Source: a virus. Taken from it: a DNA stretch of 64,000 nucleotides. Of the stretch, positions 1 through 64,000 are shown in pieces. The translations under genes and the position numbers were made by a program. The number at the start of each line of letters is the position of its first letter. Positions within the stretch are counted from its first letter, which is position 1. The stretch is from the IMG/VR virus record IMGVR_UViG_3300042396_000723, positions 32,001-96,000 of that record; one strand, given 5' to 3'. The notes beneath the pieces were generated by a model. The model saw only the letters and a program-made list of their open reading frames with translations, made no database searches and was not told the origin of the DNA.

Positions 1-213
1 GAGCAACTCGATTTTCCATTAGGTGAATGGACTCTCCATCAAGACACTGAGATCCTATCTCGCCCTTTCTAATTTTCAAACAGTGGCTTGTTTTATTTGT
101 CATTACCACCACAGGAATAGGGGGATAAGGTGGGGCTACTATGTATGCCGATAATTTCATAATTATTGATTTAGTCCTCTGCGCTAACTCCTATTATAGT
201 ACAAATCAAACCC

Positions 214-681
214 TCAATATCTCCGCCTTAAATATTCTGCCAATAATAACGCCTCTGCCCTCCCGTGATGTTTTTCGAGTTTAAGATTGTTAGTTTCACC
301 TGGAAACATCTGCAACGCCATCACCCTTGACGCTTTCTTATCTTTTCCTATTAGGCTGTAGTGCTTTTTCCATGCCTGGGGAGTAACAAACTCCATCGGG
401 ATTCCTAGCGTTGCAATAATCCCAAGCCAAATCCCAAAACCCATCCCAAAGTTAAAAGTAGAAGATACCCCTTGCTTGGGCATTGCATGAACATTCTCAA
501 TAATTAGGTGAGTATTGATGGTGATCATTTCCTTCAGTCCAGATGCCATTAATGTCGGGTTGGGGCGTATCTTTCCACTAATCTTAATCACTGGACAGTC
601 GAGAAATTTAACCTCACCATTAGAAATCCTACACACTGCCCCCGTCGCTCCGGGGTCAATTCCGATAAATGTTTTAGTCAT
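214..681 (-). CDS. RuvC-like Holliday junction resolvase (phage type)
   Basis: 155 aa; N-terminal FIGIDPGATGA motif typical of RuvC/YqgF-fold resolvases; last gene of the minus-strand block. Confidence 0.5.
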   Translation of the reverse strand: MTKTFIGIDPGATGAVCRISNGEVKFLDCPVIKISGKIRPNPTLMASGLKEMITINTHLIIENVHAMPKQGVSSTFNFGMGFGIWLGIIATLGIPMEFVTPQAWKKHYSLIGKDKKASRVMALQMFPGETNNLKLEKHHGRAEALLLAEYLRRRY

Positions 682-994
682 TATCCGTTGTTGTTTGTAA
701 ATAGTTGATAACAGATGGGCTATAGTCAGATATTAAAATTCTTTCAATTGCCCAAGAGAAGTTGTATTTATCAATTTTTTCACCAAGTCTTCTGCTTAGA
801 ATTTTAAATATTATTCTGATTTTATCGCCAATATAAGCAGATCCATAATTTAGATTTTTGGCAATCTCAGGATAAGTATTGTCGTTTAATATTCCCTCGA
901 GAATCTTTCTAGTCAAGCTATCAAGATGTTTTCCGGTCTCGGAAAATACCAAACTATCAACCAACCAGATATATTCTAACTGTTCCCTAGTCAC
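674..994 (-). CDS. small HTH protein (LuxR / sigma-70 region 4-like)
   Basis: 106 aa; segment EIAKNLNYGSAYIGDKIRIIFKIL resembles a LuxR-type HTH; 8-nt overlap with downstream gene. Confidence 0.3.
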   Translation of the reverse strand: MTREQLEYIWLVDSLVFSETGKHLDSLTRKILEGILNDNTYPEIAKNLNYGSAYIGDKIRIIFKILSRRLGEKIDKYNFSWAIERILISDYSPSVINYLQTTTDND

Positions 995-1319
995 CTATAA
1001 AATCTCCCTCCGCATGGTAGATCCCATTATGAATTTTAAAACCTTCAATATTCTCGGTTTCAATATCCGAAAAACTTACCCGTTCACTAACCATCCAGAT
1101 TAGTAATTTTTCTAAAGTGTCAAAAGCTGGAAGGTGTGGCAGTTCAAGCCTTAATCTATCGGGTGTTCCAAAAGCACCTTTAAAGTGAGTGCTGAATTTA
1201 AAGATAGAATAATGGCGATCGCTTACCCCTCTTGATATTTTTTCCACTTCATCGAGTAGGCATCCTAAGTTTTCCATCCTAAGTTTTCCATCCTTTCTTA
1301 GCACTGTTGGCATCCGCAA
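987..1319 (-). CDS. hypothetical protein
   Basis: 110 aa ORF in tight minus-strand array; 5' end overlaps a 14-bp tandem duplication. Confidence 0.3.
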   Translation of the reverse strand: MRMPTVLRKDGKLRMENLGCLLDEVEKISRGVSDRHYSIFKFSTHFKGAFGTPDRLRLELPHLPAFDTLEKLLIWMVSERVSFSDIETENIEGFKIHNGIYHAEGDFIGD

Positions 1320-1554
1320 AAGCTATATGATCTCGCGTTATTTGCCACTCGTAACGAGGTCTTAGTCCCTCTCCAATCCTAACACAATCCGAGTCTGTAT
1401 CAGTCAGAGGAGTCACACCATTCTGATATTTGAACAGGGTCTTAGTCACCCAATTGACATCGGTTAATAATTGATTCCCGCCGCGTTTTCTGGCAGTGGT
1501 AACAACTAACTCGGCAATCTCTGGATAATTTGATTTAACTTTTGACTTTTTCAT
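1279..1554 (-). CDS. hypothetical protein
   Basis: 91 aa ORF; stop codon lies inside the 14-bp tandem duplication at 1261-1288. Confidence 0.3.
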   Translation of the reverse strand: MKKSKVKSNYPEIAELVVTTARKRGGNQLLTDVNWVTKTLFKYQNGVTPLTDTDSDCVRIGEGLRPRYEWQITRDHIAFADANSAKKGWKT

Positions 1555-1884
1555 TTAAAATTCTTGATTGTTGTCTATGGTTTTCTTGAACTCTGAACCA
1601 ACGGGAGCTAAGTTTTCTCGCCAGCTTAACCATCGGGTTTGTTGGTTTAGTTTGGCGGCGTTATAGTCTTCTAGTGTGATGTTCCAATCCTCAACAGGAG
1701 CAAACTCTAAACCAAGATCAAGAATGGTTTTGACAGCCCCTTCACGGGGGTATTTGGCTTTAGGGTTTGTCGTCCGGTGATAGAGTGTCATCAAAATAAA
1801 GTCTTTGTTTTTGGGGATGGGATTGGGTTCTGGGATTAACAGGATTTGACTGTAGACTGATTCGACTACTTCTGGATATTGCAT
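1555..1884 (-). CDS. hypothetical protein
   Basis: 109 aa ORF abutting neighbours; no recognisable motif. Confidence 0.35.
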   Translation of the reverse strand: MQYPEVVESVYSQILLIPEPNPIPKNKDFILMTLYHRTTNPKAKYPREGAVKTILDLGLEFAPVEDWNITLEDYNAAKLNQQTRWLSWRENLAPVGSEFKKTIDNNQEF

Positions 1885-1891
1885 GAGGTTA

Positions 1892-2659
1892 TTAAGCTCT
1901 TGACGGTATCTTGTTAGTGTTGTCAGATGGAACTATTGAGGTAATACTTGAATCCCCATAATTATTCCACTGAACTATATTTGTCGCCTGCTTCCAGAGT
2001 TGTTGCACTCGGACTTTGTGAGGTAAAAATTCTTCGCTACAAAACTTTCCGAAGTAATCTATATCCCCATCATAACAATCAGTAATTAAATCCCTGGGAT
2101 ATTCAAAATCATAAATCCCGTAAATATTGTTAAAGTTTGCATCGGAATGTTTACCAGATCCCTCCCACAAACCAAATTGACCCCGAAACCACCCTCGACT
2201 TATATCTTCTCTCTTTTGGAATTGTTTACGTCTTTGTATCTCGTATTCGTAACCGTCAATCTCGCTACAGTCTTCCTGTTCATCAGGAGCGTAAAGCATC
2301 CCTATTGCTGTTTCCGAGTCAGGATCATAATGTGATGATATCCCGTTATCAAGCAAAGAAATCCCAACTAAAAGAATAAGCCCTTTGCAATTACAGTTTT
2401 CTATATTCTCCTTAATCTTCCGAACAGTTGCATCGTAATCATGGAACGGATAAACGGGTTTAACCTCAACAAATATCAATTCTTGTCTCCCTACTATCAC
2501 AAAGTCAGGTATCCATCCATCAAAATCGCAAGGTTCATATTCCCATTTCCAATTAAGTAAATCAAAGAAAGCCGCCCACTTAGCTTCTAATCTTGACCGG
2601 AATTGAATCCCATTATATCGAGTGGGTTTGTTTTTGATGGTGTAGTCAAATCCTTTCAT
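1892..2659 (-). CDS. PD-(D/E)xK nuclease-fold protein (putative)
   Basis: 255 aa; N-terminal RSRLEAKWAAFFD followed by IPDFVIV...LIFVEVKP, consistent with a D...(E)xK restriction-endonuclease-like core. Confidence 0.4.
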   Translation of the reverse strand: MKGFDYTIKNKPTRYNGIQFRSRLEAKWAAFFDLLNWKWEYEPCDFDGWIPDFVIVGRQELIFVEVKPVYPFHDYDATVRKIKENIENCNCKGLILLVGISLLDNGISSHYDPDSETAIGMLYAPDEQEDCSEIDGYEYEIQRRKQFQKREDISRGWFRGQFGLWEGSGKHSDANFNNIYGIYDFEYPRDLITDCYDGDIDYFGKFCSEEFLPHKVRVQQLWKQATNIVQWNNYGDSSITSIVPSDNTNKIPSRA

Positions 2660-2695
2660 GTTTTCCTCTTATTTGCTAATGTTTGCAATTCAAAA

Positions 2696-3316
2696 TTACC
2701 AACTCGGATTACCGCCATTAACGGCATCCGTCATGTATTTAGTTCTACGATGCCAACCCGACTTAAACACGGTTTGAGAAGGTCTACTGGTATAAATTGA
2801 GGTGTAATAACTATCTTGAGACTTGAGATAGTTTAACGCCTGTTCCTGCGGTGTTGACCCTGAGATATCCCACTTTTTACCACTATTAACATAACTATTC
2901 ATAATAGCTAAATTAAGCGGTTTCTGGGCTTTATCTGCACCTGAAGCTATCCAGTAGTCGGTGTGATATATCTTTATTGCTTGGGGTAAAGTTATTGAGG
3001 AAACGTTTAACCCGTGCCGTTTGGCTACACTTTCAATAATACCATACTTGGTTTTCCCACCGCCATCGGCAGGGTGATCCGACCAACCTCCTTCTACCTT
3101 CAAAATGTGACTTATAGCCCATGCAAAACCCTCGTCATTTATACCAGCTTGACTAACAGCTTTCTTAATCTCTTCAGGGGCTTGTGCTTTGGAAATATCA
3201 CCGGAAACATTACCCGATGGATTAGCACCCGTTACTGATTGAATTGCGGGGGATTGTAATAAATTGATAAGTGTAAACCCCGTTACCCCTAACATCATTA
3301 AGTTATTGAAAATCAT
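2696..3316 (-). CDS. GH108-type lysozyme with peptidoglycan-binding domain (endolysin candidate)
   Basis: 206 aa; EGGWSDHPADGGGKTKYGI matches the GH108 N-terminal signature; hydrophobic N-terminus. Confidence 0.75.
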   Translation of the reverse strand: MIFNNLMMLGVTGFTLINLLQSPAIQSVTGANPSGNVSGDISKAQAPEEIKKAVSQAGINDEGFAWAISHILKVEGGWSDHPADGGGKTKYGIIESVAKRHGLNVSSITLPQAIKIYHTDYWIASGADKAQKPLNLAIMNSYVNSGKKWDISGSTPQEQALNYLKSQDSYYTSIYTSRPSQTVFKSGWHRRTKYMTDAVNGGNPSW

Positions 3317-3909
3317 TTTTTCGGCTCCATTATTGGGATTACTTTTTTAGGGTCAATATATTTCCCGTTGAGTTTTATTCCTAAGTGCAGGTGATTTCCG
3401 GTTGATGTTCCCGTAGTACCAACTAGAGCTATGGGAGTACCTGCTTTGACCGACTGACCCTTTTGAGCTAAAACTTTCGAGGCGTGGCAGTATTTGGACA
3501 GGTAGCCACCTGAGTGATTGATCTCAACTGCATTGCCACAACCGCCCATGTCACCCGCAAAAGACACCTGACCATCGGCAACGGCTAAGATGTTTGCACC
3601 CCCCGGCGCTGCAAAATCAATCCCGTTGTGCATTTTTTGCCCTCCCGTTACAGGATGCTCTCTCATACCAAACCCAGAAGATATTGTGTAAGGGGTTGAA
3701 TGGGGATAGATAAACTTAGGGGCGTTTTTACCTAACGTAATTGTTTCTGATGTTGTTGTTGATTGGGATTGAGGAACTGAGGTAGAGGGTGATCCAAACT
3801 TAAAAATGCTAAAGCCCACAAGCAAAACAGAAACGAAACACCAGAACCAAACATCATCAAGCTGTTCCTCACAATCCCTTATCCTCTCCTCCAATTTCCG
3901 GTTCAACAT
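3313..3909 (-). CDS. M23 family metallopeptidase (LytM-like)
   Basis: 198 aa; HNGIDF and GNHLHLG zinc-ligand motifs; N-terminal membrane anchor. Confidence 0.8.
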   Translation of the reverse strand: MLNRKLEERIRDCEEQLDDVWFWCFVSVLLVGFSIFKFGSPSTSVPQSQSTTTSETITLGKNAPKFIYPHSTPYTISSGFGMREHPVTGGQKMHNGIDFAAPGGANILAVADGQVSFAGDMGGCGNAVEINHSGGYLSKYCHASKVLAQKGQSVKAGTPIALVGTTGTSTGNHLHLGIKLNGKYIDPKKVIPIMEPKK

Positions 3910-3913
3910 TGCC

Positions 3914-4264
3914 TTATTTTCCCCCCATATCTTGCTTGCCTATTTGTTCTGATTTATCGTTTTTGGGAACGTCAAGGTTGTAGCGCGATCGCAAGCCACC
4001 TAATTTAAACTCGCCACTAAATAGGTTTTTAGCTGTCTCTTTCTTTTCGGGTTTAGTGGAATCGGAAGATTTTTTATCATCGGTTTTGGGTTCTTCTTTA
4101 GGTTTTGCCCAGTCCTCCTTGGGTATCTGCCTAGTTATTTCTGGGATGGTTTTTACCGTTTCGGCTACACCCTTTTTAAACCACCAAGGGATTGACTGAT
4201 TCCAACAAAAGTAAATCAGAAATACCCAACCCAGAACAGATCCAAAATAGAATAAAACTCTCAT
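3914..4264 (-). CDS. small membrane protein
   Basis: 116 aa; N-terminal hydrophobic segment, lysine-rich C-terminus; start/stop overlap with neighbours. Confidence 0.35.
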   Translation of the reverse strand: MRVLFYFGSVLGWVFLIYFCWNQSIPWWFKKGVAETVKTIPEITRQIPKEDWAKPKEEPKTDDKKSSDSTKPEKKETAKNLFSGEFKLGGLRSRYNLDVPKNDKSEQIGKQDMGGK

Positions 4265-4500
4265 TATTTAACATCCTCCAGTGATTCAATTGGGGTAATG
4301 GTTGAATCGGAATCGTCACCTTGACCGGGGGGAAGTTGACGATTATTTGTGGCATTTATAGACCCGCCGAACCAATAGGTTAAAGTCCCTACACTTTTCT
4401 CGAATAATGTCTTGATAGCGGTTTCAACTGTCATCCCTCTGACTCCAAAAAAGACAAGTAAAGTTAGCGCAGAAACGAAAACAATTCTTGAGGGTTTCAT
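4264..4500 (-). CDS. small secreted/membrane protein
   Basis: 78 aa with signal-peptide-like N-terminus. Confidence 0.3.
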   Translation of the reverse strand: MKPSRIVFVSALTLLVFFGVRGMTVETAIKTLFEKSVGTLTYWFGGSINATNNRQLPPGQGDDSDSTITPIESLEDVK

Positions 4501-4512
4501 AAGTAAAGGCTC

Positions 4513-5985
4513 CTATTTATTAATTAAGACTTTGGACTGAGAGGACTGAGATAATTGAGACTCCCATGCGGGTTTGAGGTAATTCGTGTAACGCTTGTTA
4601 GTAGAACGCGGCTCTATTCCTAACTCGCTACAAATTTGTTTTAGGGGTGATGGAATCAAACCGTGGGAATATTTAAAAGCCCGAAGTTCAAGAGAAGATT
4701 TAAACAGGGCAGTATTAACCTGCTCCCACCAATCACTATCCGGGTCGGTTGATTTGGCACTGGCAAAGGTAACGTTAAATCCTGATAGGTCAGGAATTGA
4801 AACTACTCTTGATTGCCCTTTGATTGTGCAGATAGCGGGTCTTTTCCCTTCCTTGAGCAACCTTTCAGCTATCTCTATTAACCCCGTTTTCTCCCCTGCT
4901 AAATACCGTAACTGCGATTCAGGGATTGATGGGTAGCAGATTATTAATTGAGCTAAATTTTCCAGTGTTGCCAAAGTAAAACCACCCTCACCGACGGACG
5001 CGGATTGACCCACGGGGATTAACTTAATCTTGTAGCCTCTACCCTGCTTAATGATCTCAATTAGCTTATCGAGCCGGGAATTGGTTTTGTCTGACTTGTA
5101 TCGTTCCACGATACTGTCAAATTCTTCGCAGATTAGGCAAATCGGAGTCAGGTCAACTTGAATTTCTGATATCTTTTTGGCTCCGTTTTTGGCTCCGTCA
5201 ACACAAGCCTTAATCCGTTTATCTAATTGGGCGTGAACGTGATCAATTAGGCTATCAATCTCGTCATCGGGTTGCTTGATCCATTCGGTGTCCAACCCAA
5301 ACCAATTATTAAGATAACCGTCATTATCGGGCTTTCCATAGTTCGGGTCAGCAATAAACAGTTGACCATCGGGGTTATTCTCAAGCCATTGACTGATTAT
5401 CAATCCCAGGAGTTTAGATTTTCCCGACCCCGTGCCACCCGTTAGCCTTTGATGTGGCAACGATAGAAATTCGGATACCCAACCCGAATCATCTTTGATT
5501 GATTGAAACTTAGACTTGATTTCCGGTGGGATAGCGCGGATCAACAGTTGAGATGATTTGGCATAACCTTTTTCTCCAAAGTCCCCTAGACTATCCAAAG
5601 CCTGACCAACTCCCCAAACTGTCCAACTAACTGATTTAGCCAAGGTATCGGGGACGGTGCGGGGTAGATCCTCAAGTTTGACCATAGACTCATCCCCTAG
5701 TATCAACCCCGCTAAAGCACCAAGGCATCCCACGCCCGCTAAATATAGAAGGATTGAATTATTAACGGGTTTACGCTCAATTACCAAAACGCTACCCCAT
5801 TCTCCTTTCTGAGATTGGTGGGGTGAGATACCTTTTAAATCCTCAATCTGAACAGTCGCAGCGCTGAATAAACCAATGGCTGAAAATCCTAAACTTGCTG
5901 CAACGGCAACCCCCCAATTATCCTTAGTGAAGTTATTTGGTCTTGCCATCTTTAGCCTCCTTTTCTGCCAATTGTTTAGCCTCAA
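4513..5985 (-). CDS. FtsK/SpoIIIE-family P-loop ATPase with N-terminal membrane anchor
   Basis: 490 aa; two N-terminal TM segments; Walker A GGTGSGKS followed by LFIADPNYG (FtsK-like hhhhDPK), Walker B LICEEFD, then QGRGYKIKLIPVGQS. Confidence 0.55.
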   Translation of the reverse strand: MRLNNWQKRRLKMARPNNFTKDNWGVAVAASLGFSAIGLFSAATVQIEDLKGISPHQSQKGEWGSVLVIERKPVNNSILLYLAGVGCLGALAGLILGDESMVKLEDLPRTVPDTLAKSVSWTVWGVGQALDSLGDFGEKGYAKSSQLLIRAIPPEIKSKFQSIKDDSGWVSEFLSLPHQRLTGGTGSGKSKLLGLIISQWLENNPDGQLFIADPNYGKPDNDGYLNNWFGLDTEWIKQPDDEIDSLIDHVHAQLDKRIKACVDGAKNGAKKISEIQVDLTPICLICEEFDSIVERYKSDKTNSRLDKLIEIIKQGRGYKIKLIPVGQSASVGEGGFTLATLENLAQLIICYPSIPESQLRYLAGEKTGLIEIAERLLKEGKRPAICTIKGQSRVVSIPDLSGFNVTFASAKSTDPDSDWWEQVNTALFKSSLELRAFKYSHGLIPSPLKQICSELGIEPRSTNKRYTNYLKPAWESQLSQSSQSKVLINK

Positions 5986-6739
5986 GTTCTAATTGCTTTT
6001 GAAGGGCCTCAGTCCGCTTCTGCTGCTCGTAGGTTAAAGCTCTAAGTGTCATGGCAACCTCAGAGAACCGACGGACATCACTCGCCAAAACCGAGACATT
6101 AACAGAGGTAAACTTTAATTGAATTTGATCTGCCGATGTAGTTTCCCAATGGCGTTTTAGTGCCAAAAGATTTCCCCAAACCTCAAACAACAAATCAGCC
6201 GCTTGCTTCCGTTCTTTAGGTGAACCGTTAAATTCTCCCTCTAGCGTAGCTTTATCAAGTTTGTTAGCCAGAAAGTTGATTTTCTTAATCAGAAATAACT
6301 CAATAGAAATGGGTTTCTTTTCAATCTCAGAACGAGCTTGCAACAGGAATGTTTCTGCTACCGCTTCACTCAAGTTGTTAACTTGAAAACCTACCTCGTT
6401 TAATGACTTATCTAATAGCTCATTTCGTGCCATTTCTAAGTCAGGGGATGGTTGAAATTCTCCAGAATTATCATTAGCTTCGGTCGAGGTTTCCCCTGTT
6501 GGTTCTACCGTCATTTGCTGAACTTCGGCACTTTCAGCTACGGGAACGTTAGGAGCAAACTTCTTGATAATTCCTGATTTATTCCCGACTAAGGTAATAA
6601 AACTACAAACTGCAATAACTGTTAGTAAAACCGCTACTCGTTTTCGTGTTTTATTAGGCTTTCTAGGTTCCCTCTGAGTGGCTTCTGAATCCCCACTAAA
6701 AGCTGGTAAGTCATCACTAGGCTGTAAACTGTCTAACAT
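5933..6739 (-). CDS. membrane-anchored coiled-coil protein
   Basis: 268 aa; one TM segment (VAVLLTVIAVCSFITLVG) and coiled-coil-like C-terminus. Confidence 0.4.
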   Translation of the reverse strand: MLDSLQPSDDLPAFSGDSEATQREPRKPNKTRKRVAVLLTVIAVCSFITLVGNKSGIIKKFAPNVPVAESAEVQQMTVEPTGETSTEANDNSGEFQPSPDLEMARNELLDKSLNEVGFQVNNLSEAVAETFLLQARSEIEKKPISIELFLIKKINFLANKLDKATLEGEFNGSPKERKQAADLLFEVWGNLLALKRHWETTSADQIQLKFTSVNVSVLASDVRRFSEVAMTLRALTYEQQKRTEALQKQLELEAKQLAEKEAKDGKTK

Positions 6740-6744
6740 CTATA

Positions 6745-7170
6745 TCAATCTCCCTGTGCATGGTGTGAGGTTTTGATTTTCTGGGCGTTGGTGTTTGGAG
6801 TGGTGTTTTCGGGCGAAAGTACCTTTCCATAGAGTTCAAGGGCTTCAAAGTATTCAGGACTCCCAGGCTGAAGGCAATTCAGGTGATTCTCGGTTGCCCT
6901 TTGGATCAGTTCACCCAACACAAGGTTAAAGTCTGGTTTTGTGTCTGATCTGTTGGGGCTTGTTTCCTTGTTTGATTGGGTGTTATTGCGGGTTGTGATA
7001 GCCAAGAGTGCAGTAGTTGTGGAACTAGCTATTAATCCGATAAAACCCCCGTATTGACCCATTCTAACCTCTGATATTTCCGGTTCTAATGTTAGGGATA
7101 ACAGGACTGAACTAAGACCACCAATCACAGTTCCAACCATGATCGCCTTAACGGGTTCTGGGATTTTCAT
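6745..7170 (-). CDS. membrane protein
   Basis: 141 aa; two hydrophobic segments. Confidence 0.4.
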   Translation of the reverse strand: MKIPEPVKAIMVGTVIGGLSSVLLSLTLEPEISEVRMGQYGGFIGLIASSTTTALLAITTRNNTQSNKETSPNRSDTKPDFNLVLGELIQRATENHLNCLQPGSPEYFEALELYGKVLSPENTTPNTNAQKIKTSHHAQGD

Positions 7171-7460
7171 ATTGATAGTTTTGGGATTGTTCCCTGATTC
7201 GACTAAAAACTACTTGATTGCTAAATATTAAAAACCCAATAAAGAATGCTGTTAAATAATAAATAGTATTCATTAGAAACAACCTCCCATTAAAAAGGGC
7301 ATTACGTTATGTGAGCAGTAAACTCCAAATAGATTAACCAAGTCGATAACGATTCCCACTTAAAACCCTCCCATTAATAATTCTAATTGTTGACTGATTT
7401 CCTTGGGTTGAGGGATTTTTAGGATAACTTCTATTCTCTCAACCCGTGTTTCTAGTTCGT

Positions 7461-7970
7461 TTATTCTCCGAAAAAACTTCTCACAGCTAACTGGGATTTT
7501 TTTGACTTTCCCACCGCTTCGTTAAGTTGCTGTTCTAAAGCCTCAATTGAGATTTCTTGATCAAAGTCTAAGAGGTTTCCTAACTCATCCCCGGACGCTT
7601 GATCAATTGCATTCTTGTACTCAGGAATCCCAACTAATAAAGCCTTGGCGGATTCAATTTCATCGTCTGCAATTTCATTTAAGAAAGCCAATTGTTTTGC
7701 TTTTTTAAATAGTTTAGCATCTTCCCGCCCGGAGTTTTGACCCGCAACAACAACGGCTTTAGTGTTAACAATCGCGTTATCCTTAGCTTTCTTTTGGGTC
7801 TTAACAACTGCATCATTGAGTTGATCTGTTGTACTCCCTTTGGTGATAGCTGATTTAGTCTGCTGTTTCGGCTGTTCCGCCTGGGTTTGGGGTTTCCGTG
7901 AGTTCTGATACAACTCGGTAAGTTCCGGTTGAGTGTTGTTGTCGGTAGCTTGTGATTCTTGATAGGACAT
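7461..7970 (-). CDS. hypothetical protein
   Basis: 169 aa; 5' end overlaps ORF 7855-8328 by 116 nt, so one of the two starts is doubtful. Confidence 0.3.
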   Translation of the reverse strand: MSYQESQATDNNTQPELTELYQNSRKPQTQAEQPKQQTKSAITKGSTTDQLNDAVVKTQKKAKDNAIVNTKAVVVAGQNSGREDAKLFKKAKQLAFLNEIADDEIESAKALLVGIPEYKNAIDQASGDELGNLLDFDQEISIEALEQQLNEAVGKSKKSQLAVRSFFGE

Positions 7971-8328
7971 CGACTTTAAACTCCTTAAATAGTTGGGTTG
8001 TGTTTAGCATTAACATCTTCTGGAAAACTTCTATCTCGATAGATAAACCGTTGTTTAAACAGTGGTGATAGAGGCTTTGGAACTGATAGTAGGTATGGTG
8101 TGGGTATTTGGAACTAACAAAAATATGCAATAGGTACAAGATGTTTAATTCCGCCCAATCAACAGGTTTTCTTGTTATCCCCAAAACCCCTTTTCTGTCT
8201 GCGATTGTCTGGTGGGAAACCTTGAAAATCAACTGAATCTCTTTTGAGGAAAATGGTTCTAAAGCGTTTTCGTCTCTAAGATCTATTGTTTTCCTAATTC
8301 CCCCTTGCCTCGATCTAAAATCGCCCAT
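7855..8328 (-). CDS. hypothetical protein
   Basis: 157 aa; overlaps previous ORF. Confidence 0.25.
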   Translation of the reverse strand: MGDFRSRQGGIRKTIDLRDENALEPFSSKEIQLIFKVSHQTIADRKGVLGITRKPVDWAELNILYLLHIFVSSKYPHHTYYQFQSLYHHCLNNGLSIEIEVFQKMLMLNTTQLFKEFKVDVLSRITSYRQQHSTGTYRVVSELTETPNPGGTAETAD

Positions 8329-8451
8329 TCATGGCTTCCTATAGTCCTCCGTTCTGGGTTTACTCAGGCTTGATTTAACCTGATGTACCAATAGTAAACC
8401 CACCTCTAAGGGTGGGCATAGGGGAAAATACATCTGGGGTGGAATTTGCCA

Positions 8452-8655
8452 CTACTGATTATTCTTTTCCTGCCATTCCATAACATAAAGCGTGTGTTTG
8501 CAAAATCGTTTCAATACATCTCGGTCAACCCATAAGTCCACAAAGGTATTATCTTGATTAATCGTTGCAATACAGTATTGACCATTAAGGTTTTGCCCTA
8601 ATTTTATTTCCCCTTTTAGGTGATGGACTTCTTGAGAGTGTGAATAATTGTCCAT
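8452..8655 (-). CDS. hypothetical protein
   Basis: 67 aa; start overlaps upstream stop. Confidence 0.3.
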   Translation of the reverse strand: MDNYSHSQEVHHLKGEIKLGQNLNGQYCIATINQDNTFVDLWVDRDVLKRFCKHTLYVMEWQEKNNQ

Positions 8656-8852
8656 TATATTTTTCCCTCTGATTGTGCTAACAAACCTAAGTGGCGACGA
8701 AATTGAACGTATTGGGGTTTAGGGTCGTAGCCTTTGCGACGGTGATTTTTTACCGTGTCAGGGTCGGCTCCTGTTAACAATGAAATTTGGTTGATGGATT
8801 TTCCGGTAAGTAAACGAAATTCATCTACAGATAGTTCTTTTTGTGCAAACAT
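8655..8852 (-). CDS. hypothetical small protein
   Basis: 65 aa; first gene after a divergent intergenic region. Confidence 0.3.
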   Translation of the reverse strand: MFAQKELSVDEFRLLTGKSINQISLLTGADPDTVKNHRRKGYDPKPQYVQFRRHLGLLAQSEGKI

Positions 8853-8977
8853 TGTAATAGCCTCAACTGGGTTAAAGAATGGGTTGGGGTGGGGCTGATC
8901 GGCTGATATCCGGTCAGCCCCTTTCAGTATTTGTGTTAATGTTATGCTGATTATATGCTAAACGACATAAAAAAACA

Positions 8978-9229
8978 ATGGACAAAAGGTATAGAATTAC
9001 GATTAAGATCCCTGCGTGGCATAATAAGCGATTAAGGGAATGGGCAGCACTCAAGGGTGTAGCACCCACAACCTTGGCGGGTAACGTATTGCAAGCTCGA
9101 ATAGAAGCAAACGACGAACAAATTGTGGCGATGTTAAAGTCTCGGTCTGAGGATGAAGGATTAACTATTGAGGAATTTATTAAAAAGATTGTCAATGATT
9201 CAGATGATCAAGAAAAGCCCACTAGGTAG
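8978..9229 (+). CDS. ribbon-helix-helix-like small DNA-binding protein (putative)
   Basis: 83 aa; N-terminal RITIKIPAWHNKRLREWAALKGV resembles an RHH beta-strand plus helix; lone plus-strand gene inside minus block. Confidence 0.4.
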   Translation: MDKRYRITIKIPAWHNKRLREWAALKGVAPTTLAGNVLQARIEANDEQIVAMLKSRSEDEGLTIEEFIKKIVNDSDDQEKPTR

Positions 9230-9281
9230 AGTGAGCTTCTTTGGAGTTATCGGGAATAAGGGCAGGAGTTGTAAGATTGTT

Positions 9282-9716
9282 TTAAATAAGACTGTTCAAA
9301 CTATTTACAATTTCTTCCTTATTGATTTCATCATCTACAAATCTTTTTGCATTGATTGAATCAATTAAAAATTGAAAAGCTCTTGATTCAGTAAGATACA
9401 TTGGGATATTTAAAACGTTGTCAAGTTCACCGTTAAATATTTTATTTGCTATTATCACGGCATCCTCAACATTTAGAACGCCATCATGCACCAACAATTC
9501 CACAATGCCAATTAATCCCATGTAGAATCCAGCTTTTAATAAATCCGAATAATCGGGTTTTACTATTTTGGCTTTTTCGTTAATTTCAACCGTAGATTTA
9601 TGAGCTAAACTGTATTCTAAACAGTATTTGAAATTATCTGGGTTCAATTGTGAGAGTAAAATAACGCCTTTTTCACTCACAAACTTTGAGCCAGAATCTA
9701 ATTCTTTAATGTCCAT
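9282..9716 (-). CDS. hypothetical protein
   Basis: 144 aa; AT-rich ORF convergent with the RHH gene. Confidence 0.35.
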   Translation of the reverse strand: MDIKELDSGSKFVSEKGVILLSQLNPDNFKYCLEYSLAHKSTVEINEKAKIVKPDYSDLLKAGFYMGLIGIVELLVHDGVLNVEDAVIIANKIFNGELDNVLNIPMYLTESRAFQFLIDSINAKRFVDDEINKEEIVNSLNSLI

Positions 9717-9829
9717 TTTGTCTCCATAATGTTTCCTGTGGGATGCCCCTACTCTGACGGGAATCAGAAATAGGGGCTTTTAATTTATTTTATCGCCACC
9801 ATTGTCCGTCGCTGATGAAGTCTTGATCG

Positions 9830-10159
9830 TTAGATAAACAAACTTAACTGACCCTCACTAGCAACCGCTTTACGTTTTGGATTGTTCCACGATTCCCCCC
9901 GACTGTTGACACGGTTTCGCCAGTGGGGATAGGTTCTGAACGGTTGTTTCAGTGCCACAAATTTAGGAATCAGTTTCAATTCCTCAAGCCAGATTTTGTA
10001 AGGACTGTATTCCCTGGCTCCGAATGGGTAGCGGTCGTTGCAATACTTCCGGGCATCCTTAGAGTTGATCTCTTCGCTCAGACAAGCGCATTGTGCTTCG
10101 TACTCGATCAAAGAGTCTGCAATCTTTGAGATTGAACAATCGCGCCAAGACATTTGCAT
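9830..10159 (-). CDS. hypothetical protein
   Basis: 109 aa ORF. Confidence 0.35.
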   Translation of the reverse strand: MQMSWRDCSISKIADSLIEYEAQCACLSEEINSKDARKYCNDRYPFGAREYSPYKIWLEELKLIPKFVALKQPFRTYPHWRNRVNSRGESWNNPKRKAVASEGQLSLFI

Positions 10160-10290
10160 TTCAATTCCCTCCAGAATAATAATTCAACCAATACCAAAAC
10201 GTTGTCAGTTGCCACTCGTGGGGTTTTTTACGACTGACAATATTGCGCCATAGTCTGAAGTTGGCTCGAAAGTCACGCAGGCCAGTCCAA

Positions 10291-10572
10291 TCAATCATGT
10301 TTCCTCCTGTGTTTTTTGGGGTTTAGCGATCGCAAATAATCTGCAATCGCTCGGCAATGGTTTGGATCATTAACATCTTCATGACACTGAATCCAATGTT
10401 TAATCAGTGTCAAATTGTAGCCATACCCCGCCCGATTCCCCCCAGGGCGTTTGTAATAATGAATATTTTCGATCCATTTTTTGTGAGAGTGTTTAACGGA
10501 ATCGGGATTTTTTAATCCCAGGAGTTTGACCGCTTCATGTTTGGAGCCAAATTCGTAGGCTGTGGCAATCAT
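10291..10572 (-). CDS. small DNA-binding protein, excisionase/MerR-like HTH (tentative)
   Basis: 93 aa; pattern HYYKRPGGNRAGYGYNLTLIKHWI resembles excisionase-type HTH proteins; weak. Confidence 0.25.
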   Translation of the reverse strand: MIATAYEFGSKHEAVKLLGLKNPDSVKHSHKKWIENIHYYKRPGGNRAGYGYNLTLIKHWIQCHEDVNDPNHCRAIADYLRSLNPKKHRRKHD

Positions 10573-10958
10573 AAACCTTGAATCCTTAACTGAATAGGAA
10601 CCTCGTTAATCTCCAACAATCCTTTTTTAGAAAGTTTTGCCAATTCAACCTGAACATCTTGCACGTCGAATTTAATTTCTTTCTCCTTCCCCAATGGAGT
10701 TACGCCAGAACAGTCAAGTATTGTGATTAGATTTTCTGGTGTAACTTCTAAATCTTTATTGCAGCCATAAAGAAGACGAAGCATATAGAGAATGTAGACA
10801 GATTTGTTTATTCCCCCTGCTATTAAATCCGATTGCAAATTATAAACAGATTGGACTAATTTACCCTGTTTATTCATCACTGTCCCCATATTTTTCTCTG
10901 GGGCTTTTAATTGAATGACGTTATCAATTTCAGTGGTTTCAATTTGTTCAACTTGCAT
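10569..10958 (-). CDS. hypothetical protein
   Basis: 129 aa; start/stop overlap with neighbour. Confidence 0.35.
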   Translation of the reverse strand: MQVEQIETTEIDNVIQLKAPEKNMGTVMNKQGKLVQSVYNLQSDLIAGGINKSVYILYMLRLLYGCNKDLEVTPENLITILDCSGVTPLGKEKEIKFDVQDVQVELAKLSKKGLLEINEVPIQLRIQGL

Positions 10959-10967
10959 AATCTTCTC

Positions 10968-11261
10968 CTATCTAGTAAAACTGATTTGAGCATCCCAGAG
11001 GGTTTGAAGCCACTGGTTTTGCGTGGGCATTAAGTGTTGATTTTTTTCTCTTAACGGATGCGGGAACATCCTCCGAGCTAGTTTAGATGCTGCGATCGCA
11101 TCTTTTTTAGAATGAAAATACCCAGGGAAACGTCGCCCTGATGCCAAGTGAGTAACCCCCCAGTAATCGTCGTCAATCCGATGTACAGCGATCCACTTTC
11201 TGATAGTTGCCTTTACTTTCCATCGCCCATAAATAGTATGGGTTACAATCGTTTTTCTCAT
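10968..11261 (-). CDS. hypothetical protein
   Basis: 97 aa. Confidence 0.35.
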   Translation of the reverse strand: MRKTIVTHTIYGRWKVKATIRKWIAVHRIDDDYWGVTHLASGRRFPGYFHSKKDAIAASKLARRMFPHPLREKNQHLMPTQNQWLQTLWDAQISFTR

Positions 11262-11449
11262 GACTCAACCCTTGTTCTTGTGATAACTGAAACGGGAACC
11301 CCGTCCCAATCTTCCTGGATATAGTATCTGCCAGTGCCAGATTTATTCATTTCCTCGCACTTTTTCCGAGCTTGATTAAATCTCGGATAAGACGCGATAA
11401 TAACGCCTTTTCCTAGTTCCCAAATCGCGTAGCCTTTCTGTTTGCTCAT
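11258..11449 (-). CDS. hypothetical protein
   Basis: 63 aa; overlapping stop/start with downstream gene. Confidence 0.3.
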   Translation of the reverse strand: MSKQKGYAIWELGKGVIIASYPRFNQARKKCEEMNKSGTGRYYIQEDWDGVPVSVITRTRVES

Positions 11450-11541
11450 CTTTCTGTCTTAATGTTAATTTGGCATATTCAATAGCAAAAAATATGCCCC
11501 CTTTATACTGTTTTTCCCTGTATGGATTGGGGGCTTAAACT

Positions 11542-11697
11542 TTAAGCTCGTTTTAATCTCGAACCATATTGAACGTGATGGTATAGAGTCTCAACAGTTT
11601 TGAACCGATGCCCACAGTCTGGACATTTCCGCTCTCGGTACTCTTTCCTCGTGCCGACTACACAAGTCTTTTCAGCGTTGCATTTAGGACATTTCAT
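11542..11697 (-). CDS. zinc-ribbon small protein (not in ORF track)
   Basis: My own translation: MKCPKCNAEKTCVVGTRKEYRERKCPDCGHRFKTVETLYHHVQYGSRLKRA (51 aa), CxxC...CxxC; GGAGG upstream; start overlaps the TAA of a 32-aa upstream ORF (TAATG). Confidence 0.45.
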   Translation of the reverse strand: MKCPKCNAEKTCVVGTRKEYRERKCPDCGHRFKTVETLYHHVQYGSRLKRA

Positions 11698-11898
11698 TAC
11701 AACACCTCCTCCTTCTTGTTGTAAAAGTCTTTTAGTTCGCTAATGGCTTTAATGAGAAGATCAATTTCTGGAGAATAACGCTTCGTACTTGACATCTGGT
11801 TTCTGGTTAATGGGTTAAAAAAGGGGTGTAGCTAGAGGGCTTTCCACCCCAGGAGATTCTTACTTACACAAACGTTTAAATGATTAAACGATTTTTGT

Positions 11899-12054
11899 CT
11901 AAACATCACCTCCTTCATCTTCGGCTTCAATATCAATTGAAGCATCCGCTTTTTCTAGCAGCCATTCGATAAATTCTTGGTAGATTTCTTCTTTGGTCAA
12001 AGAAGGATAATCTATTTCTTCTGTGTCACCACAAGCTCTAAATATTGCTTTCAT
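11899..12054 (-). CDS. small acidic protein (not in ORF track)
   Basis: My own translation: MKAIFRACGDTEEIDYPSLTKEEIYQEFIEWLLEKADASIDIEAEDEGGDV (51 aa); ATG overlaps TGA of upstream gene (ATGA). Confidence 0.35.
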   Translation of the reverse strand: MKAIFRACGDTEEIDYPSLTKEEIYQEFIEWLLEKADASIDIEAEDEGGDV

Positions 12055-12347
12055 GATTCTCCTTTCTGCTTGATATAATCCCCAAGCGATAAAACATAAA
12101 CTTCTGTCCCTTGTTCAATTGTTCCTTCGCTCCATTCAGGCTTGGGGATTCCCTTAGAGATTCCTAACAAAGTAACTGTTACCGAGGGGACGCTGTTGCC
12201 GTATCCGTTGGTAAAGCGGATATGGGTTAGTGGCTTATGAAATCGGGATTGATAGTAAGGTTTAATCTCCCGATATTCCTCTAGCTTCACGCCGGAGGCT
12301 ATCATGTCAAACCACTTTTTCTTGATGGCTAGAGTTAAGGTTTTCAT
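12051..12347 (-). CDS. ASCH/DUF3850-like domain protein (tentative)
   Basis: 98 aa; N-terminus MKTLTLAIKKKWFDMIASGVKLEEYR resembles the ASCH beta-barrel N-terminal pattern. Confidence 0.35.
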   Translation of the reverse strand: MKTLTLAIKKKWFDMIASGVKLEEYREIKPYYQSRFHKPLTHIRFTNGYGNSVPSVTVTLLGISKGIPKPEWSEGTIEQGTEVYVLSLGDYIKQKGES

Positions 12348-12379
12348 AACCCTTTTCCTGCTCTCATAAGTTCATTGAT

Positions 12380-12589
12380 CTAGCGAGTGCGATCGCGCCC
12401 CGCTTGTTGACCATCTTCATAACACCCTTGATCAAGGTGTGCTATTACTTCATCCCCTTTCAGGAGCCACCATTTCCGGTGATAAGGGACAGAACCCGTA
12501 GCGGTTCCCCAGAGTTCAACGCCTTCGGGCATCGCGTAATAATCTTTGTCGTAATTTGAAGCCACCCGTCTAATTTCTGATGCGTTCAT
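12380..12589 (-). CDS. hypothetical protein
   Basis: 69 aa. Confidence 0.3.
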   Translation of the reverse strand: MNASEIRRVASNYDKDYYAMPEGVELWGTATGSVPYHRKWWLLKGDEVIAHLDQGCYEDGQQAGRDRTR

Positions 12590-12668
12590 AATTCTCTTAT
12601 TTATGCTGGGTTTTGAATTGGGGGAATTTCACCCCCGGAGTTAATCAGTCAAGAACCAAGGCAATTAT

Positions 12669-13352
12669 TTAGAAATCGAAATTACTTCCAGTGAGAACTT
12701 TTACTTCAACAGGTGGCAGCGCCGAGGGGAGTGTGGGAGTTTTGTTCCCAACTAAATAACTCAATTCATCTTGAGCAAGACCATCAATGCACTGCATCAT
12801 CCGAGTCCCTTCCATGTCGGTCATTCGAGACAGATTAGCCGGATCAGCTAAAACCGCCGACGCTTGATCTAACATCGCCCAGTCGGTGCGCTCCTGCCAA
12901 GACCACTTAAGGCTGTAATAATTAACAGGCTTGATAACGTTGTTGGCATCGGGTTTGGAGCTTGACTGTTTGACAAATTCGGGTACAAAAATGCCTGTCG
13001 CGGGTTCCACACCTCGCGCTTGAACTTCTGTGACGAGGCGGTTAAAATCCCCTAAAGATTGGGTTTTTAAGTACGTCACCATCACCACACCTTTAGGCAG
13101 TTCCCCCGATTCAGCGACGAACCAAATCTGTCCCCAGGTTGCGCCTTGAGTTTGTCCGAGGTCGCCCCAGAATTTGGAGAATTTCAGGATTGTCATGGAA
13201 CATTTAGAGCCATAATCGGTGTCGCCAATTGTCCATTGTCCGGCTTGGCAATTGTTACGAACGGCAATAGGGAAATTGGGAACTAAGATTGCATCTTTCG
13301 GCTTAGCTCCGAAGACGGAAATAGTGGATTTTTCGGCTGCTGTTTTTGTCAT
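12669..13352 (-). CDS. hypothetical protein
   Basis: 227 aa; long ORF, no motif recognised. Confidence 0.45.
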   Translation of the reverse strand: MTKTAAEKSTISVFGAKPKDAILVPNFPIAVRNNCQAGQWTIGDTDYGSKCSMTILKFSKFWGDLGQTQGATWGQIWFVAESGELPKGVVMVTYLKTQSLGDFNRLVTEVQARGVEPATGIFVPEFVKQSSSKPDANNVIKPVNYYSLKWSWQERTDWAMLDQASAVLADPANLSRMTDMEGTRMMQCIDGLAQDELSYLVGNKTPTLPSALPPVEVKVLTGSNFDF

Positions 13353-13445
13353 TTTGTTTTAGCTTGGTTTCTGTTAGTTTAATTAGGCTTAATCGCACCG
13401 CCCCAACGCCTCACAATCGCACTATGAAGCGTAAGGGAAAAACGA

Positions 13446-13682
13446 TTACTGATTACGCTCTTTGTACATATCAAAAGGATAAAAGTCGTCATCCGGCATT
13501 TCGGGAAAGAAGCCGTCGCTACCATCGGCAAATAGAATAATTCCCCCTGAGTTGTTGGGGTTCTTGATAAAAATGTCCCCTTCTGGATTTGAGAAATAAT
13601 CCAGACTTAAACTAGATCCACGATCAGATCCGATCTCATAGGCTCTATCTAAATTTTTTCTGTCCATGTTAGTTTTCTCCAA
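13446..13682 (-). CDS. hypothetical protein
   Basis: 78 aa acidic. Confidence 0.3.
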   Translation of the reverse strand: MEKTNMDRKNLDRAYEIGSDRGSSLSLDYFSNPEGDIFIKNPNNSGGIILFADGSDGFFPEMPDDDFYPFDMYKERNQ

Positions 13683-13866
13683 GAATTGAATTAATTAATT
13701 CGTTAAACTCATTCATTGTTCCCTGTGGAATCTGCTTAATAATTGCAGGGATCAAAACATCGTCAATCTCAATACATCGGTCGTTATAGGTTTCGTTGAA
13801 CTCGACAATGAAGTCGCGTTCTTCTATTAATTCGACGAATCTTTCAGCCAACTGCTTAACATCCAT
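13669..13866 (-). CDS. hypothetical protein
   Basis: 65 aa. Confidence 0.3.
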   Translation of the reverse strand: MDVKQLAERFVELIEERDFIVEFNETYNDRCIEIDDVLIPAIIKQIPQGTMNEFNELINSILGEN

Positions 13867-14096
13867 TACGCCACCTCCTCGTGGGATTTGTAATATTTCA
13901 CCGATCCGTTGTCGTAACGATATTCGATCCGATAGACTCGGTTAAATTTATCAGTTTCTTCTTTATTCGGAAATCCTATGATTCCTTCACATCTGAAGGT
14001 GGGATTTTCCCCATTCTCTCCCACCCATTCTTTAAATTCTTGGTAGGTGTCGAAGTTGATGGGTTCGATTCCCAGCGTGATGTAGTTACTGTTCAT
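13866..14096 (-). CDS. hypothetical protein
   Basis: 76 aa. Confidence 0.3.
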   Translation of the reverse strand: MNSNYITLGIEPINFDTYQEFKEWVGENGENPTFRCEGIIGFPNKEETDKFNRVYRIEYRYDNGSVKYYKSHEEVA

Positions 14097-14171
14097 TTTT
14101 TTTGCCTTAAATAATTAATGCTTTGTTGAACCTTTTAGGGACTTGTTCAGGTCTCGGTTGTTCTATGGGTA

Positions 14172-14696
14172 TTAATAGCGGTTTTCCTCCTCAGTCCAAC
14201 TTTGTTCAACTAAGCAATCAACAGCTAACTGAAACGAACTATGGCGGGACGTACTATACTGAAAACCTTTCCCATGCACCAGCATCTCACCGACCGCATA
14301 AAACCAGGATTTGTACTGGACTACGAAACCCAACTTACAACCCGTCTCATAAATAACCGTCCCCTGTTGTTTGGCTAAGGAAACAATCATTTCTTGAGTT
14401 GGTTGATTCGCGTCGATTAATTCCCGTTTTTGGGAACAGATTAGCTCCCAATAGAATGAGAACTGATCCGCACCAATTAGAATTGCGCCACCATCAGCTA
14501 ACACAAATTTCAAGATGTCGTGATTGGTAAAGATACCTGTTATCTGTTCGGGCGTGGGATTGATTTGTCCGAATGTGTCCCAAGCAATGACTTGGGCAGC
14601 GATGGTCTTGTCTAGTGCTAACGCCATGATTTCCCCTGAAATCAGAGGGGCGGGCGCTGTCTGAACTTGACTTGTTTGGACGGTTGTTGCTATCAT
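14172..14696 (-). CDS. hypothetical protein
   Basis: 174 aa. Confidence 0.4.
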   Translation of the reverse strand: MIATTVQTSQVQTAPAPLISGEIMALALDKTIAAQVIAWDTFGQINPTPEQITGIFTNHDILKFVLADGGAILIGADQFSFYWELICSQKRELIDANQPTQEMIVSLAKQQGTVIYETGCKLGFVVQYKSWFYAVGEMLVHGKGFQYSTSRHSSFQLAVDCLVEQSWTEEENRY

Positions 14697-14915
14697 GGTT
14701 TAGTTGGGTTTTGACCCGTAAGGCGGTTGGCACTGATGTTGTAGTCGGGTGCTGACCGCTTTTGGCTTTGTATCTACAATCTTATAGTAATCTGATTACT
14801 ATGTCAAGGGGTTTCGGAAAAATTCTTGTTACTACACAAAAAGAAGTTTAGGTATTGGCGGCAAGGCTTGTACAGAAAGGCATTTAGCTTATGCGGTTGC
14901 AATCGACAATCACTC

Positions 14916-15188
14916 TCATCGCTTCTGACTAAAGGACTTGATTGTCACGGTAGGGAACAGGTCTCGGATATCAGCACCGAGGGTCTTTAAAACAAAATCC
15001 AATCTTTCACGACTAACAGATGCAACTTTTCCCTGTTCCCATTTGAGGATTGTGTCAAAGGAAACCGTTGGCTCCGTAAGGGTTGCAAGTTTTTTTTGCG
15101 ATATGTTTTTGGCATTTCTTACATCTTGCAATCTAGTCCCAACGTCCTTATCCCAAGCAATTTGGACAATACAGTTATATGGAATCAT
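14916..15188 (-). CDS. XRE-family HTH transcriptional regulator (repressor candidate)
   Basis: HTH pattern GTRLQDVRNAKNISQKKLATLTEPTVSFDTILKWEQGK; I place the start at ATG 15188 (MIPYN..., GGAG upstream) rather than track start 15401; divergent from replication block. Confidence 0.55.
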   Translation of the reverse strand: MIPYNCIVQIAWDKDVGTRLQDVRNAKNISQKKLATLTEPTVSFDTILKWEQGKVASVSRERLDFVLKTLGADIRDLFPTVTIKSFSQKR

Positions 15189-15465
15189 AATCTCCTCTTC
15201 TTGATCTTTCGGTATAGTATTGACATTACTACCTTTTTGTTCTAACATAGCAATATTGTAGGAATCTGGCAAGACCAAATCACCAGATTCCTGCACCCCC
15301 TGAAACAACAAGCCTTGGATCGGCTTTGTAAATCGTAAGGGGAAAAACCCGAAAAGGAAAATGCCTATGGGATGAAACTGAACGGGCAGATTGTAGAACA
15401 CCTAAATACCAGAGGGAAGATTCAAGCATTCCCTTTGGTTTCCTAAATAATGAAATGAAAAAAAT

Positions 15466-15568
15466 AGCGATAGCGATTGCGATTGCGATTTTTGCAGTCA
15501 TAAATTGTTTATTAATTTTCTGTGATGATTCGCAGAAAATCGGGGAAAATTCCCCGTCGGAAGAGCAA
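15466..15568. promoter_or_regulatory. switch-region repeats and palindromes (operator candidates)
   Basis: Intergenic: 4x GCGAT(A/T) hexamers at 15466-15490; near-palindrome CGGGGAAAATTCCCCG at 15541-15556; inverted pair TCCCCGT...ACGGGGA. Confidence 0.3.
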
Positions 15569-15630
15569 CCCAAACGGGGAGATGGTCGAAGAAGCTGATC
15601 ATCATTTTCCCTAAAAATTTTGAGGAAAAT

Positions 15631-15909
15631 ATGAAGATTTCAATTTCAGAAGAATTGGATGACATTGGAATGTCCGCCGAAGCATTCCGAGTCTATTTTG
15701 CGATCGTTTGCCATATTGCAAATCACGAGACGTTTCCAACGGTTGATCAAATCACGTCAAAATGTTTTTCCAGACGACGCGCGTCTGGAAAAACGCAGAC
15801 AAGGCTTGCGTTGCGCGAGCTAATTAAGCTCGGTTTAATTAGCGGTGATATCGAAACGGAAAACTATACCTTAGTTCATCCCAGTAAGTGGGAAGTGGGG
15901 GCTGTATGA
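15631..15909 (+). CDS. winged-helix DNA-binding protein (replication-associated, putative)
   Basis: 92 aa; FRVYFAIV...FPTVDQITSKC...RLALRELIKLGLI resembles HTH domains at N-termini of replication initiators; ATGA overlap with next gene. Confidence 0.4.
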   Translation: MKISISEELDDIGMSAEAFRVYFAIVCHIANHETFPTVDQITSKCFSRRRASGKTQTRLALRELIKLGLISGDIETENYTLVHPSKWEVGAV

Positions 15910-17081
15910 AACCATCTATTCTAGCCGCCTTTGCAGAAGCCGTCCCCTATATCCCCGGACTCAGACAGCAAACAGGGAGCGTAGTAGCCACGATTCTTAT
16001 GATGCAACTTGAGTATCGTTTCGCAAAGTATCCAGACGGGTTTTATAAGTTTTTAGAACCCCCTCAAAACGGACATCAGGACTACAGGCTTGGGGATAGT
16101 TGGGTTGAGGAACTCGCTTTTTCTAAAGAAGAATTTAGGACTGGGTTTGACAAGATTGGAGTCCGTTACAACTCCAAAACCCAGTATGACGAAGCAAAAT
16201 CTAGCGGATCGGAATTTGGTTGTAATTACTACTGTTCTTACGTTGACCGGAGGTCGGGGTTAACTTTCTACTTTCGGAATCACAGCAAGGTAGATGAGCT
16301 AATTTCCGATATCGAACCCAGGCAAAAATCAGTGGGTTTTCGCCCACGGAAAACTAGACCCCAAATGGTAGATCCCAATCTACAGGAAATCGGGAATCCC
16401 AATTTACTGAATATGGTAAATCCCAATTTACCATCATCGGGAATCCCAATTTACCAGAGTGGTGAATCCCAATTTCCTATTCCTTATATAGATATTTCAG
16501 AAAAGACTTCAGAAAAGACTCCAGAAAATACCCCCCTTACCCCCCAAGGGGAATCGGAGGAGGGGGGGATTCAGAACGAAGCCGTTTTGATTTCAAACGA
16601 AGACCAGGGGAAAGAGCTTACCGAGGACTCTGCTACACAGCAAAGTCAAAAAGAGAATCACCGACCTGAACAAAATCTTAATCCGGTGATCAGACATTCC
16701 GCCGCCGTCGAGTCCGATCCTCGATTTCTACCAACGGACGCAACAGCAGACAATATGAAAACTTGGAACGCAATTGTGGCGACCGGAGCCATGAGAGGTG
16801 AGCGATCGCCCGACCCTGAGTTTTTGGAATATTACAGGGGGCTATTAAGCAAATGCACTCATTACAGGGGCAAAGACTGTAATTCAAACCATGCCAAATC
16901 TTCCCTTGCTCAGAAATGGAAATCCGAGCCACTAAAAATCCTTGCCGATGCCGAGTCGTGGTTGAAATCAAAAGCCAAGTTTAGCGGTGGCAAATCAACC
17001 CAGACCCGCAATATCAGCGAACTTTCTAGGGATGAACGCCTCGCCATCCTGAGAGCCAAACGCGAACAAAAAGGAGCCTAA
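15906..17081 (+). CDS. replication initiator / replisome organiser candidate
   Basis: Sits just upstream of DnaB; contains five direct repeats (iteron-like) plus an AT-rich stretch; C-terminal half low-complexity. Confidence 0.45.
   Translation: MKPSILAAFAEAVPYIPGLRQQTGSVVATILMMQLEYRFAKYPDGFYKFLEPPQNGHQDYRLGDSWVEELAFSKEEFRTGFDKIGVRYNSKTQYDEAKSSGSEFGCNYYCSYVDRRSGLTFYFRNHSKVDELISDIEPRQKSVGFRPRKTRPQMVDPNLQEIGNPNLLNMVNPNLPSSGIPIYQSGESQFPIPYIDISEKTSEKTPENTPLTPQGESEEGGIQNEAVLISNEDQGKELTEDSATQQSQKENHRPEQNLNPVIRHSAAVESDPRFLPTDATADNMKTWNAIVATGAMRGERSPDPEFLEYYRGLLSKCTHYRGKDCNSNHAKSSLAQKWKSEPLKILADAESWLKSKAKFSGGKSTQTRNISELSRDERLAILRAKREQKGA
16372..16473 (+). repeat. iteron-like direct repeats (putative origin)
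   Basis: Five copies of (G)AATCCCAAT(T)TAC with cores at 16372, 16396, 16420, 16443, 16466 (23-24 bp spacing), followed by AT-rich sequence to about 16530. Confidence 0.5.
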
Positions 17082-17083
17082 CC

Positions 17084-17671
17084 ATGACCGAGCTTAACGA
17101 TGAAATCTTTGATCAGGGAATTGAAAACCTGAAAGAAAATTTTTCCGACGCGATTTTCACCGAACTCAAATATGAAATTTGGTTCGACAAACTCTCTCAG
17201 GAGTTATCAGCTGAAGAATTTGAGACTGCAATCCGTGAGGCAATTTTCAACCTTAGCAAGTGTCCCACGGGAAAAGAGCTTGTAAGCCTCGTTAAAGAAT
17301 CCGAACGTGAGTTAGTAAGTAACTGTTGGTCAAGATGCCTAGAATCGCTTGCTAAACGCCTCCCGTTGAATAATTTAGACGATGCGAGTCAATATGCAAT
17401 CGTTCAACTCGGAGGGATGTCTCACCTTGGGTCGATTGAAAGTACCCAACTCAACTACCTGAGCAACGATTTCAAGACTCATTGGCAAGCCTACCGAAAA
17501 GCCCCGCGAGAATTTGAGCGTCCCACGCAGGTCATCCCCCGTGAGCAAATCGAGTTCAAGCCCAATGGACTCAAGCCACAGATTTCAGAGGAACAGAAGT
17601 TAAAAAATCAGGAATTTCTAAATAACCTGATCGCCACAAAAATGAATAAAAACTTAAATGGAGCGAAATAA
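17084..17671 (+). CDS. hypothetical protein (possible helicase loader by position)
   Basis: 195 aa between initiator candidate and DnaB; stop overlaps DnaB start; no motif recognised. Confidence 0.35.
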   Translation: MTELNDEIFDQGIENLKENFSDAIFTELKYEIWFDKLSQELSAEEFETAIREAIFNLSKCPTGKELVSLVKESERELVSNCWSRCLESLAKRLPLNNLDDASQYAIVQLGGMSHLGSIESTQLNYLSNDFKTHWQAYRKAPREFERPTQVIPREQIEFKPNGLKPQISEEQKLKNQEFLNNLIATKMNKNLNGAK

Positions 17672-18987
17672 TGGAAACAATAATCATGCAAAACGTTGAG
17701 GCAGAACAAGCCGTTTTGGGAGCGATTCTCTTAGACCCCGAAGCTATGGGGCGAGTTGCGGAAACGCTAACTGCTAAATCTTTTTCCCTGCGATCGCATC
17801 AAACAATCTACAAAGCAGCTTTAGCATTACATTCCGAGGGAATAACCACGGATTTAATGACCGTCACTACCTGGTTATCCGATCAGAAATTACTTGAAAA
17901 AGCCGGGGGACAATTAGGATTAACCCAATTATTAGACCGCACAGTTTCAGCAGTTAACATTGATCAATACGGGCTGTTAATTGCCGATAAGCAAACTCGA
18001 AGAAACCTAATTGAATCTGCCCATAAAATTATTGAATTGGCAGAAGATACCAGTCAACCTTTAGAGACAATTCTCCAAAAGTCAGAGGAACAAATTGCTA
18101 ATATTTCCCAATCAAAATCACAACAGGATTTAGTTTCGATTGGTGAAACTTTAATTGATACCTTTCAAGAAATTGAAGACCGGAGCGAAAGCAAGATTCC
18201 CCCCGGTGTCCCCTCTGGATTTTATGACCTCGATGCTATGACTGGAGGATTCCAACACACCGACTTAATTATTGTGGCAGGAAGACCTGCAATGGGCAAA
18301 TCGAGTTTGGCTTTAAATTTTGGATATAACATTGCCAAAAAAGGGCTACCCGTCGCGGTCTTCAGTTTAGAAATGTCTAAAGGTCAATTAGTCCAAAGAC
18401 TATTATCGAGCGAAACCAAAATTGAAAGTACCCGCATTCGTTCAGGAAACATTCAGCAAGAGGAATGGGAACCTTTGACAACCGCAATTAGTTCCTTAGC
18501 AGAATTACCGATTTATATTGACGACACCTCGAATATTACCATCACCGAAATGCGTTCTGAAGCTCGAAGATTGCAAGCCGATAACGATGGAAAGTTAGGC
18601 TTAATTCTAATAGATTATCTGCAATTAATGGACGGAGGAAGTGATAATCGGGTGCAAGAATTGTCAAGAATTACACGGGGATTAAAGGGAATGGCAAAAG
18701 ATTTAAACGTTCCTGTAGTTGTCCTGTCTCAGTTGAGTCGTAGCGTCGAACAGCGCACCAATAAACGCCCAATGCTTTCAGACTTGAGAGAATCGGGCTC
18801 AATTGAACAAGACGCGGACTTAGTAATGATGATCTATCGAGATGATTATTATAATCCCAACACTTCGGACGCGGGAATAGCTGAATTAATTTTAGCTAAA
18901 CATCGCAACGGCCCCACCGGAACAGTAAAGCTATTGTTCGATTCTCAATTTACCCAATTTAAAAATTTAGTACGGGGGATGAACTAA
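17671..18987 (+). CDS. dnaB: replicative DNA helicase DnaB
   Basis: 438 aa; Walker A AGRPAMGKSSLALN, Walker B LILIDYLQLM, and SQLSR/ESGSIEQDAD motifs. Confidence 0.9.
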   Translation: METIIMQNVEAEQAVLGAILLDPEAMGRVAETLTAKSFSLRSHQTIYKAALALHSEGITTDLMTVTTWLSDQKLLEKAGGQLGLTQLLDRTVSAVNIDQYGLLIADKQTRRNLIESAHKIIELAEDTSQPLETILQKSEEQIANISQSKSQQDLVSIGETLIDTFQEIEDRSESKIPPGVPSGFYDLDAMTGGFQHTDLIIVAGRPAMGKSSLALNFGYNIAKKGLPVAVFSLEMSKGQLVQRLLSSETKIESTRIRSGNIQQEEWEPLTTAISSLAELPIYIDDTSNITITEMRSEARRLQADNDGKLGLILIDYLQLMDGGSDNRVQELSRITRGLKGMAKDLNVPVVVLSQLSRSVEQRTNKRPMLSDLRESGSIEQDADLVMMIYRDDYYNPNTSDAGIAELILAKHRNGPTGTVKLLFDSQFTQFKNLVRGMN

Positions 18988-19416
18988 ATGGACATACTTG
19001 GTTGGGAAGACTTAGGAAGTATTATCAATTGGTTTTACGAACAGCAGAGACAAGGCAAAACTTCCTTTAAAGTTCAAGAAATGCGCGATAAGTTTAATTT
19101 GAATATTCCAAATTCAAACACCCGAATAAAACGGTTTCTTAAGTTTGGAATCATTAAACCACTAACTTATGGCAGATACGAAATCGAACCACTGTCAGAA
19201 GAAAGAATCCAGGAGATTAAAGACAAAATCATCCCCCCTAATCCCATTTTTAAAACCTATTATTTCAGGGGAAGACAACATACCGTCGAATGGATTTACC
19301 AAAACCAAAACCCCCCGATGACCCTCCAATATTTTGCTCAAAGACTTCAACGGGGTTGGTCACTAAAGAAAGCATTAGAAACACCGACCCGAAAATACAA
19401 AAAAGAGGTTAATTAA
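18988..19416 (+). CDS. hypothetical protein
   Basis: 142 aa. Confidence 0.4.
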   Translation: MDILGWEDLGSIINWFYEQQRQGKTSFKVQEMRDKFNLNIPNSNTRIKRFLKFGIIKPLTYGRYEIEPLSEERIQEIKDKIIPPNPIFKTYYFRGRQHTVEWIYQNQNPPMTLQYFAQRLQRGWSLKKALETPTRKYKKEVN

Positions 19417-19420
19417 CGCC

Positions 19421-19984
19421 ATGACCGCAGCAACCAAGAAGATAATTGAAAGAATCTTAAAAATTGGTGAGTGGGTAGAGATTGACCCACATAAACACCG
19501 CCCATCTTATCTAATAAGAGGTACAGCATGGCGAGTTGAAAGTTTCAATGTATTAAAACAAACCTGTCAAGTAACTAACGAAAAAACCAGATCGGAAACC
19601 CTAGACTTTGAGGAGGTTTCCGACTCATCCCCATTCAAAAAAACAGATATTGTGCAATTAAAAAAGGATAGCCGTTACATCGGACGGGTGATTATGTGCC
19701 GGGGGAATAAAATCAAAATTCAGTGGGCGAAAGGATTGGCAGAATCCTTAGACTCGGACAAGATAAAACTATTTATTCAGATGGTCAAAGGGGAACAAAT
19801 CCCCCTCGGAAATTACGCTTTCCAGAAAGGCGATCATGTCAAAACTACAGACAAGAATTTTGGCAATGTAATCCTCACTGTAAAAGAATGCTTACCCTCT
19901 GGAATGGTGGTGTTGAGTTCATCAAACGATCCTAATTTATTGCTCCCCGGCTGTGGCTTAACAATTGTTGAGGAGGGTTTCTAA
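19421..19984 (+). CDS. hypothetical protein
   Basis: 187 aa; stop overlaps methyltransferase start. Confidence 0.4.
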   Translation: MTAATKKIIERILKIGEWVEIDPHKHRPSYLIRGTAWRVESFNVLKQTCQVTNEKTRSETLDFEEVSDSSPFKKTDIVQLKKDSRYIGRVIMCRGNKIKIQWAKGLAESLDSDKIKLFIQMVKGEQIPLGNYAFQKGDHVKTTDKNFGNVILTVKECLPSGMVVLSSSNDPNLLLPGCGLTIVEEGF

Positions 19985-21015
19985 TGCCAACATTCGCAAC
20001 ATTATTCATGGGCGGAGGCGGTGCAGATTTGGGGTTAGAGGCCGCAGGGTTTAAGTCTTTATGGGGAATTGAAAGAGATCCTAAAATTGCAGAAGTAGCA
20101 CGATTAAATTTCCCAAATACCAAAGTATTTAATTCTTGCGCAGGAGACATAAACCCCCGCAGTCTTCCCTATGTTGACCTGCTTTGGATGAGTCCCCCGT
20201 GCCAACAGTATTCAAACGCTAGACGGGGTAATTTAGGCGATCACAAAGACAAGGACGCGGGGCTGTACTGTAGCAGTTATATCGCAGCGATTGATCCTCG
20301 ATGGGTAGTTTTAGAAAACGTCCCTGGCTACTCAAAATCACCTGTATTCGAGAAAATCCTACAATCCTTAATTCGCCACGGATATCGCTATCATTGGTTA
20401 ATACTTGACGCGGCGGATCACGGGGTTCCCCAAAACCGGAAACGGTTGATTATGTGGGCAGTTAAAAATGATCAACCTCTCCCCTATTTCCCCGAATCAA
20501 AACCCAAAAAGGGATGGTATCAAGCCATTGCTGACTTAATCCCAGAAATGCAGGACTGTGAGCTTGCAGACTGGCAGATTAAGCGACTAAATGAATTGGG
20601 TTATTTACCAGAAAAAGCCTGGATTGATATTGGGAAACAACTCATTAGACAGGCTACAGTTCGGGAGTCAAACGATCCAAGTTTTACTATTGTGAGTGGT
20701 CATGTTAACTCGCATTCTCCTATCCTGTTAATCCCCCGAGCGGGAGCTTGCATCAAGAATATTCTCCCGACTCCACAGAACAAACCCTGCCCAACAATTC
20801 GAGCTATGAAGGATGTTTCAACCCATTGGGCGGACATCGTGCAGGGAAGCCAAATTAAACGAATTAGTCAGAAAGCGACGGCACGGCTCCAGACTTTCCC
20901 CGACTCCTATCAATTCCCAGAATCCAAAACTTTAAGCCAACAAATAATAGGAAACGCCGTGCCTCCGTTATTGGCTAAAGAATTAGGTCTGGCAATCTTA
21001 AAATCAATTAACTAA
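19984..21015 (+). CDS. DNA (cytosine-5)-methyltransferase
   Basis: 343 aa; motif I FMGGGG, PC motif SPPCQQYS, ENV motif LENVPG. Confidence 0.9.
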   Translation: MPTFATLFMGGGGADLGLEAAGFKSLWGIERDPKIAEVARLNFPNTKVFNSCAGDINPRSLPYVDLLWMSPPCQQYSNARRGNLGDHKDKDAGLYCSSYIAAIDPRWVVLENVPGYSKSPVFEKILQSLIRHGYRYHWLILDAADHGVPQNRKRLIMWAVKNDQPLPYFPESKPKKGWYQAIADLIPEMQDCELADWQIKRLNELGYLPEKAWIDIGKQLIRQATVRESNDPSFTIVSGHVNSHSPILLIPRAGACIKNILPTPQNKPCPTIRAMKDVSTHWADIVQGSQIKRISQKATARLQTFPDSYQFPESKTLSQQIIGNAVPPLLAKELGLAILKSIN

Positions 21016-21017
21016 CC

Positions 21018-21461
21018 ATGAAAACATCAACTAAAGCCAAAACCAAACCCGCTAAAAAAGGATTTCAACCCGCCCCTAAAATTCATGACAATGACTTACA
21101 TATATTTTCTTGTGAGTGCCTTTGGTATGACTCAGAAACCGACGAGGAACTATTGACCGAATTGTGGACAGTCAAACTCGATAAACGACGGTTTCGGACT
21201 GATGTCAGGCAAGCCATTATTACGGGGTTGATCTATTGCTTTCTTGAAACACCGGAAGCAACGGAACGGCATATTAACAGGGTGTTTTTTTGGAATAATA
21301 AATCCCGTGCCTATGAGCCATTAGGGGCGGTGTCTGACGCGCCGATGGACGGATCTAGTCCGGTTGATTTTGAAGCCGATCCGGTGGTGGCTTATGAGCG
21401 ATTAAAAGCCCTTTGTGTCGAGATCGAAGTTATCAAGGTTGACGATTGCTTTTGCTCTTGA
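21018..21461 (+). CDS. hypothetical protein
   Basis: 147 aa. Confidence 0.4.
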   Translation: MKTSTKAKTKPAKKGFQPAPKIHDNDLHIFSCECLWYDSETDEELLTELWTVKLDKRRFRTDVRQAIITGLIYCFLETPEATERHINRVFFWNNKSRAYEPLGAVSDAPMDGSSPVDFEADPVVAYERLKALCVEIEVIKVDDCFCS

Positions 21462-21485
21462 CCTTTTAAAAATACACAAATAAAC

Positions 21486-21514
21486 TTGTTTTTTTTGCGT
21501 TATTTGTGTATAAT
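21486..21514 (+). promoter_or_regulatory. sigma-70-like promoter candidate
   Basis: TTGTTT (21486-21491), 17-bp spacer, TATAAT (21509-21514), preceded by TGTG; followed by about 260 nt of non-coding sequence. Confidence 0.4.
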
Positions 21515-21781
21515 GAAAACAGTCAAGAATCAAGGTTTACCAATGTAGTTTGTTGGTAAATAGTTAACCAGTCTAAGCTCTTTACTGAGCTACGTTATTG
21601 GGAAGTGTTTAAGTTCATACCTTGGGATGCGTTGCCAGTTCCAAGCTCTATAACTAAGTGATTAAACAGATGTACAGCAATTAAGTCAGCAATACTGCTG
21701 ATACCCTCTTAATAAGCAGCGATTTCCCACAAATCCCCATAATCTGTTATAACTGGTGAGTAGTTATATGAGGTTGTTTTT

Positions 21782-21982
21782 ATGGTAAGACCCCACGAAC
21801 ACAGGCAAGAAATCAAAGCCAGACTCAAACCAGAAGATAGGGAGAAGTTGAAAGCCCTCGTCGTTGGCATGGGTTATCGTTATTGGAGGCAGGAGTCACC
21901 GGAACCCGCATGGACTGAGTTTTTGGAGGCGATCGCAACGGGCGATATAATTCTTTACAAAAAAGTCGGGGGAGGGGGTTGA
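21782..21982 (+). CDS. hypothetical protein
   Basis: 66 aa. Confidence 0.3.
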   Translation: MVRPHEHRQEIKARLKPEDREKLKALVVGMGYRYWRQESPEPAWTEFLEAIATGDIILYKKVGGGG

Positions 21983-22043
21983 CCTTTTGGGATAAGTGGG
22001 GTACAGTTATAAATGTAGAAGGTTGAAATAAAGGAACAAGACG

Positions 22044-22274
22044 ATGACCACTCAAACCGAGCCAACTAAAATTTACTGCGACCGGAAATTTTCACTTTAC
22101 GACGTAACACCCTGGACAGCCGCAAGGCTGACGAATTTCTTTAACTTGGTTGACGATGGTGAAGACGTGAAACGTGCCGTCAATGGGTTGAAAACCTGGA
22201 AAGGTAGTCAGTCCTACCGCTTGACAATGAGTGACAAAGCTTCGATTGATTACGTTATTGAATGCTACGGTTAA
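22044..22274 (+). CDS. hypothetical protein
   Basis: 76 aa. Confidence 0.35.
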   Translation: MTTQTEPTKIYCDRKFSLYDVTPWTAARLTNFFNLVDDGEDVKRAVNGLKTWKGSQSYRLTMSDKASIDYVIECYG

Positions 22275-22342
22275 AGATTAATTAACCGAGTAAGGTGGCT
22301 GCCCTACTCGGTTCGAAGTCAATCATTTAAGAGGAGTATACC

Positions 22343-22852
22343 ATGTCAAGCAAAAAACAGGTCAAGCAATCTTTAGAACTGACACTAAGTTTAGCCGAAT
22401 CACTAGGGCCATTAACACGGTCAGAAGCTAAAGAGTTTTTTGGATTATTGGGAGAACTCAATAAAGTTTTCAGTAAAGTAGTTGACCCCGATGCTCACGG
22501 CCTAAAACCCGAACCCAGTCCCGAAGTAGTTAAACACCCCATTGATGCCCTACTCAAAAAAGGAAAGGTCGAACTACCAGAGGGACGCTACAAACAACTG
22601 ATTCAGATTCATGACGAGCTTTTAGTCCTCAAGATTAAATTCTTGAGTGCGAAGCAAAATCAGAATGTCACCTGGTTCCCCCTTGAGTGGAACGGGGATA
22701 AGTCAGCCGCGTTGTACTTGTCATCGTCGGAATGGTCTATAGCTCCCATCAAGTACCGAGATGACAACGATTTGACGGGCGAGTGGGAAGGATTTGATCT
22801 TACTGAGTTCATGAGTATGAACTGCCCAGAGTTTGATCAAGACGAATATTGA
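22343..22852 (+). CDS. hypothetical protein
   Basis: 169 aa; AGGAG upstream. Confidence 0.4.
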   Translation: MSSKKQVKQSLELTLSLAESLGPLTRSEAKEFFGLLGELNKVFSKVVDPDAHGLKPEPSPEVVKHPIDALLKKGKVELPEGRYKQLIQIHDELLVLKIKFLSAKQNQNVTWFPLEWNGDKSAALYLSSSEWSIAPIKYRDDNDLTGEWEGFDLTEFMSMNCPEFDQDEY

Positions 22853-22904
22853 TTTCATGGGAGGTCTTACCCTCCCTCCAAGAAGTAAAGCAGGAGAACA
22901 AATT

Positions 22905-23063
22905 ATGCTATATCGCATCACCCGAATCAAAACCGCACCCGACAGAAAAGACCGTCAAGGGTATTATTTAGAAGCCTTGAATGAGTTAGAGGCTTTGACA
23001 AGATTTCATAACCAATTCCCTGAATTTGTAGGGGAAGAATTAGAGTTAGAGGAATGGAATTAA
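22905..23063 (+). CDS. hypothetical small protein
   Basis: Start moved to ATG 22905 (MLYRIT..., AGGAG upstream) from track start 22833. Confidence 0.3.
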   Translation: MLYRITRIKTAPDRKDRQGYYLEALNELEALTRFHNQFPEFVGEELELEEWN

Positions 23064-23088
23064 AAGACCTCTAATTCAACTTAAAACT

Positions 23089-23118
23089 AACCAGGGGTTT
23101 ATATTCCCTGGTTTTTTG
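23089..23118. terminator. intrinsic terminator between convergent genes
   Basis: Stem ACCAGGG / CCCTGGT with 9-nt loop, followed by TTTTTTG. Confidence 0.6.
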
Positions 23119-23122
23119 CTGT

Positions 23123-23719
23123 TTATCTAATCACAGGGACAGGAATAATCCCCATCAGAATGCCAGATATTTCCTGAAACATTCGCGTAGTTGTTTGCGT
23201 TGCGTCAATTATAATCCAGTTATTTTGCCTAGCCAATTCCAGATATCCGAAGCGAACCCGATCTAAAAAAAGCAAGTCTCGTTCAACCTTGTCCAGAGGT
23301 TTGTCGAGATCGCGGCGCACCGCCACCTCAACAGGACAATCGAACAAAATCACCATATCGGGATCAATTCCCCCCGTCGCCTCGTGATTTAGCTTCCTTA
23401 AATTATCTAAATTAAGCCCGTGCCCATATCCCTGATAGGCAAGTGTTGAATCCGTGTATCGATCACACAATACCAAATCAGAATCTTCTAACAAATATCT
23501 AATCGTGGGATTGTGTTTAATCCTATCCTTCAGGATTAATTTAAGCTGCTGCTCCGGCGTTAAACACCCATTCTTTAATTCAAAACGAACGTCATAATCG
23601 CAGGGTTCTCTTGTGATGTAGAACTTTAACTTTAACGCCGTGAAATGGTCGCAAAGTTTTCTAATTTGGGTTGTTTTCCCACTGCGGTCAATACCTTCAA
23701 AAGCAATCAATTTACTCAT
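23123..23719 (-). CDS. tmk: thymidylate kinase
   Basis: P-loop FEGIDRSGKTTQ and DRY motif CDRYTDSTLAYQG; start placed at ATG 23719 (MSKLIAFEG), overlapping the stop of the upstream small ORF (ATGA). Confidence 0.85.
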   Translation of the reverse strand: MSKLIAFEGIDRSGKTTQIRKLCDHFTALKLKFYITREPCDYDVRFELKNGCLTPEQQLKLILKDRIKHNPTIRYLLEDSDLVLCDRYTDSTLAYQGYGHGLNLDNLRKLNHEATGGIDPDMVILFDCPVEVAVRRDLDKPLDKVERDLLFLDRVRFGYLELARQNNWIIIDATQTTTRMFQEISGILMGIIPVPVIR

Positions 23720-23880
23720 TTCATCCTCATCCAATTTTTAATCAAATCATCTTTAATCATACCTTGCCTTATTAATTCAATTATATATTCTCTAGCTTCC
23801 TCCAGTGTCAATATATCCACATTACGTTTAATTATCGCAAGTTTAAATTCTTGCTCCATTGTTAGCTGTGTTGGTTCCAT
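23716..23880 (-). CDS. nblA: NblA-like phycobilisome degradation protein (not in ORF track)
   Basis: My own translation: MEPTQLTMEQEFKLAIIKRNVDILTLEEAREYIIELIRQGMIKDDLIKNWMRMK (54 aa); matches the NblA pattern L-[ST]-x-EQ-x-F ... RQ-x-M and NblA length. Confidence 0.5.
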   Translation of the reverse strand: MEPTQLTMEQEFKLAIIKRNVDILTLEEAREYIIELIRQGMIKDDLIKNWMRMK

Positions 23881-23915
23881 TTCCGTTGTTATAAGAATAT
23901 CAACACATAGATTAT

Positions 23916-23974
23916 ATCAAAAAATATTTTGATTTTTATACCTCTTTAATACAGAATCAAAATATTTTTTTGAT
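23916..23974. promoter_or_regulatory. paired AT-rich dyad elements (operator candidates)
   Basis: ATCAAAAAATATTTTGAT (23916-23933) and its near reverse complement ATCAAAATATTTTTTTGAT (23956-23974), centres about 40 bp apart. Confidence 0.4.
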
Positions 23975-24062
23975 TTACCTGTTGCCAATTGCTCCTGATG
24001 ATGGATTTAATTTGCCAATGCGTATAGTATAGAAATATATAAATACAGCAGGAGATGGCACA

Positions 24063-24272
24063 ATGCGCGACTATATAAACAGAGTCCCCGACTATGGGGA
24101 AAAGAAAAAGCCTCACAATCTGAGTTTGACCGACACGGCGTGGCAACGGCTTGATAAATTAGCTGCGCTCTTGGGAGTGTCCAGGAGTGAGTTCGTCGAA
24201 CGCCTATCCCGTGGAGCGATTGCCCCACAAGACTTACAAGCCTTTTATAAAATTTTTTTAAAAAAAGGTTGA
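24063..24272 (+). CDS. ribbon-helix-helix-like regulator (putative)
   Basis: 69 aa; HNLSLTDTAWQRLDKLAALLGVSRSEFVERLSRG resembles RHH strand-helix-helix; AGGAG upstream. Confidence 0.45.
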   Translation: MRDYINRVPDYGEKKKPHNLSLTDTAWQRLDKLAALLGVSRSEFVERLSRGAIAPQDLQAFYKIFLKKG

Positions 24273-24296
24273 CAATTTCTAAAGTATGCGTATATT
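24269..24296 (+). promoter_or_regulatory. sigma-70-like promoter candidate
   Basis: TTGACA (24269-24274), 16-bp spacer, TATATT (24291-24296), about 30 nt upstream of ATG 24328. Confidence 0.45.
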
Positions 24297-24327
24297 ATAG
24301 AATTTGTAAACGCACAGAGGTAACGCC

Positions 24328-25131
24328 ATGACAACCGCAACCACAGCAAAAACCAAAACCGCAGCAAAAACTAAAACCCCTGAGTGGAAATGGAATAATA
24401 ATCTGGGGTGTGATGCCCTAAAACTCCCTACAAAGGGATGTCACGTTGACAACAGAGGAAACGTCTGGAAAGACGGCGACTCCATTGGTAACGTCACCCC
24501 GTTGCCAAATTCAGTTAAGGTGACACCCCTAGAATGGGTTGTCACCCACGAACAAAAACAGGAAGCCGTTTCCTGCGAAAAGCTACACGGGAGCTACAAA
24601 AAAAACGCGACTCCTGCCCGTCGTAAAGAATCCCCCGATGGGATGCGGGGAGGCAATTCTCAGTGGGGAGAAGTCTCTGGCCCTAAAGCCCATTTTGTGG
24701 CTGATGAGTACGAGGTGATTGTCACCTACACGGCAACTAAAGCCGTCAATCAATTCAGGGAAATTATTGAGGGAAAACCCAAGTTTCCTTCCCCCACTAC
24801 CATTGCCTATGAAACGGGCTATGGGAAAGAAACGGAATATACCGTGACCGAGTTGGCCGTCTTAGACTTGCCTACCGAAAAAGTGGAGAAGGTCTACACA
24901 GACCAACGAAAACACCTCTATGGAGAGGCAATCAAGGTTGTCAAAGAATACCTTGACAATTTAGATAAACCCGTTGAAGGGCTGTTAAAGGTCGGTGACA
25001 GCGTGATTCACCCTGTATATGGACAGGGAACTGTCACAAAGGCTTTCGGGACTAAAAACCCCACCTACCAGTCCGTTTGCGCGGATTTCCCCTGCGGGAA
25101 CAAGATGGTAGGAAAATGTGACCTGATATGA
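24328..25131 (+). CDS. hypothetical protein
   Basis: 267 aa; Thr/Ala/Lys-rich N-terminus. Confidence 0.4.
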   Translation: MTTATTAKTKTAAKTKTPEWKWNNNLGCDALKLPTKGCHVDNRGNVWKDGDSIGNVTPLPNSVKVTPLEWVVTHEQKQEAVSCEKLHGSYKKNATPARRKESPDGMRGGNSQWGEVSGPKAHFVADEYEVIVTYTATKAVNQFREIIEGKPKFPSPTTIAYETGYGKETEYTVTELAVLDLPTEKVEKVYTDQRKHLYGEAIKVVKEYLDNLDKPVEGLLKVGDSVIHPVYGQGTVTKAFGTKNPTYQSVCADFPCGNKMVGKCDLI

Positions 25132-25187
25132 CCTTTTCACTATGATTACCCCACGGAAGCCACAGCTAAAAACAGAGAGGAAAAACA

Positions 25188-25685
25188 ATGACAACTTTCA
25201 CAAAACCAGAAAACCTTTTTGATTCAGTTGATTTTCAAGGATTTGTCGTCGGAGAAGACGACGCGGTAACAACAGTATTGTATCGGGGTCAAGTCCCCGA
25301 TTTTAAGCGGAATAAAAAACAGGTCGTAAAGTTTGACTTCGACCTTCACTGCCTAACGGCAAAACACTGGTTTCTAGCTATAGAGCTATCTACTTCTGAC
25401 CTTTTGTTTAAGGAGGTAGAAAGTTGTCCTGTTGAACTTCCCAATGAGTTCAAGGATTCAGTTGTCCTGCACCCTGTAAACGGGAAAGTGGGCGTTTGGG
25501 TTGCGCCGATGTCACCCACTGATGTTTCGGGTTGGCAAAAAGCTATGGAAACTACAGCGACAGAGGTAAAAGCCTCTGGTAGTGTGAAGTTTCGAGGGCT
25601 TCACAACCTGTTCAACAGGCTATCCCGCGTTACCCCCAAAACAGGGGTTGTTGGGGGTGCTAAATTCCCGACATGGAGAGACTAA
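25188..25685 (+). CDS. hypothetical protein
   Basis: 165 aa. Confidence 0.4.
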   Translation: MTTFTKPENLFDSVDFQGFVVGEDDAVTTVLYRGQVPDFKRNKKQVVKFDFDLHCLTAKHWFLAIELSTSDLLFKEVESCPVELPNEFKDSVVLHPVNGKVGVWVAPMSPTDVSGWQKAMETTATEVKASGSVKFRGLHNLFNRLSRVTPKTGVVGGAKFPTWRD

Positions 25686-25712
25686 AAGTAGCGATCTCAG
25701 GTTAGCTCCTAG

Positions 25713-25737
25713 CACGGTTCGATTCCGTGCGGTCGCA
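25713..25737 (+). other. tRNA 3'-end-like fragment (T-arm plus acceptor strand)
   Basis: CACGG-TTCGATT-CCGTG stem-loop with canonical T-loop, then CGGTCGC-A; I could not find a matching 5' acceptor strand, D-arm or anticodon arm upstream. Confidence 0.35.
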
Positions 25738-25774
25738 TTCCCGAAAGGGATTATTAACTACATAGGCTAAAGCA

Positions 25775-26056
25775 ATGAAGAAACATCAAATCAATGAGCA
25801 ACTTAGTAAGTTATTGAAACTTACTAACTGCTCTAACCTAGAGGTAACGGTTGACAACAACACCAGGGATTGTATGACCGTCTGGAAGCTATGGGGTAAA
25901 GGTGGGCAAATTGCCCAAGCCGAAGCACGGTTTGGATCGGAATATTCTGATCAACCCGATGGTTTTGCCTTCTATTTAGAAGGCTACAACTGGACAGATT
26001 ACTGTCCTACAGTTCAAGATTGTGCCAGCCAACACAAGGAGCGCGCTCTTGTCTAA
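25775..26056 (+). CDS. hypothetical protein
   Basis: 93 aa. Confidence 0.35.
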   Translation: MKKHQINEQLSKLLKLTNCSNLEVTVDNNTRDCMTVWKLWGKGGQIAQAEARFGSEYSDQPDGFAFYLEGYNWTDYCPTVQDCASQHKERALV

Positions 26057-26222
26057 TATGACCCATTATTTCGGCTACGAAGTCGAGATTAAAGATAAAT
26101 CAGGGAAGTACGCCTGGTTTATCTACCAAGACGGGGTAATCATCTTTTCAAGTGGCTACGATTACCCCACAGAAGCCACAGCCTATGACTGCGCTTGCAG
26201 TCGCATTGACACATTATTCTAA
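26022..26222 (+). CDS. hypothetical protein
   Basis: 66 aa; likely starts at an internal ATG (MTHYFGYEV); contains a 23-nt repeat also found at 25144. Confidence 0.3.
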   Translation: MPANTRSALLSNMTHYFGYEVEIKDKSGKYAWFIYQDGVIIFSSGYDYPTEATAYDCACSRIDTLF

Positions 26223-26233
26223 GGAAAAATCAA

Positions 26234-26614
26234 ATGGAAATCATTAACGCTACACCCCATCAAATCGTTATCTGTAGCAACCAAGGGGTTGTCCAAGATG
26301 CAAAGACTAAGCAATTCACAGCTTCGGCTGTTGAGATCCTCCACACCCTGCCACCATCGGGAATCATCCCCCGCGTGGCGATGGGGAATACCGAATCCGA
26401 ACCCATTTTAGGTATTCCAGTCCAAAGCGTTCAATATGGCGAGATTGAGGGACTCCCCCCTGCGTCTCCCGATGTTTATTATGTAGTGTCGGGACTGGTA
26501 GCAGCAGCCGCCGTTAAAGTGAACAGGGCTGATTGCCTGGCTCCGGGTGCGCTAGTCCGCAATTCTGCCAACCCATCAGAGGTGTTAGGCTGTCTTTTTT
26601 TGCAAAAGCCCTGA
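26234..26614 (+). CDS. hypothetical protein
   Basis: 126 aa. Confidence 0.4.
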   Translation: MEIINATPHQIVICSNQGVVQDAKTKQFTASAVEILHTLPPSGIIPRVAMGNTESEPILGIPVQSVQYGEIEGLPPASPDVYYVVSGLVAAAAVKVNRADCLAPGALVRNSANPSEVLGCLFLQKP

Positions 26615-26721
26615 TTGGCGACGGTTGCCCCCGGTGTGGTAGTCATAGGCTGGTTAGATATGGTTACACCGAACACGGTCGCCGCCGAATGAAATGCAAG
26701 GATTGTAATAAATTATTTTAA
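26533..26721 (+). CDS. zinc-ribbon peptide resembling a transposase N-terminal Zn finger (possible relic)
   Basis: C-terminal 31 aa CPRCGSHRLVRYGYTEHGRRRMKCKDCNKLF fits the CPxCG...CKxC ribbon seen at N-termini of some IS transposases; N-terminal part overlaps previous ORF and may not be coding. Confidence 0.3.
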   Translation: MPGSGCASPQFCQPIRGVRLSFFAKALIGDGCPRCGSHRLVRYGYTEHGRRRMKCKDCNKLF

Positions 26722-26725
26722 AATC

Positions 26726-26758
26726 AACCCTCTAAATATTTAGAGGGTTCTTTTTTTG
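26726..26758. terminator. strong intrinsic terminator (bidirectional candidate)
   Basis: Perfect 24-nt palindrome AACCCTCTAAATATTTAGAGGGTT followed by CTTTTTTTG; between convergent genes. Confidence 0.7.
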
Positions 26759-26759
26759 A

Positions 26760-27449
26760 TTATCTGATAATCGTTAACGTCGTAGTCTCTGGCAACTTCA
26801 CCCACGGATAAACGATCCGCCAAACATCGTGACTATAAATATTTTTCGTCATGTACCGGGCGTCGGGAACTTGTTTAATCTCTATCCCCATCTTAATACT
26901 CATCGCTTTGAGAGGTCGCCAACTGAAGTTAGACTCATGAACTTTATTGAACTTGGCAACCCTGATGATTGACGAATAATCAAAAAGTTCATCCAAAGCC
27001 TCGGACAGTTGATTGTTTTCTTCCTCAAGCAGTGCTTTCTCGGCCTCTAACTTTTCTACCTCTAACGCCAATCGTCCAGCCTCTAGCAAAGCCTGAGCAT
27101 AGGTTTGTGGTAACGCAAGCGGGGTCTGAACGTGGTTATTCTTAGCAAGGGAGAAAGCCTCAACTAACCGTTCTTTGCAATCCAAAACCTGATCACTGTT
27201 TCGGGAAAACGTCATCAAAAGTGTTGCTTGTGCTTCATTCAAGAAACAGTAAGAGACTTCGTAAGCCCCACCCTGCGGGCGTCTCACCACGTCCGTTTTA
27301 AACGCGACTGGTGTTTTTCGTTCTAATCGGTCTAAATACTTTGTGATTGTTTGCAGTAAGTTCTTATGTTGAATCCCCAGTTCATCAGCAATCAATCGGG
27401 AATCGACAACTAAGGTGTCATTCTGTGTGGTAATGTCAAGAATAGCCAT
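26760..27449 (-). CDS. phage antirepressor-like protein (Rha-like N-terminus, KilAC-like C-terminus)
   Basis: 229 aa; N-terminus ITTQNDTLVVDSRLIADELGIQHKNLLQTI resembles Rha regulators; C-terminal half is a paralogue of the C-terminus of ORF 49642-50370. Confidence 0.6.
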   Translation of the reverse strand: MAILDITTQNDTLVVDSRLIADELGIQHKNLLQTITKYLDRLERKTPVAFKTDVVRRPQGGAYEVSYCFLNEAQATLLMTFSRNSDQVLDCKERLVEAFSLAKNNHVQTPLALPQTYAQALLEAGRLALEVEKLEAEKALLEEENNQLSEALDELFDYSSIIRVAKFNKVHESNFSWRPLKAMSIKMGIEIKQVPDARYMTKNIYSHDVWRIVYPWVKLPETTTLTIIR

Positions 27450-27604
27450 TGTTTACTCCGTATAAGTAAGTTGTGGTTAGACCCGTTCAAAAGCCAAAAA
27501 CTTTTGGCGGGTTGCCTATTTATATTATAATACAAACCCAATATCTTCACCAATAAAAATAACCCAACAATTAATAAATCATCGGGTGTGTTGTCCAATT
27601 TTAA

Positions 27605-28036
27605 TCAGTGTGCATTATTATTATAGCACCCTATTTCATCATCAACCATTGCTGAAACCAAAGGTTTTCTTTCTGGAAATAAATCTTTAATTGACCTGAC
27701 AGCATCAATATAAGACTTACCGAGGTATGTTCCATTCTCTCCAAAACTAACAGGGATATCAGAAACCGCCCACCACCCAGACCGACCTCTGAACTCAATA
27801 TACCAATAACCATAGTTGGTATTTTCTCCCGTTGTTTGGGATATTAAATTATTTAATTGTTCTGTTTTTGTTTGCATTCGCAACATCATTTCCTCTCTAA
27901 TTTTCCCTTGAAGTTCCCAGATATCTTTTTTTATAATGTCGTTCATCTGATTAGCTAATCTCATCTTGTACCCTGAATCCGTAGTAGCATTCTCGTACTC
28001 GGTTATTAAATTTTTTAATGCTTCCGTATCCATCAT
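27605..28036 (-). CDS. hypothetical protein
   Basis: 143 aa; AT-rich. Confidence 0.35.
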   Translation of the reverse strand: MMDTEALKNLITEYENATTDSGYKMRLANQMNDIIKKDIWELQGKIREEMMLRMQTKTEQLNNLISQTTGENTNYGYWYIEFRGRSGWWAVSDIPVSFGENGTYLGKSYIDAVRSIKDLFPERKPLVSAMVDDEIGCYNNNAH

Positions 28037-28272
28037 CCCACCTCAAAAGTAACAACATTCCACTTCAATTCTACCTGTAATTCTACCTGTAATTTTACCT
28101 GTTCTGATATCCATTTATCCATACACGAATTAATAAAAACAGGATAATCATTACGAGATTGTAGCCATTGTTTAGGATACTTAACTTTCAATTCCTTAAT
28201 CGTGAAAGTTTCCTCGGATACGGTAACTTCACGATCCAATGCAATCAGTTTAATTTTAGTTGAATTATTCAT
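28033..28272 (-). CDS. hypothetical protein
   Basis: 79 aa; contains 12-bp tandem repeats. Confidence 0.3.
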   Translation of the reverse strand: MNNSTKIKLIALDREVTVSEETFTIKELKVKYPKQWLQSRNDYPVFINSCMDKWISEQVKLQVELQVELKWNVVTFEVG

Positions 28273-28344
28273 GATAAAAAGGGACTGGGTTGTGTTGGTG
28301 TTGCATTAAATACAATCTAATGCCCTCCCGTGCAAGAGATTGTC

Positions 28345-28791
28345 TCAGGTTTGATTGCCGTCGTTAGTGTTTGAATTACTTGCATTGGTAGATACCCCTT
28401 TTAGCTTCTTTATTATTGCAATAGCTTTTTGATGTTCTGAAGCTAAGTGTTGATATTTTTCTTGAATGTTTACTAATTGTTCAGAAAAATTAGAGTTAGT
28501 TTTCTCCTGTAGCGCGGCTATCTTTTCCCTGAGTTCGTTGTTTTCAACCTCAAGCCTGTTTAAATCATTCTCCCTATAATTAGCCTCCCTCTGAAGGCTT
28601 TTAATTTCACTTTGTAATTCAACTATAACCTTGATGTTTTTGGTATCAAAAATTCTATTGATAGCAATACCAATTACACTACTACCACCCAACAGAACGG
28701 TAATCAAACCAAATACTGATTGAATCGTTTGGTCTGTAGTAGCTGTTGTTGTATTTGATTGGAGAATAACATGAAAAAAAGACATCAACAT
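28345..28791 (-). CDS. membrane-anchored coiled-coil protein
   Basis: 148 aa; one TM segment then a heptad-like coiled coil. Confidence 0.4.
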   Translation of the reverse strand: MLMSFFHVILQSNTTTATTDQTIQSVFGLITVLLGGSSVIGIAINRIFDTKNIKVIVELQSEIKSLQREANYRENDLNRLEVENNELREKIAALQEKTNSNFSEQLVNIQEKYQHLASEHQKAIAIIKKLKGVSTNASNSNTNDGNQT

Positions 28792-28808
28792 TTTGATTAC
28801 GAGGGTAA

Positions 28809-29240
28809 TTAACTTTTGTAGGCATATTTAATTGATAACATAATCTCTGCAAGCATTGAAGAAAACACCCCGCAAGCTAAGGAAGATATACTGCCATTTT
28901 GCTTGATTCCTACAGACAAAAAGAAAACTACTATAAACAATACTGAAAGGATGTGGCAGATATTTAAAAGAATATAGCAAGCAGTCCAAACAGAGGAGCT
29001 AATTTCACTACTAAACTCTTTCTTGAACTTGTAGACGAAACACCAACAAATTATCCCGCCAATCCCCACCCCAAGGGTGATAGCGTTTAAAAAATCAATA
29101 CTCTCATTTATCCATCTAATAGATGTTTCTAATGGGGTAAAAATCATTCCAAACAATCCGACCAGAATCATCACCAGGAAATGATGATTAAAAAATAATG
29201 CCTGAACTATATATTTAATTCTAAAAACAGGGCGTGGCAT
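28809..29240 (-). CDS. multi-pass membrane protein
   Basis: About four hydrophobic segments; start moved to ATG 29240 (MPRPVF) to avoid overlap, track start 29339. Confidence 0.4.
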   Translation of the reverse strand: MPRPVFRIKYIVQALFFNHHFLVMILVGLFGMIFTPLETSIRWINESIDFLNAITLGVGIGGIICWCFVYKFKKEFSSEISSSVWTACYILLNICHILSVLFIVVFFLSVGIKQNGSISSLACGVFSSMLAEIMLSIKYAYKS

Positions 29241-29250
29241 ATTGCAATAT

Positions 29251-29610
29251 TTACCCCCTCTTTCTAAAATCGTAAGACTCACCCTCTTTTTTTCGCTCTT
29301 TGAGTTTTTTGCTACGTTCATAGTGATGCCCCAATACAAGGAAAAGCGATAAAAAACTTATAATAATTTGAATTATTAAAGTTGATATTTTCATATTATC
29401 AAACTTGTCATAACCTATCTTGTTAAAGCTGTCAAACAATAACATCAATCCGTTATTTATCAACAGAGTAGATGACAAGTATTGATTCAACTTTCGGTTA
29501 TCAAATATCAAGGAAAATCCATTAATAATAGAAATCAGTCCGGCAAAGAAAAGCAAGAAGGCATAACCGGACTGGTTGAAAGGGAGCGAAAAAATTGATA
29601 TTGATATCAT
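29251..29610 (-). CDS. multi-pass membrane protein
   Basis: 119 aa; three hydrophobic segments, basic C-terminus. Confidence 0.4.
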   Translation of the reverse strand: MISISIFSLPFNQSGYAFLLFFAGLISIINGFSLIFDNRKLNQYLSSTLLINNGLMLLFDSFNKIGYDKFDNMKISTLIIQIIISFLSLFLVLGHHYERSKKLKERKKEGESYDFRKRG

Positions 29611-29930
29611 TCTATTGGTGTTAATGGGTTGTTTTTTGACGCTTCAATTGCTGCTTTTCTGGTGGCTATTATTCCCATTGCCTCTGTAACCAGTGCAATT
29701 TTTATCCACTCCATCTTTTCGGAAAATCCTGGATATTTAGTCTCTAATTCATTGGGTGTTCCCAAATTCAAAATACCTTCACCTGGACTTGTCCCCAAAA
29801 CTTCTCCAGTCTCAAGATTGACAATCGAATATTGGTGGCACAGTTCAATTACAACATCCAATAAAATCCCACTCACAGGAATCTGTTGGCTTTGTAATAC
29901 AAAAAAATGGTCTTTTTTCTCAATAGTCAT
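29607..29930 (-). CDS. hypothetical protein
   Basis: 107 aa; starts immediately after the tail-fibre gene. Confidence 0.35.
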   Translation of the reverse strand: MTIEKKDHFFVLQSQQIPVSGILLDVVIELCHQYSIVNLETGEVLGTSPGEGILNLGTPNELETKYPGFSEKMEWIKIALVTEAMGIIATRKAAIEASKNNPLTPIE

Positions 29931-29934
29931 GATT

Positions 29935-32058
29935 TTATGCCGTGTAAATTATTGTTATTTTAACTGGTTTTGATAAAATATTTTCGCTATTTGTTGGATG
30001 ATTTATTATTTGTATGTCCGCCACTGACACGGACACGGAAAAATGAAGACCAACAAACTGTGTATCATATCCAGACAATACAAACGCGTTTGCGCTGAAT
30101 TCCACTAATACTGTGACGGATACAATTTTTGAAACCGTAACTCCATGAGCTATTAATGCAACCCCCCCTTCAGTTGCAGCCGTAGTCCCCGTCAAAACTT
30201 TAATCTTAATCCCTGGATGATTAGCGTCCCCACCTAAAGAACTGAAACCACCAACATATTGATTTCCTCCAATCCCCTGTCCCCCAGGAATTACACTAGC
30301 TCCCGTGGTGGGAGATGTTGAAGGTGTTGTGGAATTAGTTGATATCACACCTCTTAGGTAGGTATTGGTGATACTTGAATCACCAATTGTTACGGTGTTT
30401 GAGCCGTTACCGGTGGCGTTAAAACAAAATACGTTTTCGTTGGTTGCGTTCTGGGTTCCTTTTGTATTTGCGCCAAAAAAACAAGAGTTATTTGAGATAG
30501 TTAGACCTGTAACGCCGTCAGAAGTGAAGCGTCCTGCACCAACTCCAAAACCTGCCAAATTACTCCCTGTTATATTGCTGAAAAGCGCACCAACTCCAGA
30601 GGCAGTTAAATTATTCCCTGTAGTGTTATTTTCTAAAGCCCCAACGCCAAAAGCAGACGAATTATTCCCTGTAGTATTAGAACGAAGCGCATTAAGTCCA
30701 GCGGCAGTTAAACTACTCCCTGTAATATTGGACAAAAGCGCACTAACTCCAACTGCCGTTGAATAATTCCCTGTGGTGTTATTTTGTAAAGCCCCAGTTC
30801 CAAAACCTGCCAGGCCAATACCTGTGGTATTGGCCTGGAGCACACTAACTCCTGTTATTGTATTTGTGTCTAAACTCCCCCCTCCTCTCCCAATAGGAAT
30901 CAAATTATAAGAATTGGCACTAACAGTACCAGCAAAAATAGCACCCGTAACCCCTAAACTAGCGACCCTTAAAGCCCCTGTAGTTGTTGATGTTGATTGG
31001 GTTGATAGGGGAATATGAAATCTCGAACTATCAACAGAGAAATAAGTAGTCGCACCATCTCCCCAGGATTGAATCCCTGTCGATATATCTCTCTCCCACC
31101 ACGTTCTAGTGGTACTCAGGGGAATGTTAAAGGAAGCATCAACAGCTATCCCGTTATGAAAACTGGTTGTATTCCAGTCTACACCATTAGCTTTCCGACA
31201 AAGCCAAGTTCTTTCTGTTATTATGTTTCCTGATGCCCCTGTTTTTGAAGATAAAACTTGAAAATCTCCAGATGTACTACCGAGAGGAGACCCTTGATAT
31301 AGACTAACTCCTGCACCTAAAGAACCTATTATGTTTCCGTTTACTGCTAGATTCCCCGTGATAGTCCCACCCGCCAATGAAAGATAGGAATTAATATCAA
31401 TTGAATAAGTCCCATCCCCTGTTTTCTTTAGGAATCCTGGGGTGTCGGATAGCGATTGAATAGCAATTAATTCGTTGCCGATACTGTTAGTTGAAACCGC
31501 AGTTACTTGACCCTTAGCATTGACAGTAATAGCAGGAATTGAACTAGCACTACCGAAAGAACCAGCATTACTATTGACCGTTGCCAGTGTTATCGCACTT
31601 GTAACATTGGCTGAACCATCAAAAGATACTGAATAACTAGCATCCCCCGTTGTTGTAATTGTCCGTGGCGTGGTTAGTTTTAAAGCCTCTCCCGCAGTAG
31701 CAGAACTCGATATCTCAACATAAACAGAACCCGACCATCGGTAAACTTTATTAGTCGTTTCATCAACGTAAATCTTTCCAGTTTCACCCGTACCTGGGAA
31801 CCCGGCAAGGTTTGTATAACTCAGGACATCATCAACATAAGACGGTAAAAGCCCAGATGAAATTGTGCCAGACGCGGCGTTTAAACTTGTTAAAACTTCG
31901 TTACCAGTAGACGCGATCGCACCAACATCAGACGCGGTTAAACTAATCTGAGCTTTAGGAACCTTGGTATTTGAATCCAAGGTAGCCACACCATTAGCCA
32001 TTGCTTTCTCTAATTGCAAAACAATCAAAGAATAATCAATATCCGAAAACATTCCCAT
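29935..32058 (-). CDS. tail fibre protein
   Basis: 707 aa; GKIYVDETTNKVYRWSGSVYV and SIPAITVNAKGQVTAVS phage-fibre repeat motifs; many NTTG/NITG Gly-rich repeats. Confidence 0.8.
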   Translation of the reverse strand: MGMFSDIDYSLIVLQLEKAMANGVATLDSNTKVPKAQISLTASDVGAIASTGNEVLTSLNAASGTISSGLLPSYVDDVLSYTNLAGFPGTGETGKIYVDETTNKVYRWSGSVYVEISSSATAGEALKLTTPRTITTTGDASYSVSFDGSANVTSAITLATVNSNAGSFGSASSIPAITVNAKGQVTAVSTNSIGNELIAIQSLSDTPGFLKKTGDGTYSIDINSYLSLAGGTITGNLAVNGNIIGSLGAGVSLYQGSPLGSTSGDFQVLSSKTGASGNIITERTWLCRKANGVDWNTTSFHNGIAVDASFNIPLSTTRTWWERDISTGIQSWGDGATTYFSVDSSRFHIPLSTQSTSTTTGALRVASLGVTGAIFAGTVSANSYNLIPIGRGGGSLDTNTITGVSVLQANTTGIGLAGFGTGALQNNTTGNYSTAVGVSALLSNITGSSLTAAGLNALRSNTTGNNSSAFGVGALENNTTGNNLTASGVGALFSNITGSNLAGFGVGAGRFTSDGVTGLTISNNSCFFGANTKGTQNATNENVFCFNATGNGSNTVTIGDSSITNTYLRGVISTNSTTPSTSPTTGASVIPGGQGIGGNQYVGGFSSLGGDANHPGIKIKVLTGTTAATEGGVALIAHGVTVSKIVSVTVLVEFSANAFVLSGYDTQFVGLHFSVSVSVADIQIINHPTNSENILSKPVKITIIYTA

Positions 32059-32059
32059 G

Positions 32060-32494
32060 TTAATATCCTCTTACTAATCGAACTGATTTACCACTAGGAA
32101 TTACCAACTCAATAGCGGGGTATAGAACATTATTAATGGCCTCAAAGTTTAGATTTTCACCGGATGAAAATGTTAATCCATTAATAGTTACATCCCCTAC
32201 GAGTACCTTTAAATAAATGAAATAACTACCAGTTGCAATTGTTGTATTTGTTGTTAGCAATCTACAATCTAACTCGGCGGTTATTGTTGGTAAAGAGACT
32301 GGGACTCTACCACTTGATAAAGATGGAAGTTTGGCGTTGATCGCACCAAGTGTTGCTTCCGCAGATCCCCCGTCGTTTGAGATAGCACGATAAATCTCCC
32401 AGTAGGGAAGTGTCTGTGCCGGGTTCTCCAGGGCTTCTATTTGCTCTTTAATTAAAGCAGCCGCCTCCGTTTGCTGTGTACTAATATCAGGCAT
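32060..32494 (-). CDS. tail-associated protein (putative)
   Basis: 144 aa immediately upstream of tail fibre. Confidence 0.35.
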   Translation of the reverse strand: MPDISTQQTEAAALIKEQIEALENPAQTLPYWEIYRAISNDGGSAEATLGAINAKLPSLSSGRVPVSLPTITAELDCRLLTTNTTIATGSYFIYLKVLVGDVTINGLTFSSGENLNFEAINNVLYPAIELVIPSGKSVRLVRGY

Positions 32495-32599
32495 CTTTCA
32501 AAAATAGAAGGATTTATAATTAATTTTAACCCCTCTTTTATTGATTGCATTTTTAATTTAAGAAAATTCACCCTAGGACTAAAAGCATAATTTTTAAAA

Positions 32600-34327
32600 T
32601 TATCCCAAGACTAAGGCATATTTTTTAGCCGAGTTTTCAATAAAACTCAAAATATCAGAATCCATCTCTAAAATCCCTTGGTGAGAAATGGCTGTCACAG
32701 TGTTTGTGTAGTAATATGCGACTGTGATCAAATAATTCCCACTAGCGAAGCCTGAAGCCCCATTGACGGCAGCTACAGAGTTAATTACAGGGCTGTACAA
32801 TCCCAGTTCCGAATCAGGAACAGTAGTTGCCTCTCCTCCTGATCCAGTTAAGACAATAGTTTGAGTTGCTTCGCCTAGCTGCACTGGAGTGCTAAACTTA
32901 TTTCCCCCTATCCAGATCCATATATCTGTTGCATTGAAATTCCCTTTTGAATTTCCTGCAATAACATCAAGATAGTCGGATCTGATATTTGTGGGATGCG
33001 TTAGTTTAATCTCTAATTGTTTTGAAGGGCTTAACGTTACACTCCCTGCCACAATTGCTTTTCCACAACCATTTAATGTCCCGACTTTAGCCCTCAATAC
33101 TTGACCTGTTCCTAACCCCGAAACTGCTAAACAAGTCCCATTCCCGTTAATGGCAACGATCTGATTGGCAGTGTTGGCAACTAAACCAAATACCCCACGC
33201 TCTCCTGCTCCAATAAATGATCGCCCATTGACAATTCCCGATCCCGATAAGGCGATCGCGCTTAAACCCGTATCAGGGACAATTCGACGTAGATCCAACC
33301 CCGCACTAATTAAATTGCCAATGATTGCAGCCACACCCGAATAATAGCCAACACGCTCCCCGATTGATAGACTGACTTCTATCTGAGCATTCTCGGCTAC
33401 CCTCCCCCCTAAACTTGCCACGTCAACCTGAATCTCCACAGCAACTAGATAGGCATATCCCGATAGCAAATCTTTTTCTAAAATTAATCCCGAATTGTTG
33501 TTGGTATAAGTAATTCTTTGATTAATTCCCGTCATCTCCCCACCTCCAGAGGCGGAGGTATCCAGAGATCCATCGGTCAAGTTGACGTATCCTAAAAATG
33601 TCAAATTGACCGCACCCGCACCAAAAAACAGATCAGTTAAGTCTGTATCCCCCCACGATATCCCTACTGATATGGATCTCCCCGCAAAATAGGGAGATGT
33701 CGTTTCGTTTCTTAGCCAAAATTTGACGGGCTCGGAATAACTTCTGTCAACTGCATAATCGGGACGGATAATAATTTCTTTTTGCTCATCTGTGAACTCA
33801 GAAAGCAACCTATCACAGCCGTTTACCGAACGAGTTGATGTAACTAAGGTTTGGAATTCTTGGGGATAAACCCTCAGCCACTGACTGTCTTGCCATTCTC
33901 TGATTTCTCCCCATTCGTCAACGTAAACCCGCATCCCGTCGATTTTATTAACAGGGATTTGAGAGGTATTCGCTACGCTTTTTTGGGTAACGAAGTATTC
34001 ATTTTTGTTAAGTGTTAGCGTCCCAGGTAAAGTATCTGAAGCTGAGTAAGTGGCTATAACATAAGCAGCTAAATAGGTATTTGTCGGGGAGAATGACAGC
34101 ACATAGGAGACTGGATCATACCCCTCACAGTTACAGTTAGGCACAATTACAGTCACACCTTGACCCGTTGTTAAATTGATGGCGGTTGGAGGGGAATACA
34201 GGTTAAATCCTTGGCGGTTCCGCATCTGCCAATACAACGAACCCGAAACCGGAGTTGTTAAACTTCCCGAAATTACTGAGACAACCGGAGCAGGAATTTG
34301 AGAGGGAATACCAGCGTAAGTCAGCAT
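32600..34327 (-). CDS. tail/baseplate structural protein (putative)
   Basis: 575 aa, Gly/Ser/Thr-rich, within structural block. Confidence 0.45.
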   Translation of the reverse strand: MLTYAGIPSQIPAPVVSVISGSLTTPVSGSLYWQMRNRQGFNLYSPPTAINLTTGQGVTVIVPNCNCEGYDPVSYVLSFSPTNTYLAAYVIATYSASDTLPGTLTLNKNEYFVTQKSVANTSQIPVNKIDGMRVYVDEWGEIREWQDSQWLRVYPQEFQTLVTSTRSVNGCDRLLSEFTDEQKEIIIRPDYAVDRSYSEPVKFWLRNETTSPYFAGRSISVGISWGDTDLTDLFFGAGAVNLTFLGYVNLTDGSLDTSASGGGEMTGINQRITYTNNNSGLILEKDLLSGYAYLVAVEIQVDVASLGGRVAENAQIEVSLSIGERVGYYSGVAAIIGNLISAGLDLRRIVPDTGLSAIALSGSGIVNGRSFIGAGERGVFGLVANTANQIVAINGNGTCLAVSGLGTGQVLRAKVGTLNGCGKAIVAGSVTLSPSKQLEIKLTHPTNIRSDYLDVIAGNSKGNFNATDIWIWIGGNKFSTPVQLGEATQTIVLTGSGGEATTVPDSELGLYSPVINSVAAVNGASGFASGNYLITVAYYYTNTVTAISHQGILEMDSDILSFIENSAKKYALVLG

Positions 34328-34353
34328 ATTTTATTGTTTACCCTTGTACTCAT

Positions 34354-34560
34354 TTATCCTTGAATTACTTGCCATTTACCATTGTGTTTAAAGGCGATCG
34401 CATTCCCTGTAACCACACCTTTAGCTACAAAACTTTTACCCATCCCAGAGAATACAGATCCACTATTCCCCAGAGGGTAAGCCTTGCCAATTAACACTGA
34501 TTTGTTAAGAGCGTTTAATCGACTTAAAGCCTGAGATGCGATTTGATTTACCGTCGCCAT
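34354..34560 (-). CDS. hypothetical small protein
   Basis: 68 aa. Confidence 0.3.
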   Translation of the reverse strand: MATVNQIASQALSRLNALNKSVLIGKAYPLGNSGSVFSGMGKSFVAKGVVTGNAIAFKHNGKWQVIQG

Positions 34561-34721
34561 GCTACTGATTCCCTTAACGTTCTGGTTCGGTTTGTTGCTC
34601 TTACAGTTTTCCCTCCATATCTGCCCGTGATGGAACTTCCTGAAATATTCCAGGTTGGCTGTCCACTGCTTAATATTCTTAAAAGTTTGGCTGCTAATTC
34701 TCTTTCTTTTGGGGACGACAT

Positions 34722-37088
34722 TTAATTCCTCCGACCGGGGACAGTTGAGGGTAAAACCCCTCCTAAAGTAATTATAGTGGCATTATTGTCTACCTTTGGA
34801 TCTTCCCCTTGGTTATTGTCCGAACCTTCGTTAGATGGAACGATATCTTCTATTGTTTCAATACGAATAGATCGACTGTCCGACAATCCTAGTGTTAGCT
34901 TTGTGCCGTCCGTTTTACAGATTGGATCTAATCCGTAGGCATTCTGACTTCCATCATATTCAAGGGTATAAGAAGCCGACAAGACTCTAAATCTTCCCTG
35001 AAACCTGTTTCCACTAAAAGTGCAAAAATCCCCGCCTTCAATATTTGGGAAGTGCCAGCTAACCGTTCGGGTTTCTTGGGTGCTTTGAAGGGTGTTAATT
35101 GTAAGTTGAGTTTCGGCTGCTTTTTTTGCTTGCTCAAGGGTAGAAGCAGCCCCAAAACTTAGACTCTCTCCCCCCTCTGTTGCCCATTCAGGGATTGAAT
35201 CAGAGTAGACAAAGTAGCGTTTTCCGACACCTTCTTTTGTCGTTACAACACTTTTTGTATAGGTTTTTTTGGGTTGCTGTTGCTCCCATGTTGTTTTCCT
35301 GTATTGAGCTTCTGGGGGTCTACCCTGAATCTCCCGATATCGAACATTCTCAACCCCATCAACAAACCCTGCTCCCGATGCGGTTAACTCCACTATTTTC
35401 TCGGTTGAATATTCGTCGTTCTTTTTAGTCCAAATTGATTGATAGTAACTTTCCTCTCCTGTAACAAGTGCTGGCAGAGGATCTTCGCTGGTTGAGTCGG
35501 GGTGAGCCATTGTTGCGATAGACGAGGCTTGGCGAGATTCTGTCCAAACCAGCATCGGCTCCACAAAATCCATGTCAGCAGTAAGCAAGCCCACTTTCAA
35601 CCTTCGATTAAAGCCCTCTTTTGGGGGTGTAACCTTTGTGAACATCTTTCGCTGCATTTCCTCATCCATTTCATCCCAAAAAACCCACTCAATGCTGTAA
35701 GGGACTGTATCCTGTCCATAGTCTGCGCGCATTGATTTGATGTAAAAGCTGGTTACATCTTGCCTGTTTATCTTTTTAAAGGTAACCACTGGAGCCCAAG
35801 GCCCTATGAGATTCCCGTTGTTATCTACCTCCATCTGACTTGTATCAGTATCCCCTCCTGGTTCTTCCTGTTGAAATCGGCTTAATTTCCATCCAGACGT
35901 GACAATACTTGTCAAGTATTTAGCATTTGAAACCTTAGATTGAAGCCCCTTCAATGAATCACCACGTCCTAAATATTCTTCATAATCTGGATGCACAGTT
36001 AACTGATATTCTATTTCTTTTGTGTTCTTAGGTGTAGTAAGTGTGTAAGTCGGTGGTTCTACTGCCTGATAATAATAGCGAGTTTCTTGAAATTCGATTA
36101 ATTTCCAGAAGTTTACTGGATCGAGAATCATTAATCCATCGGGCGTTTCAATAAAGTCTTTTAAATAATAAGCAAATCCCCAGGTTTCAATAACCTCTCT
36201 GTCTGTTTGCCCGTCAATTGAGTAGGTTGTTCTCCTGACTTTCTTTGGGCCGGATTGGTCTAAGTTGCTATCTAAACTCCTTAAAATAGCTGTTCCTTTT
36301 GGTGGGTTTGTTACATCTTGGTCGTATTCATATTCGGTTTTAAGTTCAGGTTCTTTTTCCTCGAATTCGGGAGGTGAATTTGGGTCAACTTGCTCTTTAT
36401 TACTTTCCCTTGGAGTCCATGTCAACGCGGCTCCATTGTAATAGGGTGCGACACCTAACTGGTTAGATCCGTCCGCTATTTGTTCTCCCCAACTAAAACT
36501 ATAAGAAGAGCCAGAATTGATATTCTTCAATGCGACAAACTGCCCATAATGGACGTAACAGCCCTCTACTAAGGCATATTCCTCCAATACATCATCCAGG
36601 GAAATCATAGAGTCTTCGCCAACTTCATCAATGAAGATGTCAAACCCACCAGACAAATTGACACCCGCCTTGGATGCCAACCGACTCGCCGATAATGTCC
36701 CCGTGGCAATATTAACCAAAGGCTTGATTTTCACCGACCGTGAACAATAAACCTTCCACCATCCTTCTAGGTTGATTGAGACAGTATAAACATTTATTTT
36801 TTTGGTTCCTTTATATAAATATCCAGTTCTTTCGTAGCTATAACCGCCATCGGGAGCAACTCTAAATGGAATCCCGTCTATGGTGATTCTTGTATTCCTT
36901 GAAGGATTATAAACCTGCTCGTAACTGCTAATATCTTCTTCTGTAATCCCTTCATAGGTAATTGAGGCACTGGGATGATCTTGGAAGTTCTTTGTAACAG
37001 TTAATGATCCCAGTTTTATCGGAACTGGAAGGCTAGGGGGATTTTTGACAATATTACTTTTAAATAATGGACGGGAAACAATAGGCAT
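34722..37088 (-). CDS. large structural protein (tail/baseplate candidate)
   Basis: 788 aa; position in structural block; no motif recognised. Confidence 0.45.
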   Translation of the reverse strand: MPIVSRPLFKSNIVKNPPSLPVPIKLGSLTVTKNFQDHPSASITYEGITEEDISSYEQVYNPSRNTRITIDGIPFRVAPDGGYSYERTGYLYKGTKKINVYTVSINLEGWWKVYCSRSVKIKPLVNIATGTLSASRLASKAGVNLSGGFDIFIDEVGEDSMISLDDVLEEYALVEGCYVHYGQFVALKNINSGSSYSFSWGEQIADGSNQLGVAPYYNGAALTWTPRESNKEQVDPNSPPEFEEKEPELKTEYEYDQDVTNPPKGTAILRSLDSNLDQSGPKKVRRTTYSIDGQTDREVIETWGFAYYLKDFIETPDGLMILDPVNFWKLIEFQETRYYYQAVEPPTYTLTTPKNTKEIEYQLTVHPDYEEYLGRGDSLKGLQSKVSNAKYLTSIVTSGWKLSRFQQEEPGGDTDTSQMEVDNNGNLIGPWAPVVTFKKINRQDVTSFYIKSMRADYGQDTVPYSIEWVFWDEMDEEMQRKMFTKVTPPKEGFNRRLKVGLLTADMDFVEPMLVWTESRQASSIATMAHPDSTSEDPLPALVTGEESYYQSIWTKKNDEYSTEKIVELTASGAGFVDGVENVRYREIQGRPPEAQYRKTTWEQQQPKKTYTKSVVTTKEGVGKRYFVYSDSIPEWATEGGESLSFGAASTLEQAKKAAETQLTINTLQSTQETRTVSWHFPNIEGGDFCTFSGNRFQGRFRVLSASYTLEYDGSQNAYGLDPICKTDGTKLTLGLSDSRSIRIETIEDIVPSNEGSDNNQGEDPKVDNNATIITLGGVLPSTVPGRRN

Positions 37089-37092
37089 AATA

Positions 37093-37812
37093 TCAAGTGA
37101 TTAATTTTAAAGATTGAATGGCATCATCCCAGAAAAACTGACCAGGTGTAAATTCTCCCTGTTGCTCAACAAACCGTCTACCCCTCCATTCTACATAATC
37201 AATAAATCCCAAGTTCTCCCCAATATTAAAGACATTGAGTTTACCAATTAGCTCCTGATGTGCGGTATATTGCCCTGTCATCTCCAAAGTTTCCCCTCCT
37301 CTAATCCGACAGCAGGAATTAGAGCAATCAATCACAACTCGCTCCCCTACTTGCCCAAAATTAAGAGGGACACCTCTATTTAAAACTTGAGATACAATCA
37401 TTCCCAACGGAACAGATACTATCAACTCACACATTACCCTGGGGATAGGGGCGTTAAATTCTATGGTTAAATTAATACTATCAGGAACGGTATTAGTCGC
37501 AAAATAGACAGTAGTATTTTGTAAATAGAATCTTTGCCCAGTCAATCTATCTGGGTTTGTGGCTTGAATAAAATTGTTTATCCCGACCCGTAGAACAGCT
37601 AAAAAAGGCAGATTTATTTTATAAAGGGTAAAGACGGCATCAGGGGTTGTTAGCTCTGTTGGGGAAGGGTTAACGCCAGGGTATTTGTGAAATGTTTTAG
37701 TTTGAAATAAAGGAGCTAATGTCTGATTTCCTTGTGCAGACAAAATAGGAGCCGATAAATTAAATGGACTCAGGATTGTTGCGGGTAAGTTAGAATTAGA
37801 GAGCGTGAACAT
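37093..37812 (-). CDS. structural protein (putative)
   Basis: 239 aa upstream of the 788-aa protein. Confidence 0.4.
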   Translation of the reverse strand: MFTLSNSNLPATILSPFNLSAPILSAQGNQTLAPLFQTKTFHKYPGVNPSPTELTTPDAVFTLYKINLPFLAVLRVGINNFIQATNPDRLTGQRFYLQNTTVYFATNTVPDSINLTIEFNAPIPRVMCELIVSVPLGMIVSQVLNRGVPLNFGQVGERVVIDCSNSCCRIRGGETLEMTGQYTAHQELIGKLNVFNIGENLGFIDYVEWRGRRFVEQQGEFTPGQFFWDDAIQSLKLIT

Positions 37813-37843
37813 AAAAAATTAATTTAACTACTAATATTATCCC

Positions 37844-38260
37844 GTGAATTATCGCCAAGAATTAAAACAGACCATAGAATTGTTTGTCCCTCAAGTTGAA
37901 CAAGCATTTCTCAAAGCATTCTTTCTAAAAGACCTCGATTTTGGGCGGGATTTAATGGTGGGGGAGCGGACGGGTGCGATAGATTGGTATACCTCTGACC
38001 TGGGATCTCTTGTAGGAAACGTGATGATTTCGATGGGTTGTAGCTCCCGATTAAATGCCGAGATAGAAAAAGCAACCGAGGCGATTTATGCCAGACACGG
38101 GATATTTTCCATCAACGAGGAGGTTGTTAGAGCCATAGAGCTTTCAACCGCCAAGGTACAGCTAAAAGGGGAAGTGAATGCTACAACAGTGCAACAAACT
38201 TCTTCTCGGCTCTGGGTAGCAATTTCCACGTTTCAAATTGACTGTTTTATTGGGTTGTGA
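37844..38260 (+). CDS. hypothetical protein
   Basis: 138 aa; lone plus-strand ORF between minus-strand structural genes and terminase. Confidence 0.35.
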   Translation: MNYRQELKQTIELFVPQVEQAFLKAFFLKDLDFGRDLMVGERTGAIDWYTSDLGSLVGNVMISMGCSSRLNAEIEKATEAIYARHGIFSINEEVVRAIELSTAKVQLKGEVNATTVQQTSSRLWVAISTFQIDCFIGL

Positions 38261-38261
38261 T

Positions 38262-39866
38262 CTATTTTTTCATCCAATCAGCCAGTCCTTCTCGGTAAGT
38301 TTTAGCAAACGCATAGCATACCGCATCGGCTAAGTTAGGCGATCGCCCGATAATACGCTTAATATCATCTTTTTTGGTAATCATTATTGTTTTCCCAGAC
38401 TCCCACCACCGGAATGCACAGAGTTCTTCTTTTAATTGATCGTCGGGAGGTAAACAGATCGGGATTTGATTCTTGGGGTCTAATAAGTCTCGCAGATTCC
38501 AGTACCAATAAGTCCGCATATTAGCAAAAGTCAAGAGTCCGCTTTTGTCTTTCAAATACTCGCCGTTTCCATCCTTCGCGGCTTCACTTCCTTTCAAGGG
38601 AATAACGTGCATTTTCATCCCTCGACAGGTATCGTGAACCGCAGCGCCCACCCCAATTACGTCAATTTGTACCTTTACCCCAATGTTCGCCATACAGGAG
38701 GCAATCTGCTGCGCGACAATATTGCTGTCTGGGGTCTGGCTTCCATCAAATTCCCTGAGTCTATCAAGCCAGTTGTCCCATCGCAGAGCCAACACTGTCT
38801 TATCTATCCCACCCCGCGCCACATCCACACCAATATGGGACATTTTTAAGGTTTGAGGATAGTCAACCCATCGTTGCATCGCCAAAGTGACCCAATCCCC
38901 AGGAATAACTTGATAGGGGTCTGATTCTGGCTCGATGGTCATGTCGCCATAGAGAAGCTGCGATCGCAAAGGTTCAGGGAGAGATTGCAGCACCCCTCTA
39001 TATCCTGAATCTTTCAGGAAAGGATTGTCGTCTAGTGTCGCTCGAATAAATGTGCGGGATCGGGGTTCTAAGTCTTCGTCTCCAATTCTGATCTTTTTAG
39101 GCTTGGGATAATAGAGTTTTCCCTCAACCTTTACAGGATCAAGAGAAGAAACCTCGTGGATTTCCTTGCCAATCGTGAGATAAAAGCTATCAACATCTAC
39201 TTCTTGGTCTTTCCCGTTCACCCCCACAAACCAACGCAACTCACCTGGTTCGGCAAGGTGTCTTCCTGTCTGAGATTCATATTTTGGATCAAGCCAGGGA
39301 GCCAGGTAGCCGATAATCCATCGCCCACTTACTTGACTGGGAGGATTAAACGTAAAGATTACTCGGCATTTTTGATGGGGATCGGGACTTCTGCACCAAC
39401 CTGTTAAAAAGAGGAATTGCTCAAGGGAGAACTCTGTCACCTCGTCTACTGCCTTGAGATCGTGTTCAATCCCTCGCCAGTTTTCAATATCACTTTCATG
39501 TTGCGCCGCACCAAACTTTAGAGTTCTCCCTCCGGGTATTTTCCTCCATAGCTTTTCGTTACTATTGTAAGTCGCCCCACTCCCCCGTAATAATAGCCGC
39601 GATTTTTCAATAATATCTAGCAGCCGAGGATACTCTCGCCGGAAAACAATTGATTTCCGGTGTTGTGTCACCGCCATAATCTGAATGATTGCGGTTTTCC
39701 CCCCTCCAGCACTCCCCCCAAACCCAATAATGTCAGCATGGGAAGACAAAGCCATTCTTTGTGGTTCACTTTTGGGTTCCCAAGGGTTCCAGTTTGCAAT
39801 ACTCTGTCCAGTAAATCCTAATTTGTCTAATACAGAAGGGTAGCCACTATGTCTTTGTTTTGTCAC
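38262..39866 (-). CDS. terL: terminase large subunit
   Basis: 534 aa; Walker A GFGGSAGGGKT, Walker B LKAVDEVTEF, coupling motif FTFNPP, C-terminal nuclease-like region. Confidence 0.8.
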   Translation of the reverse strand: MTKQRHSGYPSVLDKLGFTGQSIANWNPWEPKSEPQRMALSSHADIIGFGGSAGGGKTAIIQIMAVTQHRKSIVFRREYPRLLDIIEKSRLLLRGSGATYNSNEKLWRKIPGGRTLKFGAAQHESDIENWRGIEHDLKAVDEVTEFSLEQFLFLTGWCRSPDPHQKCRVIFTFNPPSQVSGRWIIGYLAPWLDPKYESQTGRHLAEPGELRWFVGVNGKDQEVDVDSFYLTIGKEIHEVSSLDPVKVEGKLYYPKPKKIRIGDEDLEPRSRTFIRATLDDNPFLKDSGYRGVLQSLPEPLRSQLLYGDMTIEPESDPYQVIPGDWVTLAMQRWVDYPQTLKMSHIGVDVARGGIDKTVLALRWDNWLDRLREFDGSQTPDSNIVAQQIASCMANIGVKVQIDVIGVGAAVHDTCRGMKMHVIPLKGSEAAKDGNGEYLKDKSGLLTFANMRTYWYWNLRDLLDPKNQIPICLPPDDQLKEELCAFRWWESGKTIMITKKDDIKRIIGRSPNLADAVCYAFAKTYREGLADWMKK

Positions 39867-39958
39867 CTATCTTCCCCGTATAACCAATTGTGATTTTAAT
39901 TTTTATCCTTCCCTTTGAAGATGGTCTAGTTGCTCTATTTAGAACAATTCTTTCCATA

Positions 39959-40618
39959 TTAAAACTCCGTAGGAACACTTACCCCAAAATTAATTAACCA
40001 GTTATATAACCTAGACCTATCCTTAACAAAATCATCGTCCAATGGTTCGTTTTCTAAGTTTTCATCCCCACCTGTTGTTTCCCCTTTGGCTAACTCCTCC
40101 GCCTGTTTTAGTCTATCATTTGCTTGTTTACATAGCTTTGCCAAATCATCTAAAGAGTAATGATTTTCAAGTCCTCCCACCTTAAATATTAAGATAGCAT
40201 CCGCTATAATATCAAGGGCTAAATCTCCCGTTGTAATAAGCTCCTGGGGAAGTAATTTAGAGTCTGTCCCATCTTCGGGATACTTGTAACCCAATAATTG
40301 TTCTAGTAAACTCAATCCTGGGATTAGCTGCTCTCGATAGGTGATCGGCTCCGTTGCTATAAAAAAATGATGGCGTGATTCTTGAGTTAATTGGTCAGGA
40401 TCAAACTCAAAAAAATGAGCTATTTTTAAATAATGACAACGAAACCGAGGGAAAAGGTAATCATCCATTTTCTCTGGGTAAATGTGAAGCCCTGCAATGG
40501 ACTTCTTTAAATCCAAAAGATATGCAGATAGTTTCCTAGACTCTCTAATAGCCACAGGGAAAACCAAGATAAAATTCCCAGTCTGATAATTTAATCGGAA
40601 GTGCAACATTAAAGCCAC
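39959..40618 (-). CDS. hypothetical protein (terminase small subunit by position only)
   Basis: 219 aa immediately upstream of terL; no motif. Confidence 0.3.
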   Translation of the reverse strand: MALMLHFRLNYQTGNFILVFPVAIRESRKLSAYLLDLKKSIAGLHIYPEKMDDYLFPRFRCHYLKIAHFFEFDPDQLTQESRHHFFIATEPITYREQLIPGLSLLEQLLGYKYPEDGTDSKLLPQELITTGDLALDIIADAILIFKVGGLENHYSLDDLAKLCKQANDRLKQAEELAKGETTGGDENLENEPLDDDFVKDRSRLYNWLINFGVSVPTEF

Positions 40619-41382
40619 TCCTCCTGACTATCTTGCCAATTAACTAACTTGATTCTATTGCCAAATAATGGCTCGAATTCGCATTGTTTTAATTCCAAAT
40701 ATCGCCACCTTCGATTTAGGGATTCCCCTTCCTTGAAGACAAGATGGGCATCTAGTTTTTCTATGGGTTCCTGTAGCTCTTGGGTCGCTTCACGGTAAAT
40801 CACCTGCGTCCTAATTTTTACCGTTTGCCCAGAAAGATTGGGAGAAGCATAGATTTTCCCGCCTTCTTCAACCACGATTTGAGATTGACCTGTAATCCTA
40901 TCTACTAATTCTACTGTTAGAGGCGATTTATTATCGGCATTTGGGAAGTAATAAGCGATCGCCTCGCTATCTGGTTTAGGGATTTTAATATCATATTTTG
41001 AAGCATTGCCAGAGAGGGATAATTGCCCACCATTCCCCGATAACCTCGCCTCTAAGAGCGTAAAGTCCAGAAATTCAGGGGTAACAGCCCATCGTTTTTT
41101 CCTGCGCAATGCTGCGACTAATGGATGACCAGCTAACTTTAACTCGATTTTATCTTCGTCAACCTTGACAGAAGAAGGCAACACCAAATCAGGAGGGGTG
41201 TACAACTCGCCTCCTGACTCCTTTACCCAAGCTCGGCAAACTTTACGCATTAACAGAAGCGGAGATCGCCTCCATGCTTGTAGGGTGATTTGCGAGGGTT
41301 TCAGTGCCTGTCCGTGAAACAGTAGGAGGGTTTCCCCCGTCATAAAAAACGGCTTGTGAAACCCCTGCAATATTCCGCCCAC
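40609..41382 (-). CDS. hypothetical protein
   Basis: 257 aa; first 140 nt overlap the upstream ORF in another frame, true start probably downstream. Confidence 0.35.
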   Translation of the reverse strand: MGGILQGFHKPFFMTGETLLLFHGQALKPSQITLQAWRRSPLLLMRKVCRAWVKESGGELYTPPDLVLPSSVKVDEDKIELKLAGHPLVAALRRKKRWAVTPEFLDFTLLEARLSGNGGQLSLSGNASKYDIKIPKPDSEAIAYYFPNADNKSPLTVELVDRITGQSQIVVEEGGKIYASPNLSGQTVKIRTQVIYREATQELQEPIEKLDAHLVFKEGESLNRRWRYLELKQCEFEPLFGNRIKLVNWQDSQEEWL

Positions 41383-41926
41383 CAGAGGGGAGAATGAAGT
41401 ACGTTTTTATCTCTCCTATTTTTCGCATTTTTGCGGTTCCCGATGCAGCAGTGGTTTGGGCGACAACAATATTACTAGGCGTGGTAGACCCACCTACATC
41501 GTAAGTAATTGTTACCCCAGGCAAGTCAGAAGTAAGGGTTAAAACATTGGTCGCTGCCGTTCCTGAAACCAAAGCAGATGCAGAAGGAACTCCATTAATC
41601 TCCTCTAAAAGTCTTGTTGCAATTGTGGTCGCAGTATCACCTGACCTTTGGGTGTGGGAGACAATAGCCGAGTTACCCCCGGCAGTGATTCCTATTAGGT
41701 AGTCATCCCCTGTACTCCCTGCTGTGATGGTCATGGTATTCACTTGAGACACCGCGCCACCAAAATCTGCCCAGGCTTCTAACACATCCTTTACCACCCC
41801 CCCTTCAGTAATTTGTGTCCGTACCCTTTTAAAAGGGATTGTTACCGTCAGGTCGGGTTGGGATGCAGGATAACTAATTGAGCCAATTGAAGAAGTCATT
41901 TGTTTTGAGTAATAACTTATTAACAA
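41243..41926 (-). CDS. structural-like Gly/Thr/Ser-rich protein
   Basis: 227 aa; first gene of the minus structural block. Confidence 0.4.
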   Translation of the reverse strand: MLISYYSKQMTSSIGSISYPASQPDLTVTIPFKRVRTQITEGGVVKDVLEAWADFGGAVSQVNTMTITAGSTGDDYLIGITAGGNSAIVSHTQRSGDTATTIATRLLEEINGVPSASALVSGTAATNVLTLTSDLPGVTITYDVGGSTTPSNIVVAQTTAASGTAKMRKIGEIKTYFILPSGGRNIAGVSQAVFYDGGNPPTVSRTGTETLANHPTSMEAISASVNA

Positions 41927-41997
41927 TATTATAATTATAATTATGCCTTAAACTCAAAGATAATTCCGCAAAAAAATACCAATAACTTTATATAAAA

Positions 41998-43986
41998 ATG
42001 ACCGCCCAATCATCCGAGACAACAAAAAAAGAAACCACCACAGAGATTGTGAATCGTTATAGAGAAGACTCTCGCGTCATGATGCAAGCGTTAGCGGAGA
42101 GTGCCGACGCAAGTTCGATGCGAAATCCTCTCCCTGTAACGGGAAGAATCCAGCCTTTCTCTCAACAGCAAGTAGAAAACTGTTTAGCAGACGCGATCTT
42201 AAAACGAATTGCATGGAGCCTTCCATCTTCGTCAACCCAAAAGATGTGGCAGTTATCCTTGGGGGATGACTTCTCTAGTAAGACGGGTTCTAAATTAGTC
42301 CGAGATTATTATGCCTATCACGAAAGATTGAAAACCATATCACAATTTAGAAAAGCATTGCAGTTCTCTCGCTCTCATGGTGGGACAGTTATTATTCTCA
42401 AGATTAACGATGGAAGACATTATTCCGAACCTGTTGATGAAGGCAAGATTAAATCAATCTCTGGGTTAATCGTTCGTCACCGATGGCAAGTTGCTCCTTC
42501 GGTGAGAACGGCTGCTAGTATATTTGACCTTGATGACATTGAACATTATGAAATCCTAACAATTGACCAACAAATAAAACAAAAATTACTATTTAACGGA
42601 ACAAATTCCAAGCAGGATGATCGCCTGATTCATCGGTCAAGAATCCTCCGGTTTAATGGGGCATTAATGCCTGATGATTGGATGATTTCCTATAACAATG
42701 GATGGGGATTGAGTGTCTTTGACGAGGTTTGGAAATATTATAAAAACTATACGAATGGACTCAATGCAGTAGGCGAATTAATTAAAACCCAATCAGTTCT
42801 ACAGCATTCTTTTGAAGGACTGCGGGAACTGATGATGGCATCTGATGAAGAAAGTATCGCAGCTATTAAGCAAACCATGAAATCAATCCGACTAATGTTT
42901 GATCTATATGGCATGGTTCTCCACGACTCCCGTGAACAATTCAACTGGAATGCCCGCCCCGTCGTCGGGATGGATTCACTCGTGCAAGTACAGAAGGATG
43001 GGGTAACAGGAGCCTCTGGGATGCCTCACACGATAGTTTGGGGAGAAAGCCCTGGGGGTTTGGGGCGTGATGGCAAGGAGACCCAAATCAACTATGCTAA
43101 CTCGGTGGCAGAGTACCAAGGAGAGAGCTTAGATCCTAGCGCAGCTATTCTTGATCGTTATATCTTCTTGGCTAAAGACGGCCCCACAAAAGGCAAAATC
43201 CCCGACAACTACCAGAGGCAGTACCCTTCTATCTTGAGGATGACCATCGAGGATCTCCGCTCTGGACGCTCATCTGATATTCAGGCATTGGCTTCAGGTA
43301 TTCAAGCCGGATTCATCACGACAGATGAAGCTCGGACAGTGCCTTCTAACTCCGGTTGGTGGCCAGAGCTTAATCTTGATCAAAAAGCATGGGAAGAAGC
43401 CAGGAAAAAAGCAGAAGAACAAGCAAACTCCCTTGGTGGTTTTGATATGGGAGCATTAGGAGGAGAGGAAGTTGCCCCACCCACTGAAGAACCCGTCGAA
43501 GAAGAATCTATAACTCAAATGGACAGTGCTGTTTACACCCCAATAAAGCGGGTTCTTAATTGGCACGGGCTATCAATTGGGGTCACTCACGATAAAGGGG
43601 ATCTTCGCTATAACAAAACGATGAAGGTAGGGTATGGGCATATTAGACGCAGCTATGGACACGCGGAGGACGCAAAAGCAATCGACGTTTATATCAAAAA
43701 TCCAAACTCACCTAGTCTCTGGAAGGTTCGGCAACTCAACACAACAACAGGGGAGATTGACGAAACAAAGTATTTCTTGGGTTTTGATTCCCCCAAAGAA
43801 GTGCGCGATTGCTATTACTATCATGCCGGATTAGATCGTTTTGGAGGAGTGGAGAAGTGCGATCCTACGGAATTAAACCAATATCGCCAAGATGCAGAAG
43901 AATTGGAGGGAGTTAATGAAGTTTATCAAAATAAGATATTAACAGATGTAGCAAATAGAATCAATCAACAAACTCAATTAGATTAA
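41998..43986 (+). CDS. portal protein candidate
   Basis: 662 aa; first gene of head block, divergent from terminase block; assignment by size and position. Confidence 0.45.
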   Translation: MTAQSSETTKKETTTEIVNRYREDSRVMMQALAESADASSMRNPLPVTGRIQPFSQQQVENCLADAILKRIAWSLPSSSTQKMWQLSLGDDFSSKTGSKLVRDYYAYHERLKTISQFRKALQFSRSHGGTVIILKINDGRHYSEPVDEGKIKSISGLIVRHRWQVAPSVRTAASIFDLDDIEHYEILTIDQQIKQKLLFNGTNSKQDDRLIHRSRILRFNGALMPDDWMISYNNGWGLSVFDEVWKYYKNYTNGLNAVGELIKTQSVLQHSFEGLRELMMASDEESIAAIKQTMKSIRLMFDLYGMVLHDSREQFNWNARPVVGMDSLVQVQKDGVTGASGMPHTIVWGESPGGLGRDGKETQINYANSVAEYQGESLDPSAAILDRYIFLAKDGPTKGKIPDNYQRQYPSILRMTIEDLRSGRSSDIQALASGIQAGFITTDEARTVPSNSGWWPELNLDQKAWEEARKKAEEQANSLGGFDMGALGGEEVAPPTEEPVEEESITQMDSAVYTPIKRVLNWHGLSIGVTHDKGDLRYNKTMKVGYGHIRRSYGHAEDAKAIDVYIKNPNSPSLWKVRQLNTTTGEIDETKYFLGFDSPKEVRDCYYYHAGLDRFGGVEKCDPTELNQYRQDAEELEGVNEVYQNKILTDVANRINQQTQLD

Positions 43987-44232
43987 TTTTAAATTAATTG
44001 GTTTTTGAATGCAACTTAGTCAGCCCATTTTATTTCACTAGGGTTGGCTAAGTTGTCTAAACTGTTACATCAAATCTTTGTCAGTTCCTGATTTACGGGC
44101 TACGTAAATCTATGTATAGGTTAAGGTAGTTTGGCAACAATTGGCACTTCGGACAGTAAGGACACCCCAGACCCACTGCAACGGTCTGTCTCCCGCCTAT
44201 TCACCAAGAAATCAATACAATAAAAAAGGTGT

Positions 44233-44257
44233 GATTTTCTTATATAGAAATTATTTT
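44233..44257 (+). promoter_or_regulatory. conserved 25-mer (late promoter candidate), copy 1
   Basis: GATTTTCTTATATAGAAATTATTTT, identical to 51250-51274; 74 nt upstream of ATG 44331. Confidence 0.4.
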
Positions 44258-44330
44258 ATAAAGTCCCGTTGATCTATAAGAATTTAACCTTAAAATTATA
44301 GTAATAACTTCTGATCAGAAGGGTTTTATC

Positions 44331-44723
44331 ATGCCAATTCCTGTTAGTTTTTTCAAGATTACAAGAGCCGGAAAGGATTACGCCTTCAAGCCCGAAGACA
44401 TCTCGTTTGGGGACGACGACACTCTTGAGGTTAAATTAAATCAAGGGGGAGATATAGCGGTCATCCCTCTTGTAAAAAAATCCGTGACATTAACAATTCA
44501 GGGTGCTGTTGACACTGATCTTGATACGTTTGAAACCGAGAGAACCCAAAATGTCCAAAACTTAATTGACAATCAGCCGGTTGGCGCAAACATGGCTTTT
44601 GCAAACTATATTATTTACAGTGCTTACTTGCGAAAAGTAACCCCCACTGCCCCAATTACCGTGTCAGGGAAGACCTTGTTTGACACAATTGAGTTAGAGT
44701 TTGCCTCTCGCGTTTACGTTTAA
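44331..44723 (+). CDS. hypothetical protein
   Basis: 130 aa. Confidence 0.4.
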   Translation: MPIPVSFFKITRAGKDYAFKPEDISFGDDDTLEVKLNQGGDIAVIPLVKKSVTLTIQGAVDTDLDTFETERTQNVQNLIDNQPVGANMAFANYIIYSAYLRKVTPTAPITVSGKTLFDTIELEFASRVYV

Positions 44724-44773
44724 ATTTATACTGCCTAAGCCAATCAAGGTTTAGGTAGTAGCCCCTAAAATCT

Positions 44774-45739
44774 ATGTATAAAAAGATGACACCAACAGAA
44801 ACTTCAGTAAAATTAGCGATTGCACAAGTCTTGTCAATGCCTTCTGTTTTTAACGCACCTCTTTACGTCTTGGATTTTAACATTGACGAAAAAGGGACGG
44901 TATCAGGAAGGTTTAGAGATGCTGCTAGACCCCGTGTATTTAGCTATGAGATTGCAGACGATGGAATAACCTTTAGTCCCTTTGTCCCTGGAAGAATGGA
45001 TAGCAGTGACTGGAAAGTAGAAGACTGGGAGAAGTTTTCAGATGGCTATTCGTTTAGGATTGACGCAGGGATGCAAAAACGAACCGACAAGCCAAAATGT
45101 AATCCGGCTGTTTCTTTTTCTTGTGGAAAGGCTTGTGTTAGTTTAAAAAAGAAATGCAAAACAGATCCTCAAGATCCGACTTCTGTAGCCAAGAAAGAAA
45201 AATTAAAAGCTGTTATTAAAGAGGTTACAGTTACCGACAAGACGAGCAAAATTAAAGTCAGTAAGGATAAATCTAGTAAGCCCAAAGCCAATAAATTGAT
45301 CAATGACCTAGAACCCTTAGAGCCATTAAACACCTCTCGGACACCCACTGAAACCGTGTTACCTGAGCTAAGTTCTAACAATGTTGTTAAGGGTCTTGGT
45401 GGTAAAGTGGGCAGAGGAAAATATTCAGGCGATGCGGGTAGGGATTTTGAAGATACTGGCAAGATGATGAACTACCCACTAAAAAGCGTTGTAGCCACAA
45501 AGGACATGAAAGGGAAGGAAAAAGAAGTGGCAGACGTAGCAAAAATGTTGAAAGAATCCGAGAGAAATTGGCTCCCTGTTTATGTCAAAGAAGTTAGACC
45601 TTACGAGTATGAAGTTGTCGGAAATCATTTGACCCATGCAGCAGCAATAAAAGCAGGGTTTGAGAGGATTTGGACTATTCCGGTTGATTCAGATCCGGCT
45701 ACTCTCAAACAGATTCAAATGTTAACAAACGGTAATTAA
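44774..45739 (+). CDS. polymorphic effector family member A (shared N-domain, Cys knuckle, ParB-like C-terminus)
   Basis: 321 aa; N-terminal VKLAIAQVLSMPSVFNAPLYVLDF...GRFRDAARPRVFSY; KPKCNPAVSFSCGKACVSLKKKCKTDP; C-terminal YEYEVVGNHLTHAAAIKAGFERIWTIPV resembles the ParB fold. Confidence 0.5.
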   Translation: MYKKMTPTETSVKLAIAQVLSMPSVFNAPLYVLDFNIDEKGTVSGRFRDAARPRVFSYEIADDGITFSPFVPGRMDSSDWKVEDWEKFSDGYSFRIDAGMQKRTDKPKCNPAVSFSCGKACVSLKKKCKTDPQDPTSVAKKEKLKAVIKEVTVTDKTSKIKVSKDKSSKPKANKLINDLEPLEPLNTSRTPTETVLPELSSNNVVKGLGGKVGRGKYSGDAGRDFEDTGKMMNYPLKSVVATKDMKGKEKEVADVAKMLKESERNWLPVYVKEVRPYEYEVVGNHLTHAAAIKAGFERIWTIPVDSDPATLKQIQMLTNGN

Positions 45740-45780
45740 TTCCTGTGTTTATTTTACAATCTTATAAATTAAGATTTGAT

Positions 45781-45858
45781 GCTCCGCCAACAGAAATCCA
45801 GGCGAAATTAGCGATCGCCAAAGTACATCTCAATATTGGTAGAAGTGAACTTAATTAA
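45781..45858 (+). pseudogene. remnant of family N-terminal domain
   Basis: Translates APPTEIQAKLAIAKV... then stop; resembles N-termini of family members (PTEAQMKLxIAQ) but no in-frame start. Confidence 0.3.
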
Positions 45859-45907
45859 GCAAAAACAAAGTACAATAGACTCATCGCATTAAAAAGGAAA
45901 ATCAATC

Positions 45908-46132
45908 ATGAAAGCTAAAAAAACTGCTGTTGAAGGACAGAAGAAAATTAAAACCGTTCCCCCTGCTGTTGTAGATGAAGATGAGGATGTTTTAGGGGAA
46001 GGGGAGACATTGCAGGAATTTGACAAGAGAATGGAGAAAAAATATCCGAAAAGAAGTTATGACGATTTGACAGAAGAAGAAAAACGCGAACGTGCCAAAC
46101 GTTTTGTAGCTCAAGGGCCGGAAGACTGGTAA
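45908..46132 (+). CDS. small acidic protein
   Basis: 74 aa between family members A and B. Confidence 0.35.
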   Translation: MKAKKTAVEGQKKIKTVPPAVVDEDEDVLGEGETLQEFDKRMEKKYPKRSYDDLTEEEKRERAKRFVAQGPEDW

Positions 46133-46181
46133 ACTCCCCAGCCCGCACCCGTACAAAAAAATTTAGTTTATCTCAAAAACA

Positions 46182-49100
46182 ATGGTCACAACCTTAAACC
46201 GTCAAAATCCCCGTCGCCTTGATGCTGCTCCTACGGAAGTGCAGATGAAACTTGGTATTTCTCAAGTTTTGTCGATGCCATTTGCCTACAACTCTCCGGT
46301 TATCGTTCTGGATTTTGAAGTAGGCAATAAAAACATCATCAAGGGACGGTTTAAGGATGCCATTAGATCCCGTGTTTTTGAGTTTGAGATTGGGGATTCT
46401 ATCACGTTCAAGCCGTTCACCTGGAGGCGAACGGATAGCGACGTTGACCCGATGGCATGGGAAGACTTCTCTAAAGGGTATTGCTACCGATTCGATGCAG
46501 TCAAGACCGTCAGAAAGGAAAAACCTAAGTGTGGCAATACTTCTTATAACTGCGGTAAAGCCTGCATTGGCTTAAACAAGAATTGCAAATCAGATCCCCC
46601 CGATAAACCGTCCCAGGAGAAAGTTGATAAACTCAGAGCCGCGGCAGGGGAGTTTAAAGCTGTTCAGGGCGATCCAACCAAGAAGCAAGAGGATAATAAG
46701 TTAACGCCAAAACCACAGGAAGTTAAGGAAGTCGCGCCCACCCCCTCTCCCGATAAAGCAGAAGTCCCTGTCACCGACCTTGCTAAACAGCCACCTGTTG
46801 CCTTAAAAATTGGTAAAAAATCAGTCAACCTAAAAGACGACCTTGATTCCTACAAAGATTTAAGAATAACCGCCGATCCCGTTTTAGGTTGGCAAGTTAT
46901 CAATAAGAATGGGAACGTACTGAGAGAACCGCCCAAGGGCAACACGGCTCCAAGTCATAGATTCAAGAAAAGAGAGCAGGCTGAAAAGTTTGCTAACGAT
47001 GTGATGACACGGGTTGAGAAGTTGCAGAAGGCTCAACCAAAACCGGATGCTGATGTAAGTGACTCTGATAAAAGGTCATTTGAAAGTCTTTACACCACAA
47101 AATTATCATCCGCCCAACAGTTGCTTAACTTAGAAAAAAACGCAAAAATAGCGCGAATATCTCCCAGTGAAGATCAAAAAAATTATGACAAAAAACAACC
47201 CGACCTCAATATTGATTCGGGGCCAGGAATAATGGAAGGTTGGAGGACTGCGAAACCAGACGGATCTGTCCAGGGAATCCCTTGGTCTGTCAAGGCGGAG
47301 GGTCAAGAAAAGTCACGGGCTATCGTGGGTGCTAGATTAACGGATCATCCAGCCAGCCCTAATTTAAAAAGACTCAGGTTATACGACGCAGACGGACGTA
47401 ATGAGACAATTGACTTCAAAAAGGGTGATAGAAACGCATCTCTTAGGGCTAGAAGACTTGTTAGAGAAATCGCACAAGGAAAGTCTCAAGAGATGGAATC
47501 TGGCGACATAAAAGCGTTGATTGAGGGAGGTAAAGAGGGTTTAGCTAAAAGAAAAGTGGAAAAGGCAAGATTAGCTGCTGAAGACAAGCAATTTAAAGCA
47601 GCCTTAGATGATTATTTAAAATCAAAAAACCTAACAAGAGAAAGCATTAAAGGTTTGACCGATATCGGAATGGACGATCTTATCGAAAAAGTTGAGAAAT
47701 ACCAGAAATCACGATCTCAAACCCCCAATTCAGCAGGGGATAAGGGTGCGGGGGGTAAAACGTTTGACCTAAATGATTTATGGCGACAAACCGCCGACGC
47801 TGCTTATTCTAAAAACAAAGATGGTGTCTCAAAAAATCTTGAGCAATGGAAGGAAGTTGTAAAAAAATTAGAGTCAGGAGAAGGGATCTCTAAAGACGTT
47901 AACTTAAACGAATACGAAAAGTTAATGGATAATTTAGAAAAAAAATTAGTCCTCGATCCCAAAGATCCGTCTAATGTTGAATTTAAAAAGATTACGGGAT
48001 CTATTTCTAAGATTCTTAGTAAAGCAGGCAGTCTCAACCCGTTAACACAAGAAGACCTAGAAAAAGCTCACCCTAACTTTAGACCAATCATGCAACGAAT
48101 TAATAAAACCGTTGCTAAGGATTATGAATTATTTGACAAAAAAGAGCGAGTTCAAAAAGAGTTAAATAGCCTAAAACAAGAAAAATCTTATAACGAGGCT
48201 GTGATATTAAATAATTCAAAACGATTCCGAGAAATAGGTATTAATAATAACGAGGTAGAAATTCAAAGACTTTCCAAGAAAAAACCGAGCGATTCAGTTG
48301 AGGTTAGAAATCCTGTCTCAAATTTACCAGAAAGGACTATTTCGGCATCCAAACGGATTAAGGAACTTCAAGATGAAATTGGGGAATTGAATAATAGTGA
48401 AAAAGCTAAAATAGAAGAAGACAGGGCTAGAAAAGAAATAGCCCGATTGCAAAGCCCAATGAAGGATGCAGAGAGTAGAATAAACGCCATTTTAGACGAG
48501 AAGAAAAAATTAAGGGAATCTCGCGGCGGATCTAGTTCACAATCAGAACCCAAGCAAACCCCAAATTCAGTAGGGGTTGATGGTGCGGGGGGTAAATCAG
48601 TTGATCAACAATATAAGGATATAATTGCTAAGTCGAAAGATCCAAAGGGAACAGAGGAAGTTTTATCGTCAGCATTAAGAGGTGGGTTTGGTGACTTTGA
48701 AAGAAAAAATTATAACGAATATTCAACCGCTATAAAATCTGGGACTGTTCCAAAAGGAATGGGGAACTATTATCAAAAACAAGTCGACAAATATAAACCC
48801 ATTATTGAGGCGGAAGATTTTATTAACGAAAGGAAGAAAAAAGCAATTAGTGGAGACTATGAAACAGAACAAGAAGCTGGGGTTTATGTTCTTAATAAAT
48901 TAAAGCAAAAAGGCTACAAAGAACACGAATATTATGACAGTCCAGACTATGAAAAAGATTATGGAAAATTGGTGGGGGTAATGAAATCTGTTAAACTTCC
49001 TCCGCCGTTGTCTGGTATCGTCCCCGGTAAAGAATTAAAACAGACATTAACTCCGGGTGACAAACTACTTGTTAAAGAGGATACTTATTCGTTAATGAGT

Positions 49101-49466
49101 AGTGGAAATACCCCTACTGGCTATCGAATAGTTGATGGTGGCGAAGTTTTAAAGGTTAATGTCAAGAATGTTAAAACCCGCGTTAGAGGCGAATACATGG
49201 GGAAACCCTACGAGAACGAGCCGTCTCTCGCTCTTGATAAAGTTACCCACGTCATCCGAGATGGTAAACGTTACAAGGTAGATGATTCTGATAGATCCCC
49301 CAATGACTTAAAGTCGGAATCCTCCAAATCCCAGAAAGCAGTAAAACAAAAGGCAGTAAAACAGAAAGCAATAAAAGTTCAAGGGGAGCGATCGCAAAAA
49401 CAAGAATCCCCTCTAATTCCGAAAGAGGAAATAGTTAAAGATGCTCCAATACTGATGTTAAGGTAA
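46182..49466 (+). CDS. polymorphic effector family member B (long repeat-containing C-terminus)
   Basis: 1094 aa; shared N-domain and KPKCGNTSYNCGKACIGLNKNCKSDP; internal repeats NSAGDKGAGGKTFD / NSVGVDGAGGKSVD; lysine-rich. Confidence 0.5.
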   Translation: MVTTLNRQNPRRLDAAPTEVQMKLGISQVLSMPFAYNSPVIVLDFEVGNKNIIKGRFKDAIRSRVFEFEIGDSITFKPFTWRRTDSDVDPMAWEDFSKGYCYRFDAVKTVRKEKPKCGNTSYNCGKACIGLNKNCKSDPPDKPSQEKVDKLRAAAGEFKAVQGDPTKKQEDNKLTPKPQEVKEVAPTPSPDKAEVPVTDLAKQPPVALKIGKKSVNLKDDLDSYKDLRITADPVLGWQVINKNGNVLREPPKGNTAPSHRFKKREQAEKFANDVMTRVEKLQKAQPKPDADVSDSDKRSFESLYTTKLSSAQQLLNLEKNAKIARISPSEDQKNYDKKQPDLNIDSGPGIMEGWRTAKPDGSVQGIPWSVKAEGQEKSRAIVGARLTDHPASPNLKRLRLYDADGRNETIDFKKGDRNASLRARRLVREIAQGKSQEMESGDIKALIEGGKEGLAKRKVEKARLAAEDKQFKAALDDYLKSKNLTRESIKGLTDIGMDDLIEKVEKYQKSRSQTPNSAGDKGAGGKTFDLNDLWRQTADAAYSKNKDGVSKNLEQWKEVVKKLESGEGISKDVNLNEYEKLMDNLEKKLVLDPKDPSNVEFKKITGSISKILSKAGSLNPLTQEDLEKAHPNFRPIMQRINKTVAKDYELFDKKERVQKELNSLKQEKSYNEAVILNNSKRFREIGINNNEVEIQRLSKKKPSDSVEVRNPVSNLPERTISASKRIKELQDEIGELNNSEKAKIEEDRARKEIARLQSPMKDAESRINAILDEKKKLRESRGGSSSQSEPKQTPNSVGVDGAGGKSVDQQYKDIIAKSKDPKGTEEVLSSALRGGFGDFERKNYNEYSTAIKSGTVPKGMGNYYQKQVDKYKPIIEAEDFINERKKKAISGDYETEQEAGVYVLNKLKQKGYKEHEYYDSPDYEKDYGKLVGVMKSVKLPPPLSGIVPGKELKQTLTPGDKLLVKEDTYSLMSSGNTPTGYRIVDGGEVLKVNVKNVKTRVRGEYMGKPYENEPSLALDKVTHVIRDGKRYKVDDSDRSPNDLKSESSKSQKAVKQKAVKQKAIKVQGERSQKQESPLIPKEEIVKDAPILMLR

Positions 49467-49641
49467 CAGATAGAGATGGAATTATTCTTGTGGAAGCCGA
49501 AGAAGTATAGAAAATTAACAATAAATTAGTGGTTTTGCTTCTGTTTTGCCCAAAATAAAACTGTTATAATTAATAATAACAAACGCCTCTCGCGGTGCGC
49601 TAACACCCAGAGGCAGTAGATCCTATCCAAGAGGAACCACA

Positions 49642-50370
49642 ATGACTAATTTATCATTATTACCTGACGATATTCGTTCTGAATTTTCCGTTAACGATCA
49701 AGGTCAGGCTTTTGCGAGTAGACGGGCGATCGCACGGTTGGCAGGCGTTTCTCATGTGTCCATCGGGAATCTATTGGATAAAATCGCTGTTAACCTAGAC
49801 CTCCCCGAAAGCATTGAAATCCTTGGAGGGCAGGACTTTGAGGGTGTTAACCTGATCCCTGATACCGTTGCCTCCCGGATTATTGAGTATTACGCTTTTG
49901 ATGCTAAACGTTATTGCACAGAACAAGCCAAGCGAGTTTATAAAGCATTCGGGGCTATCGGGTTTCGGTCGTGGGTACAAACTGAATTAGGTTGGCAATA
50001 TTCACAACCTAAGTTACCTCAGACTTATGCTGAGGCATTACTGGAGGCGGGACGGTTAGCGTTAGAAGTGGAGAAGTTGGAAGCCGAGAAAACATTGCTT
50101 GAGCAAGAGAATGGCGAACTCTCCAAAAATTTAGATGAGTTATTTGATTATTCCTCTATTGTTCGGATTGCCAAGTTTAACCAAATCTCAGAGAAAATCT
50201 TTAACTGGCGGTTACTCAAGGCATTGAGTCTTAAAATGGGGTTAGAAATTAAAAAAGTCCCGTGTCCCAGGTTTGAGACAAAAAGCCTATATTCTCACGA
50301 TGTCTGGCGTGTTGCTTATCCTGAAATGAAGCTACCAGAAACGACAACGCTAGTTATTAACAGAGGATAA
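49642..50370 (+). CDS. antirepressor-like protein with KilAC-like C-terminal domain
   Basis: 242 aa; C-terminus QTYAEALLEAGRLALEVEKLEAEK...YSHDVWRVAYP paralogous to 26760-27449. Confidence 0.55.
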   Translation: MTNLSLLPDDIRSEFSVNDQGQAFASRRAIARLAGVSHVSIGNLLDKIAVNLDLPESIEILGGQDFEGVNLIPDTVASRIIEYYAFDAKRYCTEQAKRVYKAFGAIGFRSWVQTELGWQYSQPKLPQTYAEALLEAGRLALEVEKLEAEKTLLEQENGELSKNLDELFDYSSIVRIAKFNQISEKIFNWRLLKALSLKMGLEIKKVPCPRFETKSLYSHDVWRVAYPEMKLPETTTLVINRG

Positions 50371-50446
50371 CCAAAACAGTAGGAGGGATGCGTTAAAACA
50401 TCCTTTCTCTGTACTAAGATCGGGGTATATCCTACTTTTTAACCCC

Positions 50447-50866
50447 ATGCTATCCCTAAGATTTAACGCCAATCAAGTCCGAAATTATCTAAATAAATTA
50501 ATTAAAAAGTTTCAGAATCTTAACCCCGAACTGCATAAAGTTGGGCAGTTTATGGTGGCATCAACCGATGAGAACTTCCAAAAGGAACAGAGTCCTTATG
50601 GGGAGAAATGGGAACACTTAGCACCATCAACCCTCAAATACAAGGCAAGTCGGGGTTTTATTATGCAAATATTACAACGCCAAGGATTGTTGCGATCTTC
50701 TATTCGGTATCGGATTGAAAAAGGAAGGGTTGAGGTAGGGAGTCCATTGCCCTATGCCTCCTATTTACAAGAAGGCACTAAGAAAATGCCTAAACGTCAA
50801 TTTTTAGGAGTAAGTCAACGCGATCGCAGGGAGATTATCGCTATTCTAAAGGATTCTCTTCGTTGA
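50447..50866 (+). CDS. phage virion morphogenesis protein (Mu gpG-like, putative)
   Basis: 139 aa; motif pattern and position in head module. Confidence 0.45.
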   Translation: MLSLRFNANQVRNYLNKLIKKFQNLNPELHKVGQFMVASTDENFQKEQSPYGEKWEHLAPSTLKYKASRGFIMQILQRQGLLRSSIRYRIEKGRVEVGSPLPYASYLQEGTKKMPKRQFLGVSQRDRREIIAILKDSLR

Positions 50867-51215
50867 TCTCGACGAGTTTATCAATAAGACCTGGGTTGAT
50901 TTCTTGAGGGATTTCTTGCTCAATAATCTTTAAAGTTTCCTTAGTCCAAGCAAGGATCAATCGTTCTGCCTCCGATTGATCCTCAGAAATTAACGAAGCG
51001 ATAATCAATAGTTCTACGAAATCCGTCCGTCGCTCCCCCATTAAAATCCGTCGAATTGTCTGCCAATCCCATCCACTTTTTTCACTAAATTCCATCATCC
51101 CAAAATTTGCATTTATAAGATCCCGTCGAATTGACCGACCAAGAGCGCGATAGGGAGCCAACGCACCAGATCCTAGTGTCTTCTTAGAAGGATACTCTCT
51201 TTTGATAGTAGTCAT
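50841..51215 (-). CDS. hypothetical protein
   Basis: 124 aa; lone minus-strand ORF in head block. Confidence 0.3.
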   Translation of the reverse strand: MTTIKREYPSKKTLGSGALAPYRALGRSIRRDLINANFGMMEFSEKSGWDWQTIRRILMGERRTDFVELLIIASLISEDQSEAERLILAWTKETLKIIEQEIPQEINPGLIDKLVEINEENPLE

Positions 51216-51249
51216 TATTTATATCTAAATCATTGGTTTAATTTTAGTC

Positions 51250-51274
51250 GATTTTCTTATATAGAAATTATTTT
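51250..51274 (+). promoter_or_regulatory. conserved 25-mer (late promoter candidate), copy 2
   Basis: GATTTTCTTATATAGAAATTATTTT identical to 44233-44257; 71 nt upstream of ATG 51345. Confidence 0.4.
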
Positions 51275-51344
51275 TTTACACCATCTTTAAATGACTGATA
51301 AGGTGCGTTATTCTTTAACAAGAATTATTTTTTTGTATTGAGAA

Positions 51345-52859
51345 ATGGTTGAAATCAGGCTTGATGCTCCAGCTAAATTTAGGGTAATCAGAACTGATGA
51401 TGGTCGCCTCCATTGTGAGGGGTCTTTTTGTCGTGATGGGGTGTTGGAATATCGTCAGCCTGATGGCTCCATAGTCCACGAACTCAGGAGACCGGAAACC
51501 AATGCAGAACTAGCCACAGTGGAGAGTTTTAAGCTCCTCCCCCTGGTAATTGAACATCCCCATGTTGGGCTTCTTAATAGCGAAAGTTATAAGGATTACG
51601 CAGTCGGGATGACTGATTCTTCTGCTTATTACAACAAGGCTGAAGGGGTGATCGAAGGCTTGGTGTCGTTTTTTGATGCTAAAGCGATCGCCCTAATTGA
51701 TTCAAGGGAAAAGGAACAGTTGTCTGCGGGATATACCTGCGATATCAAACAAGGGGCAGGGGTATGGAATGGTCAACACTACGACAGAGAACAGATTAAT
51801 GTTCGTGCTAACCATTTGGCTTTAACGAGCCGAGGAAGGGCAGGAGAAGATGCCCGTCTCCGATTAGATAGTGCTGCGGGGATTGGGCAAGCTGTTGCAG
51901 GGCAAGCTGTTGAAAACCCTAGTAACCCCAACAAAACCAAAGATAATGGAGATAATGAACAGCGCATGGCAATAATTAGATGCGATGGAGTCGAATATTC
52001 AGGAATCCCTGAAGTTTTCGCTTCTATTAGTGGTACTCGATTCCGTGAATTAAAAGAATTAAAGGAACGCCACGATTCGCTTGTTACACGGTTTGACGCT
52101 ACGATTCGGGAGAATCGGAAGCTAGAAGCCGCACAAGAGAACTACCAGTTTCGGTTGGATAACCTGGAAATCATTGTGGACAATGCTGACAATGTCCTTG
52201 GTGAATTAGGTTATTACCGGAACGACATGGGGCAATACGTCCGTGTTGATGGGGGCAAAAAGAAAATGATGTCTCTTGTTCCCGAAGATGAAGAAATGAT
52301 GGAAGATGAGGACAATGAAGATGAAGAAATGATGGAAGATGAGGTTATGGAAGAAAAAGAAACCATGACTTCCAGAAAGAAAAAAAAGTCCAAACCTCGT
52401 GCTGATGGCGACGATGAAGGCGAGAGTGATTACCGGGGTGATTCAATCGGGGATCTGTTGGCGATTTGGAAGGAAGCCGACAGTTTGTTACCAGGGTTCT
52501 CTGACACTCGGTTTGATAGTGGCTTCTCCACTAGCGATATCAAGCGCACTTTGTTGGCTGAAATCGAACCCAATATGGATTTGACGTTCCGATCCGATTC
52601 TTATGTAGACGGGGTTTTTGCCTACATTCAGGAGAATTATGATTCCTCCCCCACCGATCCAGGTGACGAAGAAGAAGGGGATGACGAGGAGGAAGACGAT
52701 GGAGACTCGGAGGAGTTTTCCCATCGCCTTGATTCGGTACTCAAAAGACCTGCTCAATCTACCTACGGAGATGAACTCACCGAATGGGAAAGACGACGGG
52801 TAGATGCCTATAAGCAGCCTTTAACGATAGGAAAAACACGCACGGGGTTTACTAGATAA
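51345..52859 (+). CDS. head morphogenesis protein (protease/scaffold-like)
   Basis: 504 aa; acidic C-terminal region with 33-bp tandem repeat (EDEEMMEDE x2); position before capsid candidates. Confidence 0.4.
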   Translation: MVEIRLDAPAKFRVIRTDDGRLHCEGSFCRDGVLEYRQPDGSIVHELRRPETNAELATVESFKLLPLVIEHPHVGLLNSESYKDYAVGMTDSSAYYNKAEGVIEGLVSFFDAKAIALIDSREKEQLSAGYTCDIKQGAGVWNGQHYDREQINVRANHLALTSRGRAGEDARLRLDSAAGIGQAVAGQAVENPSNPNKTKDNGDNEQRMAIIRCDGVEYSGIPEVFASISGTRFRELKELKERHDSLVTRFDATIRENRKLEAAQENYQFRLDNLEIIVDNADNVLGELGYYRNDMGQYVRVDGGKKKMMSLVPEDEEMMEDEDNEDEEMMEDEVMEEKETMTSRKKKKSKPRADGDDEGESDYRGDSIGDLLAIWKEADSLLPGFSDTRFDSGFSTSDIKRTLLAEIEPNMDLTFRSDSYVDGVFAYIQENYDSSPTDPGDEEEGDDEEEDDGDSEEFSHRLDSVLKRPAQSTYGDELTEWERRRVDAYKQPLTIGKTRTGFTR

Positions 52860-53689
52860 TGCGGTACAATTACAATCTTCAATTTGATCGGGCGACTCCT
52901 GGCATGGGCGAGGGATCTATTAATTTTCCGAGGGTCAAAGCCCTTGTTTCTGTCAAGAATGCTGTTAAAGAGGTCTGGACTCTGGCGGTTCCTGCCTCCC
53001 CCACTTCTAGCACTACATATACCGTCAAATTAAACAACGGACTAGGTACGGCACGTTTTACAACCGACGCTAGTGCCACTCAAGCGGAACTGCAAGCTGG
53101 TTTATTGAATGCAATCCGAATAAACCCTGCTTTTGGGCGACGAGGGATTGCTGCTGTTAGTGGGAATAATGTGTTGTTTACAGCACTGGAATATGGTATC
53201 GAAAATATCCTAACAGTTACTGGTGCTAGTTTAACAGCAACTAAAACTACGGCGATGACCATACCTCTTCCTGTCCCCTTCGGTCGGTTTGTCGCCAGAG
53301 CAAACACTGAAACCGATCCCAAAGTTGCAGGGCTTCCTACTGCTATTACTGACGTAATCCTGGGCATTACTCGAATCGTCAAAGATATCGAAATGCAGCC
53401 TTTGATAAATCAAGGTGCAAGCTATGGTGGAACGACTTACCCATATCAAGATGTGATGGACGTGGTTGACCGGACAGGAGAATCGTCAGGGATCTGGGTT
53501 GAATGTGTCGAGACGGATATCACAATTAATGATGCCGTCTATGTCTCTATTGCTGCGGGACACGAGGGGAAAGCAACAAAGGTGACAAGTGGCACGATTA
53601 ATATCTCCACGAAGGCTGAGTTCAAGTGTTCCCCCGTAGTCACTAGCACTGGTGCGGTGTGCGTTTTGATCGGCTTCAATGTTCCCTAA
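52859..53689 (+). CDS. head structural protein (decoration or capsid-related, putative)
   Basis: 276 aa between scaffold-like and capsid candidate. Confidence 0.35.
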   Translation: MRYNYNLQFDRATPGMGEGSINFPRVKALVSVKNAVKEVWTLAVPASPTSSTTYTVKLNNGLGTARFTTDASATQAELQAGLLNAIRINPAFGRRGIAAVSGNNVLFTALEYGIENILTVTGASLTATKTTAMTIPLPVPFGRFVARANTETDPKVAGLPTAITDVILGITRIVKDIEMQPLINQGASYGGTTYPYQDVMDVVDRTGESSGIWVECVETDITINDAVYVSIAAGHEGKATKVTSGTINISTKAEFKCSPVVTSTGAVCVLIGFNVP

Positions 53690-53714
53690 TTTGTATAGAA
53701 AGAATTTATAAACT

Positions 53715-54668
53715 ATGATGAACTTTTCTGGGACTACAAGGTTAGATGCTGATGAAATCGGCACGTTCTTTGGCTCTCTGATGGATTTAGAGGCTCAGAT
53801 AGATAAGGAATTTGACCTTGCGGACTATCCTTTCGCTGCTGGAGTCATTTGCCCTCTGAATATCCAAAACAAGCCCTGGGCAAAAACCTGGGGGTATCGG
53901 TGGCTCCGCCACGTTGGGCAGTTCAAGTTAATCCGAAACTACACCACAGACCTTCCCGAAGTGGAACTGGTCTATGGCGAGATGAAGATGCCGATTCATA
54001 AATGGGGACAAGGCTATAGCGTCTCTGAGGATGATATCGCGGCTGTTAGTCGGATGGGCGAGAGTATTGAAGAAGACAAAATCTGGACAATTCAAGAAGC
54101 CGCACAACAAAAAATCAATCAGTTGGTGGCAAACGGGGATTTAGAAACAGGAATGCCCGGTTTCTTGAATCATCCCCAAGCACTGCGGTCTTATGCTCCC
54201 TTCCCTTTGAACGGGTCAGCAACATCACAGCAAAAACTGAGTGTATTGAATGATTGTGTTAATGCTCCGACTCGGCTGACCAATAACCGAGAGAAGCCGG
54301 ACACATTGTTGATGGATTCGGAAACTTACGAACACCTCTCCTCGGATATTATTCAAATCGGCACATCCGCATTGGATCGTACGGTGTTAGAGCATTTCTT
54401 AAAAGTCAACCCTAATATCAAAGAAGTCGGCGTTGTGTCCGAGATGGCTCCTGACTATTTAGAGTCGATTGGTTTAGCTCCCACCCGCTTTATTCAGGCT
54501 TTCCGTCGAGATCCCAAAAAAGTCTCTGCTAAGATTTATCAACCGTTAAAGTGGACTGATACTCGCCCCATTGGTGTTGATTCTTTCTGGCGTGGTGCCA
54601 AGTTTAAGTTTGGGGGAATTGATCTCAAACGCCCATTCTCCATGCACGTTGTAGTATTACCTGAATAA
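53715..54668 (+). CDS. major capsid protein candidate
   Basis: 317 aa; position after scaffold and before connectors; preceded by a TATAGAAA motif. Confidence 0.45.
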   Translation: MMNFSGTTRLDADEIGTFFGSLMDLEAQIDKEFDLADYPFAAGVICPLNIQNKPWAKTWGYRWLRHVGQFKLIRNYTTDLPEVELVYGEMKMPIHKWGQGYSVSEDDIAAVSRMGESIEEDKIWTIQEAAQQKINQLVANGDLETGMPGFLNHPQALRSYAPFPLNGSATSQQKLSVLNDCVNAPTRLTNNREKPDTLLMDSETYEHLSSDIIQIGTSALDRTVLEHFLKVNPNIKEVGVVSEMAPDYLESIGLAPTRFIQAFRRDPKKVSAKIYQPLKWTDTRPIGVDSFWRGAKFKFGGIDLKRPFSMHVVVLPE

Positions 54669-54670
54669 AA

Positions 54671-55150
54671 ATGTCTAAAACTATCATCTTTGACCCCAAA
54701 CTAAATCCTCACAATCCACGCATTCCCTATGGAATATCAGTGGAGGCTATCACTTCGCCGATTCGTTTTTCCCGTCCCATTAATCGTGGGGGAACCAAGA
54801 AAACTTCCTTAGATGCGGTAGAAACACGGGGGAGTTGGATTCTTCCTGGGACTAATTTAGAACTTCCCGACGAGGACTATGAGTATATTACTCGGCATCC
54901 TCTCGGATTACAACTTATTAATTGCGGAGCATTCAGAATCATCTCTCCCACACTAGAGGAAGGGAAGTTTCCCACTGAAACAACCCTTGATTATATTGAA
55001 AAAGATGCCCTCGATCTGATTCGCAATTCTAGCGATATTGATTGGTTAGAACGATCCGAGAAAAGAGAAGGTCGTCCCGCTATTTCTAGGGCAATAGCAG
55101 AGCAAATCAAGAATATCAAGTCAGTCAATACTATGAACATCCGGGGGTAG
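54671..55150 (+). CDS. head-tail connector / head completion protein (putative)
   Basis: 159 aa; position. Confidence 0.35.
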   Translation: MSKTIIFDPKLNPHNPRIPYGISVEAITSPIRFSRPINRGGTKKTSLDAVETRGSWILPGTNLELPDEDYEYITRHPLGLQLINCGAFRIISPTLEEGKFPTETTLDYIEKDALDLIRNSSDIDWLERSEKREGRPAISRAIAEQIKNIKSVNTMNIRG

Positions 55151-55153
55151 TAA

Positions 55154-55489
55154 ATGGTTCTCCCTTCCGAATTTTTAGCGGTTTATCCTCAGTTCGCTGT
55201 GGTCGAATCTTCTGTGATTCAATACAGTTTAAACTTTGCCGAGAATAATTACTGCGCTGGTTGGGCAGATCCCAAGAGAACGGATGGAATTATGTTGATT
55301 GCTGCCCATCGAATCAGCGTTGATTGGTTCCAACAGGCGGATATTGCCTCTAGTGTTACGGGAATCGCATCGGGGTCAGGGAGTTCCACCCCTTCTGGCT
55401 CCGAGAATGATTGGTCTTTAACGACTTACGGGAGGCAATATATCCACCTCCGCAATACTATCTTCACTCCCCCTATTTTGGTCTTATGA
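55154..55489 (+). CDS. head-tail connector protein (putative)
   Basis: 111 aa; position. Confidence 0.35.
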   Translation: MVLPSEFLAVYPQFAVVESSVIQYSLNFAENNYCAGWADPKRTDGIMLIAAHRISVDWFQQADIASSVTGIASGSGSSTPSGSENDWSLTTYGRQYIHLRNTIFTPPILVL

Positions 55490-55671
55490 AAGTACAGTTC
55501 CCTGATTTCTCAGTTGATAATGGTCGAGTTACTTCTGCCGGGATGGTAACTCCTGCTTCCCCAGAATTGCAAGCTATGGCAGCGATTTATGTGGTGTTAC
55601 AAGAAATTAACGAGAAGTTAGACAAATCAGACCACGCCCCGGTTTCTCATACTCCTAAAGAGAAGAAATGA
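55486..55671 (+). CDS. hypothetical small protein
   Basis: Start moved to ATG 55486 (MKVQF), overlapping upstream stop (ATGA); track start 55411. Confidence 0.3.
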   Translation: MKVQFPDFSVDNGRVTSAGMVTPASPELQAMAAIYVVLQEINEKLDKSDHAPVSHTPKEKK

Positions 55672-56087
55672 GTCAATCTTTCGTTGAGCAAATGATAGCC
55701 CTAAGAGACCGAATCTCTCCCCTTGCGGGGGGATTTGGCAATCCCAACATTCAAAACCTCGTCGTTCGCACAAGAGTGGGCGATGGGTACGAATATTTGG
55801 AGATTTCCCCAACTCCGGTTATCCAAAAACAATTCCCAAACAAGGAGGGGATTGAAAACCTAAGCTCAGTGGAGGGGATAACTAGATCCTATTCAGTTAA
55901 AGGGATTTCACGGCGTTATTTAGAGGTGCAATTGAAAGGGGAGGGGGTTGACTATCTAGTCGGAGCCGATACTACTTATTACCCTCCTGATGGCGTTGTT
56001 TGTAACTTAGTCTCACTAACAGAAAATGTTGTGACGTGGGACATGGAGTTAGTTGAGAAGATTAGCTCACAAGGTTTTTATTTGTGA
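55668..56087 (+). CDS. hypothetical protein (connector region)
   Basis: 139 aa; start overlaps upstream stop. Confidence 0.35.
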   Translation: MSQSFVEQMIALRDRISPLAGGFGNPNIQNLVVRTRVGDGYEYLEISPTPVIQKQFPNKEGIENLSSVEGITRSYSVKGISRRYLEVQLKGEGVDYLVGADTTYYPPDGVVCNLVSLTENVVTWDMELVEKISSQGFYL

Positions 56088-56124
56088 TTAACTCACAAGG
56101 TTTCTATTTATAAAAGGTAAAATC

Positions 56125-64000: not shown

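Follow-up and report, generated by a model that had tools for sequence, protein, structure and literature searches.

Gene organization of the locus

The window analysed here, a stretch of viral DNA of 64,000 nucleotides, is a relative of the Planktothrix phage PaV-LD (~81% identical); the virus is cyanobacterial. The minus strand at 2696-7273 carries eight tightly packed genes, with junctions of -23 to +12 nt, which is consistent with one operon. All ORFs reported in a preliminary description of this DNA are present on the minus strand. From the upstream end, the features are as follows.

7461..7970, minus strand: acidic soluble protein of 169 aa, upstream of the operon; 72% identity to PaV-LD ORF130
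7148..7273, minus strand: unannotated ORF of 41 aa with a single transmembrane (TM) helix, MNTIYYLTAFFIGFLIFSNQVVFSRIREQSQNYQYENPRTR; GGGAGG Shine-Dalgarno box
6745..7170, minus strand: c2, membrane protein of 141 aa with two TM helices (TM 10-28 and a weaker second hydrophobic helix)
5933..6739, minus strand: c3, bitopic protein of 268 aa with a basic N-terminus and TM 35-53
4513..5949, minus strand: membrane-anchored ATPase of the FtsK-HerA superfamily, 478 aa
4264..4500, minus strand: protein of 78 aa with one N-terminal TM helix (6-24); 77% identity to PaV-LD ORF125
3914..4264, minus strand: protein of 116 aa with one N-terminal TM helix and a Lys/Glu/Pro-rich tail; orthologue of the PaV-LD ORF124 'holin'
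3313..3909, minus strand: signal-anchored M23 (LytM-type) zinc endopeptidase, 198 aa (Pfam PF01551, Peptidase_M23, E 4e-32)
2696..3316, minus strand: GH108 N-acetylmuramidase, 206 aa (Pfam PF05838, Glyco_hydro_108, E 3e-18)

Two elements of this picture are already known: the PaV-LD annotation labels the counterpart of the ATPase 'FtsK/SpoIIIE', and the M23 peptidase and the single-TM 'holin' of that phage proved lytic and holin-like, respectively, on heterologous expression. What is new is that the two-TM protein, the coiled-coil protein, the ATPase and the M23/GH108 hydrolase constitute, judging by homology and gene order, a conserved syntenic module found in at least 13 further loci.

PaV-LD-like genomes contain integrase, ParB and toxin-antitoxin genes. 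PaV-LD-like DNA occurs at about the host copy number with little free phage, and in Lake Erie host-associated loads are high and free-particle loads low.

Upstream genes and membrane partners

The 41-aa ORF, which runs 23 nt into the c2 gene, probably opens the operon. An unannotated PaV-LD segment lying between ORF129 and ORF130 shares 70% identity with it over 34 aa, and a sequence in contig L004 matches it at 100%.

The c2 protein is 76% identical to PaV-LD ORF129. A profile built from seven plasmid and mobile-element homologues has c2 as its top match among the 324 ORFs of the window (E 1.7e-5), and blastp relates it to locus L020 (E 1e-3). On this sequence evidence c2 is a conserved partner of the ATPase.

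The c3 protein (78% identity to PaV-LD ORF128) has a helical, coiled-coil C-terminal part of ~215 aa, predicted to lie outside the cytoplasm. It is matched by the profile of plasmid-module homologues (E 2.5e-17) and by blastp to L002 (3e-11), as well as to L003, L016 and L018. The 3' end of its gene overlaps the start of the ATPase gene by 17 nt, and this overlap recurs in 11 of the 13 other loci. Given the overlapping frames, the two genes are probably translationally coupled. Thus the coiled-coil TM protein and the two-TM protein initially noticed upstream of the ATPase stand, although in c2 one segment is strong and the other weaker; the small membrane proteins noticed downstream are those of 78 and 116 aa.

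The 169-aa protein occupies the place of a soluble protein of ~170-190 aa in the plasmid modules. It is the top match of the c1 profile, but not a significant one (E 0.7), and its membership in the module is uncertain.

The ATPase

The maximal ORF of the ATPase, 4513-5985, starts with TTG and encodes 490 aa. However, homologues have 473-478 aa and their alignment begins at the ATG at 5949, thus the real product is probably the 478-aa protein. The N-terminal TM segments and FtsK-type motifs ascribed to this ORF in the preliminary description were recovered in full: two hydrophobic helices (residues 13-31 and 66-84) separated by an outside loop of ~30 aa, and the motifs GGTGSGKS (Walker A), LFIADPNYG, LICEEFD (Walker B) and GRGYKIKLIPVGQS. 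Residues G176, K177 and E276 are invariant in 15 relatives that are 22-71% identical to the window protein. The TM helices are followed by a poorly modelled linker, a RecA-like motor at ~150-395 and a conserved C-terminal domain of four helices (403-471), in which no recognisable winged helix was found.

The Walker A and Walker B motifs on a RecA-like core, together with a fold matching that of FtsK, TcpA, EccC, VirB4 or HerA, place the single ATPase domain in the FtsK-HerA superfamily. Its position within the superfamily is less clear. In structure the protein matches the conjugative coupling protein TcpA best and FtsK next, and packaging ATPases of the A32 and PRD1 lineages more weakly. Family profiles rank EccC first (1.4e-8), then HerA, TcpA (9e-5) and FtsK (3e-4). 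The Pfam family FtsK_SpoIIIE (PF01580) does not match the window protein at E<=0.1, although it touches four of the 15 family members (best E 2e-5). The sole Pfam match is DUF87, with 18 bits, under the cut-off of 23.2 bits, and no NCBIfam model matches. The profile searches proposed in the preliminary description therefore did not assign the ATPase to a clade: TraB, TcpA or HerA membership is supported neither by profiles, nor by Pfam, nor by the C-terminal domain.

One possibility is that the protein packages the genome of a membrane-containing tailless virion of the PRD1 type. Indeed, PaV-LD was described as tail-less (PMC10343443), and the A32/PRD1 lineage is among the weaker structural matches. 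However, the window encodes separate TerL (38262-39866, E 7e-36) and portal (41998-43986, E 8e-78) proteins, and elsewhere an HK97-type major head protein (9e-54) as well as a protease of head maturation; a tape-measure gene is present in PaV-LD; and plasmids without capsid genes carry the same ATPase module. This effectively refutes a PRD1-like packaging ATPase. As TerL and the portal protein have genes of their own, a role of the ATPase as the packaging motor of the phage was rejected as well, and its membership in a known phage packaging family, named at the outset as grounds for dismissal of the module, was not observed. The gene is more than 32 kb away from those of TerL and the portal protein, in the early/lysis arm. 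Apart from it, Walker A motifs occur in only four ORFs of at least 150 aa across the 64-kb window, namely those of DnaB, thymidylate kinase and TerL and a replication-initiation-like ORF. The latter (397 aa) has an unremarkable Walker A match, late in the sequence.

Small downstream proteins and wall hydrolases

The window genes at 2696-4264 are directly orthologous to the PaV-LD lysis cassette ORF122-ORF124 studied by Meng et al. (2022), with 69-83% identity and the same order. The 116-aa protein is 69% identical to ORF124, which makes it a putative holin. In E. coli and Synechocystis, ORF124 is membrane-located, weakly bacteriostatic, DNP-sensitive and synergistic with ORF123 (PMC9096620). 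The M23 peptidase, anchored by TM 20-38, is 83% identical to ORF123, which is bacteriolytic in a manner dependent on its own TM domain (PMC9096620). Its motifs HxxxD (HNGID) and HxH (HLH) are intact.

The GH108 gene overlaps the stop codon of the M23 gene by 4 nt. Its product is 83% identical to ORF122, belongs to PHROG 315 'endolysin' (6e-40), retains the catalytic EGG motif and ends with a PG_binding_3-like tail. Both hydrolases had been described as membrane-anchored. This holds for the M23 peptidase, whereas the N-terminus of GH108, being of borderline hydrophobicity (Kyte-Doolittle 1.52) and uncharged, resembles a signal or SAR segment more than a firm anchor. The two hydrolase genes lie outside the interval given in the preliminary description (4264-7170).

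These data are compatible with an ordinary phage lysis cassette consisting of a holin, a SAR-type M23 endopeptidase and GH108, with the ATPase, c2 and c3 either unrelated to lysis or regulating or energising it. The PaV-LD orthologues of the small membrane protein and of the peptidase are holin-like and lytic on heterologous expression (PMC9096620), PHROG places both enzymes in endolysin families, and all catalytic motifs are retained in the phage M23. Moreover, the orthologues of M23 and GH108, with that of the 116-aa protein grouped with them, are the only peptidoglycan hydrolases annotated in PaV-LD. If unrelated to lysis, the ATPase could for example act like SpoIIIE and segregate phage or plasmid DNA through a septum as it closes, and the plasmid copies would then be remnants of phage lysis regions or captures from them.

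Recurrence of the module on plasmids and other elements

The preliminary description called for a comparison of gene order in related elements, and the order is indeed retained: it recurs in at least 13 further independent loci (L002, L003, L016, L018, L020, L021-L024 and L030-L033), with ATPases 22-42% identical across distant members. Given this recurrence and the packed junctions, the arrangement at 2696-7273 is far beyond chance. In the five loci compared directly with the window (L002, L003, L016, L018, L020), c2, c3, the ATPase and M23 are homologous and collinear, with ATPase identities of 25-42% (blastp) and M23 E-values from 2e-27 to 7e-5. The same gene order is seen in L021-L024 and L030-L033. 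In contrast, no homology was detected between the 78-aa protein and the bitopic protein that takes its place in the plasmid modules, and the similarity of the 116-aa protein to its positional counterpart is not significant (E 0.5).

Two complete circular plasmids of Oscillatoria acuminata, pOSCIL6304.01 and pOSCIL6304.02, carry ParM, c2, c3, the ATPase, proteins of 143 and 81 aa and a fused M23+GH108, with a primase-helicase alongside. Neither contains phage structural genes. In the plasmid modules the fused hydrolase is one anchored protein of 363-379 aa; the fusion is seen in L021, L022 and L023, whereas in L002 and L018 M23 is paired with SLT. The canonical HxxxD motif, kept by the phage enzymes, is missing from several M23 domains of the plasmid type, so the phage and plasmid contexts may have diverged in function. 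In L002, L020, L031 and L033 the module adjoins a large putative primase-helicase replication protein of the DUF3854 type or homologous to it; among these four, D5_N and DUF5906 domains were detected in L031 only. There is a MOBP relaxase on pOSCIL6304.02, ~30 kb from the module, and none on pOSCIL6304.01. One of the two plasmids is typed as non-mobilizable, and no transfer of either is documented.

All loci found so far are on mobile elements, in Oscillatoriales-type filamentous hosts. No VirB4, TraC or AAA_10 gene was found in the examined flanks of the loci or on the two complete plasmids, and no VirB4, VirB6-like polytopic protein or clt-like repeat array in the window. VirB4 is the only ubiquitous protein of type IV secretion systems. 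The part of the window ORFs scanned for relaxase families gave no match.

This distribution bears on the lysis cassette. Linkage of the hydrolase with c2, c3 and the ATPase persists at ATPase identities as low as 22-30%; a lysis cassette has no obvious use on two complete plasmids without capsid and tail genes; and the c3/ATPase frame overlap and the shared operon packing argue for one machine. No lysis system is known to employ an FtsK-like ATPase, which also counts against this explanation. The ParM gene adjoining the module in three loci would suit segregation, but a segregation pump would need neither anchored wall hydrolases nor periplasm-facing proteins. On the other hand, phage-like neighbours occur at several loci outside PaV-LD: a Mu-like transposase in L018, baseplate genes in L020 and a tape-measure gene in L024. 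Thus the initial suggestion of a lysis module with an unusual ATPase agrees with the properties of the PaV-LD proteins, but the persistence of the ATPase linkage on capsid-less plasmids is at odds with it. A lysis cassette as the whole explanation seems to us rather unlikely, though it has to be taken seriously.

Comparison with known systems

In Gram-positive conjugation PrgK and TcpG have the same wall-opening role as CwlT and Orf14. The module resembles the TcpA/ConQ/Orf21 systems of such conjugation (MPF_FA) in having an FtsK-like motor (~450-530 aa) whose nucleotide-binding domain follows two N-terminal TM helices, and several bitopic membrane partners. In both, dedicated membrane-anchored peptidoglycan hydrolases are encoded in the same operon: M23/GH108 here, bifunctional peptidase + muramidase proteins there (TcpG, CwlT, Tn916 Orf14, PrgK). 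Of these, CwlT and Tn916 Orf14 are required for conjugation (PMC9324163). However, the module has no VirB4-type second ATPase, as seen in the 64-kb window, the examined flanks and the two plasmids, no VirB6-like polytopic protein and no nearby MOB_T relaxase. Similarity of the ATPase sequence to TcpA is marginal (9e-5, family profile). Besides, the carriers of the module include a tailed phage, and the hosts are diderm cyanobacteria, whereas TcpA homologues have been reported only from Firmicutes (PMC3548315).

The TraB/Spd systems of Streptomyces plasmids likewise rely on one membrane-associated FtsK-like ATPase and do without VirB4; a relaxase is not obligatory, and small membrane proteins are encoded alongside. 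They operate in multicellular filamentous hosts, between adjacent compartments, without an outer-membrane channel (PMC3548315, PMC4447253). The gene content of the module, with one ATPase and a relaxase-less plasmid among the carriers, is compatible with transfer of this type. However, TraB reads 8-bp clt repeats by a C-terminal winged helix-turn-helix, and the window ATPase has no recognisable winged helix, nor is there a clt-like array of 8-bp repeats near the module. The module ATPase does not group with TraB by sequence, dedicated M23 and GH108 hydrolases are present, and TraB homologues have been reported only from Actinobacteria (PMC3548315).

Another possibility is protein export of the type VII kind. 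An EccC/EssC-like ATPase with one domain would then work with the bitopic partners to carry small proteins or the anchored hydrolases across the cytoplasmic membrane. EccC is the best sequence-profile match and likewise has two TM helices before the FtsK-like domain, and the small genes of ~65-125 aa after the ATPase could encode substrates. However, type VII ATPases have three tandem FtsK-like domains, not one; neither WXG100 substrates nor any other T7SS family were found in the examined loci; and EccB, EccD and EssB partners are lacking. A dedicated exporter is unnecessary for the hydrolases, each of which has an N-terminal signal or anchor of its own, the small proteins contain N-terminal TM helices and not helical hairpins, and occurrence only on cyanobacterial mobile elements points to element propagation. 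We thus consider type VII-like export improbable.

The ATPase might also belong to an entry-exclusion or defence complex that blocks or expels the DNA of competitors. Defence systems often contain FtsK-HerA ATPases, the mobile elements that carry the module compete with one another, and there are weak PADLOC matches to mad8 (1.9e-7) and HerA (1e-3). However, these span only the generic P-loop core, no PADLOC partner gene and no nuclease or effector domain are present, and the linkage to catalytic wall hydrolases and periplasmic proteins would be left unexplained. This makes defence very improbable.

Finally, FtsK/SpoIIIE-like genes of Bacillus and actinobacterial phages are similarly phage-borne members of the FtsK superfamily with no packaging role (PHROG 1358; PMC8597652). 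However, their identity to the window ATPase is limited to the P-loop core, and no linkage to conserved membrane partners and wall hydrolases has been reported for them.

Possible function

The reading that we tentatively prefer, with a probability of roughly 0.4, is a putative VirB4-independent DNA-translocation module common to cyanobacterial plasmids and phages, whose hydrolase end would be the phage lysis cassette. The products of the eight-gene operon would assemble into a wall-facing machine with its anchor in the cytoplasmic membrane and a hexameric FtsK/TcpA-type motor as its core. The ATPase ring would pump the DNA of the element out of the cytoplasm; c2, c3 and the small bitopic proteins may build the part of the channel outside the cytoplasm; and the anchored hydrolases would open the peptidoglycan locally, similar to CwlT and Tn916 Orf14 (PMC9324163). 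No outer-membrane component is encoded, which suits passage from one trichome cell to its neighbour, as the only barriers there would be a membrane, the septal wall and another membrane. In the phage, the 116-aa protein, M23 and GH108 would double as the lysis cassette, as suggested by the lytic and holin-like activities of the PaV-LD proteins (PMC9096620) and the annotation of no other hydrolase in PaV-LD.

DNA transfer is supported by the presence of the module as a unit on plasmids without phage structural genes, by TcpA as the best structural match, and by the anchored peptidase + muramidase, which mirrors CwlT/Orf14. The integrase, ParB and toxin-antitoxin genes and the near-host copy number agree with a plasmid-like carried state, and in such a state DNA transfer would pay. 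However, DNA is a putative substrate of the ATPase, which has no recognisable winged helix and in sequence profiles matches the protein-secreting EccC best. The same ranking, with EccC and HerA over TcpA and FtsK, counts against DNA translocation, as do the lack of a relaxase match among the scanned window ORFs, the absence of VirB4, a VirB6-like protein and a clt-like array from the window, the non-mobilizable plasmid without documented transfer, the lack of detectable homology between the 78-aa and 116-aa proteins and their plasmid counterparts, and the phage-like neighbours in L018, L020 and L024. Thus the minimal DNA-transfer module initially proposed is borne out as a plasmid-borne unit with a structural match to TcpA, but not as a member of a specific transfer clade.

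To our knowledge, native DNA transfer in cyanobacteria is poorly understood, and the only described class is the VirB4-based MPF_C. PaV-LD holin-endopeptidase genes have been proposed as tools for bloom control. Conjugation motors of the FtsK branch have been reported only from Firmicutes (TcpA) and Actinobacteria (TraB) (PMC3548315). The recurrence of a compact VirB4-less module on plasmids of filamentous cyanobacteria and in a bloom-relevant lineage of Planktothrix phages makes it a candidate third lineage of FtsK-type transfer machines. Meng et al. treated ORF123 and ORF124 as a stand-alone holin-endopeptidase pair and did not consider ORF125-ORF129 or the plasmid homologues (PMC9096620); the hydrolases appear here as the distal part of a larger conserved module, and the pair may have to be reread as part of a larger machine. 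If the phage does move DNA between cells by this module, the line between phages and conjugative plasmids would be blurred, and the high host-associated and low free-particle loads in Lake Erie could be explained.

A more specific version, which we consider doubtful, is a TraB-like VirB4-independent pump for double-stranded DNA, moving a plasmid, or in PaV-LD-like phages the genome during replication or carriage, straight into the adjoining trichome cell across the septal wall. It fits the lack of an outer-membrane component and the Oscillatoriales-type filamentous hosts seen so far, and the degenerate LytM-type M23 domains of some plasmids could recruit host septal amidases. It also fits PaV-LD-like DNA at about the host copy number with few free particles; if such a pump exists, the virus could spread along the filament without making virions.

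Organization of the module

All genes of the module lie on the minus strand. In the order of transcription they are:

7148-7273, minus strand: unannotated ORF of 41 aa with one transmembrane (TM) segment and a strong ribosome-binding site, overlapping the start of the two-TM gene c2
6745-7170, minus strand: c2, 141 aa, two hydrophobic helices
5933-6739, minus strand: c3, 268 aa, basic N-terminus, TM segment at 35-53, long helical/coiled-coil part
4513-5949, minus strand: ATPase
4264-4500, minus strand: 78-aa protein with one TM segment
3914-4264, minus strand: 116-aa protein with one TM segment
3313-3909, minus strand: M23 peptidase (Pfam, 4e-32), TM segment at 20-38
2696-3316, minus strand: GH108 muramidase (Pfam, 3e-18)

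The junctions between successive genes are -23, +5, -17, +12, -1, +4 and -4 nt, and with such spacing the eight genes form one predicted operon. The genes of the preliminary description are confirmed, and all its motifs are present.

The 41-aa ORF is conserved at the protein level in the Planktothrix phage PaV-LD (70% over 34 aa), where it is unannotated too. Its ribosome-binding site is part of one copy of a 19-nt imperfect direct repeat (7278-7296 and 7362-7380, core TTAATGGGAGG on the coding strand) within the intergenic stretch of 290 nt that precedes the operon. No clt- or oriT-like repeat arrays were found near the module: the repeats detected, including the 19-nt one, are short, have two copies and are of a kind expected by chance. 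A scan for promoters and terminators gave no more sites than shuffled sequence.

In PaV-LD, the ATPase gene and ORF125 are separated by a stretch of some 425 nt, in which ORF126 (102 aa; 5999-6307 of L001, the PaV-LD locus) lies. This stretch is missing from the window, where a 12-nt gap separates positions 4500 and 4513, and tblastn found no copy elsewhere. Thus ORF126 is dispensable for the module.

The virus

The first 12 kb of the window are about 81% identical at the nucleotide level to PaV-LD (NC_016564.1, 95.3 kb, Caudoviricetes). Translations of the remaining window include a DnaB helicase and a cytosine methylase, and the PHROG search identified a head protease and the following genes:

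38262-39866: large terminase (TerL)
41998-43986: portal protein
53715-54668: HK97-type major head protein

With the terminase, portal, head protease and HK97-type head protein, the element is a tailed-phage genome with a packaging motor of its own. A role of the module ATPase as the packaging motor is ruled out, as the genes for TerL, portal and major capsid protein are found elsewhere in the window.

The window is unbroken across both ends of the linear PaV-LD record (window 1-17000 against PaV-LD 83.5-95.3 kb and 1-3 kb): positions 214-12354 align to PaV-LD 83587-94284, and the following genes resemble PaV-LD ORF005 and ORF007. Thus the deposited ends are probably arbitrary, the genome being circularly permuted or terminally redundant. 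The PaV-LD annotation includes an integrase, a ParB-like gene and toxin-antitoxin pairs, and in Lake Erie relatives of PaV-LD have a copy number close to that of the host, and few particles are free. A carried, plasmid-like state, where DNA transfer pays, is therefore plausible, if unproven.

The ATPase

The ATPase is 81% identical to PaV-LD ORF127, annotated as 'FtsK/SpoIIIE protein'. The ORF stays open as far as a TTG at 5985; 26 close homologues (473-480 aa) align from the ATG at 5949. In Pfam it matches DUF87/HerA alone, at 18 bits and under threshold; the match to PHROG 1358 'FtsK/SpoIIIE-like' has an E-value of 3e-10. No NCBIfam model matches the ATPase, c2 or c3. The AlphaFold model (mean pLDDT 69; 70-90 over the motor and the C-terminal domain, low in the linker 92-146) has two N-terminal helices with a beta-hairpin loop between them, a RecA-like core and a four-helix C-terminal domain. 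Against PDB sequences, the family profile scores 1.4e-8 with EccC, 7e-7 with HerA, 9e-5 with TcpA and 3e-4 with FtsK.

We therefore place the ATPase in the FtsK/TcpA/EccC region of the FtsK-HerA superfamily. Structure and sequence profiles disagree, and therefore no finer placement among TcpA, FtsK, EccC and HerA is claimed. A known defence system was set aside, as matches are confined to the generic ATPase core. The module contains no second ATPase.

Conservation of the module

A profile search run exhaustively over 1.84 billion cluster representatives yielded 994 proteins at E<=1e-3, 53 of them at E<=1e-30; most of the 150 matches listed out of the 994 have 400-510 aa. All 12 distant members inspected have two TM helices, the motor and the C-terminal signature. 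The contigs with distant members, whose ATPases are 22-42% identical to that of the window, show the same gene order, which also recurs on both Oscillatoria acuminata plasmids; synteny in related elements, suggested as a check, is thus upheld. The loci include:

L002, L033: c1 (a soluble protein in the upstream position), c2, c3, ATPase, proteins of about 147 and 154 aa, M23, SLT-like protein, DUF3854-type replication protein of about 1030 aa
L003: c3, ATPase, 64-aa and 116-aa proteins, M23
L016: TARA ocean sample; KfrA-like gene close by
L018: Kastovskya adunca MAG; M23 and SLT; adjoins a Mu-like transposase; called a provirus in IMG/VR (L029)
L020: Elainellaceae MAG; ParM-like gene, c2, c3, ATPase, two small proteins, M23, DUF2927; upstream, a NikA-like gene and a 1248-aa homologue of the DUF3854 protein; downstream, baseplate genes
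L023: M23+GH108 fusion, 363 aa
L024: tape-measure gene close by
L030: M23 protein of 387 aa
L031, L032: GH108; in L031 a DUF3854/D5_N/DUF5906 primase-helicase

The most telling case is O. acuminata PCC 6304, where both complete circular plasmids have the module: NC_019700, of 64 kb and typed as non-mobilizable, and NC_019694, of 50.7 kb and bearing a MOBP relaxase. On each of them lie ParM, two small genes, c3, the ATPase, and genes for 143-aa and 81-aa proteins and for a 379-aa anchored protein composed of M23 and GH108 (Pfam); on both, the module adjoins a primase-helicase. The remaining genes are cargo: toxin-antitoxin systems, glycosyltransferases, a CHAT protein and IS elements. Capsid genes, tail genes and VirB4 are absent from both plasmids.

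The scan of genome contigs with alignment A1 gave two PaV-LD-like contigs with this ATPase, L004 (JBIPMC010000389.1) and L005 (DATNRE010000655.1), and otherwise only generic FtsK-like genes of Streptococcus and actinomycetes. A metagenome scan seeded with alignment A4 gave no match, and protein searches seeded with A2 and A4 gave almost nothing beyond the query groups. L004 and L005 are binned in MAGs labelled Terrimicrobiaceae and Candidatus Obscuribacterales, that is, non-cyanobacterial; one fragment is named 'type IV secretory system conjugative DNA transfer family protein' by NCBI. Most likely, they are phage contigs mis-binned into bacterial MAGs.

In all-against-all BLAST, the window c3 is linked to L002 (3e-11), L003, L016 and L018, c2 to L020 (1e-3), and M23 to L003 (2e-27), L020, L002 and L018; links among the non-phage loci are far stronger. 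When profiles were made from non-phage members alone, c3 (2.5e-17) and c2 (1.7e-5) were the sole significant matches among the 324 window ORFs. The 169-aa upstream, 78-aa and 116-aa 'holin' proteins showed no significant relation in profile search to the plasmid-module proteins at the same positions. At the level of sequence, then, the shared core is limited to c2, c3, the ATPase and the M23/GH108 hydrolase. In the window, c3 runs into the start of the ATPase gene, as it does in 11 of the 13 other loci; this speaks for translational coupling and for a physical complex.

In plasmid-type modules the ATPase is followed by a bitopic protein of about 148 aa, the end of which carries a conserved motif similar to the calcium-binding loop of an EF-hand or dockerin (D.N.DG.V....EL); the phage 78-aa protein in the same position is without this motif. 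The proteins with the motif are:

L002, 9371-9811
L016, 9419-9898
L018, 11431-11877
L020, 11446-11895

The hydrolases and lysis

The M23 domain of the window keeps HNGID and HLH, and GH108 keeps the catalytic EGG motif. Both had been described as membrane-anchored. This holds for the M23 peptidase, with its TM segment; however, the N-terminus of GH108 is weakly hydrophobic and uncharged, closer to a signal or SAR segment than to a firm anchor.

The window M23 is 83% identical to PaV-LD ORF123, which in E. coli and Synechocystis is bacteriolytic in a TM-domain-dependent manner (PMC9096620). The 116-aa protein is 69% identical to PaV-LD ORF124, named a holin, which in the same hosts is membrane-located, weakly toxic, DNP-sensitive and synergistic with ORF123 (PMC9096620). 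The sole peptidoglycan hydrolases in the PaV-LD annotation are ORF122 and ORF123. Thus the downstream third of the operon is an already published lysis cassette, and the ATPase gene an already published annotation. In the literature, no paper was found that discusses ORF125-ORF129 or ties the ATPase to the hydrolases.

The main alternative to DNA transfer is an ordinary lysis cassette whose neighbouring ATPase serves another purpose. This reading accounts for the published experiments, but leaves unexplained why plasmids devoid of capsid genes keep the hydrolase joined to c2, c3 and the ATPase. The distal genes evidently serve phage lysis too. Both zinc-ligand motifs are intact in the M23 domains of phage type (window, PaV-LD, L003, L030), whereas several plasmid-type domains keep HxH without the canonical HxxxD: it is absent from L018, L020 and L023, and L002 and L024 have HxxxD only out of order. 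The plasmid-type M23 genes without the canonical upstream HxxxD are:

L002, 10269-11006
L018, 12243-12962
L020, 12206-12946
L023, 4568-5659
L024, 1112-1843

Such domains may regulate other hydrolases, in the manner of LytM-type proteins, and not be enzymes themselves. The difference between the two types suggests a phage copy maintained, or honed, as a genuine lytic enzyme.

Possible mechanism

The dual reading of the preliminary description, DNA transfer or lysis, is partly supported, its DNA-transfer side being strengthened by comparative genomics. We class the module as a candidate FtsK-branch DNA-transfer module with dedicated wall hydrolases. The established parts are a membrane-anchored FtsK-superfamily motor, two conserved membrane partners, and anchored peptidase and muramidase activities; the further bitopic proteins are predicted to have their bulk outside the cytoplasm. 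These parts are co-inherited on mobile elements of two kinds. The machine would move the DNA of the element across the cytoplasmic membrane and wall. Its logic is like that of Gram-positive conjugation, which requires a coupling protein of the TcpA/ConQ type and an anchored, bifunctional hydrolase (CwlT, Tn916 Orf14) (PMC3548315, PMC9324163), and like that of TraB systems in Streptomyces, in which double-stranded DNA passes between hyphal compartments by means of one FtsK-like protein (PMC3548315, PMC4447253).

The module has no outer-membrane component, which is notable for a diderm host. In trichomes, the outer membrane is continuous and stays out of the septa. The septal peptidoglycan already contains nanopores made by amidases (PMC5591844). 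Given both features, a membrane-wall-membrane machine would be sufficient between neighbouring trichome cells.

Confidence in DNA transfer is limited, because the link of the ATPase to DNA is inferred, its sequence profile leans toward EccC, a protein exporter, and no DNA-binding fold was recognised in its conserved C-terminal domain. It is further limited because no relaxase or repeat array was found beside the phage copy, several non-phage loci have phage-like neighbours, and no transfer of the Oscillatoria plasmids has been reported. The individual genes are known; what appears to be new is that they belong to a conserved VirB4-less phage-plasmid module of cyanobacteria.

Other features of the window

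Seven paralogous genes are located in the structural arm:

44774-45739, plus strand
46182-49466, plus strand
56125-57549, plus strand
57651-59516, plus strand
59598-60716, plus strand
60713-61852, plus strand
62134-63585, plus strand

Five of them share an N-terminal module of about 130 aa ending in a Cys-rich motif, K.QCVKPT.YNCG.ACIN..K.C, and three share a C-terminal domain with an HE..HW motif, zincin-like in look. Two match PHROG 16619 'minor head protein' and PHROG 33618. An in-genome expansion of putative virion proteins on this scale is unusual.

Two further paralogues of 229 and 242 aa, one per genome arm (26760-27449, minus strand; 49642-50370, plus strand), share a long central stretch that is almost identical (PQTYAEALLEAGRLALEVEKLEAEK...) and resemble anti-repressors of the Bro/KilA type.

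Follow-up and report, generated by a model that had tools for sequence, protein, structure and literature searches.

In the 64-kb stretch of phage DNA analyzed here (64,000 nucleotides; hereafter the window), the ~600 bp between two conserved genes, g98 and g63, form what alignment with relatives indicates to be a recombination-prone slot for interchangeable small-gene cassettes. Three small open reading frames (ORFs) lie in this slot. Two of them, Zn51 and acid51, are real phage genes that appear to travel as discrete modules, and the third, orf32, reads as a recombination scar and not as an independent gene. Taken whole, the explanation that we favor, and hold with moderate confidence, is that of a swappable slot filled here by acid51 and Zn51 cassettes, with orf32 left as the scar of an exchange and Zn51 as a putative DNA-binding regulator that would replace an HTH protein. 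The cassette exchange itself is ordinary, classical phage mosaicism.

How is the locus organized, and from what kind of phage does it come? DNA of the Planktothrix phage PaV-LD matches the window in patches at 87% identity, and by this comparison the source is a PaV-LD relative. The minus strand holds all genes from ~15570 down to 200, and a replication module (replication initiator, DnaB) is divergent from the leftward small-gene operon that contains the slot; no convincing sigma-70 promoter was found in the region. The left anchor of the slot is g98 (12051–12347, minus strand), a conserved 98-aa gene with more than 590 relatives in IMG/VR, homologous to PaV-LD ORF140L (75% amino acid identity) and matching phrog_625 (E = 2.9e-22). 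The right anchor is the conserved 63-aa gene g63 (11258–11449, minus strand), which corresponds to PaV-LD ORF138L with 95% amino acid identity. Between these two genes the PaV-LD annotation places ORF139L (116 aa), and the gene type it represents, displaced in the window, scores as HTH_Tnp_1 (PF01527; 28.3 bits versus a cut-off of 24.1). Reading the region together with its ORF listing gave Zn51, orf32, and acid51 as the minus-strand ORFs in the window's g98–g63 gap. Two stop/start-overlap pairs occur here, orf32–Zn51 and g98–acid51, each with the Shine–Dalgarno (SD) sequence of the downstream gene inside the upstream ORF.

How variable is the content of the slot? We took g98 relatives from IMG/VR, compared their DNA from g98 to g63, and added further contigs; the content was different in almost every relative examined. 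The slot holds an HTH gene in PaV-LD and in contig L007; a 142- to 144-aa ORF followed by the HTH gene in L003, L004, and L006; a 154-aa ORF, an 86-aa acid51 homolog, and the HTH gene in L083; and acid51, a terminator, and the HTH gene in L005. A 71-aa gene followed by Zn51 occupies it in L008, L082, and L085, while in L086 and L087 an in-frame fusion joins g98 to what is left of the 71-aa gene, with Zn51 downstream. A 95-aa Cys-rich ORF is present in L009, and only ~170 nt with no ORF separate the anchors in L011–L016. The window and the identical contig L002 carry acid51, a terminator, orf32, and Zn51, in that order. Even the last codons of g98 vary with the downstream cassette. Because neither Zn51 nor the HTH gene is found in L011–L016, the function of the slot is dispensable.

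Zn51 (11542–11697, minus strand) encodes a 51-aa stand-alone zinc ribbon of the NrdR-type C4 kind (MKCPKCNAEK...CPDCGHRF...). The initial annotation had described this ORF and its TAATG overlap with a 32-aa ORF, and both are there on the minus strand as it said: in the TAATG at 11695–11699, the stop of orf32 and the start of Zn51 share base 11697. The GGAGG site that it had assigned to the 32-aa ORF belongs elsewhere. The motif is part of GGAGGAGG (11705–11712, minus strand), which is in the 3'-terminal part of orf32 and, placed 7 nt ahead of the Zn51 ATG, is the SD of Zn51. All phage arrangements with Zn51 have kept both this GGAGGAGG stretch and the TAATG. Just 3' of the Zn51 stop, a GCCCCC...GGGGGC hairpin (11496–11534, minus strand; RNA fold) is followed by AUAUUUUUU.

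Is the encoded protein recognizable? The Pfam family PF22811 (Zn_ribbon_NrdR) matches it above cut-off (34.9 bits versus 27.2, E = 1.5e-8), with residues 1–36 aligned to model positions 1–42. An exhaustive HMMER search returned ~40 short stand-alone relatives with 45–66% identity over residues 1–42, which form ~40 clusters at 50% identity, and all 41 aligned stand-alone members, Zn51 included, match PF22811. The predicted zinc-site residues Cys3, Cys6, Cys25, and Cys28, two CxxC pairs, vary little or not at all among 41 relatives, and the profile of the stand-alone family finds solved NrdR structures at E ~1e-11. The AF2 model of Zn51 is confident over residues 1–30 (pLDDT 92–95) and falls below 60 in the tail. 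Its top eight Foldseek matches in the PDB are all NrdR, four of them with rmsd 0.9–1.2 Å over 43–45 columns at 36–40% identity. Zn51 is thus predicted to have a three-stranded zinc-ribbon fold like that of the NrdR N-terminal domain, ~1 Å from E. coli NrdR. It is nevertheless no NrdR proper, though a member of the PF22811 family, because two tests fail: an ATP-cone is not matched, the protein ending at residue 51, and the TIGR00244 equivalog model gives 19.2 bits, below its cut-off of 124.65. PHROGs returned families of unknown function only (phrog_10675). Another reading of the protein was tried and set aside. A C2H2 zinc finger (tested spacing C-X2-4-C-X12-H-X3-5-H) does not fit, as H40 is directly followed by H41, with no second His at +3 to +5, and the matches to Aart, a consensus ZnF, and large eukaryotic poly-ZnF proteins reflect a repeated KCPDCGHRF-like motif only.

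How widely has Zn51 moved? The frame is intact in at least four upstream contexts: the window and L002; L008, L082, and L085; L086 and L087; and L088, a Planktothrix agardhii contig in which a 49-aa variant (Zn49, WP_422630665.1) adjoins a UvrD helicase gene and two large ORFs. Homology between L088 and the window runs from the exact ATG of Zn51 to 29 nt past its stop (window position 11513), and the GCCCCC...GGGGGC hairpin, also found 3' of the Zn49 gene, is part of the mobile Zn cassette. Over codons 1–38 the L088 copy differs from Zn51 by three synonymous changes and one nonsynonymous change, and its tail has diverged. Between the window and L008 there are no mismatches across 11416–11770, while 15 of 192 positions differ in g63. 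Since the cassette DNA is identical between backbones despite these g63 differences, its horizontal spread appears to be recent. The same 100% DNA identity of the Zn cassette in the window and L008 leaves no dN/dS to compute between phage copies, and because these copies are nearly clonal, the evidence for selection consists of the one diverged copy in L088 and of conservation at the family level. Judged by its sharp boundaries, Zn51 behaves as a discrete mobile module. The exact sequence occurs on 44 contigs in NCBI, JGI, Logan, and ENA, where it is named "transcriptional regulator NrdR family protein". A genome-collection scan with Zn51 gave no further stand-alone close relatives: of two ORFs read, L094 is a bona fide NrdR and L110 an IS1 InsA-like ribbon, and the remaining matches look, by their titles, like ordinary NrdR genes of unrelated bacteria. 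A tblastn search against isolated phages gave two marginal matches only, the literature searched yielded no report on stand-alone or phage NrdR-like ribbons, their DNA binding and expression included, and the locus goes unmentioned in the Sandusky Bay PaV-LD paper. Zn51 is a real phage gene. Conservation of the reading frames in related phages, which the initial annotation had proposed as the check on its small ORFs, bears this out through the several contexts, the diverged L088 copy, and the Pfam family.

What might Zn51 do? In NrdR, two ribbons of ~43 residues together bind DNA by way of arginines, D15 and R17 being the residues that confer specificity; the ribbons also pair by themselves, which buries ~1200 Å2 and builds the tetramer (PMC9110341). 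At the equivalents of the NrdR DNA-contact positions, the 41 stand-alone relatives keep R17 in 33, R21 in all 41, R23 in 39, and R31 in 28. These conserved arginines suggest that the family binds DNA without nucleotide control. We therefore propose that Zn51 may be a small zinc-dependent DNA-binding regulator whose ribbon would mediate pairing, as in NrdR, and which would substitute for the displaced HTH protein. It would also be insensitive to nucleotides: with no ATP-cone, Zn51 cannot sense dATP/ATP. Its position is one where siblings carry the HTH protein or, in L009, the Cys-rich protein, and so fits a slot for small regulators. Zn51 has R17, position 15 is G, and the RRRR positions read YRERK, with two of four Arg kept; given G15, a canonical NrdR box is an unlikely target. 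A search of the 64-kb window for the NrdR box (ACACWATATATWGTGT, up to 3 mismatches) found two sites against 0.81 expected, which is chance level; each has 3 mismatches, and neither is near a promoter of interest. No candidate operator for Zn51 was identified.

Might Zn51 act through protein contacts instead, as an RNA polymerase activator like Ogr/Delta or an anti-restriction ribbon like Lar? Small phage zinc-ribbon proteins of both kinds exist, the PF04606 (Ogr_Delta) model also picks up three stand-alone family members and Lar_restr_allev picks up two, and Zn51 itself has a weak Lar match (E = 0.012). That match, however, stops at 16.3 bits against a cut-off of 28.6, Ogr_Delta does not match Zn51, the top structural matches are NrdR without exception, and it is the arginines at NrdR DNA-contact positions that are conserved. 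The PADLOC defense models, run on Zn51, acid51, the 71-aa protein, and g98, gave no matches. We consider a role of this kind unlikely.

Another alternative, which we regard as improbable, makes Zn51 a decoy or antagonist of host NrdR that pairs with its ribbon or occupies NrdR boxes. NrdR is the bacterial repressor of ribonucleotide-reductase genes; with a decoy in place, host expression of ribonucleotide reductase would no longer follow the dATP/ATP signal, and more dNTPs would become available to a phage that may lack RNR. The idea draws on the ribbon fold and sequence that Zn51 shares with NrdR, on the pairing of NrdR ribbons with each other (PMC9110341), and on gene content, since the annotation of PaV-LD lists no RNR within the first 50 kb and no RNR-sized match turned up among the window's large ORFs. 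It is at odds with the replacement of the specificity residue D15 by G, with the chance level of NrdR-box-like sites in the window, and with the location of Zn51 at the position that an unrelated HTH protein holds in relatives. Moreover, the Zn51 family is old and diverse, with its ~40 clusters at 50% identity, and is no recent copy of a host NrdR. The broader notion that stand-alone NrdR ribbons without an ATP-cone are a phage tool against host NrdR, by heterodimerizing with it or by competing for NrdR boxes, is in our judgment a long shot; if true, infecting phages that lack RNR would use such ribbons to unlock the host's expression of ribonucleotide reductase.

The favored reading of the locus, cassettes exchanged in a slot, also accounts for the ORF upstream of Zn51. 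Orf32 (11697–11795, minus strand) is a chimera of 32 codons. By tblastn and breakpoint mapping, codons 1–11 (MSSTKRYSPEI) are the 5' end of an HTH_Tnp_1 gene of the ORF139L type, and codons 10–32 (EIDLLIKAISELKDFYNKKEEVL) are the 3'-terminal codons of the 71-aa gene found ahead of Zn51 in L008, L082, and L085. The window aligns with L005 over 11763–12357, a span that takes in g98, acid51, the spacer, and 33 nt at the 5' end of orf32, and then again from 11512; with L008 it aligns from 11770 on through Zn51 and g63. A three-way alignment of the junction places the crossover point at an 8-nt microhomology, CAGAAATT (11763–11770, minus strand), common to the HTH gene of L005 and the 71-aa gene of L008, and the junction is in frame. 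For an in-frame junction the chance without selection is one in three. Downstream, a noncoding 3' remnant of the HTH gene, ~60 nt (...EGGIFFAIEYAKLTLR...) equivalent to its last ~26 codons, survives at 11450–11512 (minus strand), where no ORF is listed and from whose edge, at 11512, homology resumes to L006, L007, and PaV-LD as it does to L005. In an illegitimate crossover at CAGAAATT, the resident HTH_Tnp_1 gene would thus have contributed its start and the 71-aa gene its tail, yielding orf32. Through this fusion Zn51 would now follow the translation start that served the displaced HTH gene, with the TAATG overlap kept, and presumably the promoter of that gene as well.

Is orf32 itself a gene? 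The sequence upstream of it (...ttaaccagaaaccagATG) contains no SD of its own, and a collection of 15 billion predicted proteins has no exact copy of orf32. The whole frame is conserved only in L002; elsewhere its first 11 codons and its last 23 occur just separately, in two different genes, and the frame is not kept as a unit in related genomes. The donor of its second part is itself eroded in several ways. The 71-aa gene, whose product has no PHROGs match, is 5'-truncated in the window, internally deleted in L086 and L087 down to just 11–13 terminal codons, and truncated or altered in P0083 and P0084, yet its last ~40 nt, with the SD and the TAATG, are retained in all of these arrangements. 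From this pattern the 71-aa gene appears dispensable, and what is preserved appears to be the translation-initiation region of Zn51 and not a peptide. By the same comparisons, orf32 is best described as a recombination scar.

The idea that each of the three ORFs, orf32 included, is a functional gene in its own right that a length cut-off excluded is the one with which the locus was first described, and we now find it very unlikely. Part of it has substance: the orf32 ATG is the HTH gene start in relatives, so that orf32 is probably translated, the in-frame junction leads into the TAATG overlap, and the tail, a predicted amphipathic helix by sequence, is the conserved C terminus of the 71-aa protein. 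Nevertheless, the two-part chimera is seen solely in the window and the identical L002, orf32 has never been called in public data, the donor gene is eroded otherwise in L086 and L087, and the ORF lacks its own SD. As far as orf32 is concerned, missing frame conservation in the genomes compared largely refutes the three-gene view. The initial annotation had called the small ORFs unannotated and had taken stop/start coupling as a sign of real genes. The first description holds for orf32 only, as Zn51 and acid51 are publicly called (on 44 and 21 contigs), whereas the argument from coupling holds for these two and fails for orf32.

The remaining ORF, acid51 (11899–12054, minus strand), encodes a 51-aa acidic protein (16 D+E versus 4 K+R; pI 4.05). 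It had been reported to start at an ATGA overlap with the gene at 12051–12347, and it does, on the minus strand: the ATGA at 12051–12054 joins the g98 stop to the acid51 start. Its SD, AAGGAG (12059–12064, minus strand), lies 4 nt upstream of the ATG, inside a cassette boundary ~23 nt 5' of the ATG; homology to L083 begins at window position 12077. The gene is absent from PaV-LD and L008 as a precise gene-sized indel, with the C terminus of PaV-LD ORF140L (...GGDVQTKI) aligning with that of acid51 (...GGDV). Its frame is conserved where the gene occurs, as a precise cassette in L005 (98% identical) and as a diverged 86-aa homolog (P0004) behind a different upstream gene in L083, with seven synonymous and eight mostly conservative nonsynonymous changes in 45 codons; the frame is kept there and then runs into a longer acidic tail. 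Public data hold the exact sequence under the label "hypothetical protein". The comparisons across these contigs support acid51 as a real phage gene and a self-contained cassette. The AF2 model (pLDDT 82) has a β-hairpin, one helix, and a disordered acidic tail; the best Foldseek match in the PDB (E = 3.7) is not meaningful, a family search gave no family match, and PHROGs gave nothing significant. The 519-aa "members" of the acid51 cluster are an unrelated clustering artifact. Perhaps acid51 is a protein-binding accessory factor. The spacer between acid51 and orf32 folds into a hairpin (GGGGUG...CACCCC, 11823–11850) followed by UUUUUU (11817–11822; the whole, 11817–11850, on the minus strand), conserved in PaV-LD and L005, which is probably an intrinsic terminator that closes the g98–acid51 transcription unit; a simple terminator scan did not pick it up because its loop is long. 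A 37-aa ORF (11832–11945, minus strand) that overlaps this hairpin was rejected as a gene, as it is not conserved in PaV-LD.

That the small ORFs are open by chance within a noncoding spacer, an idea to which their shortness and the weak dN/dS of nearly clonal phage copies lend some color, is scarcely credible and for Zn51 already refuted, given that only 20 of 2000 dinucleotide-preserving shuffles (1%) of the 611-nt gap yield two sense-strand ATG ORFs of at least 51 aa, that Zn51 has a Pfam match above cut-off and a confident fold, that both Zn51 and acid51 have strong, correctly spaced SDs, and that both frames stay intact in different contexts with diverged homologs.

What does the locus mean beyond this phage? 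For annotation, a stop/start overlap with a good SD is useful but not sufficient as evidence of a small gene; here, such coupling signals flagged two real genes plus one recombination by-product. The locus is also a clean, breakpoint-resolved case of cassette exchange in freshwater cyanophages, in which an unrelated zinc ribbon appears to have taken the place, and the start signals, of a small putative HTH regulator, and it draws attention to an uncharacterized family of stand-alone NrdR-type ribbons of ~50–130 aa. It does not overturn current understanding, and both of its genes are already called in public data.

How does Zn51 compare with known systems? Like NrdR (PDB 7p37, 9fxk, 9gex; TIGR00244), it has the N-terminal C4 ribbon of ~43 residues with the pattern CPxC...CxxC...RFxTxE, at 36–40% identity and rmsd ~1 Å for the best-superposing chains, and arginines equivalent to NrdR R17, R27, R29, and R37 are kept. 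Unlike NrdR, it has no ATP-cone, hence no nucleotide sensing and no cone-driven switching among tetramer, octamer, and dodecamer; D15 is replaced by G and RRRR by YRERK, and no NrdR boxes or nrd genes are nearby. Zn51 also has counterparts in the stand-alone PF22811 mini-proteins (46–133 aa) from genomes and metagenomes, with which it shares domain, length class, and conserved positions; G15 occurs in 5 of these 41, and the His-rich tail is its own. The late-gene activators P2 Ogr and P4 Delta are likewise small phage-encoded Cys4 zinc proteins, and they regulate transcription, but Zn51 has no significant PF04606 match, a different Cys spacing, and NrdR proteins as its best fold matches. The HTH_Tnp_1 proteins of the PaV-LD ORF139L type (112–137 aa) have their slot, start codon, and upstream sequence in common with the window's cassette and, like Zn51, are small and presumably DNA binding; their HTH fold is unrelated to the zinc ribbon. 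For the lambdoid phages, Hendrix, Juhala, and colleagues reportedly described mosaic junctions and moron-type exchange of cassettes at gene boundaries. The features of such exchange recur here: gene-sized indels that carry their own SD, sharp breakpoints that fall on gene boundaries or close to them, junctions with short microhomologies, and near-identical cassettes in diverged backbones. Unlike the usual mosaic junction, one junction in the window lies inside two coding sequences and has produced an in-frame chimeric mini-ORF.

How does the gene bordering the variable small-gene slot end? The C terminus of g98, the homologue of PaV-LD ORF140L (window 12051-12080, minus strand), varies with the cassette downstream across the related loci compared (L003-L009 and L085-L087), ending in ...GDYIKQKGES, ...GDVC, ...GGCCND or ...GGLEVL, or reading through into a fusion. 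This gene belongs to phrog_625 and has more than 590 relatives in IMG/VR. Its junction sequences resemble one another (GGAGGTGATGT, GGAGATGTATG and GGAGGTTGTTGTAATG), which suggests that the Shine-Dalgarno-like junctions at its 3' end serve as microhomologies for recombination.

The slot of one relative, L009, holds a 95-aa cysteine-rich ORF (4339-4626) with many CxxC and CxC motifs and no match in Pfam or PHROG; it represents a third type of small, probably metal-binding protein at this position. In the window, an AT-rich palindrome, AAACGTTTAA-ATGA-TTAAACGATT (11870-11893), lies immediately 3' of the stop codon of the acidic-protein gene acid51, ahead of the terminator hairpin, and is missing from PaV-LD. 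Two 519-aa proteins (P0095 and P0096) that fall within the 90% cluster of acid51 are unrelated to it and reflect a clustering artefact of the protein collection.

A 49-aa variant of the zinc-ribbon protein Zn51 is present in a host assembly, Planktothrix agardhii GCA_000464725.1 (contig KE734699.1, 12792-20941), in an element different from that of the window. Next to it lie a gene for a UvrD-type helicase and a pair of small ORFs, of which one is HTH-like by eye, along with ORFs of 456 and 817 aa, neither of which has a Pfam match. This element may be another phage or plasmid carrying the same zinc cassette.

Elsewhere in the window, inspection by eye of the translations of four large plus-strand ORFs, of 1094 (46182-49466), 474 (56125-57549), 621 (57651-59516) and 483 aa (62134-63585), points to a conserved domain of ~150 aa, common to all four at the N terminus (...TEAQMKL.IAQTLS.PFAYNSPV.VLDF...RPRVF.F...C.KPT.YNCG..CI...NCK.N) and followed by unrelated C termini. 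The single pair compared shares 40% identity (E = 7e-47), and the 621-aa ORF contains an internal duplication.

The small gene g69 (12380-12589, minus strand) likewise has a body that differs among relatives, as other small genes do; thus, mosaic breakpoints are frequent all along the leftward small-gene operon. The 69-aa product of g69 and its 35-aa PaV-LD counterpart, ORF141L, have only their first 16 residues in common.

What the first reader, a model, noticed from the sequence alone, without database searches (positions are those of the whole stretch)
15189..15630. Long divergent control region between XRE-type regulator and replication block
About 440 bp separate the XRE HTH gene (minus, start 15188) from the first plus-strand replication gene (15631). 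It contains 4x GCGAT(A/T) hexamers (15466-15490), a 16-bp near-palindrome CGGGGAAAATTCCCCG (15541-15556) and an overlapping inverted pair TCCCCGT-17nt-ACGGGGA. The layout resembles a lysis-lysogeny switch. Track ORF 15280-15573 here is low-complexity and probably not coding.
Basis: seen in the sequence. Interest (0 to 1): 0.45.

Follow-up and report, generated by a model that had tools for sequence, protein, structure and literature searches.

The report
Cyanophage control region hides peptide gene
The supposedly empty 440 bases between a repressor gene and the replication genes of a Planktothrix cyanophage hold a repressor binding site on back-to-back promoters, a folded RNA leader, and an overlooked 47-codon gene for a small, probably exported peptide; in sister phages this peptide carries RGSGR, the motif filamentous cyanobacteria use to control cell differentiation.

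Summary
The window is a PaV-LD-like Planktothrix cyanophage. All three lie inside an unannotated 47-codon plus-strand gene (15455-15598). This gene is conserved in every relative: pN/pS is 0.26, all indels are in frame, and distant homologues share almost no DNA.

The likely operator is a different palindrome, ATAGTATT-GAC-ATTACTAC (15214-15232), centred on the -35 of a rightward promoter. A twin sits in the spacer of the leftward promoter beyond the XRE gene (14784-14802). PaV-LD-type relatives carry a 45%-identical XRE protein and, at both equivalent places, a different palindrome. A third type has an RHH regulator with its own repeats. This is a lambda-like exchangeable immunity cassette.

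Between the promoter and the small gene lies a conserved, structured leader of about 200 nt.

The small protein has a hydrophobic N-terminus and ends in KRGDGRRS. Of 59 family sequences, 41 carry (N/E/H)RGSGR, the HetR-inhibiting PatS/PatX/HetN motif. The window's clade has lost it. It is not a PatX member by HMM.

The control-region reading is partly supported. A lysis-lysogeny switch is unproven: there is one regulator and no integrase in this window. The peptide family is the interesting part.

The parts
14779..14807 (-). Leftward early promoter candidate P_L: -35 TTGACA (14807-14802), 17-nt spacer, -10 TAAGAT (14784-14779). It drives the minus-strand operon that begins at 14696.
   Evidence: Consensus scan, 10 of 12 matches. 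The scaffold CCCCTTGACA...TAAGATTGTAGAT is conserved in all type A and B loci, and its -35 part in type D loci. Function is inferred.
14784..14802 (.). Operator O_L: perfect palindrome ATAGTAAT-CTG-ATTACTAT, filling the spacer of P_L.
   Evidence: The pattern gives 6 strand-wise matches at up to 2 mismatches (2 of them distant 2-mismatch hits), but only two sites in 64 kb match with at most 1 mismatch; 0 of 100 shuffles reach 6. The arms are invariant in 18 loci while the centre varies (CTG, CTA, CCA). Type B phages have a different palindrome at the same place.
14916..15188 (-). XRE-type HTH regulator gene, 90 aa, type A. The Shine-Dalgarno GGAG lies at 15195-15192.
   Evidence: Pfam HTH_3 2.6e-6. 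PHROG transcriptional repressor or regulator families. The start at 15188 is supported by the conserved SD and by relatives whose ORF begins at MIPY/MVPY.
15214..15232 (.). Operator O_R: ATAGTATT-GAC-ATTACTAC, twin of O_L. Its centre is the -35 TTGACA of P_R.
   Evidence: (D3, I2). In type B loci it is replaced by TTCTTATAT-TGACA-TTATAAGATT, matching their own O_L.
15220..15248 (+). Rightward early promoter candidate P_R: TTGACA-17-TAACAT.
   Evidence: 10 of 12. Conserved as TTGACA-17-TA(A/C/T)CAT in all type A and B loci. Inferred, not mapped.
15244..15272 (-). Candidate promoter of the XRE gene: TTGCCA-17-(TG)n-TATGTT. Its -10 overlaps the -10 of P_R on the other strand, and O_R lies just downstream of its predicted start.
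   Evidence: 9 of 12, TG extension. Conserved as TTGCCA-17-TATG(T/G/A)T. Inferred.
15257..15295 (+). Leader hairpin 1: 13-bp stem and 13-nt loop at the predicted 5' end of the P_R transcript.
   Evidence: dG -20 kcal/mol, z -6.35. Two pairs show compensatory double changes in the L032/L038 clade.
15299..15345 (+). Leader helices: CCC(C/U)...GGGG enclosing hairpin 2 (AAGCC-loop-GGCTT, 15310-15326).
   Evidence: Two compensatory pairs in the outer helix. Loop insertions of 8 nt (L008, L009 and others) and about 40 nt (L032) leave the stem base intact.
15408..15439 (+). Leader hairpin 3 (11 bp) followed by a moderately U-rich tail. It may be a weak terminator or attenuator, about 15 nt before the small gene.
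   Evidence: dG -16.2, z -3.77. One compensatory pair, plus A-U to G-U changes that only work on the plus-strand RNA. It did not pass the terminator scan.
15455..15598 (+). Unannotated small gene, 47 aa: MKKIAIAIAIAIFAVINCLLIFCDDSQKIGENSPSEEQPKRGDGRRS. Hydrophobic N-terminus, acidic linker, conserved C-terminal RG(D/E/S)(G/D)RR motif.
   Evidence: Homologues lie in front of the 92-aa gene in all relatives. pN/pS is 0.26 against 2.4 and 7.1 in shifted frames; variable columns are 6/5/18 by codon position; 5 indels are all multiples of 3. 37 database homologues. Exhaustive HMM search. Not annotated in PaV-LD.
15467..15490 (+). It encodes the codons (A)IAIAIAI of the hydrophobic segment.
   Evidence: Its length varies in frame among relatives by 6, 9 and 15 nt.
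15541..15580 (+). They encode codons GENSPSEEQPKRG and can form alternative RNA hairpins.
   Evidence: z -2.4. They are invariant in 9 clade variants even at third codon positions, which suggests an additional nucleotide-level constraint of unknown nature.
15581..15603 (+). Hairpin GATGGTC-9 nt-GATCATC followed by ATTTTCCC. It contains the stop codon TGA (15596-15598) of the small gene.
   Evidence: Flagged as terminator-like. The stem is kept through G-U to A-U changes while the loop varies. Folding.
15622..15633 (+). Shine-Dalgarno GAGG (15622-15625) and ATG (15631) of the 92-aa first replication-block gene.
   Evidence: The gene gives a weak match to the N-terminus of PHROG 'replication initiation protein'. 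The SD-sequestering hairpin 15604-15630 is not significant (z -1.36).

Best explanation
The interval is the right half of an exchangeable, lambda-like immunity cassette, followed by the 5' leader and the first, overlooked gene of the rightward early (replication) operon.

Inferred mechanism:
1. A dimer of the 90-aa XRE protein binds two 8-N3-8 palindromes. O_R (15214-15232) has the -35 hexamer of the rightward promoter P_R at its centre and lies just downstream of the start of the XRE gene's own promoter. O_L (14784-14802) fills the spacer of the leftward promoter P_L. Binding would shut off both early operons and autoregulate the XRE gene.
2. P_R and the XRE promoter are arranged back to back with overlapping -10 elements, so RNA polymerase can use only one at a time.
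3. The P_R transcript begins with a conserved, structured leader of about 200 nt: a 5' stem-loop, nested helices, and a terminator-like hairpin. It probably sets the stability of the transcript or read-through of it.
4. The first gene translated is a 47-codon gene (15455-15598). It encodes a small pre-peptide with a signal-like hydrophobic N-terminus and a conserved C-terminal KRG(D/E)GRR. Its stop codon sits inside a hairpin 33 nt before the next gene, so its translation is probably coupled to expression of the replication genes.
5. My preferred guess for the peptide's own role is an exported pro-peptide, with the architecture of PatX, Phr or AimP, that releases a short arginine-glycine peptide acting on a conserved host target. 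Most family members carry RGSGR, the HetR-inhibiting motif of PatS/PatX/HetN, so HetR of the filamentous host is the leading candidate.

What is shown: the sequences, their conservation, the co-variation of regulator and palindrome, and the coding signature. What is inferred: binding, promoter use, export, processing and target.
For: Identity of the element: 88% identity to Planktothrix phage PaV-LD, with synteny across the window.

Operators. The palindrome occurs at only two places in 64 kb at up to 1 mismatch (6 strand-wise matches at up to 2 mismatches; 0 of 100 shuffles reach 6). Type A regulator loci (18) keep the arms and vary the 3-nt centre. Type B loci (XRE 45% identical, with changes in the recognition helix) carry AATCTTATAA-N5-TTATAAGATT at O_L, with six different centres, and a matching site at O_R. 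This sits inside otherwise conserved promoter scaffolds. RHH-type loci have yet other repeats at the same promoters.

Promoters. TTGACA-17-TAnCAT, TTGCCA-17-TATGnT and TTGACA-17-TAAGAT are conserved.

Leader. The region 15250-15660 folds with z -6.0. In the leader alignment A3 (15250-15452), 95% of cells are paired against 28-56% when the partners are slid, and 5 pairs have double changes.

Small gene. pN/pS is 0.26 in frame against 2.4 and 7.1 out of frame, third-position variation dominates, and five indels are in frame. A 2-nt deletion in L008 is rescued by an upstream ATG that preserves MKK. In L010 the stop overlaps the next ATG (ATGA), and the C-terminal PKRG(D/E)GRR is kept through five synonymous codon changes. 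The gene holds the same position in 30+ loci, including a P. tepida chromosomal element.

Peptide family. Of 59 distinct sequences, 41 carry (N/E/H/S)RGSGR and 55 carry C-terminal G(D/E/S)(G/D)R. In P0031, P0033 and P0034 the C-terminal motif is itself RGSGR. The hydrophobic peak is KD 2.5-3.0 over 15 residues.

Host pathway. P. agardhii genomes have hetR, patX and patP (Table S3 of PMC12756182). PatX is a 56-aa Sec-exported pro-peptide cleaved to HRGTGR, which inactivates HetR (PMC12756182). RG(S/T)GR is essential for that activity (PMC7761841).
Against: Nothing here has been tested experimentally: no binding, no transcript ends, no peptide detection.

Only two XRE immunity types, plus one RHH type, underlie the co-variation argument. 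All RNA compensatory changes come from one divergent clade.

The window's own peptide lacks RG(S/T)GR. It has QKIGEN at the internal position and RGDGR at the C-terminus, and PaV-LD itself has RGDDR. The internal RGSGR has been lost in at least three lineages, while the C-terminal G(D/E)GRR, which is not a known HetR ligand, is the best-conserved part.

The NCBIfam PatX model scores only 7-9 bits against a cut-off of 30 for two family members, and gives nothing for the window protein. An exhaustive profile search of 1.84 billion representatives found no canonical PatX.

Export was not tested, since no signal-peptide predictor was available. The motif CGGGGAAAATTCCCCG shows no synonymous variation, so part of the conservation of the gene may be at nucleotide level.
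Confidence: 0.72

Rival explanations
1. The whole 442 bp is non-coding, and the GCGATW repeats, CGGGGAAAATTCCCCG and the TCCCCGT/ACGGGGA pair are the XRE operators of a lysis-lysogeny switch.
For: The motifs are real and non-random. The palindrome and its flanks show no synonymous variation in 9 variants, which hints at a nucleotide-level constraint.
Against: The motifs lie in a gene with a clear coding signature. They are identical in phages with type A and type B XRE proteins, and absent from type B phages whose small gene has a different sequence. The GCGATW repeat number varies in frame, and in L017 most of the repeat is deleted. A different palindrome does co-vary with the regulator.
Confidence: 0.05
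2. The small ORF is only a cis-acting leader (uORF). What matters is its translation, which melts the hairpins at 15541-15603 and the terminator-like stem around its stop codon, so gating transcription or translation of the replication genes. The peptide itself has no function.
For: There is a dense run of hairpins inside and after the ORF, the stop codon lies inside a terminator-like hairpin, L010 has an ATGA overlap, and the palindrome shows no synonymous change.
Against: A hydrophobic N-terminus and the C-terminal RG(D/E)GRR are conserved across homologues whose DNA is unalignable. pN/pS is 0.26. In L022 and L023 another gene separates it from the 92-aa gene. The SD-masking hairpin is not significant. 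Coupling may well coexist with a peptide function.
Confidence: 0.12
3. The small protein acts in another way. It could be a membrane-anchored early protein (superinfection exclusion, or a holin or antiholin-like protein). Or it could be an arbitrium- or Phr-like phage-phage communication pro-peptide whose C-terminal peptide is sensed by a phage receptor.
For: It has a single hydrophobic segment and a charged tail and a position next to the immunity cassette. Its N-terminus gives a weak hit to the Phr pro-peptide model (14.9 bits, cut-off 25). The architecture, a signal followed by a conserved C-terminal short peptide, is that of AimP and Phr (own knowledge).
Against: The C-terminal motif is nearly the same in phages of different immunity types and at 30% overall identity. 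Communication peptides usually diverge with their receptor. No AimR- or Rap-like TPR receptor gene is adjacent. The exact host morphogen motif RGSGR in 41 of 59 members is left unexplained.
Confidence: 0.2
4. The conserved non-coding part (15232-15454) is the replication origin or a packaging site rather than an RNA leader.
For: It is highly conserved, lies next to the replication genes, and contains palindromes.
Against: G-U-preserving changes favour a plus-strand RNA. Iteron-like 23-bp repeats, the usual mark of a lambda-type origin, lie elsewhere, inside the initiator-like gene at 16372-16475. RHH-type relatives lack this segment altogether yet have the same replication genes.
Confidence: 0.04

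Closest known systems
Lambdoid immunity regions (cI/cro with O_L-P_L and O_R-P_R; imm434, imm21 and imm-lambda cassettes). Own knowledge of the classical system.
   Same: The regulator gene is flanked by divergent early promoters, each overlapped by a palindromic operator. The rightward operon leads to the replication genes. The regulator and both operators are exchanged as one cassette between otherwise near-identical phages, with heterology boundaries inside the promoters.
   Different: There is one palindrome per promoter instead of three sub-sites. There is a single 90-aa HTH protein with no C-terminal dimerisation or RecA-cleavage domain and no separate Cro. The regulator's promoter shares its -10 with P_R. 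No integrase is present in this window. The host is a filamentous cyanobacterium.
PatX / PatS / HetN, the RG(S/T)GR-containing inhibitors of HetR in filamentous cyanobacteria (PMC7761841, PMC12756182, PMC11298460).
   Same: A small (45-70 aa) pro-peptide with a hydrophobic, signal-like N-terminus followed by short Arg-Gly motifs. 41 of 59 family members contain exact RGSGR, preceded by N, E or H as in ERGSGR (PatS-6, own knowledge) and HRGTGR (PatX). Several have two motifs, as Leptolyngbya PatX appears to have three. The host genus has hetR, patX and patP.
   Different: The gene is phage-borne, at the head of an early replication operon, not near hetR and not behind a DIF1 promoter. It scores below threshold on the NCBIfam PatX model. 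The window's variant has no RG(S/T)GR, only RGDGR. The family's best-conserved motif, G(D/E)GRR at the C-terminus, is not a known HetR ligand.
AimP (arbitrium) and Phr pro-peptides of Bacillus phages and bacteria (own knowledge; TIGR04429 hit).
   Same: A pre-pro-peptide of about 45 aa, with an N-terminal export signal and the conserved short peptide at the C-terminus. The gene sits in the phage decision and early region.
   Different: There is no cognate TPR receptor gene. The C-terminal peptide is conserved across immunity types rather than diversified. The host is Gram-negative and multicellular.
Bidirectional promoters with overlapping -10 elements (symmetry-driven divergent transcription described for bacteria; own knowledge).
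   Same: The two candidate promoters, P_R (+) and P_xre (-), share the sequence TAACATA/TATGTTA as -10. Each has a -35 at 17 nt, and the predicted starts are about 18 bp apart.
   Different: Not mapped experimentally here. An operator is superimposed on one -35.

Membership tests
Lambda-like immunity (repressor-operator) cassette | DNA-binding regulator gene between divergent early promoters | tested here: met
   HTH_3 protein lies between conserved promoter-like sites P_L (14807-14779, -) and P_R (15220-15248, +). The promoters are predicted, not mapped.
Lambda-like immunity (repressor-operator) cassette | Operators overlapping both promoters that co-vary with the regulator (immunity specificity) | tested here: met
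   Type A, type B and RHH-type loci each have their own repeat at both promoters. The arms are invariant and the centres free. Binding itself was not tested.
Lambda-like immunity (repressor-operator) cassette | Bistable pair of antagonistic regulators (CI and Cro) with multipartite operators | tested here: not met
   Only one regulator gene, and one palindrome per promoter. No further half-site clusters.
Lambda-like immunity (repressor-operator) cassette | Lysogeny functions (integrase) in the same genome | tested here: inconclusive
   tblastn finds no homologue of the PaV-LD integrase in the 64-kb window, and the syntenic slot is too short. PaV-LD has a true tyrosine integrase, and a P. tepida chromosomal relative has a homologue. 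The rest of this phage genome was not seen.
PatX (heterocyst-inhibiting protein, NCBIfam NF047413) | Score above the curated cut-off of the family model | tested here: not met
   No hit for the window protein. P0025 and P0029 score 9.3 and 7.3 bits against a cut-off of 30, aligned only at the C-terminal motif. No canonical PatX appears among 19 hits in 1.84 billion representatives.
PatX (feature-based definition, as cited in PMC11298460 and PMC12756182) | RG(S/T)GR pentapeptide | tested here: not met
   The window protein has RGDGR at the C-terminus and QKIGEN at the internal position. The feature is met by 41 of 59 other family members.
PatX (feature-based definition) | Small protein with an N-terminal Sec-type signal sequence | tested here: inconclusive
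   47 aa: MKK followed by a 19-20 residue hydrophobic stretch (KD 2.95) and then an acidic region. No signal-peptide predictor was available, and there is no canonical AXA or lipobox site.
PatX (feature-based definition) | Genomic association with hetR or a DIF1 promoter | tested here: not met
   All contexts are phage or prophage early regions. No TCCGGA motif was noted upstream (sequence read).
PatX / PatS functional class | The peptide binds HetR and blocks its activity | not testable with these tools
   Needs ITC or EMSA with HetR, or expression in Anabaena.
Arbitrium (AimR-AimP) communication system | Cognate TPR receptor gene next to the pro-peptide gene | tested here: not met
   The neighbours are the XRE gene, the 92-aa HTH-like protein, and 391-aa and 195-aa proteins without TPR or AimR hits.
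Known RNA families (Rfam 15) | Match at the gathering score for the leader 15250-15450 | tested here: not met
   The best hit scores 27 bits against a gathering score of 60 (E 0.2), so it is chance level.

The most novel reading that the evidence does not exclude
PaV-LD-like cyanophages, and related prophages of filamentous cyanobacteria, express a secreted mimic of the host's PatS/PatX morphogen as the first product of their early replication operon. The mimic is processed in the periplasm, possibly by the host peptidase PatP. The released RGSGR or RG(D/E)GR peptides enter the infected cell and its neighbours and inactivate HetR. This would reprogram a multicellular host response, for example by blocking HetR-dependent necridium formation or filament fragmentation that would otherwise isolate infected cells, or by blocking differentiation. 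The window's RGDGR-only variant would be an altered or specialised version. This would be the first viral mimic of a bacterial developmental signal.
Probability: 0.25. Interest if true: 0.88.

Novelty: new variant of a known kind. Interest (0 to 1): 0.6.

Why it matters
Three things follow.

1. It corrects the annotation of the reference Planktothrix phage PaV-LD and its many environmental relatives. They have an unannotated, conserved first gene in the replication operon and a definable immunity cassette with at least three exchangeable specificities. This gives concrete sites for footprinting and for engineering these bloom-relevant phages.

2. It shows that lambda-style modular immunity exists in cyanophages of filamentous bloom formers. 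It also points to possible lysogeny: an integrase in PaV-LD and a chromosomal relative in P. tepida.

3. The small-peptide family links a phage to the RGSGR-HetR signalling system. The role of that system in non-heterocystous filaments such as Planktothrix is described in the literature as a mystery (PMC11298460). A phage that makes such peptides would be a natural probe of that function, and an example of a virus hijacking bacterial multicellular signalling. The idea is directly testable with peptides, HetR and Anabaena reporter strains.

Tried and rejected
- Rfam scan of 14600-15800 at E up to 10: only chance-level hits.
- Genome-contig scan with the 92-aa protein: no confirmed relative.
- Genome-contig scan with Anabaena HetR, to fetch host patX next to hetR: it returned only Nostocales loci, and none has an RG(S/T/D/E)GR ORF within 1.5 kb. 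I therefore could not obtain Planktothrix PatX for a direct comparison.
- The paper that defines PatX (Elhai and Khudyakov 2018) is not held. The definition was taken second-hand from PMC11298460, PMC7761841 and PMC12756182.
- The OCR of the Leptolyngbya patX sequence is damaged, so its three RGSGR motifs are a reading, not a clean translation.
- tblastn of an RGSGR-type member against 50,697 phage records: no match. Cluster look-up gave only 'hypothetical protein' names.
- SD-sequestering hairpin 15604-15630: not better than shuffles (z -1.36), so dropped as a claim.
- Longer XRE start (ATG 15248 or GTG 15401): rejected. The SD precedes 15188, and in L038, L041, L045 and L047 the ORF starts at the MIPY codon.
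- Hairpin 1 as a third operator: rejected, because it is the same in type A and type B phages.
- The 10-mer AGATTGTAGA shared by the P_L start region and the leader (I18): within chance expectation for a 1.25-kb region, so not pursued.
- Minus-strand ORF 15280-15573: rejected as coding.
Full report
CONTEXT. The window is a relative of Planktothrix phage PaV-LD. Region 14000-19000 matches the start of the PaV-LD record at 88% identity, and the remainder of the window is syntenic with PaV-LD structural and replication genes. The local layout is as follows. A long minus-strand operon ends (that is, starts) at 14696. A 90-aa XRE/HTH_3 gene lies at 14916-15188 on the minus strand. Then come the 442-bp interval in question, a 92-aa gene at 15631, a 391-aa initiator-like gene, a 195-aa gene and DnaB at 17671.

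OBSERVATION. GCGAT(A/T) x4 is at 15467-15490. CGGGGAAAATTCCCCG is at 15541-15556. TCCCCGT-16 nt-ACGGGGA is at 15551-15580. The minus-strand ORF 15280-15573 is not conserved as a reading frame: relatives have non-triplet indels and stops.

THE MOTIFS ARE CODONS OF AN OVERLOOKED GENE. A plus-strand ORF, 15455-15598, encodes MKKIAIAIAIAIFAVINCLLIFCDDSQKIGENSPSEEQPKRGDGRRS. The hexamer repeat spells AIAIAIAI, the palindrome spells GENSP, and the inverted pair spans PSEEQPKRGD. The same ORF precedes the 92-aa gene in PaV-LD, where nothing is annotated between ORF003L and ORF004R. It also precedes that gene in every related viral or metagenomic contig I fetched.

Within the close clade the coding signature is clear. 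pN/pS is 0.26 in this frame against 2.4 and 7.1 in the two shifted frames. There are 6, 5 and 18 variable columns at codon positions 1, 2 and 3. All five indels are multiples of three. In L008 a 2-nt deletion at the start is compensated by use of an upstream ATG, which keeps MKK. Distant relatives, whose 92-aa protein is 47-80% identical, have unalignable DNA here. They still have a small ORF with a hydrophobic N-terminus and a C-terminal P(K/S)(R/P)G(D/E)GRR. In L010 the motif is kept through five synonymous codon replacements, and the stop overlaps the next start codon as ATGA. I regard the gene as real.

THE LIKELY OPERATORS ARE ELSEWHERE. The repeat search found that the sequence directly upstream of the XRE gene, TATAGTATTGACATTACTA (15213-15231), recurs as TATAGTAATCTGATTACTA (14783-14801) on the far side of the XRE gene (D3 and I2). 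Both are palindromes, ATAGTAAT-N3-ATTACTAT. At up to 1 mismatch these are the only two sites in 64 kb. The pattern search at up to 2 mismatches returns 6 strand-wise matches, two of them unrelated distant hits, and 0 of 100 shuffles reach 6.

The left copy exactly fills the 17-nt spacer of a leftward promoter-like site, TTGACA-17-TAAGAT (14807-14779). The right copy has at its centre the TTGACA of a rightward promoter-like site, TTGACA-17-TAACAT (15220-15248).

Comparison with relatives is decisive. Eighteen loci with the identical XRE protein keep the arms and vary only the centre (CTG, CTA, CCA). PaV-LD and about 20 other loci carry an XRE protein that is only 45% identical, with substitutions in the predicted recognition helix: VSFDTILKWEQG against VSEPTIIKLELG. 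At the same two positions, inside the same promoter scaffolds, they carry a different palindrome. At P_L it is AATCTTATAA-N5-TTATAAGATT, with six different centres. At P_R it is TTCTTATAT-TGACA-TTATAAGATT.

A third group (L010, L028-L031) has no XRE gene. Instead a ribbon-helix-helix gene (weak RHH_1 hit) is the first gene of the rightward operon, with AT-rich repeats of its own at both promoters. The heterology begins and ends inside the two promoters.

This is the logic of lambdoid immunity regions: regulator and operators travel together as a cassette. I infer that the XRE dimer represses P_L and P_R.

On the minus strand, TTGCCA-17-TATGTT (15272-15244, with a TG extension) is a conserved candidate promoter for the XRE gene. 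Its -10 overlaps the -10 of P_R on the other strand, and O_R lies just downstream of its predicted start. The arrangement therefore predicts mutually exclusive divergent transcription and autorepression. The SD GGAG and the ORF starts in L038, L041, L045 and L047 support 15188 as the true start of the XRE gene.

THE LEADER. From about 15250 to 15450 the sequence is nearly invariant among type A and type B phages. It is recognisably conserved in a more distant clade (L032, L038, L043) and in L014. The region 15250-15660 folds far better than shuffles (z -6.0).

RNAalifold and pair counting support four elements:
- a 13-bp stem-loop at the predicted 5' end (15257-15295; dG -20, z -6.4);
- an outer CCCC/GGGG helix enclosing hairpin 15310-15326, whose loop tolerates insertions of 8 nt and about 40 nt;
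- an 11-bp hairpin (15408-15439; dG -16, z -3.8) followed by a moderately U-rich tail.

In this structure 95% of cells pair, against 28-56% with slid partners. Five pairs show double compensatory changes, and several A-U to G-U changes only work on the plus-strand RNA. All of this variation comes from one clade, so the support is modest. No Rfam family matches. RHH-type phages lack the leader. I read it as a 5' UTR that controls stability or read-through. The mechanism is not established.

THE SMALL PROTEIN FAMILY. A profile of the homologues retrieved 37 proteins from 5.8 billion. An exhaustive HMM search of 1.84 billion cluster representatives found only 19 hits, about 16 of them genuine. 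The family is therefore small and specific.

Every context examined is the same early region of a PaV-LD-like phage. The exception is one copy in the Planktothrix tepida chromosome. That copy sits in the same arrangement (XRE gene, gap, small gene, plus-strand genes including a Prim-Pol) and lies 5 kb from a homologue of the PaV-LD integrase.

The architecture is constant: a hydrophobic N-terminal segment (KD 2.5-3.0), a linker rich in T, P and E, and a C-terminal (K/E)(R/P)G(D/E/S)(G/D)RR. Of 59 distinct sequences, 41 also carry an exact RGSGR directly after the hydrophobic segment, as NRGSGR, ERGSGR, HRGSGR or SRGSGR. In P0031, P0033 and P0034 the C-terminal motif is itself RGSGR.

RGSGR is the pentapeptide of PatS and HetN, and RG(S/T)GR that of PatX. 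It is essential for inhibition of HetR (PMC7761841). PatX is a 56-aa protein with a Sec signal. It is exported, cleaved by PatP, and yields HRGTGR, which inactivates HetR (PMC12756182). patX and hetR occur in almost all filamentous cyanobacteria, and their role in non-heterocystous species is called a mystery (PMC11298460). P. agardhii genomes have patP, hetR and patX. Leptolyngbya PatX appears to carry three RGSGR motifs (damaged OCR). I found no paper connecting phages with PatX or RGSGR.

CAUTIONS ON THAT LINK. The window's clade has lost the internal RGSGR, with ...FC(D/E)(D/S)SQKIGEN... in its place. It ends in RGDGR, and PaV-LD in RGDDR. At least two other lineages have also degraded the internal motif (NRGRGEN, NRGMGEN, NRGSVKV). 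The part conserved throughout, G(D/E)GRR, is not a known HetR ligand. The NCBIfam PatX model gives no hit for the window protein, and only 7-9 bits (cut-off 30) for two relatives, aligned at the C-terminal motif. The window protein's N-terminus weakly resembles the Phr pro-peptide signal. So this is not a PatX family member by sequence. The resemblance is one of architecture plus an exact functional motif in most relatives. I put the probability that the family acts on HetR at roughly one in four, and lower for the window's own variant.

END OF THE INTERVAL. The stop codon of the small gene (15596-15598) lies in the 3' arm of a conserved hairpin (15581-15603) that is followed by ATTTTCCC. The scan flags this as terminator-like. 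Its stem is maintained through G-U to A-U changes while the loop varies. The SD GAGG (15622-15625) and the ATG at 15631 follow. Translation of the small gene therefore probably influences expression of the replication genes, and L010 shows outright ATGA coupling. The putative SD-masking hairpin is not significant.

The palindrome region shows no synonymous variation in nine variants, although 18 of 47 codons vary at the third position elsewhere. That suggests an extra nucleotide-level constraint that I cannot explain.

LYSIS-LYSOGENY. PaV-LD carries a genuine tyrosine integrase (Phage_integrase 1e-10). The window has no homologue, and the syntenic slot (21461-23132) is too short. With one small regulator and single operators, the circuit looks more like a Cro- or Arc-type early shut-off or autoregulatory loop than a bistable switch. 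The P. tepida chromosomal copy shows that relatives can reside in genomes.

VERDICT. As a lambda-like immunity cassette it is an ordinary, though nicely documented, new member of a known kind. The overlooked peptide gene and its RGSGR-bearing family are the unexpected element, and they justify a moderately high interest score.

Noticed in passing
window 16372-16475: Five iteron-like copies of (G/A)AATCCCAATTTAC spaced 22-25 bp apart (TRF period 23, 4.4 copies) lie inside the 391-aa initiator-like gene (15906-17081). The arrangement resembles the lambda origin inside gene O, so this is a probable origin of replication.
   Followed up: partly
window 14726-14760 (minus-strand RNA): There is a conserved stem-loop, GCGGTCAGCAC...GTGCCAACCGC, at the predicted 5' end of the leftward early transcript (dG -13.2, z -4.0). 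Relatives, including the RHH-type L010, show wobble or compensatory differences. It parallels the 5' hairpin of the rightward leader.
   Followed up: partly
window 21461-23132 versus PaV-LD 8000-12800 (L136): The PaV-LD segment carrying a tyrosine integrase (ORF018R) and PAPS reductase is missing from the syntenic position in the window. No integrase homologue appears anywhere in the 64 kb.
   Followed up: yes
L137 (Planktothrix tepida chromosome LR882970.1, 6229380-6249559): This is a prophage-like element with the same layout: left operon, XRE gene, gap, RGSGR small gene, then plus-strand genes with Prim-Pol and VapE-like domains. It also has a 397-aa homologue of the PaV-LD integrase. No tRNA gene lies in the 20 kb.
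   Followed up: partly
L010 and L028-L031, upstream of the small gene: In these relatives the XRE cassette and the 200-nt leader are replaced by a 63-68-aa ribbon-helix-helix gene on the plus strand. It is the first gene of the rightward operon, Cro- or Arc-like in position, and lies behind back-to-back promoters separated only by GGGG.
   Followed up: partly
L022, about 2500-2690 and 5130-5330: One metagenomic contig carries two different members of the small-peptide family 2.65 kb apart on the same strand. This could be tandem modules or an assembly chimera.
   Followed up: no
window 15449-15457: A two-codon mini-ORF (ATG AAA TGA) overlaps the start codon of the small gene. In L008 a 2-nt deletion turns this upstream ATG into the start of the gene.
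   Followed up: partly
window 15764-15794: A perfect 13-bp inverted repeat, GTTTTTCCAGACG / CGTCTGGAAAAAC, with a 5-nt loop lies inside the 92-aa gene. The left arm differs in PaV-LD, so the repeat is not conserved.
   Followed up: partly
window 26760-27449 (-) and 23123-23734 (-): A Rha-family phage regulatory protein (Phage_pRha, 1.4e-12) and a thymidylate kinase are encoded downstream of the replication block. The Rha-like protein is a second candidate regulator of the phage's developmental decisions.
   Followed up: no
Table S3 of PMC12756182: That survey counts two patX homologues in some Planktothrix agardhii genomes and one in others. The extra copy might be a prophage-borne member of the family described here.
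   Followed up: no

Follow-up and report, generated by a model that had tools for sequence, protein, structure and literature searches.

A gene for a Dcm-type C5 cytosine methyltransferase lies among the replication genes of a virus that was analysed here over a window of 64,000 nucleotides, the window being the whole stretch of DNA under study. The questions raised by this locus are whether the enzyme acts alone or together with a restriction endonuclease, which sequence it would methylate, and what use the phage would make of it. A first-pass annotation had taken the gene for an orphan methyltransferase whose target could include the CGATCG core of HIP1. Of that reading, the enzyme class and the lack of a partner enzyme stood up to the present analysis, whereas the CGATCG/HIP1 target found no support in homology.

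The methyltransferase and its setting in a PaV-LD-like phage

The gene and the conserved motifs of its product are located as follows, with residue conservation taken from 56 homologs.

19984..21015, + strand, C5 cytosine DNA methyltransferase gene, 343 aa, ATG start; uninterrupted ORF, matched by PF00145 and TIGR00675
20005..20022, + strand, motif I FMGGGG, AdoMet binding, aa 8-13; F8 and G10-G13 kept in at least 90% of the homologs
20194..20205, + strand, motif IV PPCQ with the catalytic Cys73, aa 71-74; P71 and C73 invariant
20314..20322, + strand, motif VI ENV, aa 111-113; E111-N112-V113 invariant
20431..20445, + strand, motif VIII QNRKR, aa 150-154; R152 and R154 invariant, Q150 kept in at least 90%
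20950..20967, + strand, motif X GNAVPP, aa 323-328; G323 and N324 invariant

The assignment to the Dcm-type C5 methyltransferases had been made from the FMGGGG, PCQ and ENV motifs. All three were found again, and three profile collections agree with it. Pfam PF00145 matches the 343-aa protein over profile positions 3-323 of 324 (E 3.3e-54; 184.9 bits, the curated cut-off being 22), TIGR00675 (dcm) scores 137.6 bits and so exceeds its cut-off of 100.65, and PHROG 116 'DNA methyltransferase' is matched with E 1e-68, values that place the predicted family membership far beyond chance. The best PADLOC profile is PDLC03378. The C5 motif set I, IV, VI, VIII and X is present in full and in canonical order. 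The AF2 model (pLDDT 86.6, pTM 0.85) has two domains, and in a Foldseek search it retrieved M.HhaI, M.HaeIII and DNMT1 at E ~1e-21 with TM 0.67-0.72; the modelled fold is M.HhaI/M.HaeIII-like, with a Rossmann-like catalytic and a small target-recognition domain, and is of low confidence at residues 210-243. The gene is confirmed as a predicted intact, full-length C5 cytosine DNA methyltransferase gene.

The window itself is, as judged from its sequence, that of a PaV-LD-like Planktothrix cyanophage. It aligns with PaV-LD in blocks at 67-97% nucleotide identity and encodes the phage families portal, capsid, terminase, protease and endolysin. The methyltransferase is the ortholog of PaV-LD ORF010R (YP_004957283.1; 85.5% amino acid identity over the full length), which is already annotated as 'DNA methyltransferase', and the two genes share their position after DnaB as well as their flanks, with homologs of ORF009R (76%) and ORF011R (89%) on either side. 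They differ in a HIP1 site, which is present in the ORF010R gene and missing from the window gene, and in that the PaV-LD locus runs on into an integrase/PAPS-reductase segment without a match in the window. Further orthologs occur in dozens of PaV-LD-like metagenome contigs (52-94% identity), and no close copy was present in 185,579 species-representative genomes, where the best matches reached 26-33%. More distant relatives (38-57% identity, in three contexts) are found in phage replication modules with DnaB, SSB, ParB-like, Thy1 and PAPS reductase genes, and no restriction gene lies near the methyltransferase in any of the three.

Fold, motifs and size are shared with the solitary Dcm-type methylases that PHROG 116 groups from temperate and virulent phages, such as the cytosine methylase of Nostoc phage N-1, and so are the orphan status and the location among early or replication genes. 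The window methylase is nevertheless only 26-31% identical to those of isolated phages other than PaV-LD and has a variable region of its own. A look through the literature found no report on the activity or target of PaV-LD ORF010R or of the window methyltransferase. The gene adds one more copy of an orphan Dcm-type phage methylase that had been annotated before.

Four features upstream bear on how the gene would be expressed.

15888..17081, + strand, counterpart of the PaV-LD gene annotated as replication initiation protein; DNA match only over the gene start
17671..18987, + strand, DnaB-like replicative helicase, anchor of the replication module; PF03796 (E 9e-109), PF00772, PHROG 19
19421..19984, + strand, 187-aa ORF directly upstream of the methyltransferase, ortholog of PaV-LD ORF009R (76% amino acid identity)
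19970..19977, + strand, Shine-Dalgarno-like GAGGAGGG, 6 nt 5' of the methyltransferase ATG; read off the sequence, putative function

The location in a 'replication block', as it had been called, is correct: the replication initiation counterpart, a DUF6475-like ORF, DnaB, a 142-aa ORF, the 187-aa ORF, the methyltransferase and a 147-aa ORF follow one another in a tight run on the + strand. The start codon of the methyltransferase overlaps the stop of the 187-aa ORF (TAATG, 19982-19986), and the two genes are apparently translationally coupled. The 187-aa ORF has no family match in Pfam, PHROGs, NCBIfam or PADLOC. Searches for promoters and terminators near the methyltransferase gave no signal above shuffled background that would mark a separate transcription unit, and the packing of the genes suggests that it would share transcription and translation with the early replication genes.

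Search for a restriction partner

The gene that follows the methyltransferase had been named as the one that could prove to be a cognate restriction enzyme.

21018..21461, + strand, 147-aa ORF, ortholog of PaV-LD ORF011R; begins 2 nt past the methyltransferase stop

The earlier statement that no restriction endonuclease adjoins the methyltransferase holds, as Pfam, PHROGs, NCBIfam and PADLOC gave no nuclease match for the 142-, 187- and 147-aa ORFs on its flanks or for four small ORFs further downstream. The other 81 ORFs of the window include no restriction enzyme, HNH nuclease or second methyltransferase according to Pfam and PADLOC; this search covered the 64-kb window, ~31 kb of the phage genome lie outside it, and many of the ORFs are without an assigned function. 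The annotation of the 95-kb PaV-LD genome likewise contains no restriction enzyme. No partner can be found, and the methyltransferase is an orphan within its flanking genes and the 64-kb window.

The 147-aa ORF had been singled out as worth testing for nuclease motifs, and no nuclease signal emerged from profiles, structure comparison or a search of 1.84 billion proteins. It has no match in Pfam, PHROGs, NCBIfam or PADLOC, and its homologs (n=26) all go with PaV-LD-like relatives. The AF2 model of the protein, of reasonable confidence (pLDDT 77.7), found nothing better than E 0.38 and no nuclease fold when compared with the PDB by Foldseek, and in the BFVD structure search it retrieved PaV-LD ORF011R and nothing else. 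The exhaustive profile search of the 1.84 billion proteins matched the protein's own small phage family only. A lone 1042-aa match in that search appears by its sequence to be a TPR-like repeat protein and is probably spurious.

One may still ask whether the methyltransferase and the 147-aa ORF make up a small restriction-modification or addiction unit in which the small protein is a novel endonuclease, given that the genes are 2 nt apart, that both co-occur in the PaV-LD-like contigs examined, and that the small protein has invariant acidic and Lys/Arg residues. We regard this as highly improbable. Apart from the missing restriction-enzyme or nuclease profile match, the failure of the model to find a nuclease fold and the mere handful of small phage proteins returned by the profile search, the pairing itself does not persist: in one distant phage contig three genes and 2.2 kb separate the 147-aa homolog from the methylase, and this homolog is absent beside two further relatives and from 80 of 80 cellular loci. 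This broken linkage in distant relatives, together with the profiles, AF2/Foldseek, BFVD and the profile search, led us to reject the 147-aa ORF as a nuclease. A type II restriction-modification pair was rejected on the grounds that no linked endonuclease was found and that the linkage between methyltransferase and 147-aa ORF is lost in more distant relatives.

Target recognition and the HIP1 element

The specificity of the enzyme would reside in one part of the protein.

20476..20847, + strand, variable target-recognition region, aa ~165-288, from the alignment; starts with the clade-typical element GWYxAIADLIP...WQxKRL

Alignment and AF2 model agree on just one variable stretch, ~120 aa long, as would be expected of a monospecific enzyme. 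The Bacillus phage methylases of SPR, phi3T and rho11s are also phage-encoded orphan C5 enzymes, serving self-protection, but their long variable region is built from several target-recognition modules in tandem. In the window enzyme the variable region is single and short, and identity to the phi3T enzyme is ~26%, which sets the window enzyme apart from the multispecific SPR/phi3T type.

Comparison with characterised enzymes gave little guidance as to the target. The variable region alone had no match among PDB sequences even at E 10, and when motifs IX-X were included these aligned with PDB entries while the recognition region did not. Foldseek with the whole model could not separate HhaI-like from HaeIII-like. 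The best 120 homologs and the cluster members carry generic names only, without specificity, and the gene neighbours of the three distant relatives offered no restriction gene from which one could be suggested. The catalytic domains of M.HaeIII (GGCC) and M.HhaI (GCGC) align with that of the phage enzyme (E 1e-15 to 4e-20; model TM ~0.7), but both belong to restriction-modification pairs, whereas no partner was found for the phage enzyme, and their recognition regions are without sequence similarity to its own. In the comparison with solved enzymes M.HaeIII aligned over the full length, which brought up GGCC as a candidate. GGCC is an unattractive specificity for the phage enzyme because the site is ~7-fold depleted in the phage; it is an unlikely target also in view of a 5-10-fold depletion in every flanking context and of recognition regions that do not align between M.HaeIII and the phage methyltransferase.

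If methylation protects some sites against host restriction alongside the purging of others, the target would be expected among the C-containing sites that have been kept. Candidates are CCWGG (80 in the window versus 71 expected), GCWGC/GCNGC (GCWGC, 70 versus 71), GATC-containing sites (GATC, 231 versus 237) and CGATCG/HIP1 (CGATCG, 24 versus 10), none of the counted sites being depleted, and possibly also CCGG.

The proposal that the enzyme methylates CGATCG, the HIP1 core, or the full GCGATCGC, leaving a host-like m5C that would serve escape from PvuI/XorII-type restriction or the maintenance of HIP1, draws on the site counts. HIP1 occurs 23 times in the window versus 0.4 expected (~50-fold enriched) and 46 times in PaV-LD versus 0.6 expected, and is among the few C-containing palindromes that the phage has kept. 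CGATCG is the sole over-represented G+C-rich palindromic hexamer in the window and lies inside HIP1 in 23 of 24 cases, and 16 of the 17 HIP1 sites that can be aligned between the window phage and PaV-LD are conserved. The more distant relatives of the methyltransferase are all found in HIP1-rich DNA, in two cases together with a D12-class, Dam-like methylase, a combination that mirrors the cyanobacterial orphan pair of GATC and CGATCG methylases (Elhai 2015, PMC4390886). The HIP1 richness may, however, merely reflect the cyanobacterial host, and CGATCG outside HIP1 is depleted (1 versus 6-9 expected in the window; 2 versus 8-11 in PaV-LD), which is unexpected were every CGATCG protected.

Known m5C CGATCG methyltransferases are DmtC, M.Ssp6803I and M.XorII (Elhai 2015, PMC4390886; Hagemann 2018, PMC6105098), and these have the C5 superfamily, the orphan status as in cyanobacteria and the HIP1-rich DNA in common with the phage enzyme. 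The reference group to which the latter was compared is a probable CGATCG group, the one that agrees best with Elhai's account of these enzymes, and was reconstructed from distribution, gene context and CGATCG depletion, not from a named M.Ssp6803I, DmtC or XorII sequence. Its members are ~405-470 aa long, orphan and very widespread in cyanobacteria, and in other bacteria they come with a type II restriction enzyme of 265-279 aa; in bacteria with that pair no palindromic hexamer is more depleted than CGATCG (18 versus 52, P 4e-8). Identity to the phage methyltransferase is 25-29% for 17 members of this probable group, compared with 42-82% inside it, and falls to 15-22%, the random level, in the variable region. 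The phage protein is shorter (343 aa), with a variable region ~70-80 residues shorter and unrelated, and the best PADLOC profile of the group is PDLC03326 and not PDLC03378. These differences indicate that the phage methyltransferase is not a member of the DmtC/M.Ssp6803I/XorII group as so reconstructed, and in the PDB comparison its recognition domain resembles no enzyme of established specificity. The HIP1 core as target, put forward in the first-pass annotation, is in our estimate unlikely. Improbable, too, is a phage-specific HIP1 methylase that would read CGATCG or the 8-bp GCGATCGC through a recognition domain not related to that of DmtC-type host enzymes. If true, it would explain why CGATCG survives almost only as HIP1 in palindrome-purged genomes, and the phage itself would maintain the HIP1 epigenetic mark of its host.

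Site avoidance and a probable protective role

The phage shuns palindromes to an extreme degree. As many as 39 of the 64 palindromic hexamers are seen at most once in the window, and the median ratio of observed to expected counts is 0.10 for palindromic versus 0.97 for non-palindromic hexamers. GGWCC and RCATGY are both absent from the window, with ~71 and ~59 copies expected, respectively. Few genera have as many restriction-modification systems per genome as Planktothrix (PMC8262939).

The explanation that we favour, and consider fairly probable, is that the gene encodes a solitary, monospecific C5 methylase by which a PaV-LD-like cyanophage protects itself, the 147-aa ORF not being its partner. 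Most likely it is an early-expressed self-protection methylase that covers an unpurged site. By analogy with its family, Cys73 would attack C6 of a flipped-out cytosine in an AdoMet-dependent reaction yielding 5-methylcytosine, and newly replicated phage DNA would become methylated at one short recognition sequence. The modified base would most likely guard the phage against one of the host's numerous type II restriction enzymes, and the methylase would complement what appears to be the main anti-restriction strategy, the near-complete loss of palindromic restriction sites. Methyltransferase activity, target sequence and protective effect are alike what we infer. It may be that the host simply does not restrict the sites left undepleted, and the methylase would then lack anything to protect; GATC and CGATCG could, moreover, already be methylated by orphan enzymes of the host.

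A methylation that is regulatory or serves phage DNA metabolism, as a packaging mark or in the timing of expression, or that counters a defence other than restriction, would fit the position of the gene in the replication module after DnaB, and not in a recognisable anti-defence island, and the like placement of the distant relatives in replication modules; an extra protective methylase may also seem redundant where site avoidance already escapes most restriction. Early expression with the replication genes would, however, be needed equally by a protective methylase, and solitary phage C5 methylases with a reported function are generally described as protective (PMC4916379). A regulatory or metabolic role is on balance improbable, and self-protection remains the preferred reading.

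The methylase gene is in itself of little importance, but it serves as a marker for the way in which PaV-LD-like phages deal with Planktothrix, having purged nearly all palindromic sites and kept one C5 methylase. Once established, its target would point to the host restriction activity that site avoidance cannot evade, and were this target HIP1 after all, the enzyme would provide an experimental handle on a long-unexplained element. The target thereby bears on phage-host dynamics in harmful blooms and on the genetic tractability of Planktothrix.

The methylase gene and its product

The window encodes a protein of the Dcm-type C5 methyltransferase superfamily whose catalytic apparatus is intact, and the protein would be expected to be active. 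Its ORF is uninterrupted along the whole length of 343 aa, with the following immediate context.

19970-19977 (+), GAGGAGGG, preceding the methylase ATG
19984-21015 (+), methylase ORF, 343 aa
21018-21461 (+), downstream ORF, 147 aa

The methylase ATG and the TAA stop of an upstream 187-aa ORF have one base in common (TAATG), and only 2 nt separate the methylase stop from the ATG of the 147-aa ORF. The FMGGGG, PPCQ and ENV motifs picked out in the first-pass annotation are all in the protein, QNRKR and GNAVPP were additionally found, and the order of the motifs is canonical for C5 cytosine methyltransferases. The whole of profile Pfam PF00145 is covered (E 3.3e-54), the score against TIGR00675 (dcm) exceeds the curated cut-off, and there are matches to PHROG 116 'DNA methyltransferase' (E 1e-68) and to PADLOC type II methylase profiles, with PDLC03378 on top (E 1.8e-57). 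Across 56 aligned homologs, which go down to 33% identity, there is no variation at the catalytic Cys73, E111-N112-V113, R152, R154 and G323-N324. The AlphaFold2 model based on this alignment is confident (pLDDT 86.6, pTM 0.85) and was matched by Foldseek to M.HhaI, M.HaeIII and the DNMT1 catalytic domain (E ~1e-21, TM 0.67-0.72). The agreement of profiles, motifs and model confirms the initial C5 methyltransferase call.

Phage origin and distribution

The window phage is a relative of the Planktothrix phage PaV-LD, with a DNA identity of 88% around the methylase gene and of up to 97% in structural gene blocks. PaV-LD ORF010R is a full-length ortholog of the methylase (85.5% identity), labelled 'DNA methyltransferase' in RefSeq and 'site-specific DNA methylase' in GenBank; this annotation has been in place since the genome was deposited, and no published target of ORF010R was found in the literature. 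ORF009R and ORF011R of PaV-LD have their orthologs in the flanking ORFs of 187 aa and 147 aa, respectively, and the identical gene arrangement is seen again on freshwater metagenome contigs. In a homology search, several dozen clusters, from contigs as long as 109 kb, were 52-94% identical to the methylase. By contrast, when 185,579 species were scanned with one genome each, the closest homologs were only 26-33% identical and no Planktothrix chromosomal copy turned up, and among isolated phages a close homolog is found in PaV-LD alone, the next being that of Nostoc phage N-1 (31%). Within the Dcm superfamily, the methylase thus falls in a clade restricted to phages.

With respect to the PaV-LD record, the order of the window is a circular permutation, in that 214-10658 corresponds to PaV-LD 83.6-92.8 kb and the sequence from 15218 on matches PaV-LD from 1.2 kb on. 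Nothing in the window matches the ~5-kb PaV-LD segment after the 147-aa ORF (ORF012R-ORF020R, including integrase and PAPS reductase), the place of which is taken by ~1.7 kb of small unknown ORFs (21447-23132); the other contigs L003 and L004 have kept an integrase at this point. The DnaB helicase of the window (17671-18987, +) has 438 aa and is without intein, its PaV-LD counterpart ORF007R has 579 aa, and in the metagenome variant L005 DnaB reaches 867 aa and carries an intein with a LAGLIDADG homing endonuclease. Two genes lie just past the replication block, as in PaV-LD ORF021L/ORF022L.

23123-23734 (-), thymidylate kinase gene
23716-23880 (-), 54-aa NblA-like phycobilisome-degradation gene

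Elsewhere in the window (e.g. 46182-49463 and neighbours), six ORFs match PHROG 16619 ('minor head protein') and five match PHROG 33618, an indication that these structural genes are paralogs.

The search for a restriction partner

The 147-aa ORF had been named as the possible cognate restriction enzyme, and neither profiles nor structure gave any nuclease signal for it. Pfam, PHROGs, NCBIfam and PADLOC contain no match to it. The model, of usable quality (pLDDT 77.7), runs from a pair of long beta strands through two helices and two further strands to a final helix and strand; the best PDB match reaches only E 0.38 and no nuclease fold was retrieved, no PDB structure is a neighbour of the core that is modelled with confidence, and a viral structure library returned PaV-LD ORF011R alone. 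Only 26 homologs were found, nearly all 59-100% identical and one 49%, which sit on PaV-LD-like contigs wherever context was read. The family profile, run exhaustively against 1.84 billion representative proteins, retrieved the family itself, fragments, one distant 128-aa member and one weak match, a 1042-aa protein (E 5.5e-4) with TPR-like repeats by sequence that is probably spurious. On one phage contig that is more distant, with a methylase 57% identical, the 147-aa homolog lies 2.2 kb off with three genes between, and it is missing in two further relatives and in all 80 cellular loci. This very small, phage-restricted family has C32, E33, D42-E43-E44, R84, N87-R88 and W92-N93-N94-K95 as invariant residues.

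The upstream 142-aa and 187-aa ORFs gave no nuclease signal either. The scan was then extended to the rest of the window, with another 81 ORFs that do not overlap and have 70 aa or more. Pfam assigned 17 families to the 82 ORFs, including that of the methylase, the others having phage structural, replication and lysis functions; PADLOC found no restriction enzyme family among the window ORFs, and the annotation of the whole PaV-LD genome contains no restriction enzyme. As judged by sequence analysis of the window, beyond which lie ~31 kb of genome, the methylase is solitary, and the original view of it as an orphan stands, with no restriction partner among the flanking or other ORFs of the window. 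A type II restriction-modification pair was rejected since no restriction enzyme was found in the window, and a multispecific enzyme of the SPR/phi3T type was also rejected. Solitary phage methylases are a familiar category, to which this enzyme belongs, and the finding is real but ordinary.

Other window ORFs match the PADLOC profiles mad8 (two ORFs, best E 2e-7), BstA (5e-10), 'HTH' (2e-14) and 'Unk_01' (9e-14). No counterparts of the PaV-LD anti-restriction candidates, Lar-like ORF107L and the methylases ORF117R and ORF029L, were found inside the window.

Site avoidance, HIP1 and the candidate target

Palindromic hexamers are strongly avoided in the window, where 39 of 64 are present once or never. 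Their median observed/expected ratio is 0.10, against 0.97 for sampled non-palindromic hexamers, and 58% of them reach less than a tenth of the expected count, versus 1.7% of the non-palindromic hexamers. The degenerate sites GGWCC, RCATGY, ACRYGT, CYCGRG, GRCGYC, RCCGGY and GGYRCC are typical of cyanobacterial enzymes. The first three occur 0, 0 and 1 times in the window (71, 59 and 59 expected) and the last four twice each (30 expected), while GGCC occurs 18 times (121 expected). PaV-LD (NC_016564) has the same avoidance pattern, a genome context that indicates restriction pressure as the main force at work. Planktothrix is reported to be one of the genera with most restriction-modification systems per genome (PMC8262939). 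The C-containing sites CCWGG, GCWGC/GCNGC, GATC and TGATCA are found at normal frequency, as is CGATCG in the form of HIP1, and CCGG is only mildly reduced in the window. GGCC is an unlikely methylase target, being 5-10-fold depleted in all flanking contexts.

The 8-bp cyanobacterial element HIP1, GCGATCGC, is present 23 times in the window (0.4 expected, ~50-fold enriched), positions including 1215, 3985, 10326, 17790, 21929, 33252 and 62182, and 46 times in PaV-LD (0.6 expected). Sixteen of the 17 sites alignable between the two are conserved; no papers on HIP1 in PaV-LD-like phages were found in the literature. Twenty-three of the 24 CGATCG sites in the window are HIP1, and with HIP1 masked CGATCG is depleted as other palindromes are, both in the window (1 vs 6-9 expected; Poisson P ~0.001) and in PaV-LD (2 vs 8-11; P ~0.001). 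Of the HIP1 variants with one mismatch, 6 of 13 in the window and 5 of 13 in PaV-LD are GCGATTGC or its complement, GCAATCGC, small numbers from non-independent genomes; in both, the inner C of CGATCG has undergone a transition, and M.Ssp6803I methylates the outer C.

The first-pass annotation had proposed the CGATCG core of HIP1 as a possible target. The cyanobacterial m5C methylases of CGATCG (DmtC, M.Ssp6803I), which are mostly orphan, belong with M.XorII to a single coherent group of orthologs (Elhai, PMC4390886). Here, the most probable counterpart of this group was rebuilt from the genome scan by its distribution, gene context and CGATCG depletion. It comprises C5 methylases of ~405-470 aa, 42-82% identical, from cyanobacteria, where it is extremely widespread (4522 matches, E < 1e-40), proteobacteria and a few other bacterial lineages. 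The cyanobacterial loci have the methylase by itself. Seven loci from diverse non-cyanobacterial genomes (L072, L064, L026, L063, L066, L067 and L010) have it (~400-480 aa) directly followed on the same strand by a 265-279-aa ORF; a single one of these ORFs was tested, and it matches a type II restriction enzyme profile of PADLOC (E 1.7e-130). CGATCG occurs 18 times in these seven loci (52 expected, P 4e-8), and none of the other palindromic hexamers, 56 of which could be tested in all, is as significantly depleted. The rebuilt group is probably the XorII/DmtC system, whose description it fits.

Sequence comparison places the phage methylase outside the CGATCG group as rebuilt here. Identity is 25-29% overall and 15-22%, the random level, in the variable region, which is far shorter in the phage enzyme and has no detectable similarity to that of solved methylases; the top PADLOC profiles also differ. 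Homology therefore lends no support to the HIP1 proposal, and the depletion of HIP1-masked CGATCG is contrary to blanket protection of this site. That the methylase modifies the HIP1 core thus seems improbable, even though the HIP1 signal of the window is striking, recognition domains of different origin are able to share one target, and two distant methylase relatives are accompanied by a Dam-like D12-class methylase, recalling the cyanobacterial pair of GATC and CGATCG methylases.

The analysis shows the family of this methylase, its intact catalytic apparatus, its solitary status within the window, its phage-restricted distribution and the site statistics. The simplest reading of its role, in which we infer activity, timing of expression, protection and candidate targets alike, is protective marking at a retained site. 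The enzyme would be co-expressed with the replication genes and would mark newly made phage DNA at one retained C-containing site, and this methylation may cover a host enzyme whose site the phage genome still keeps. The interest of the methylase lies mainly in its target and in the genome-wide context of sites.
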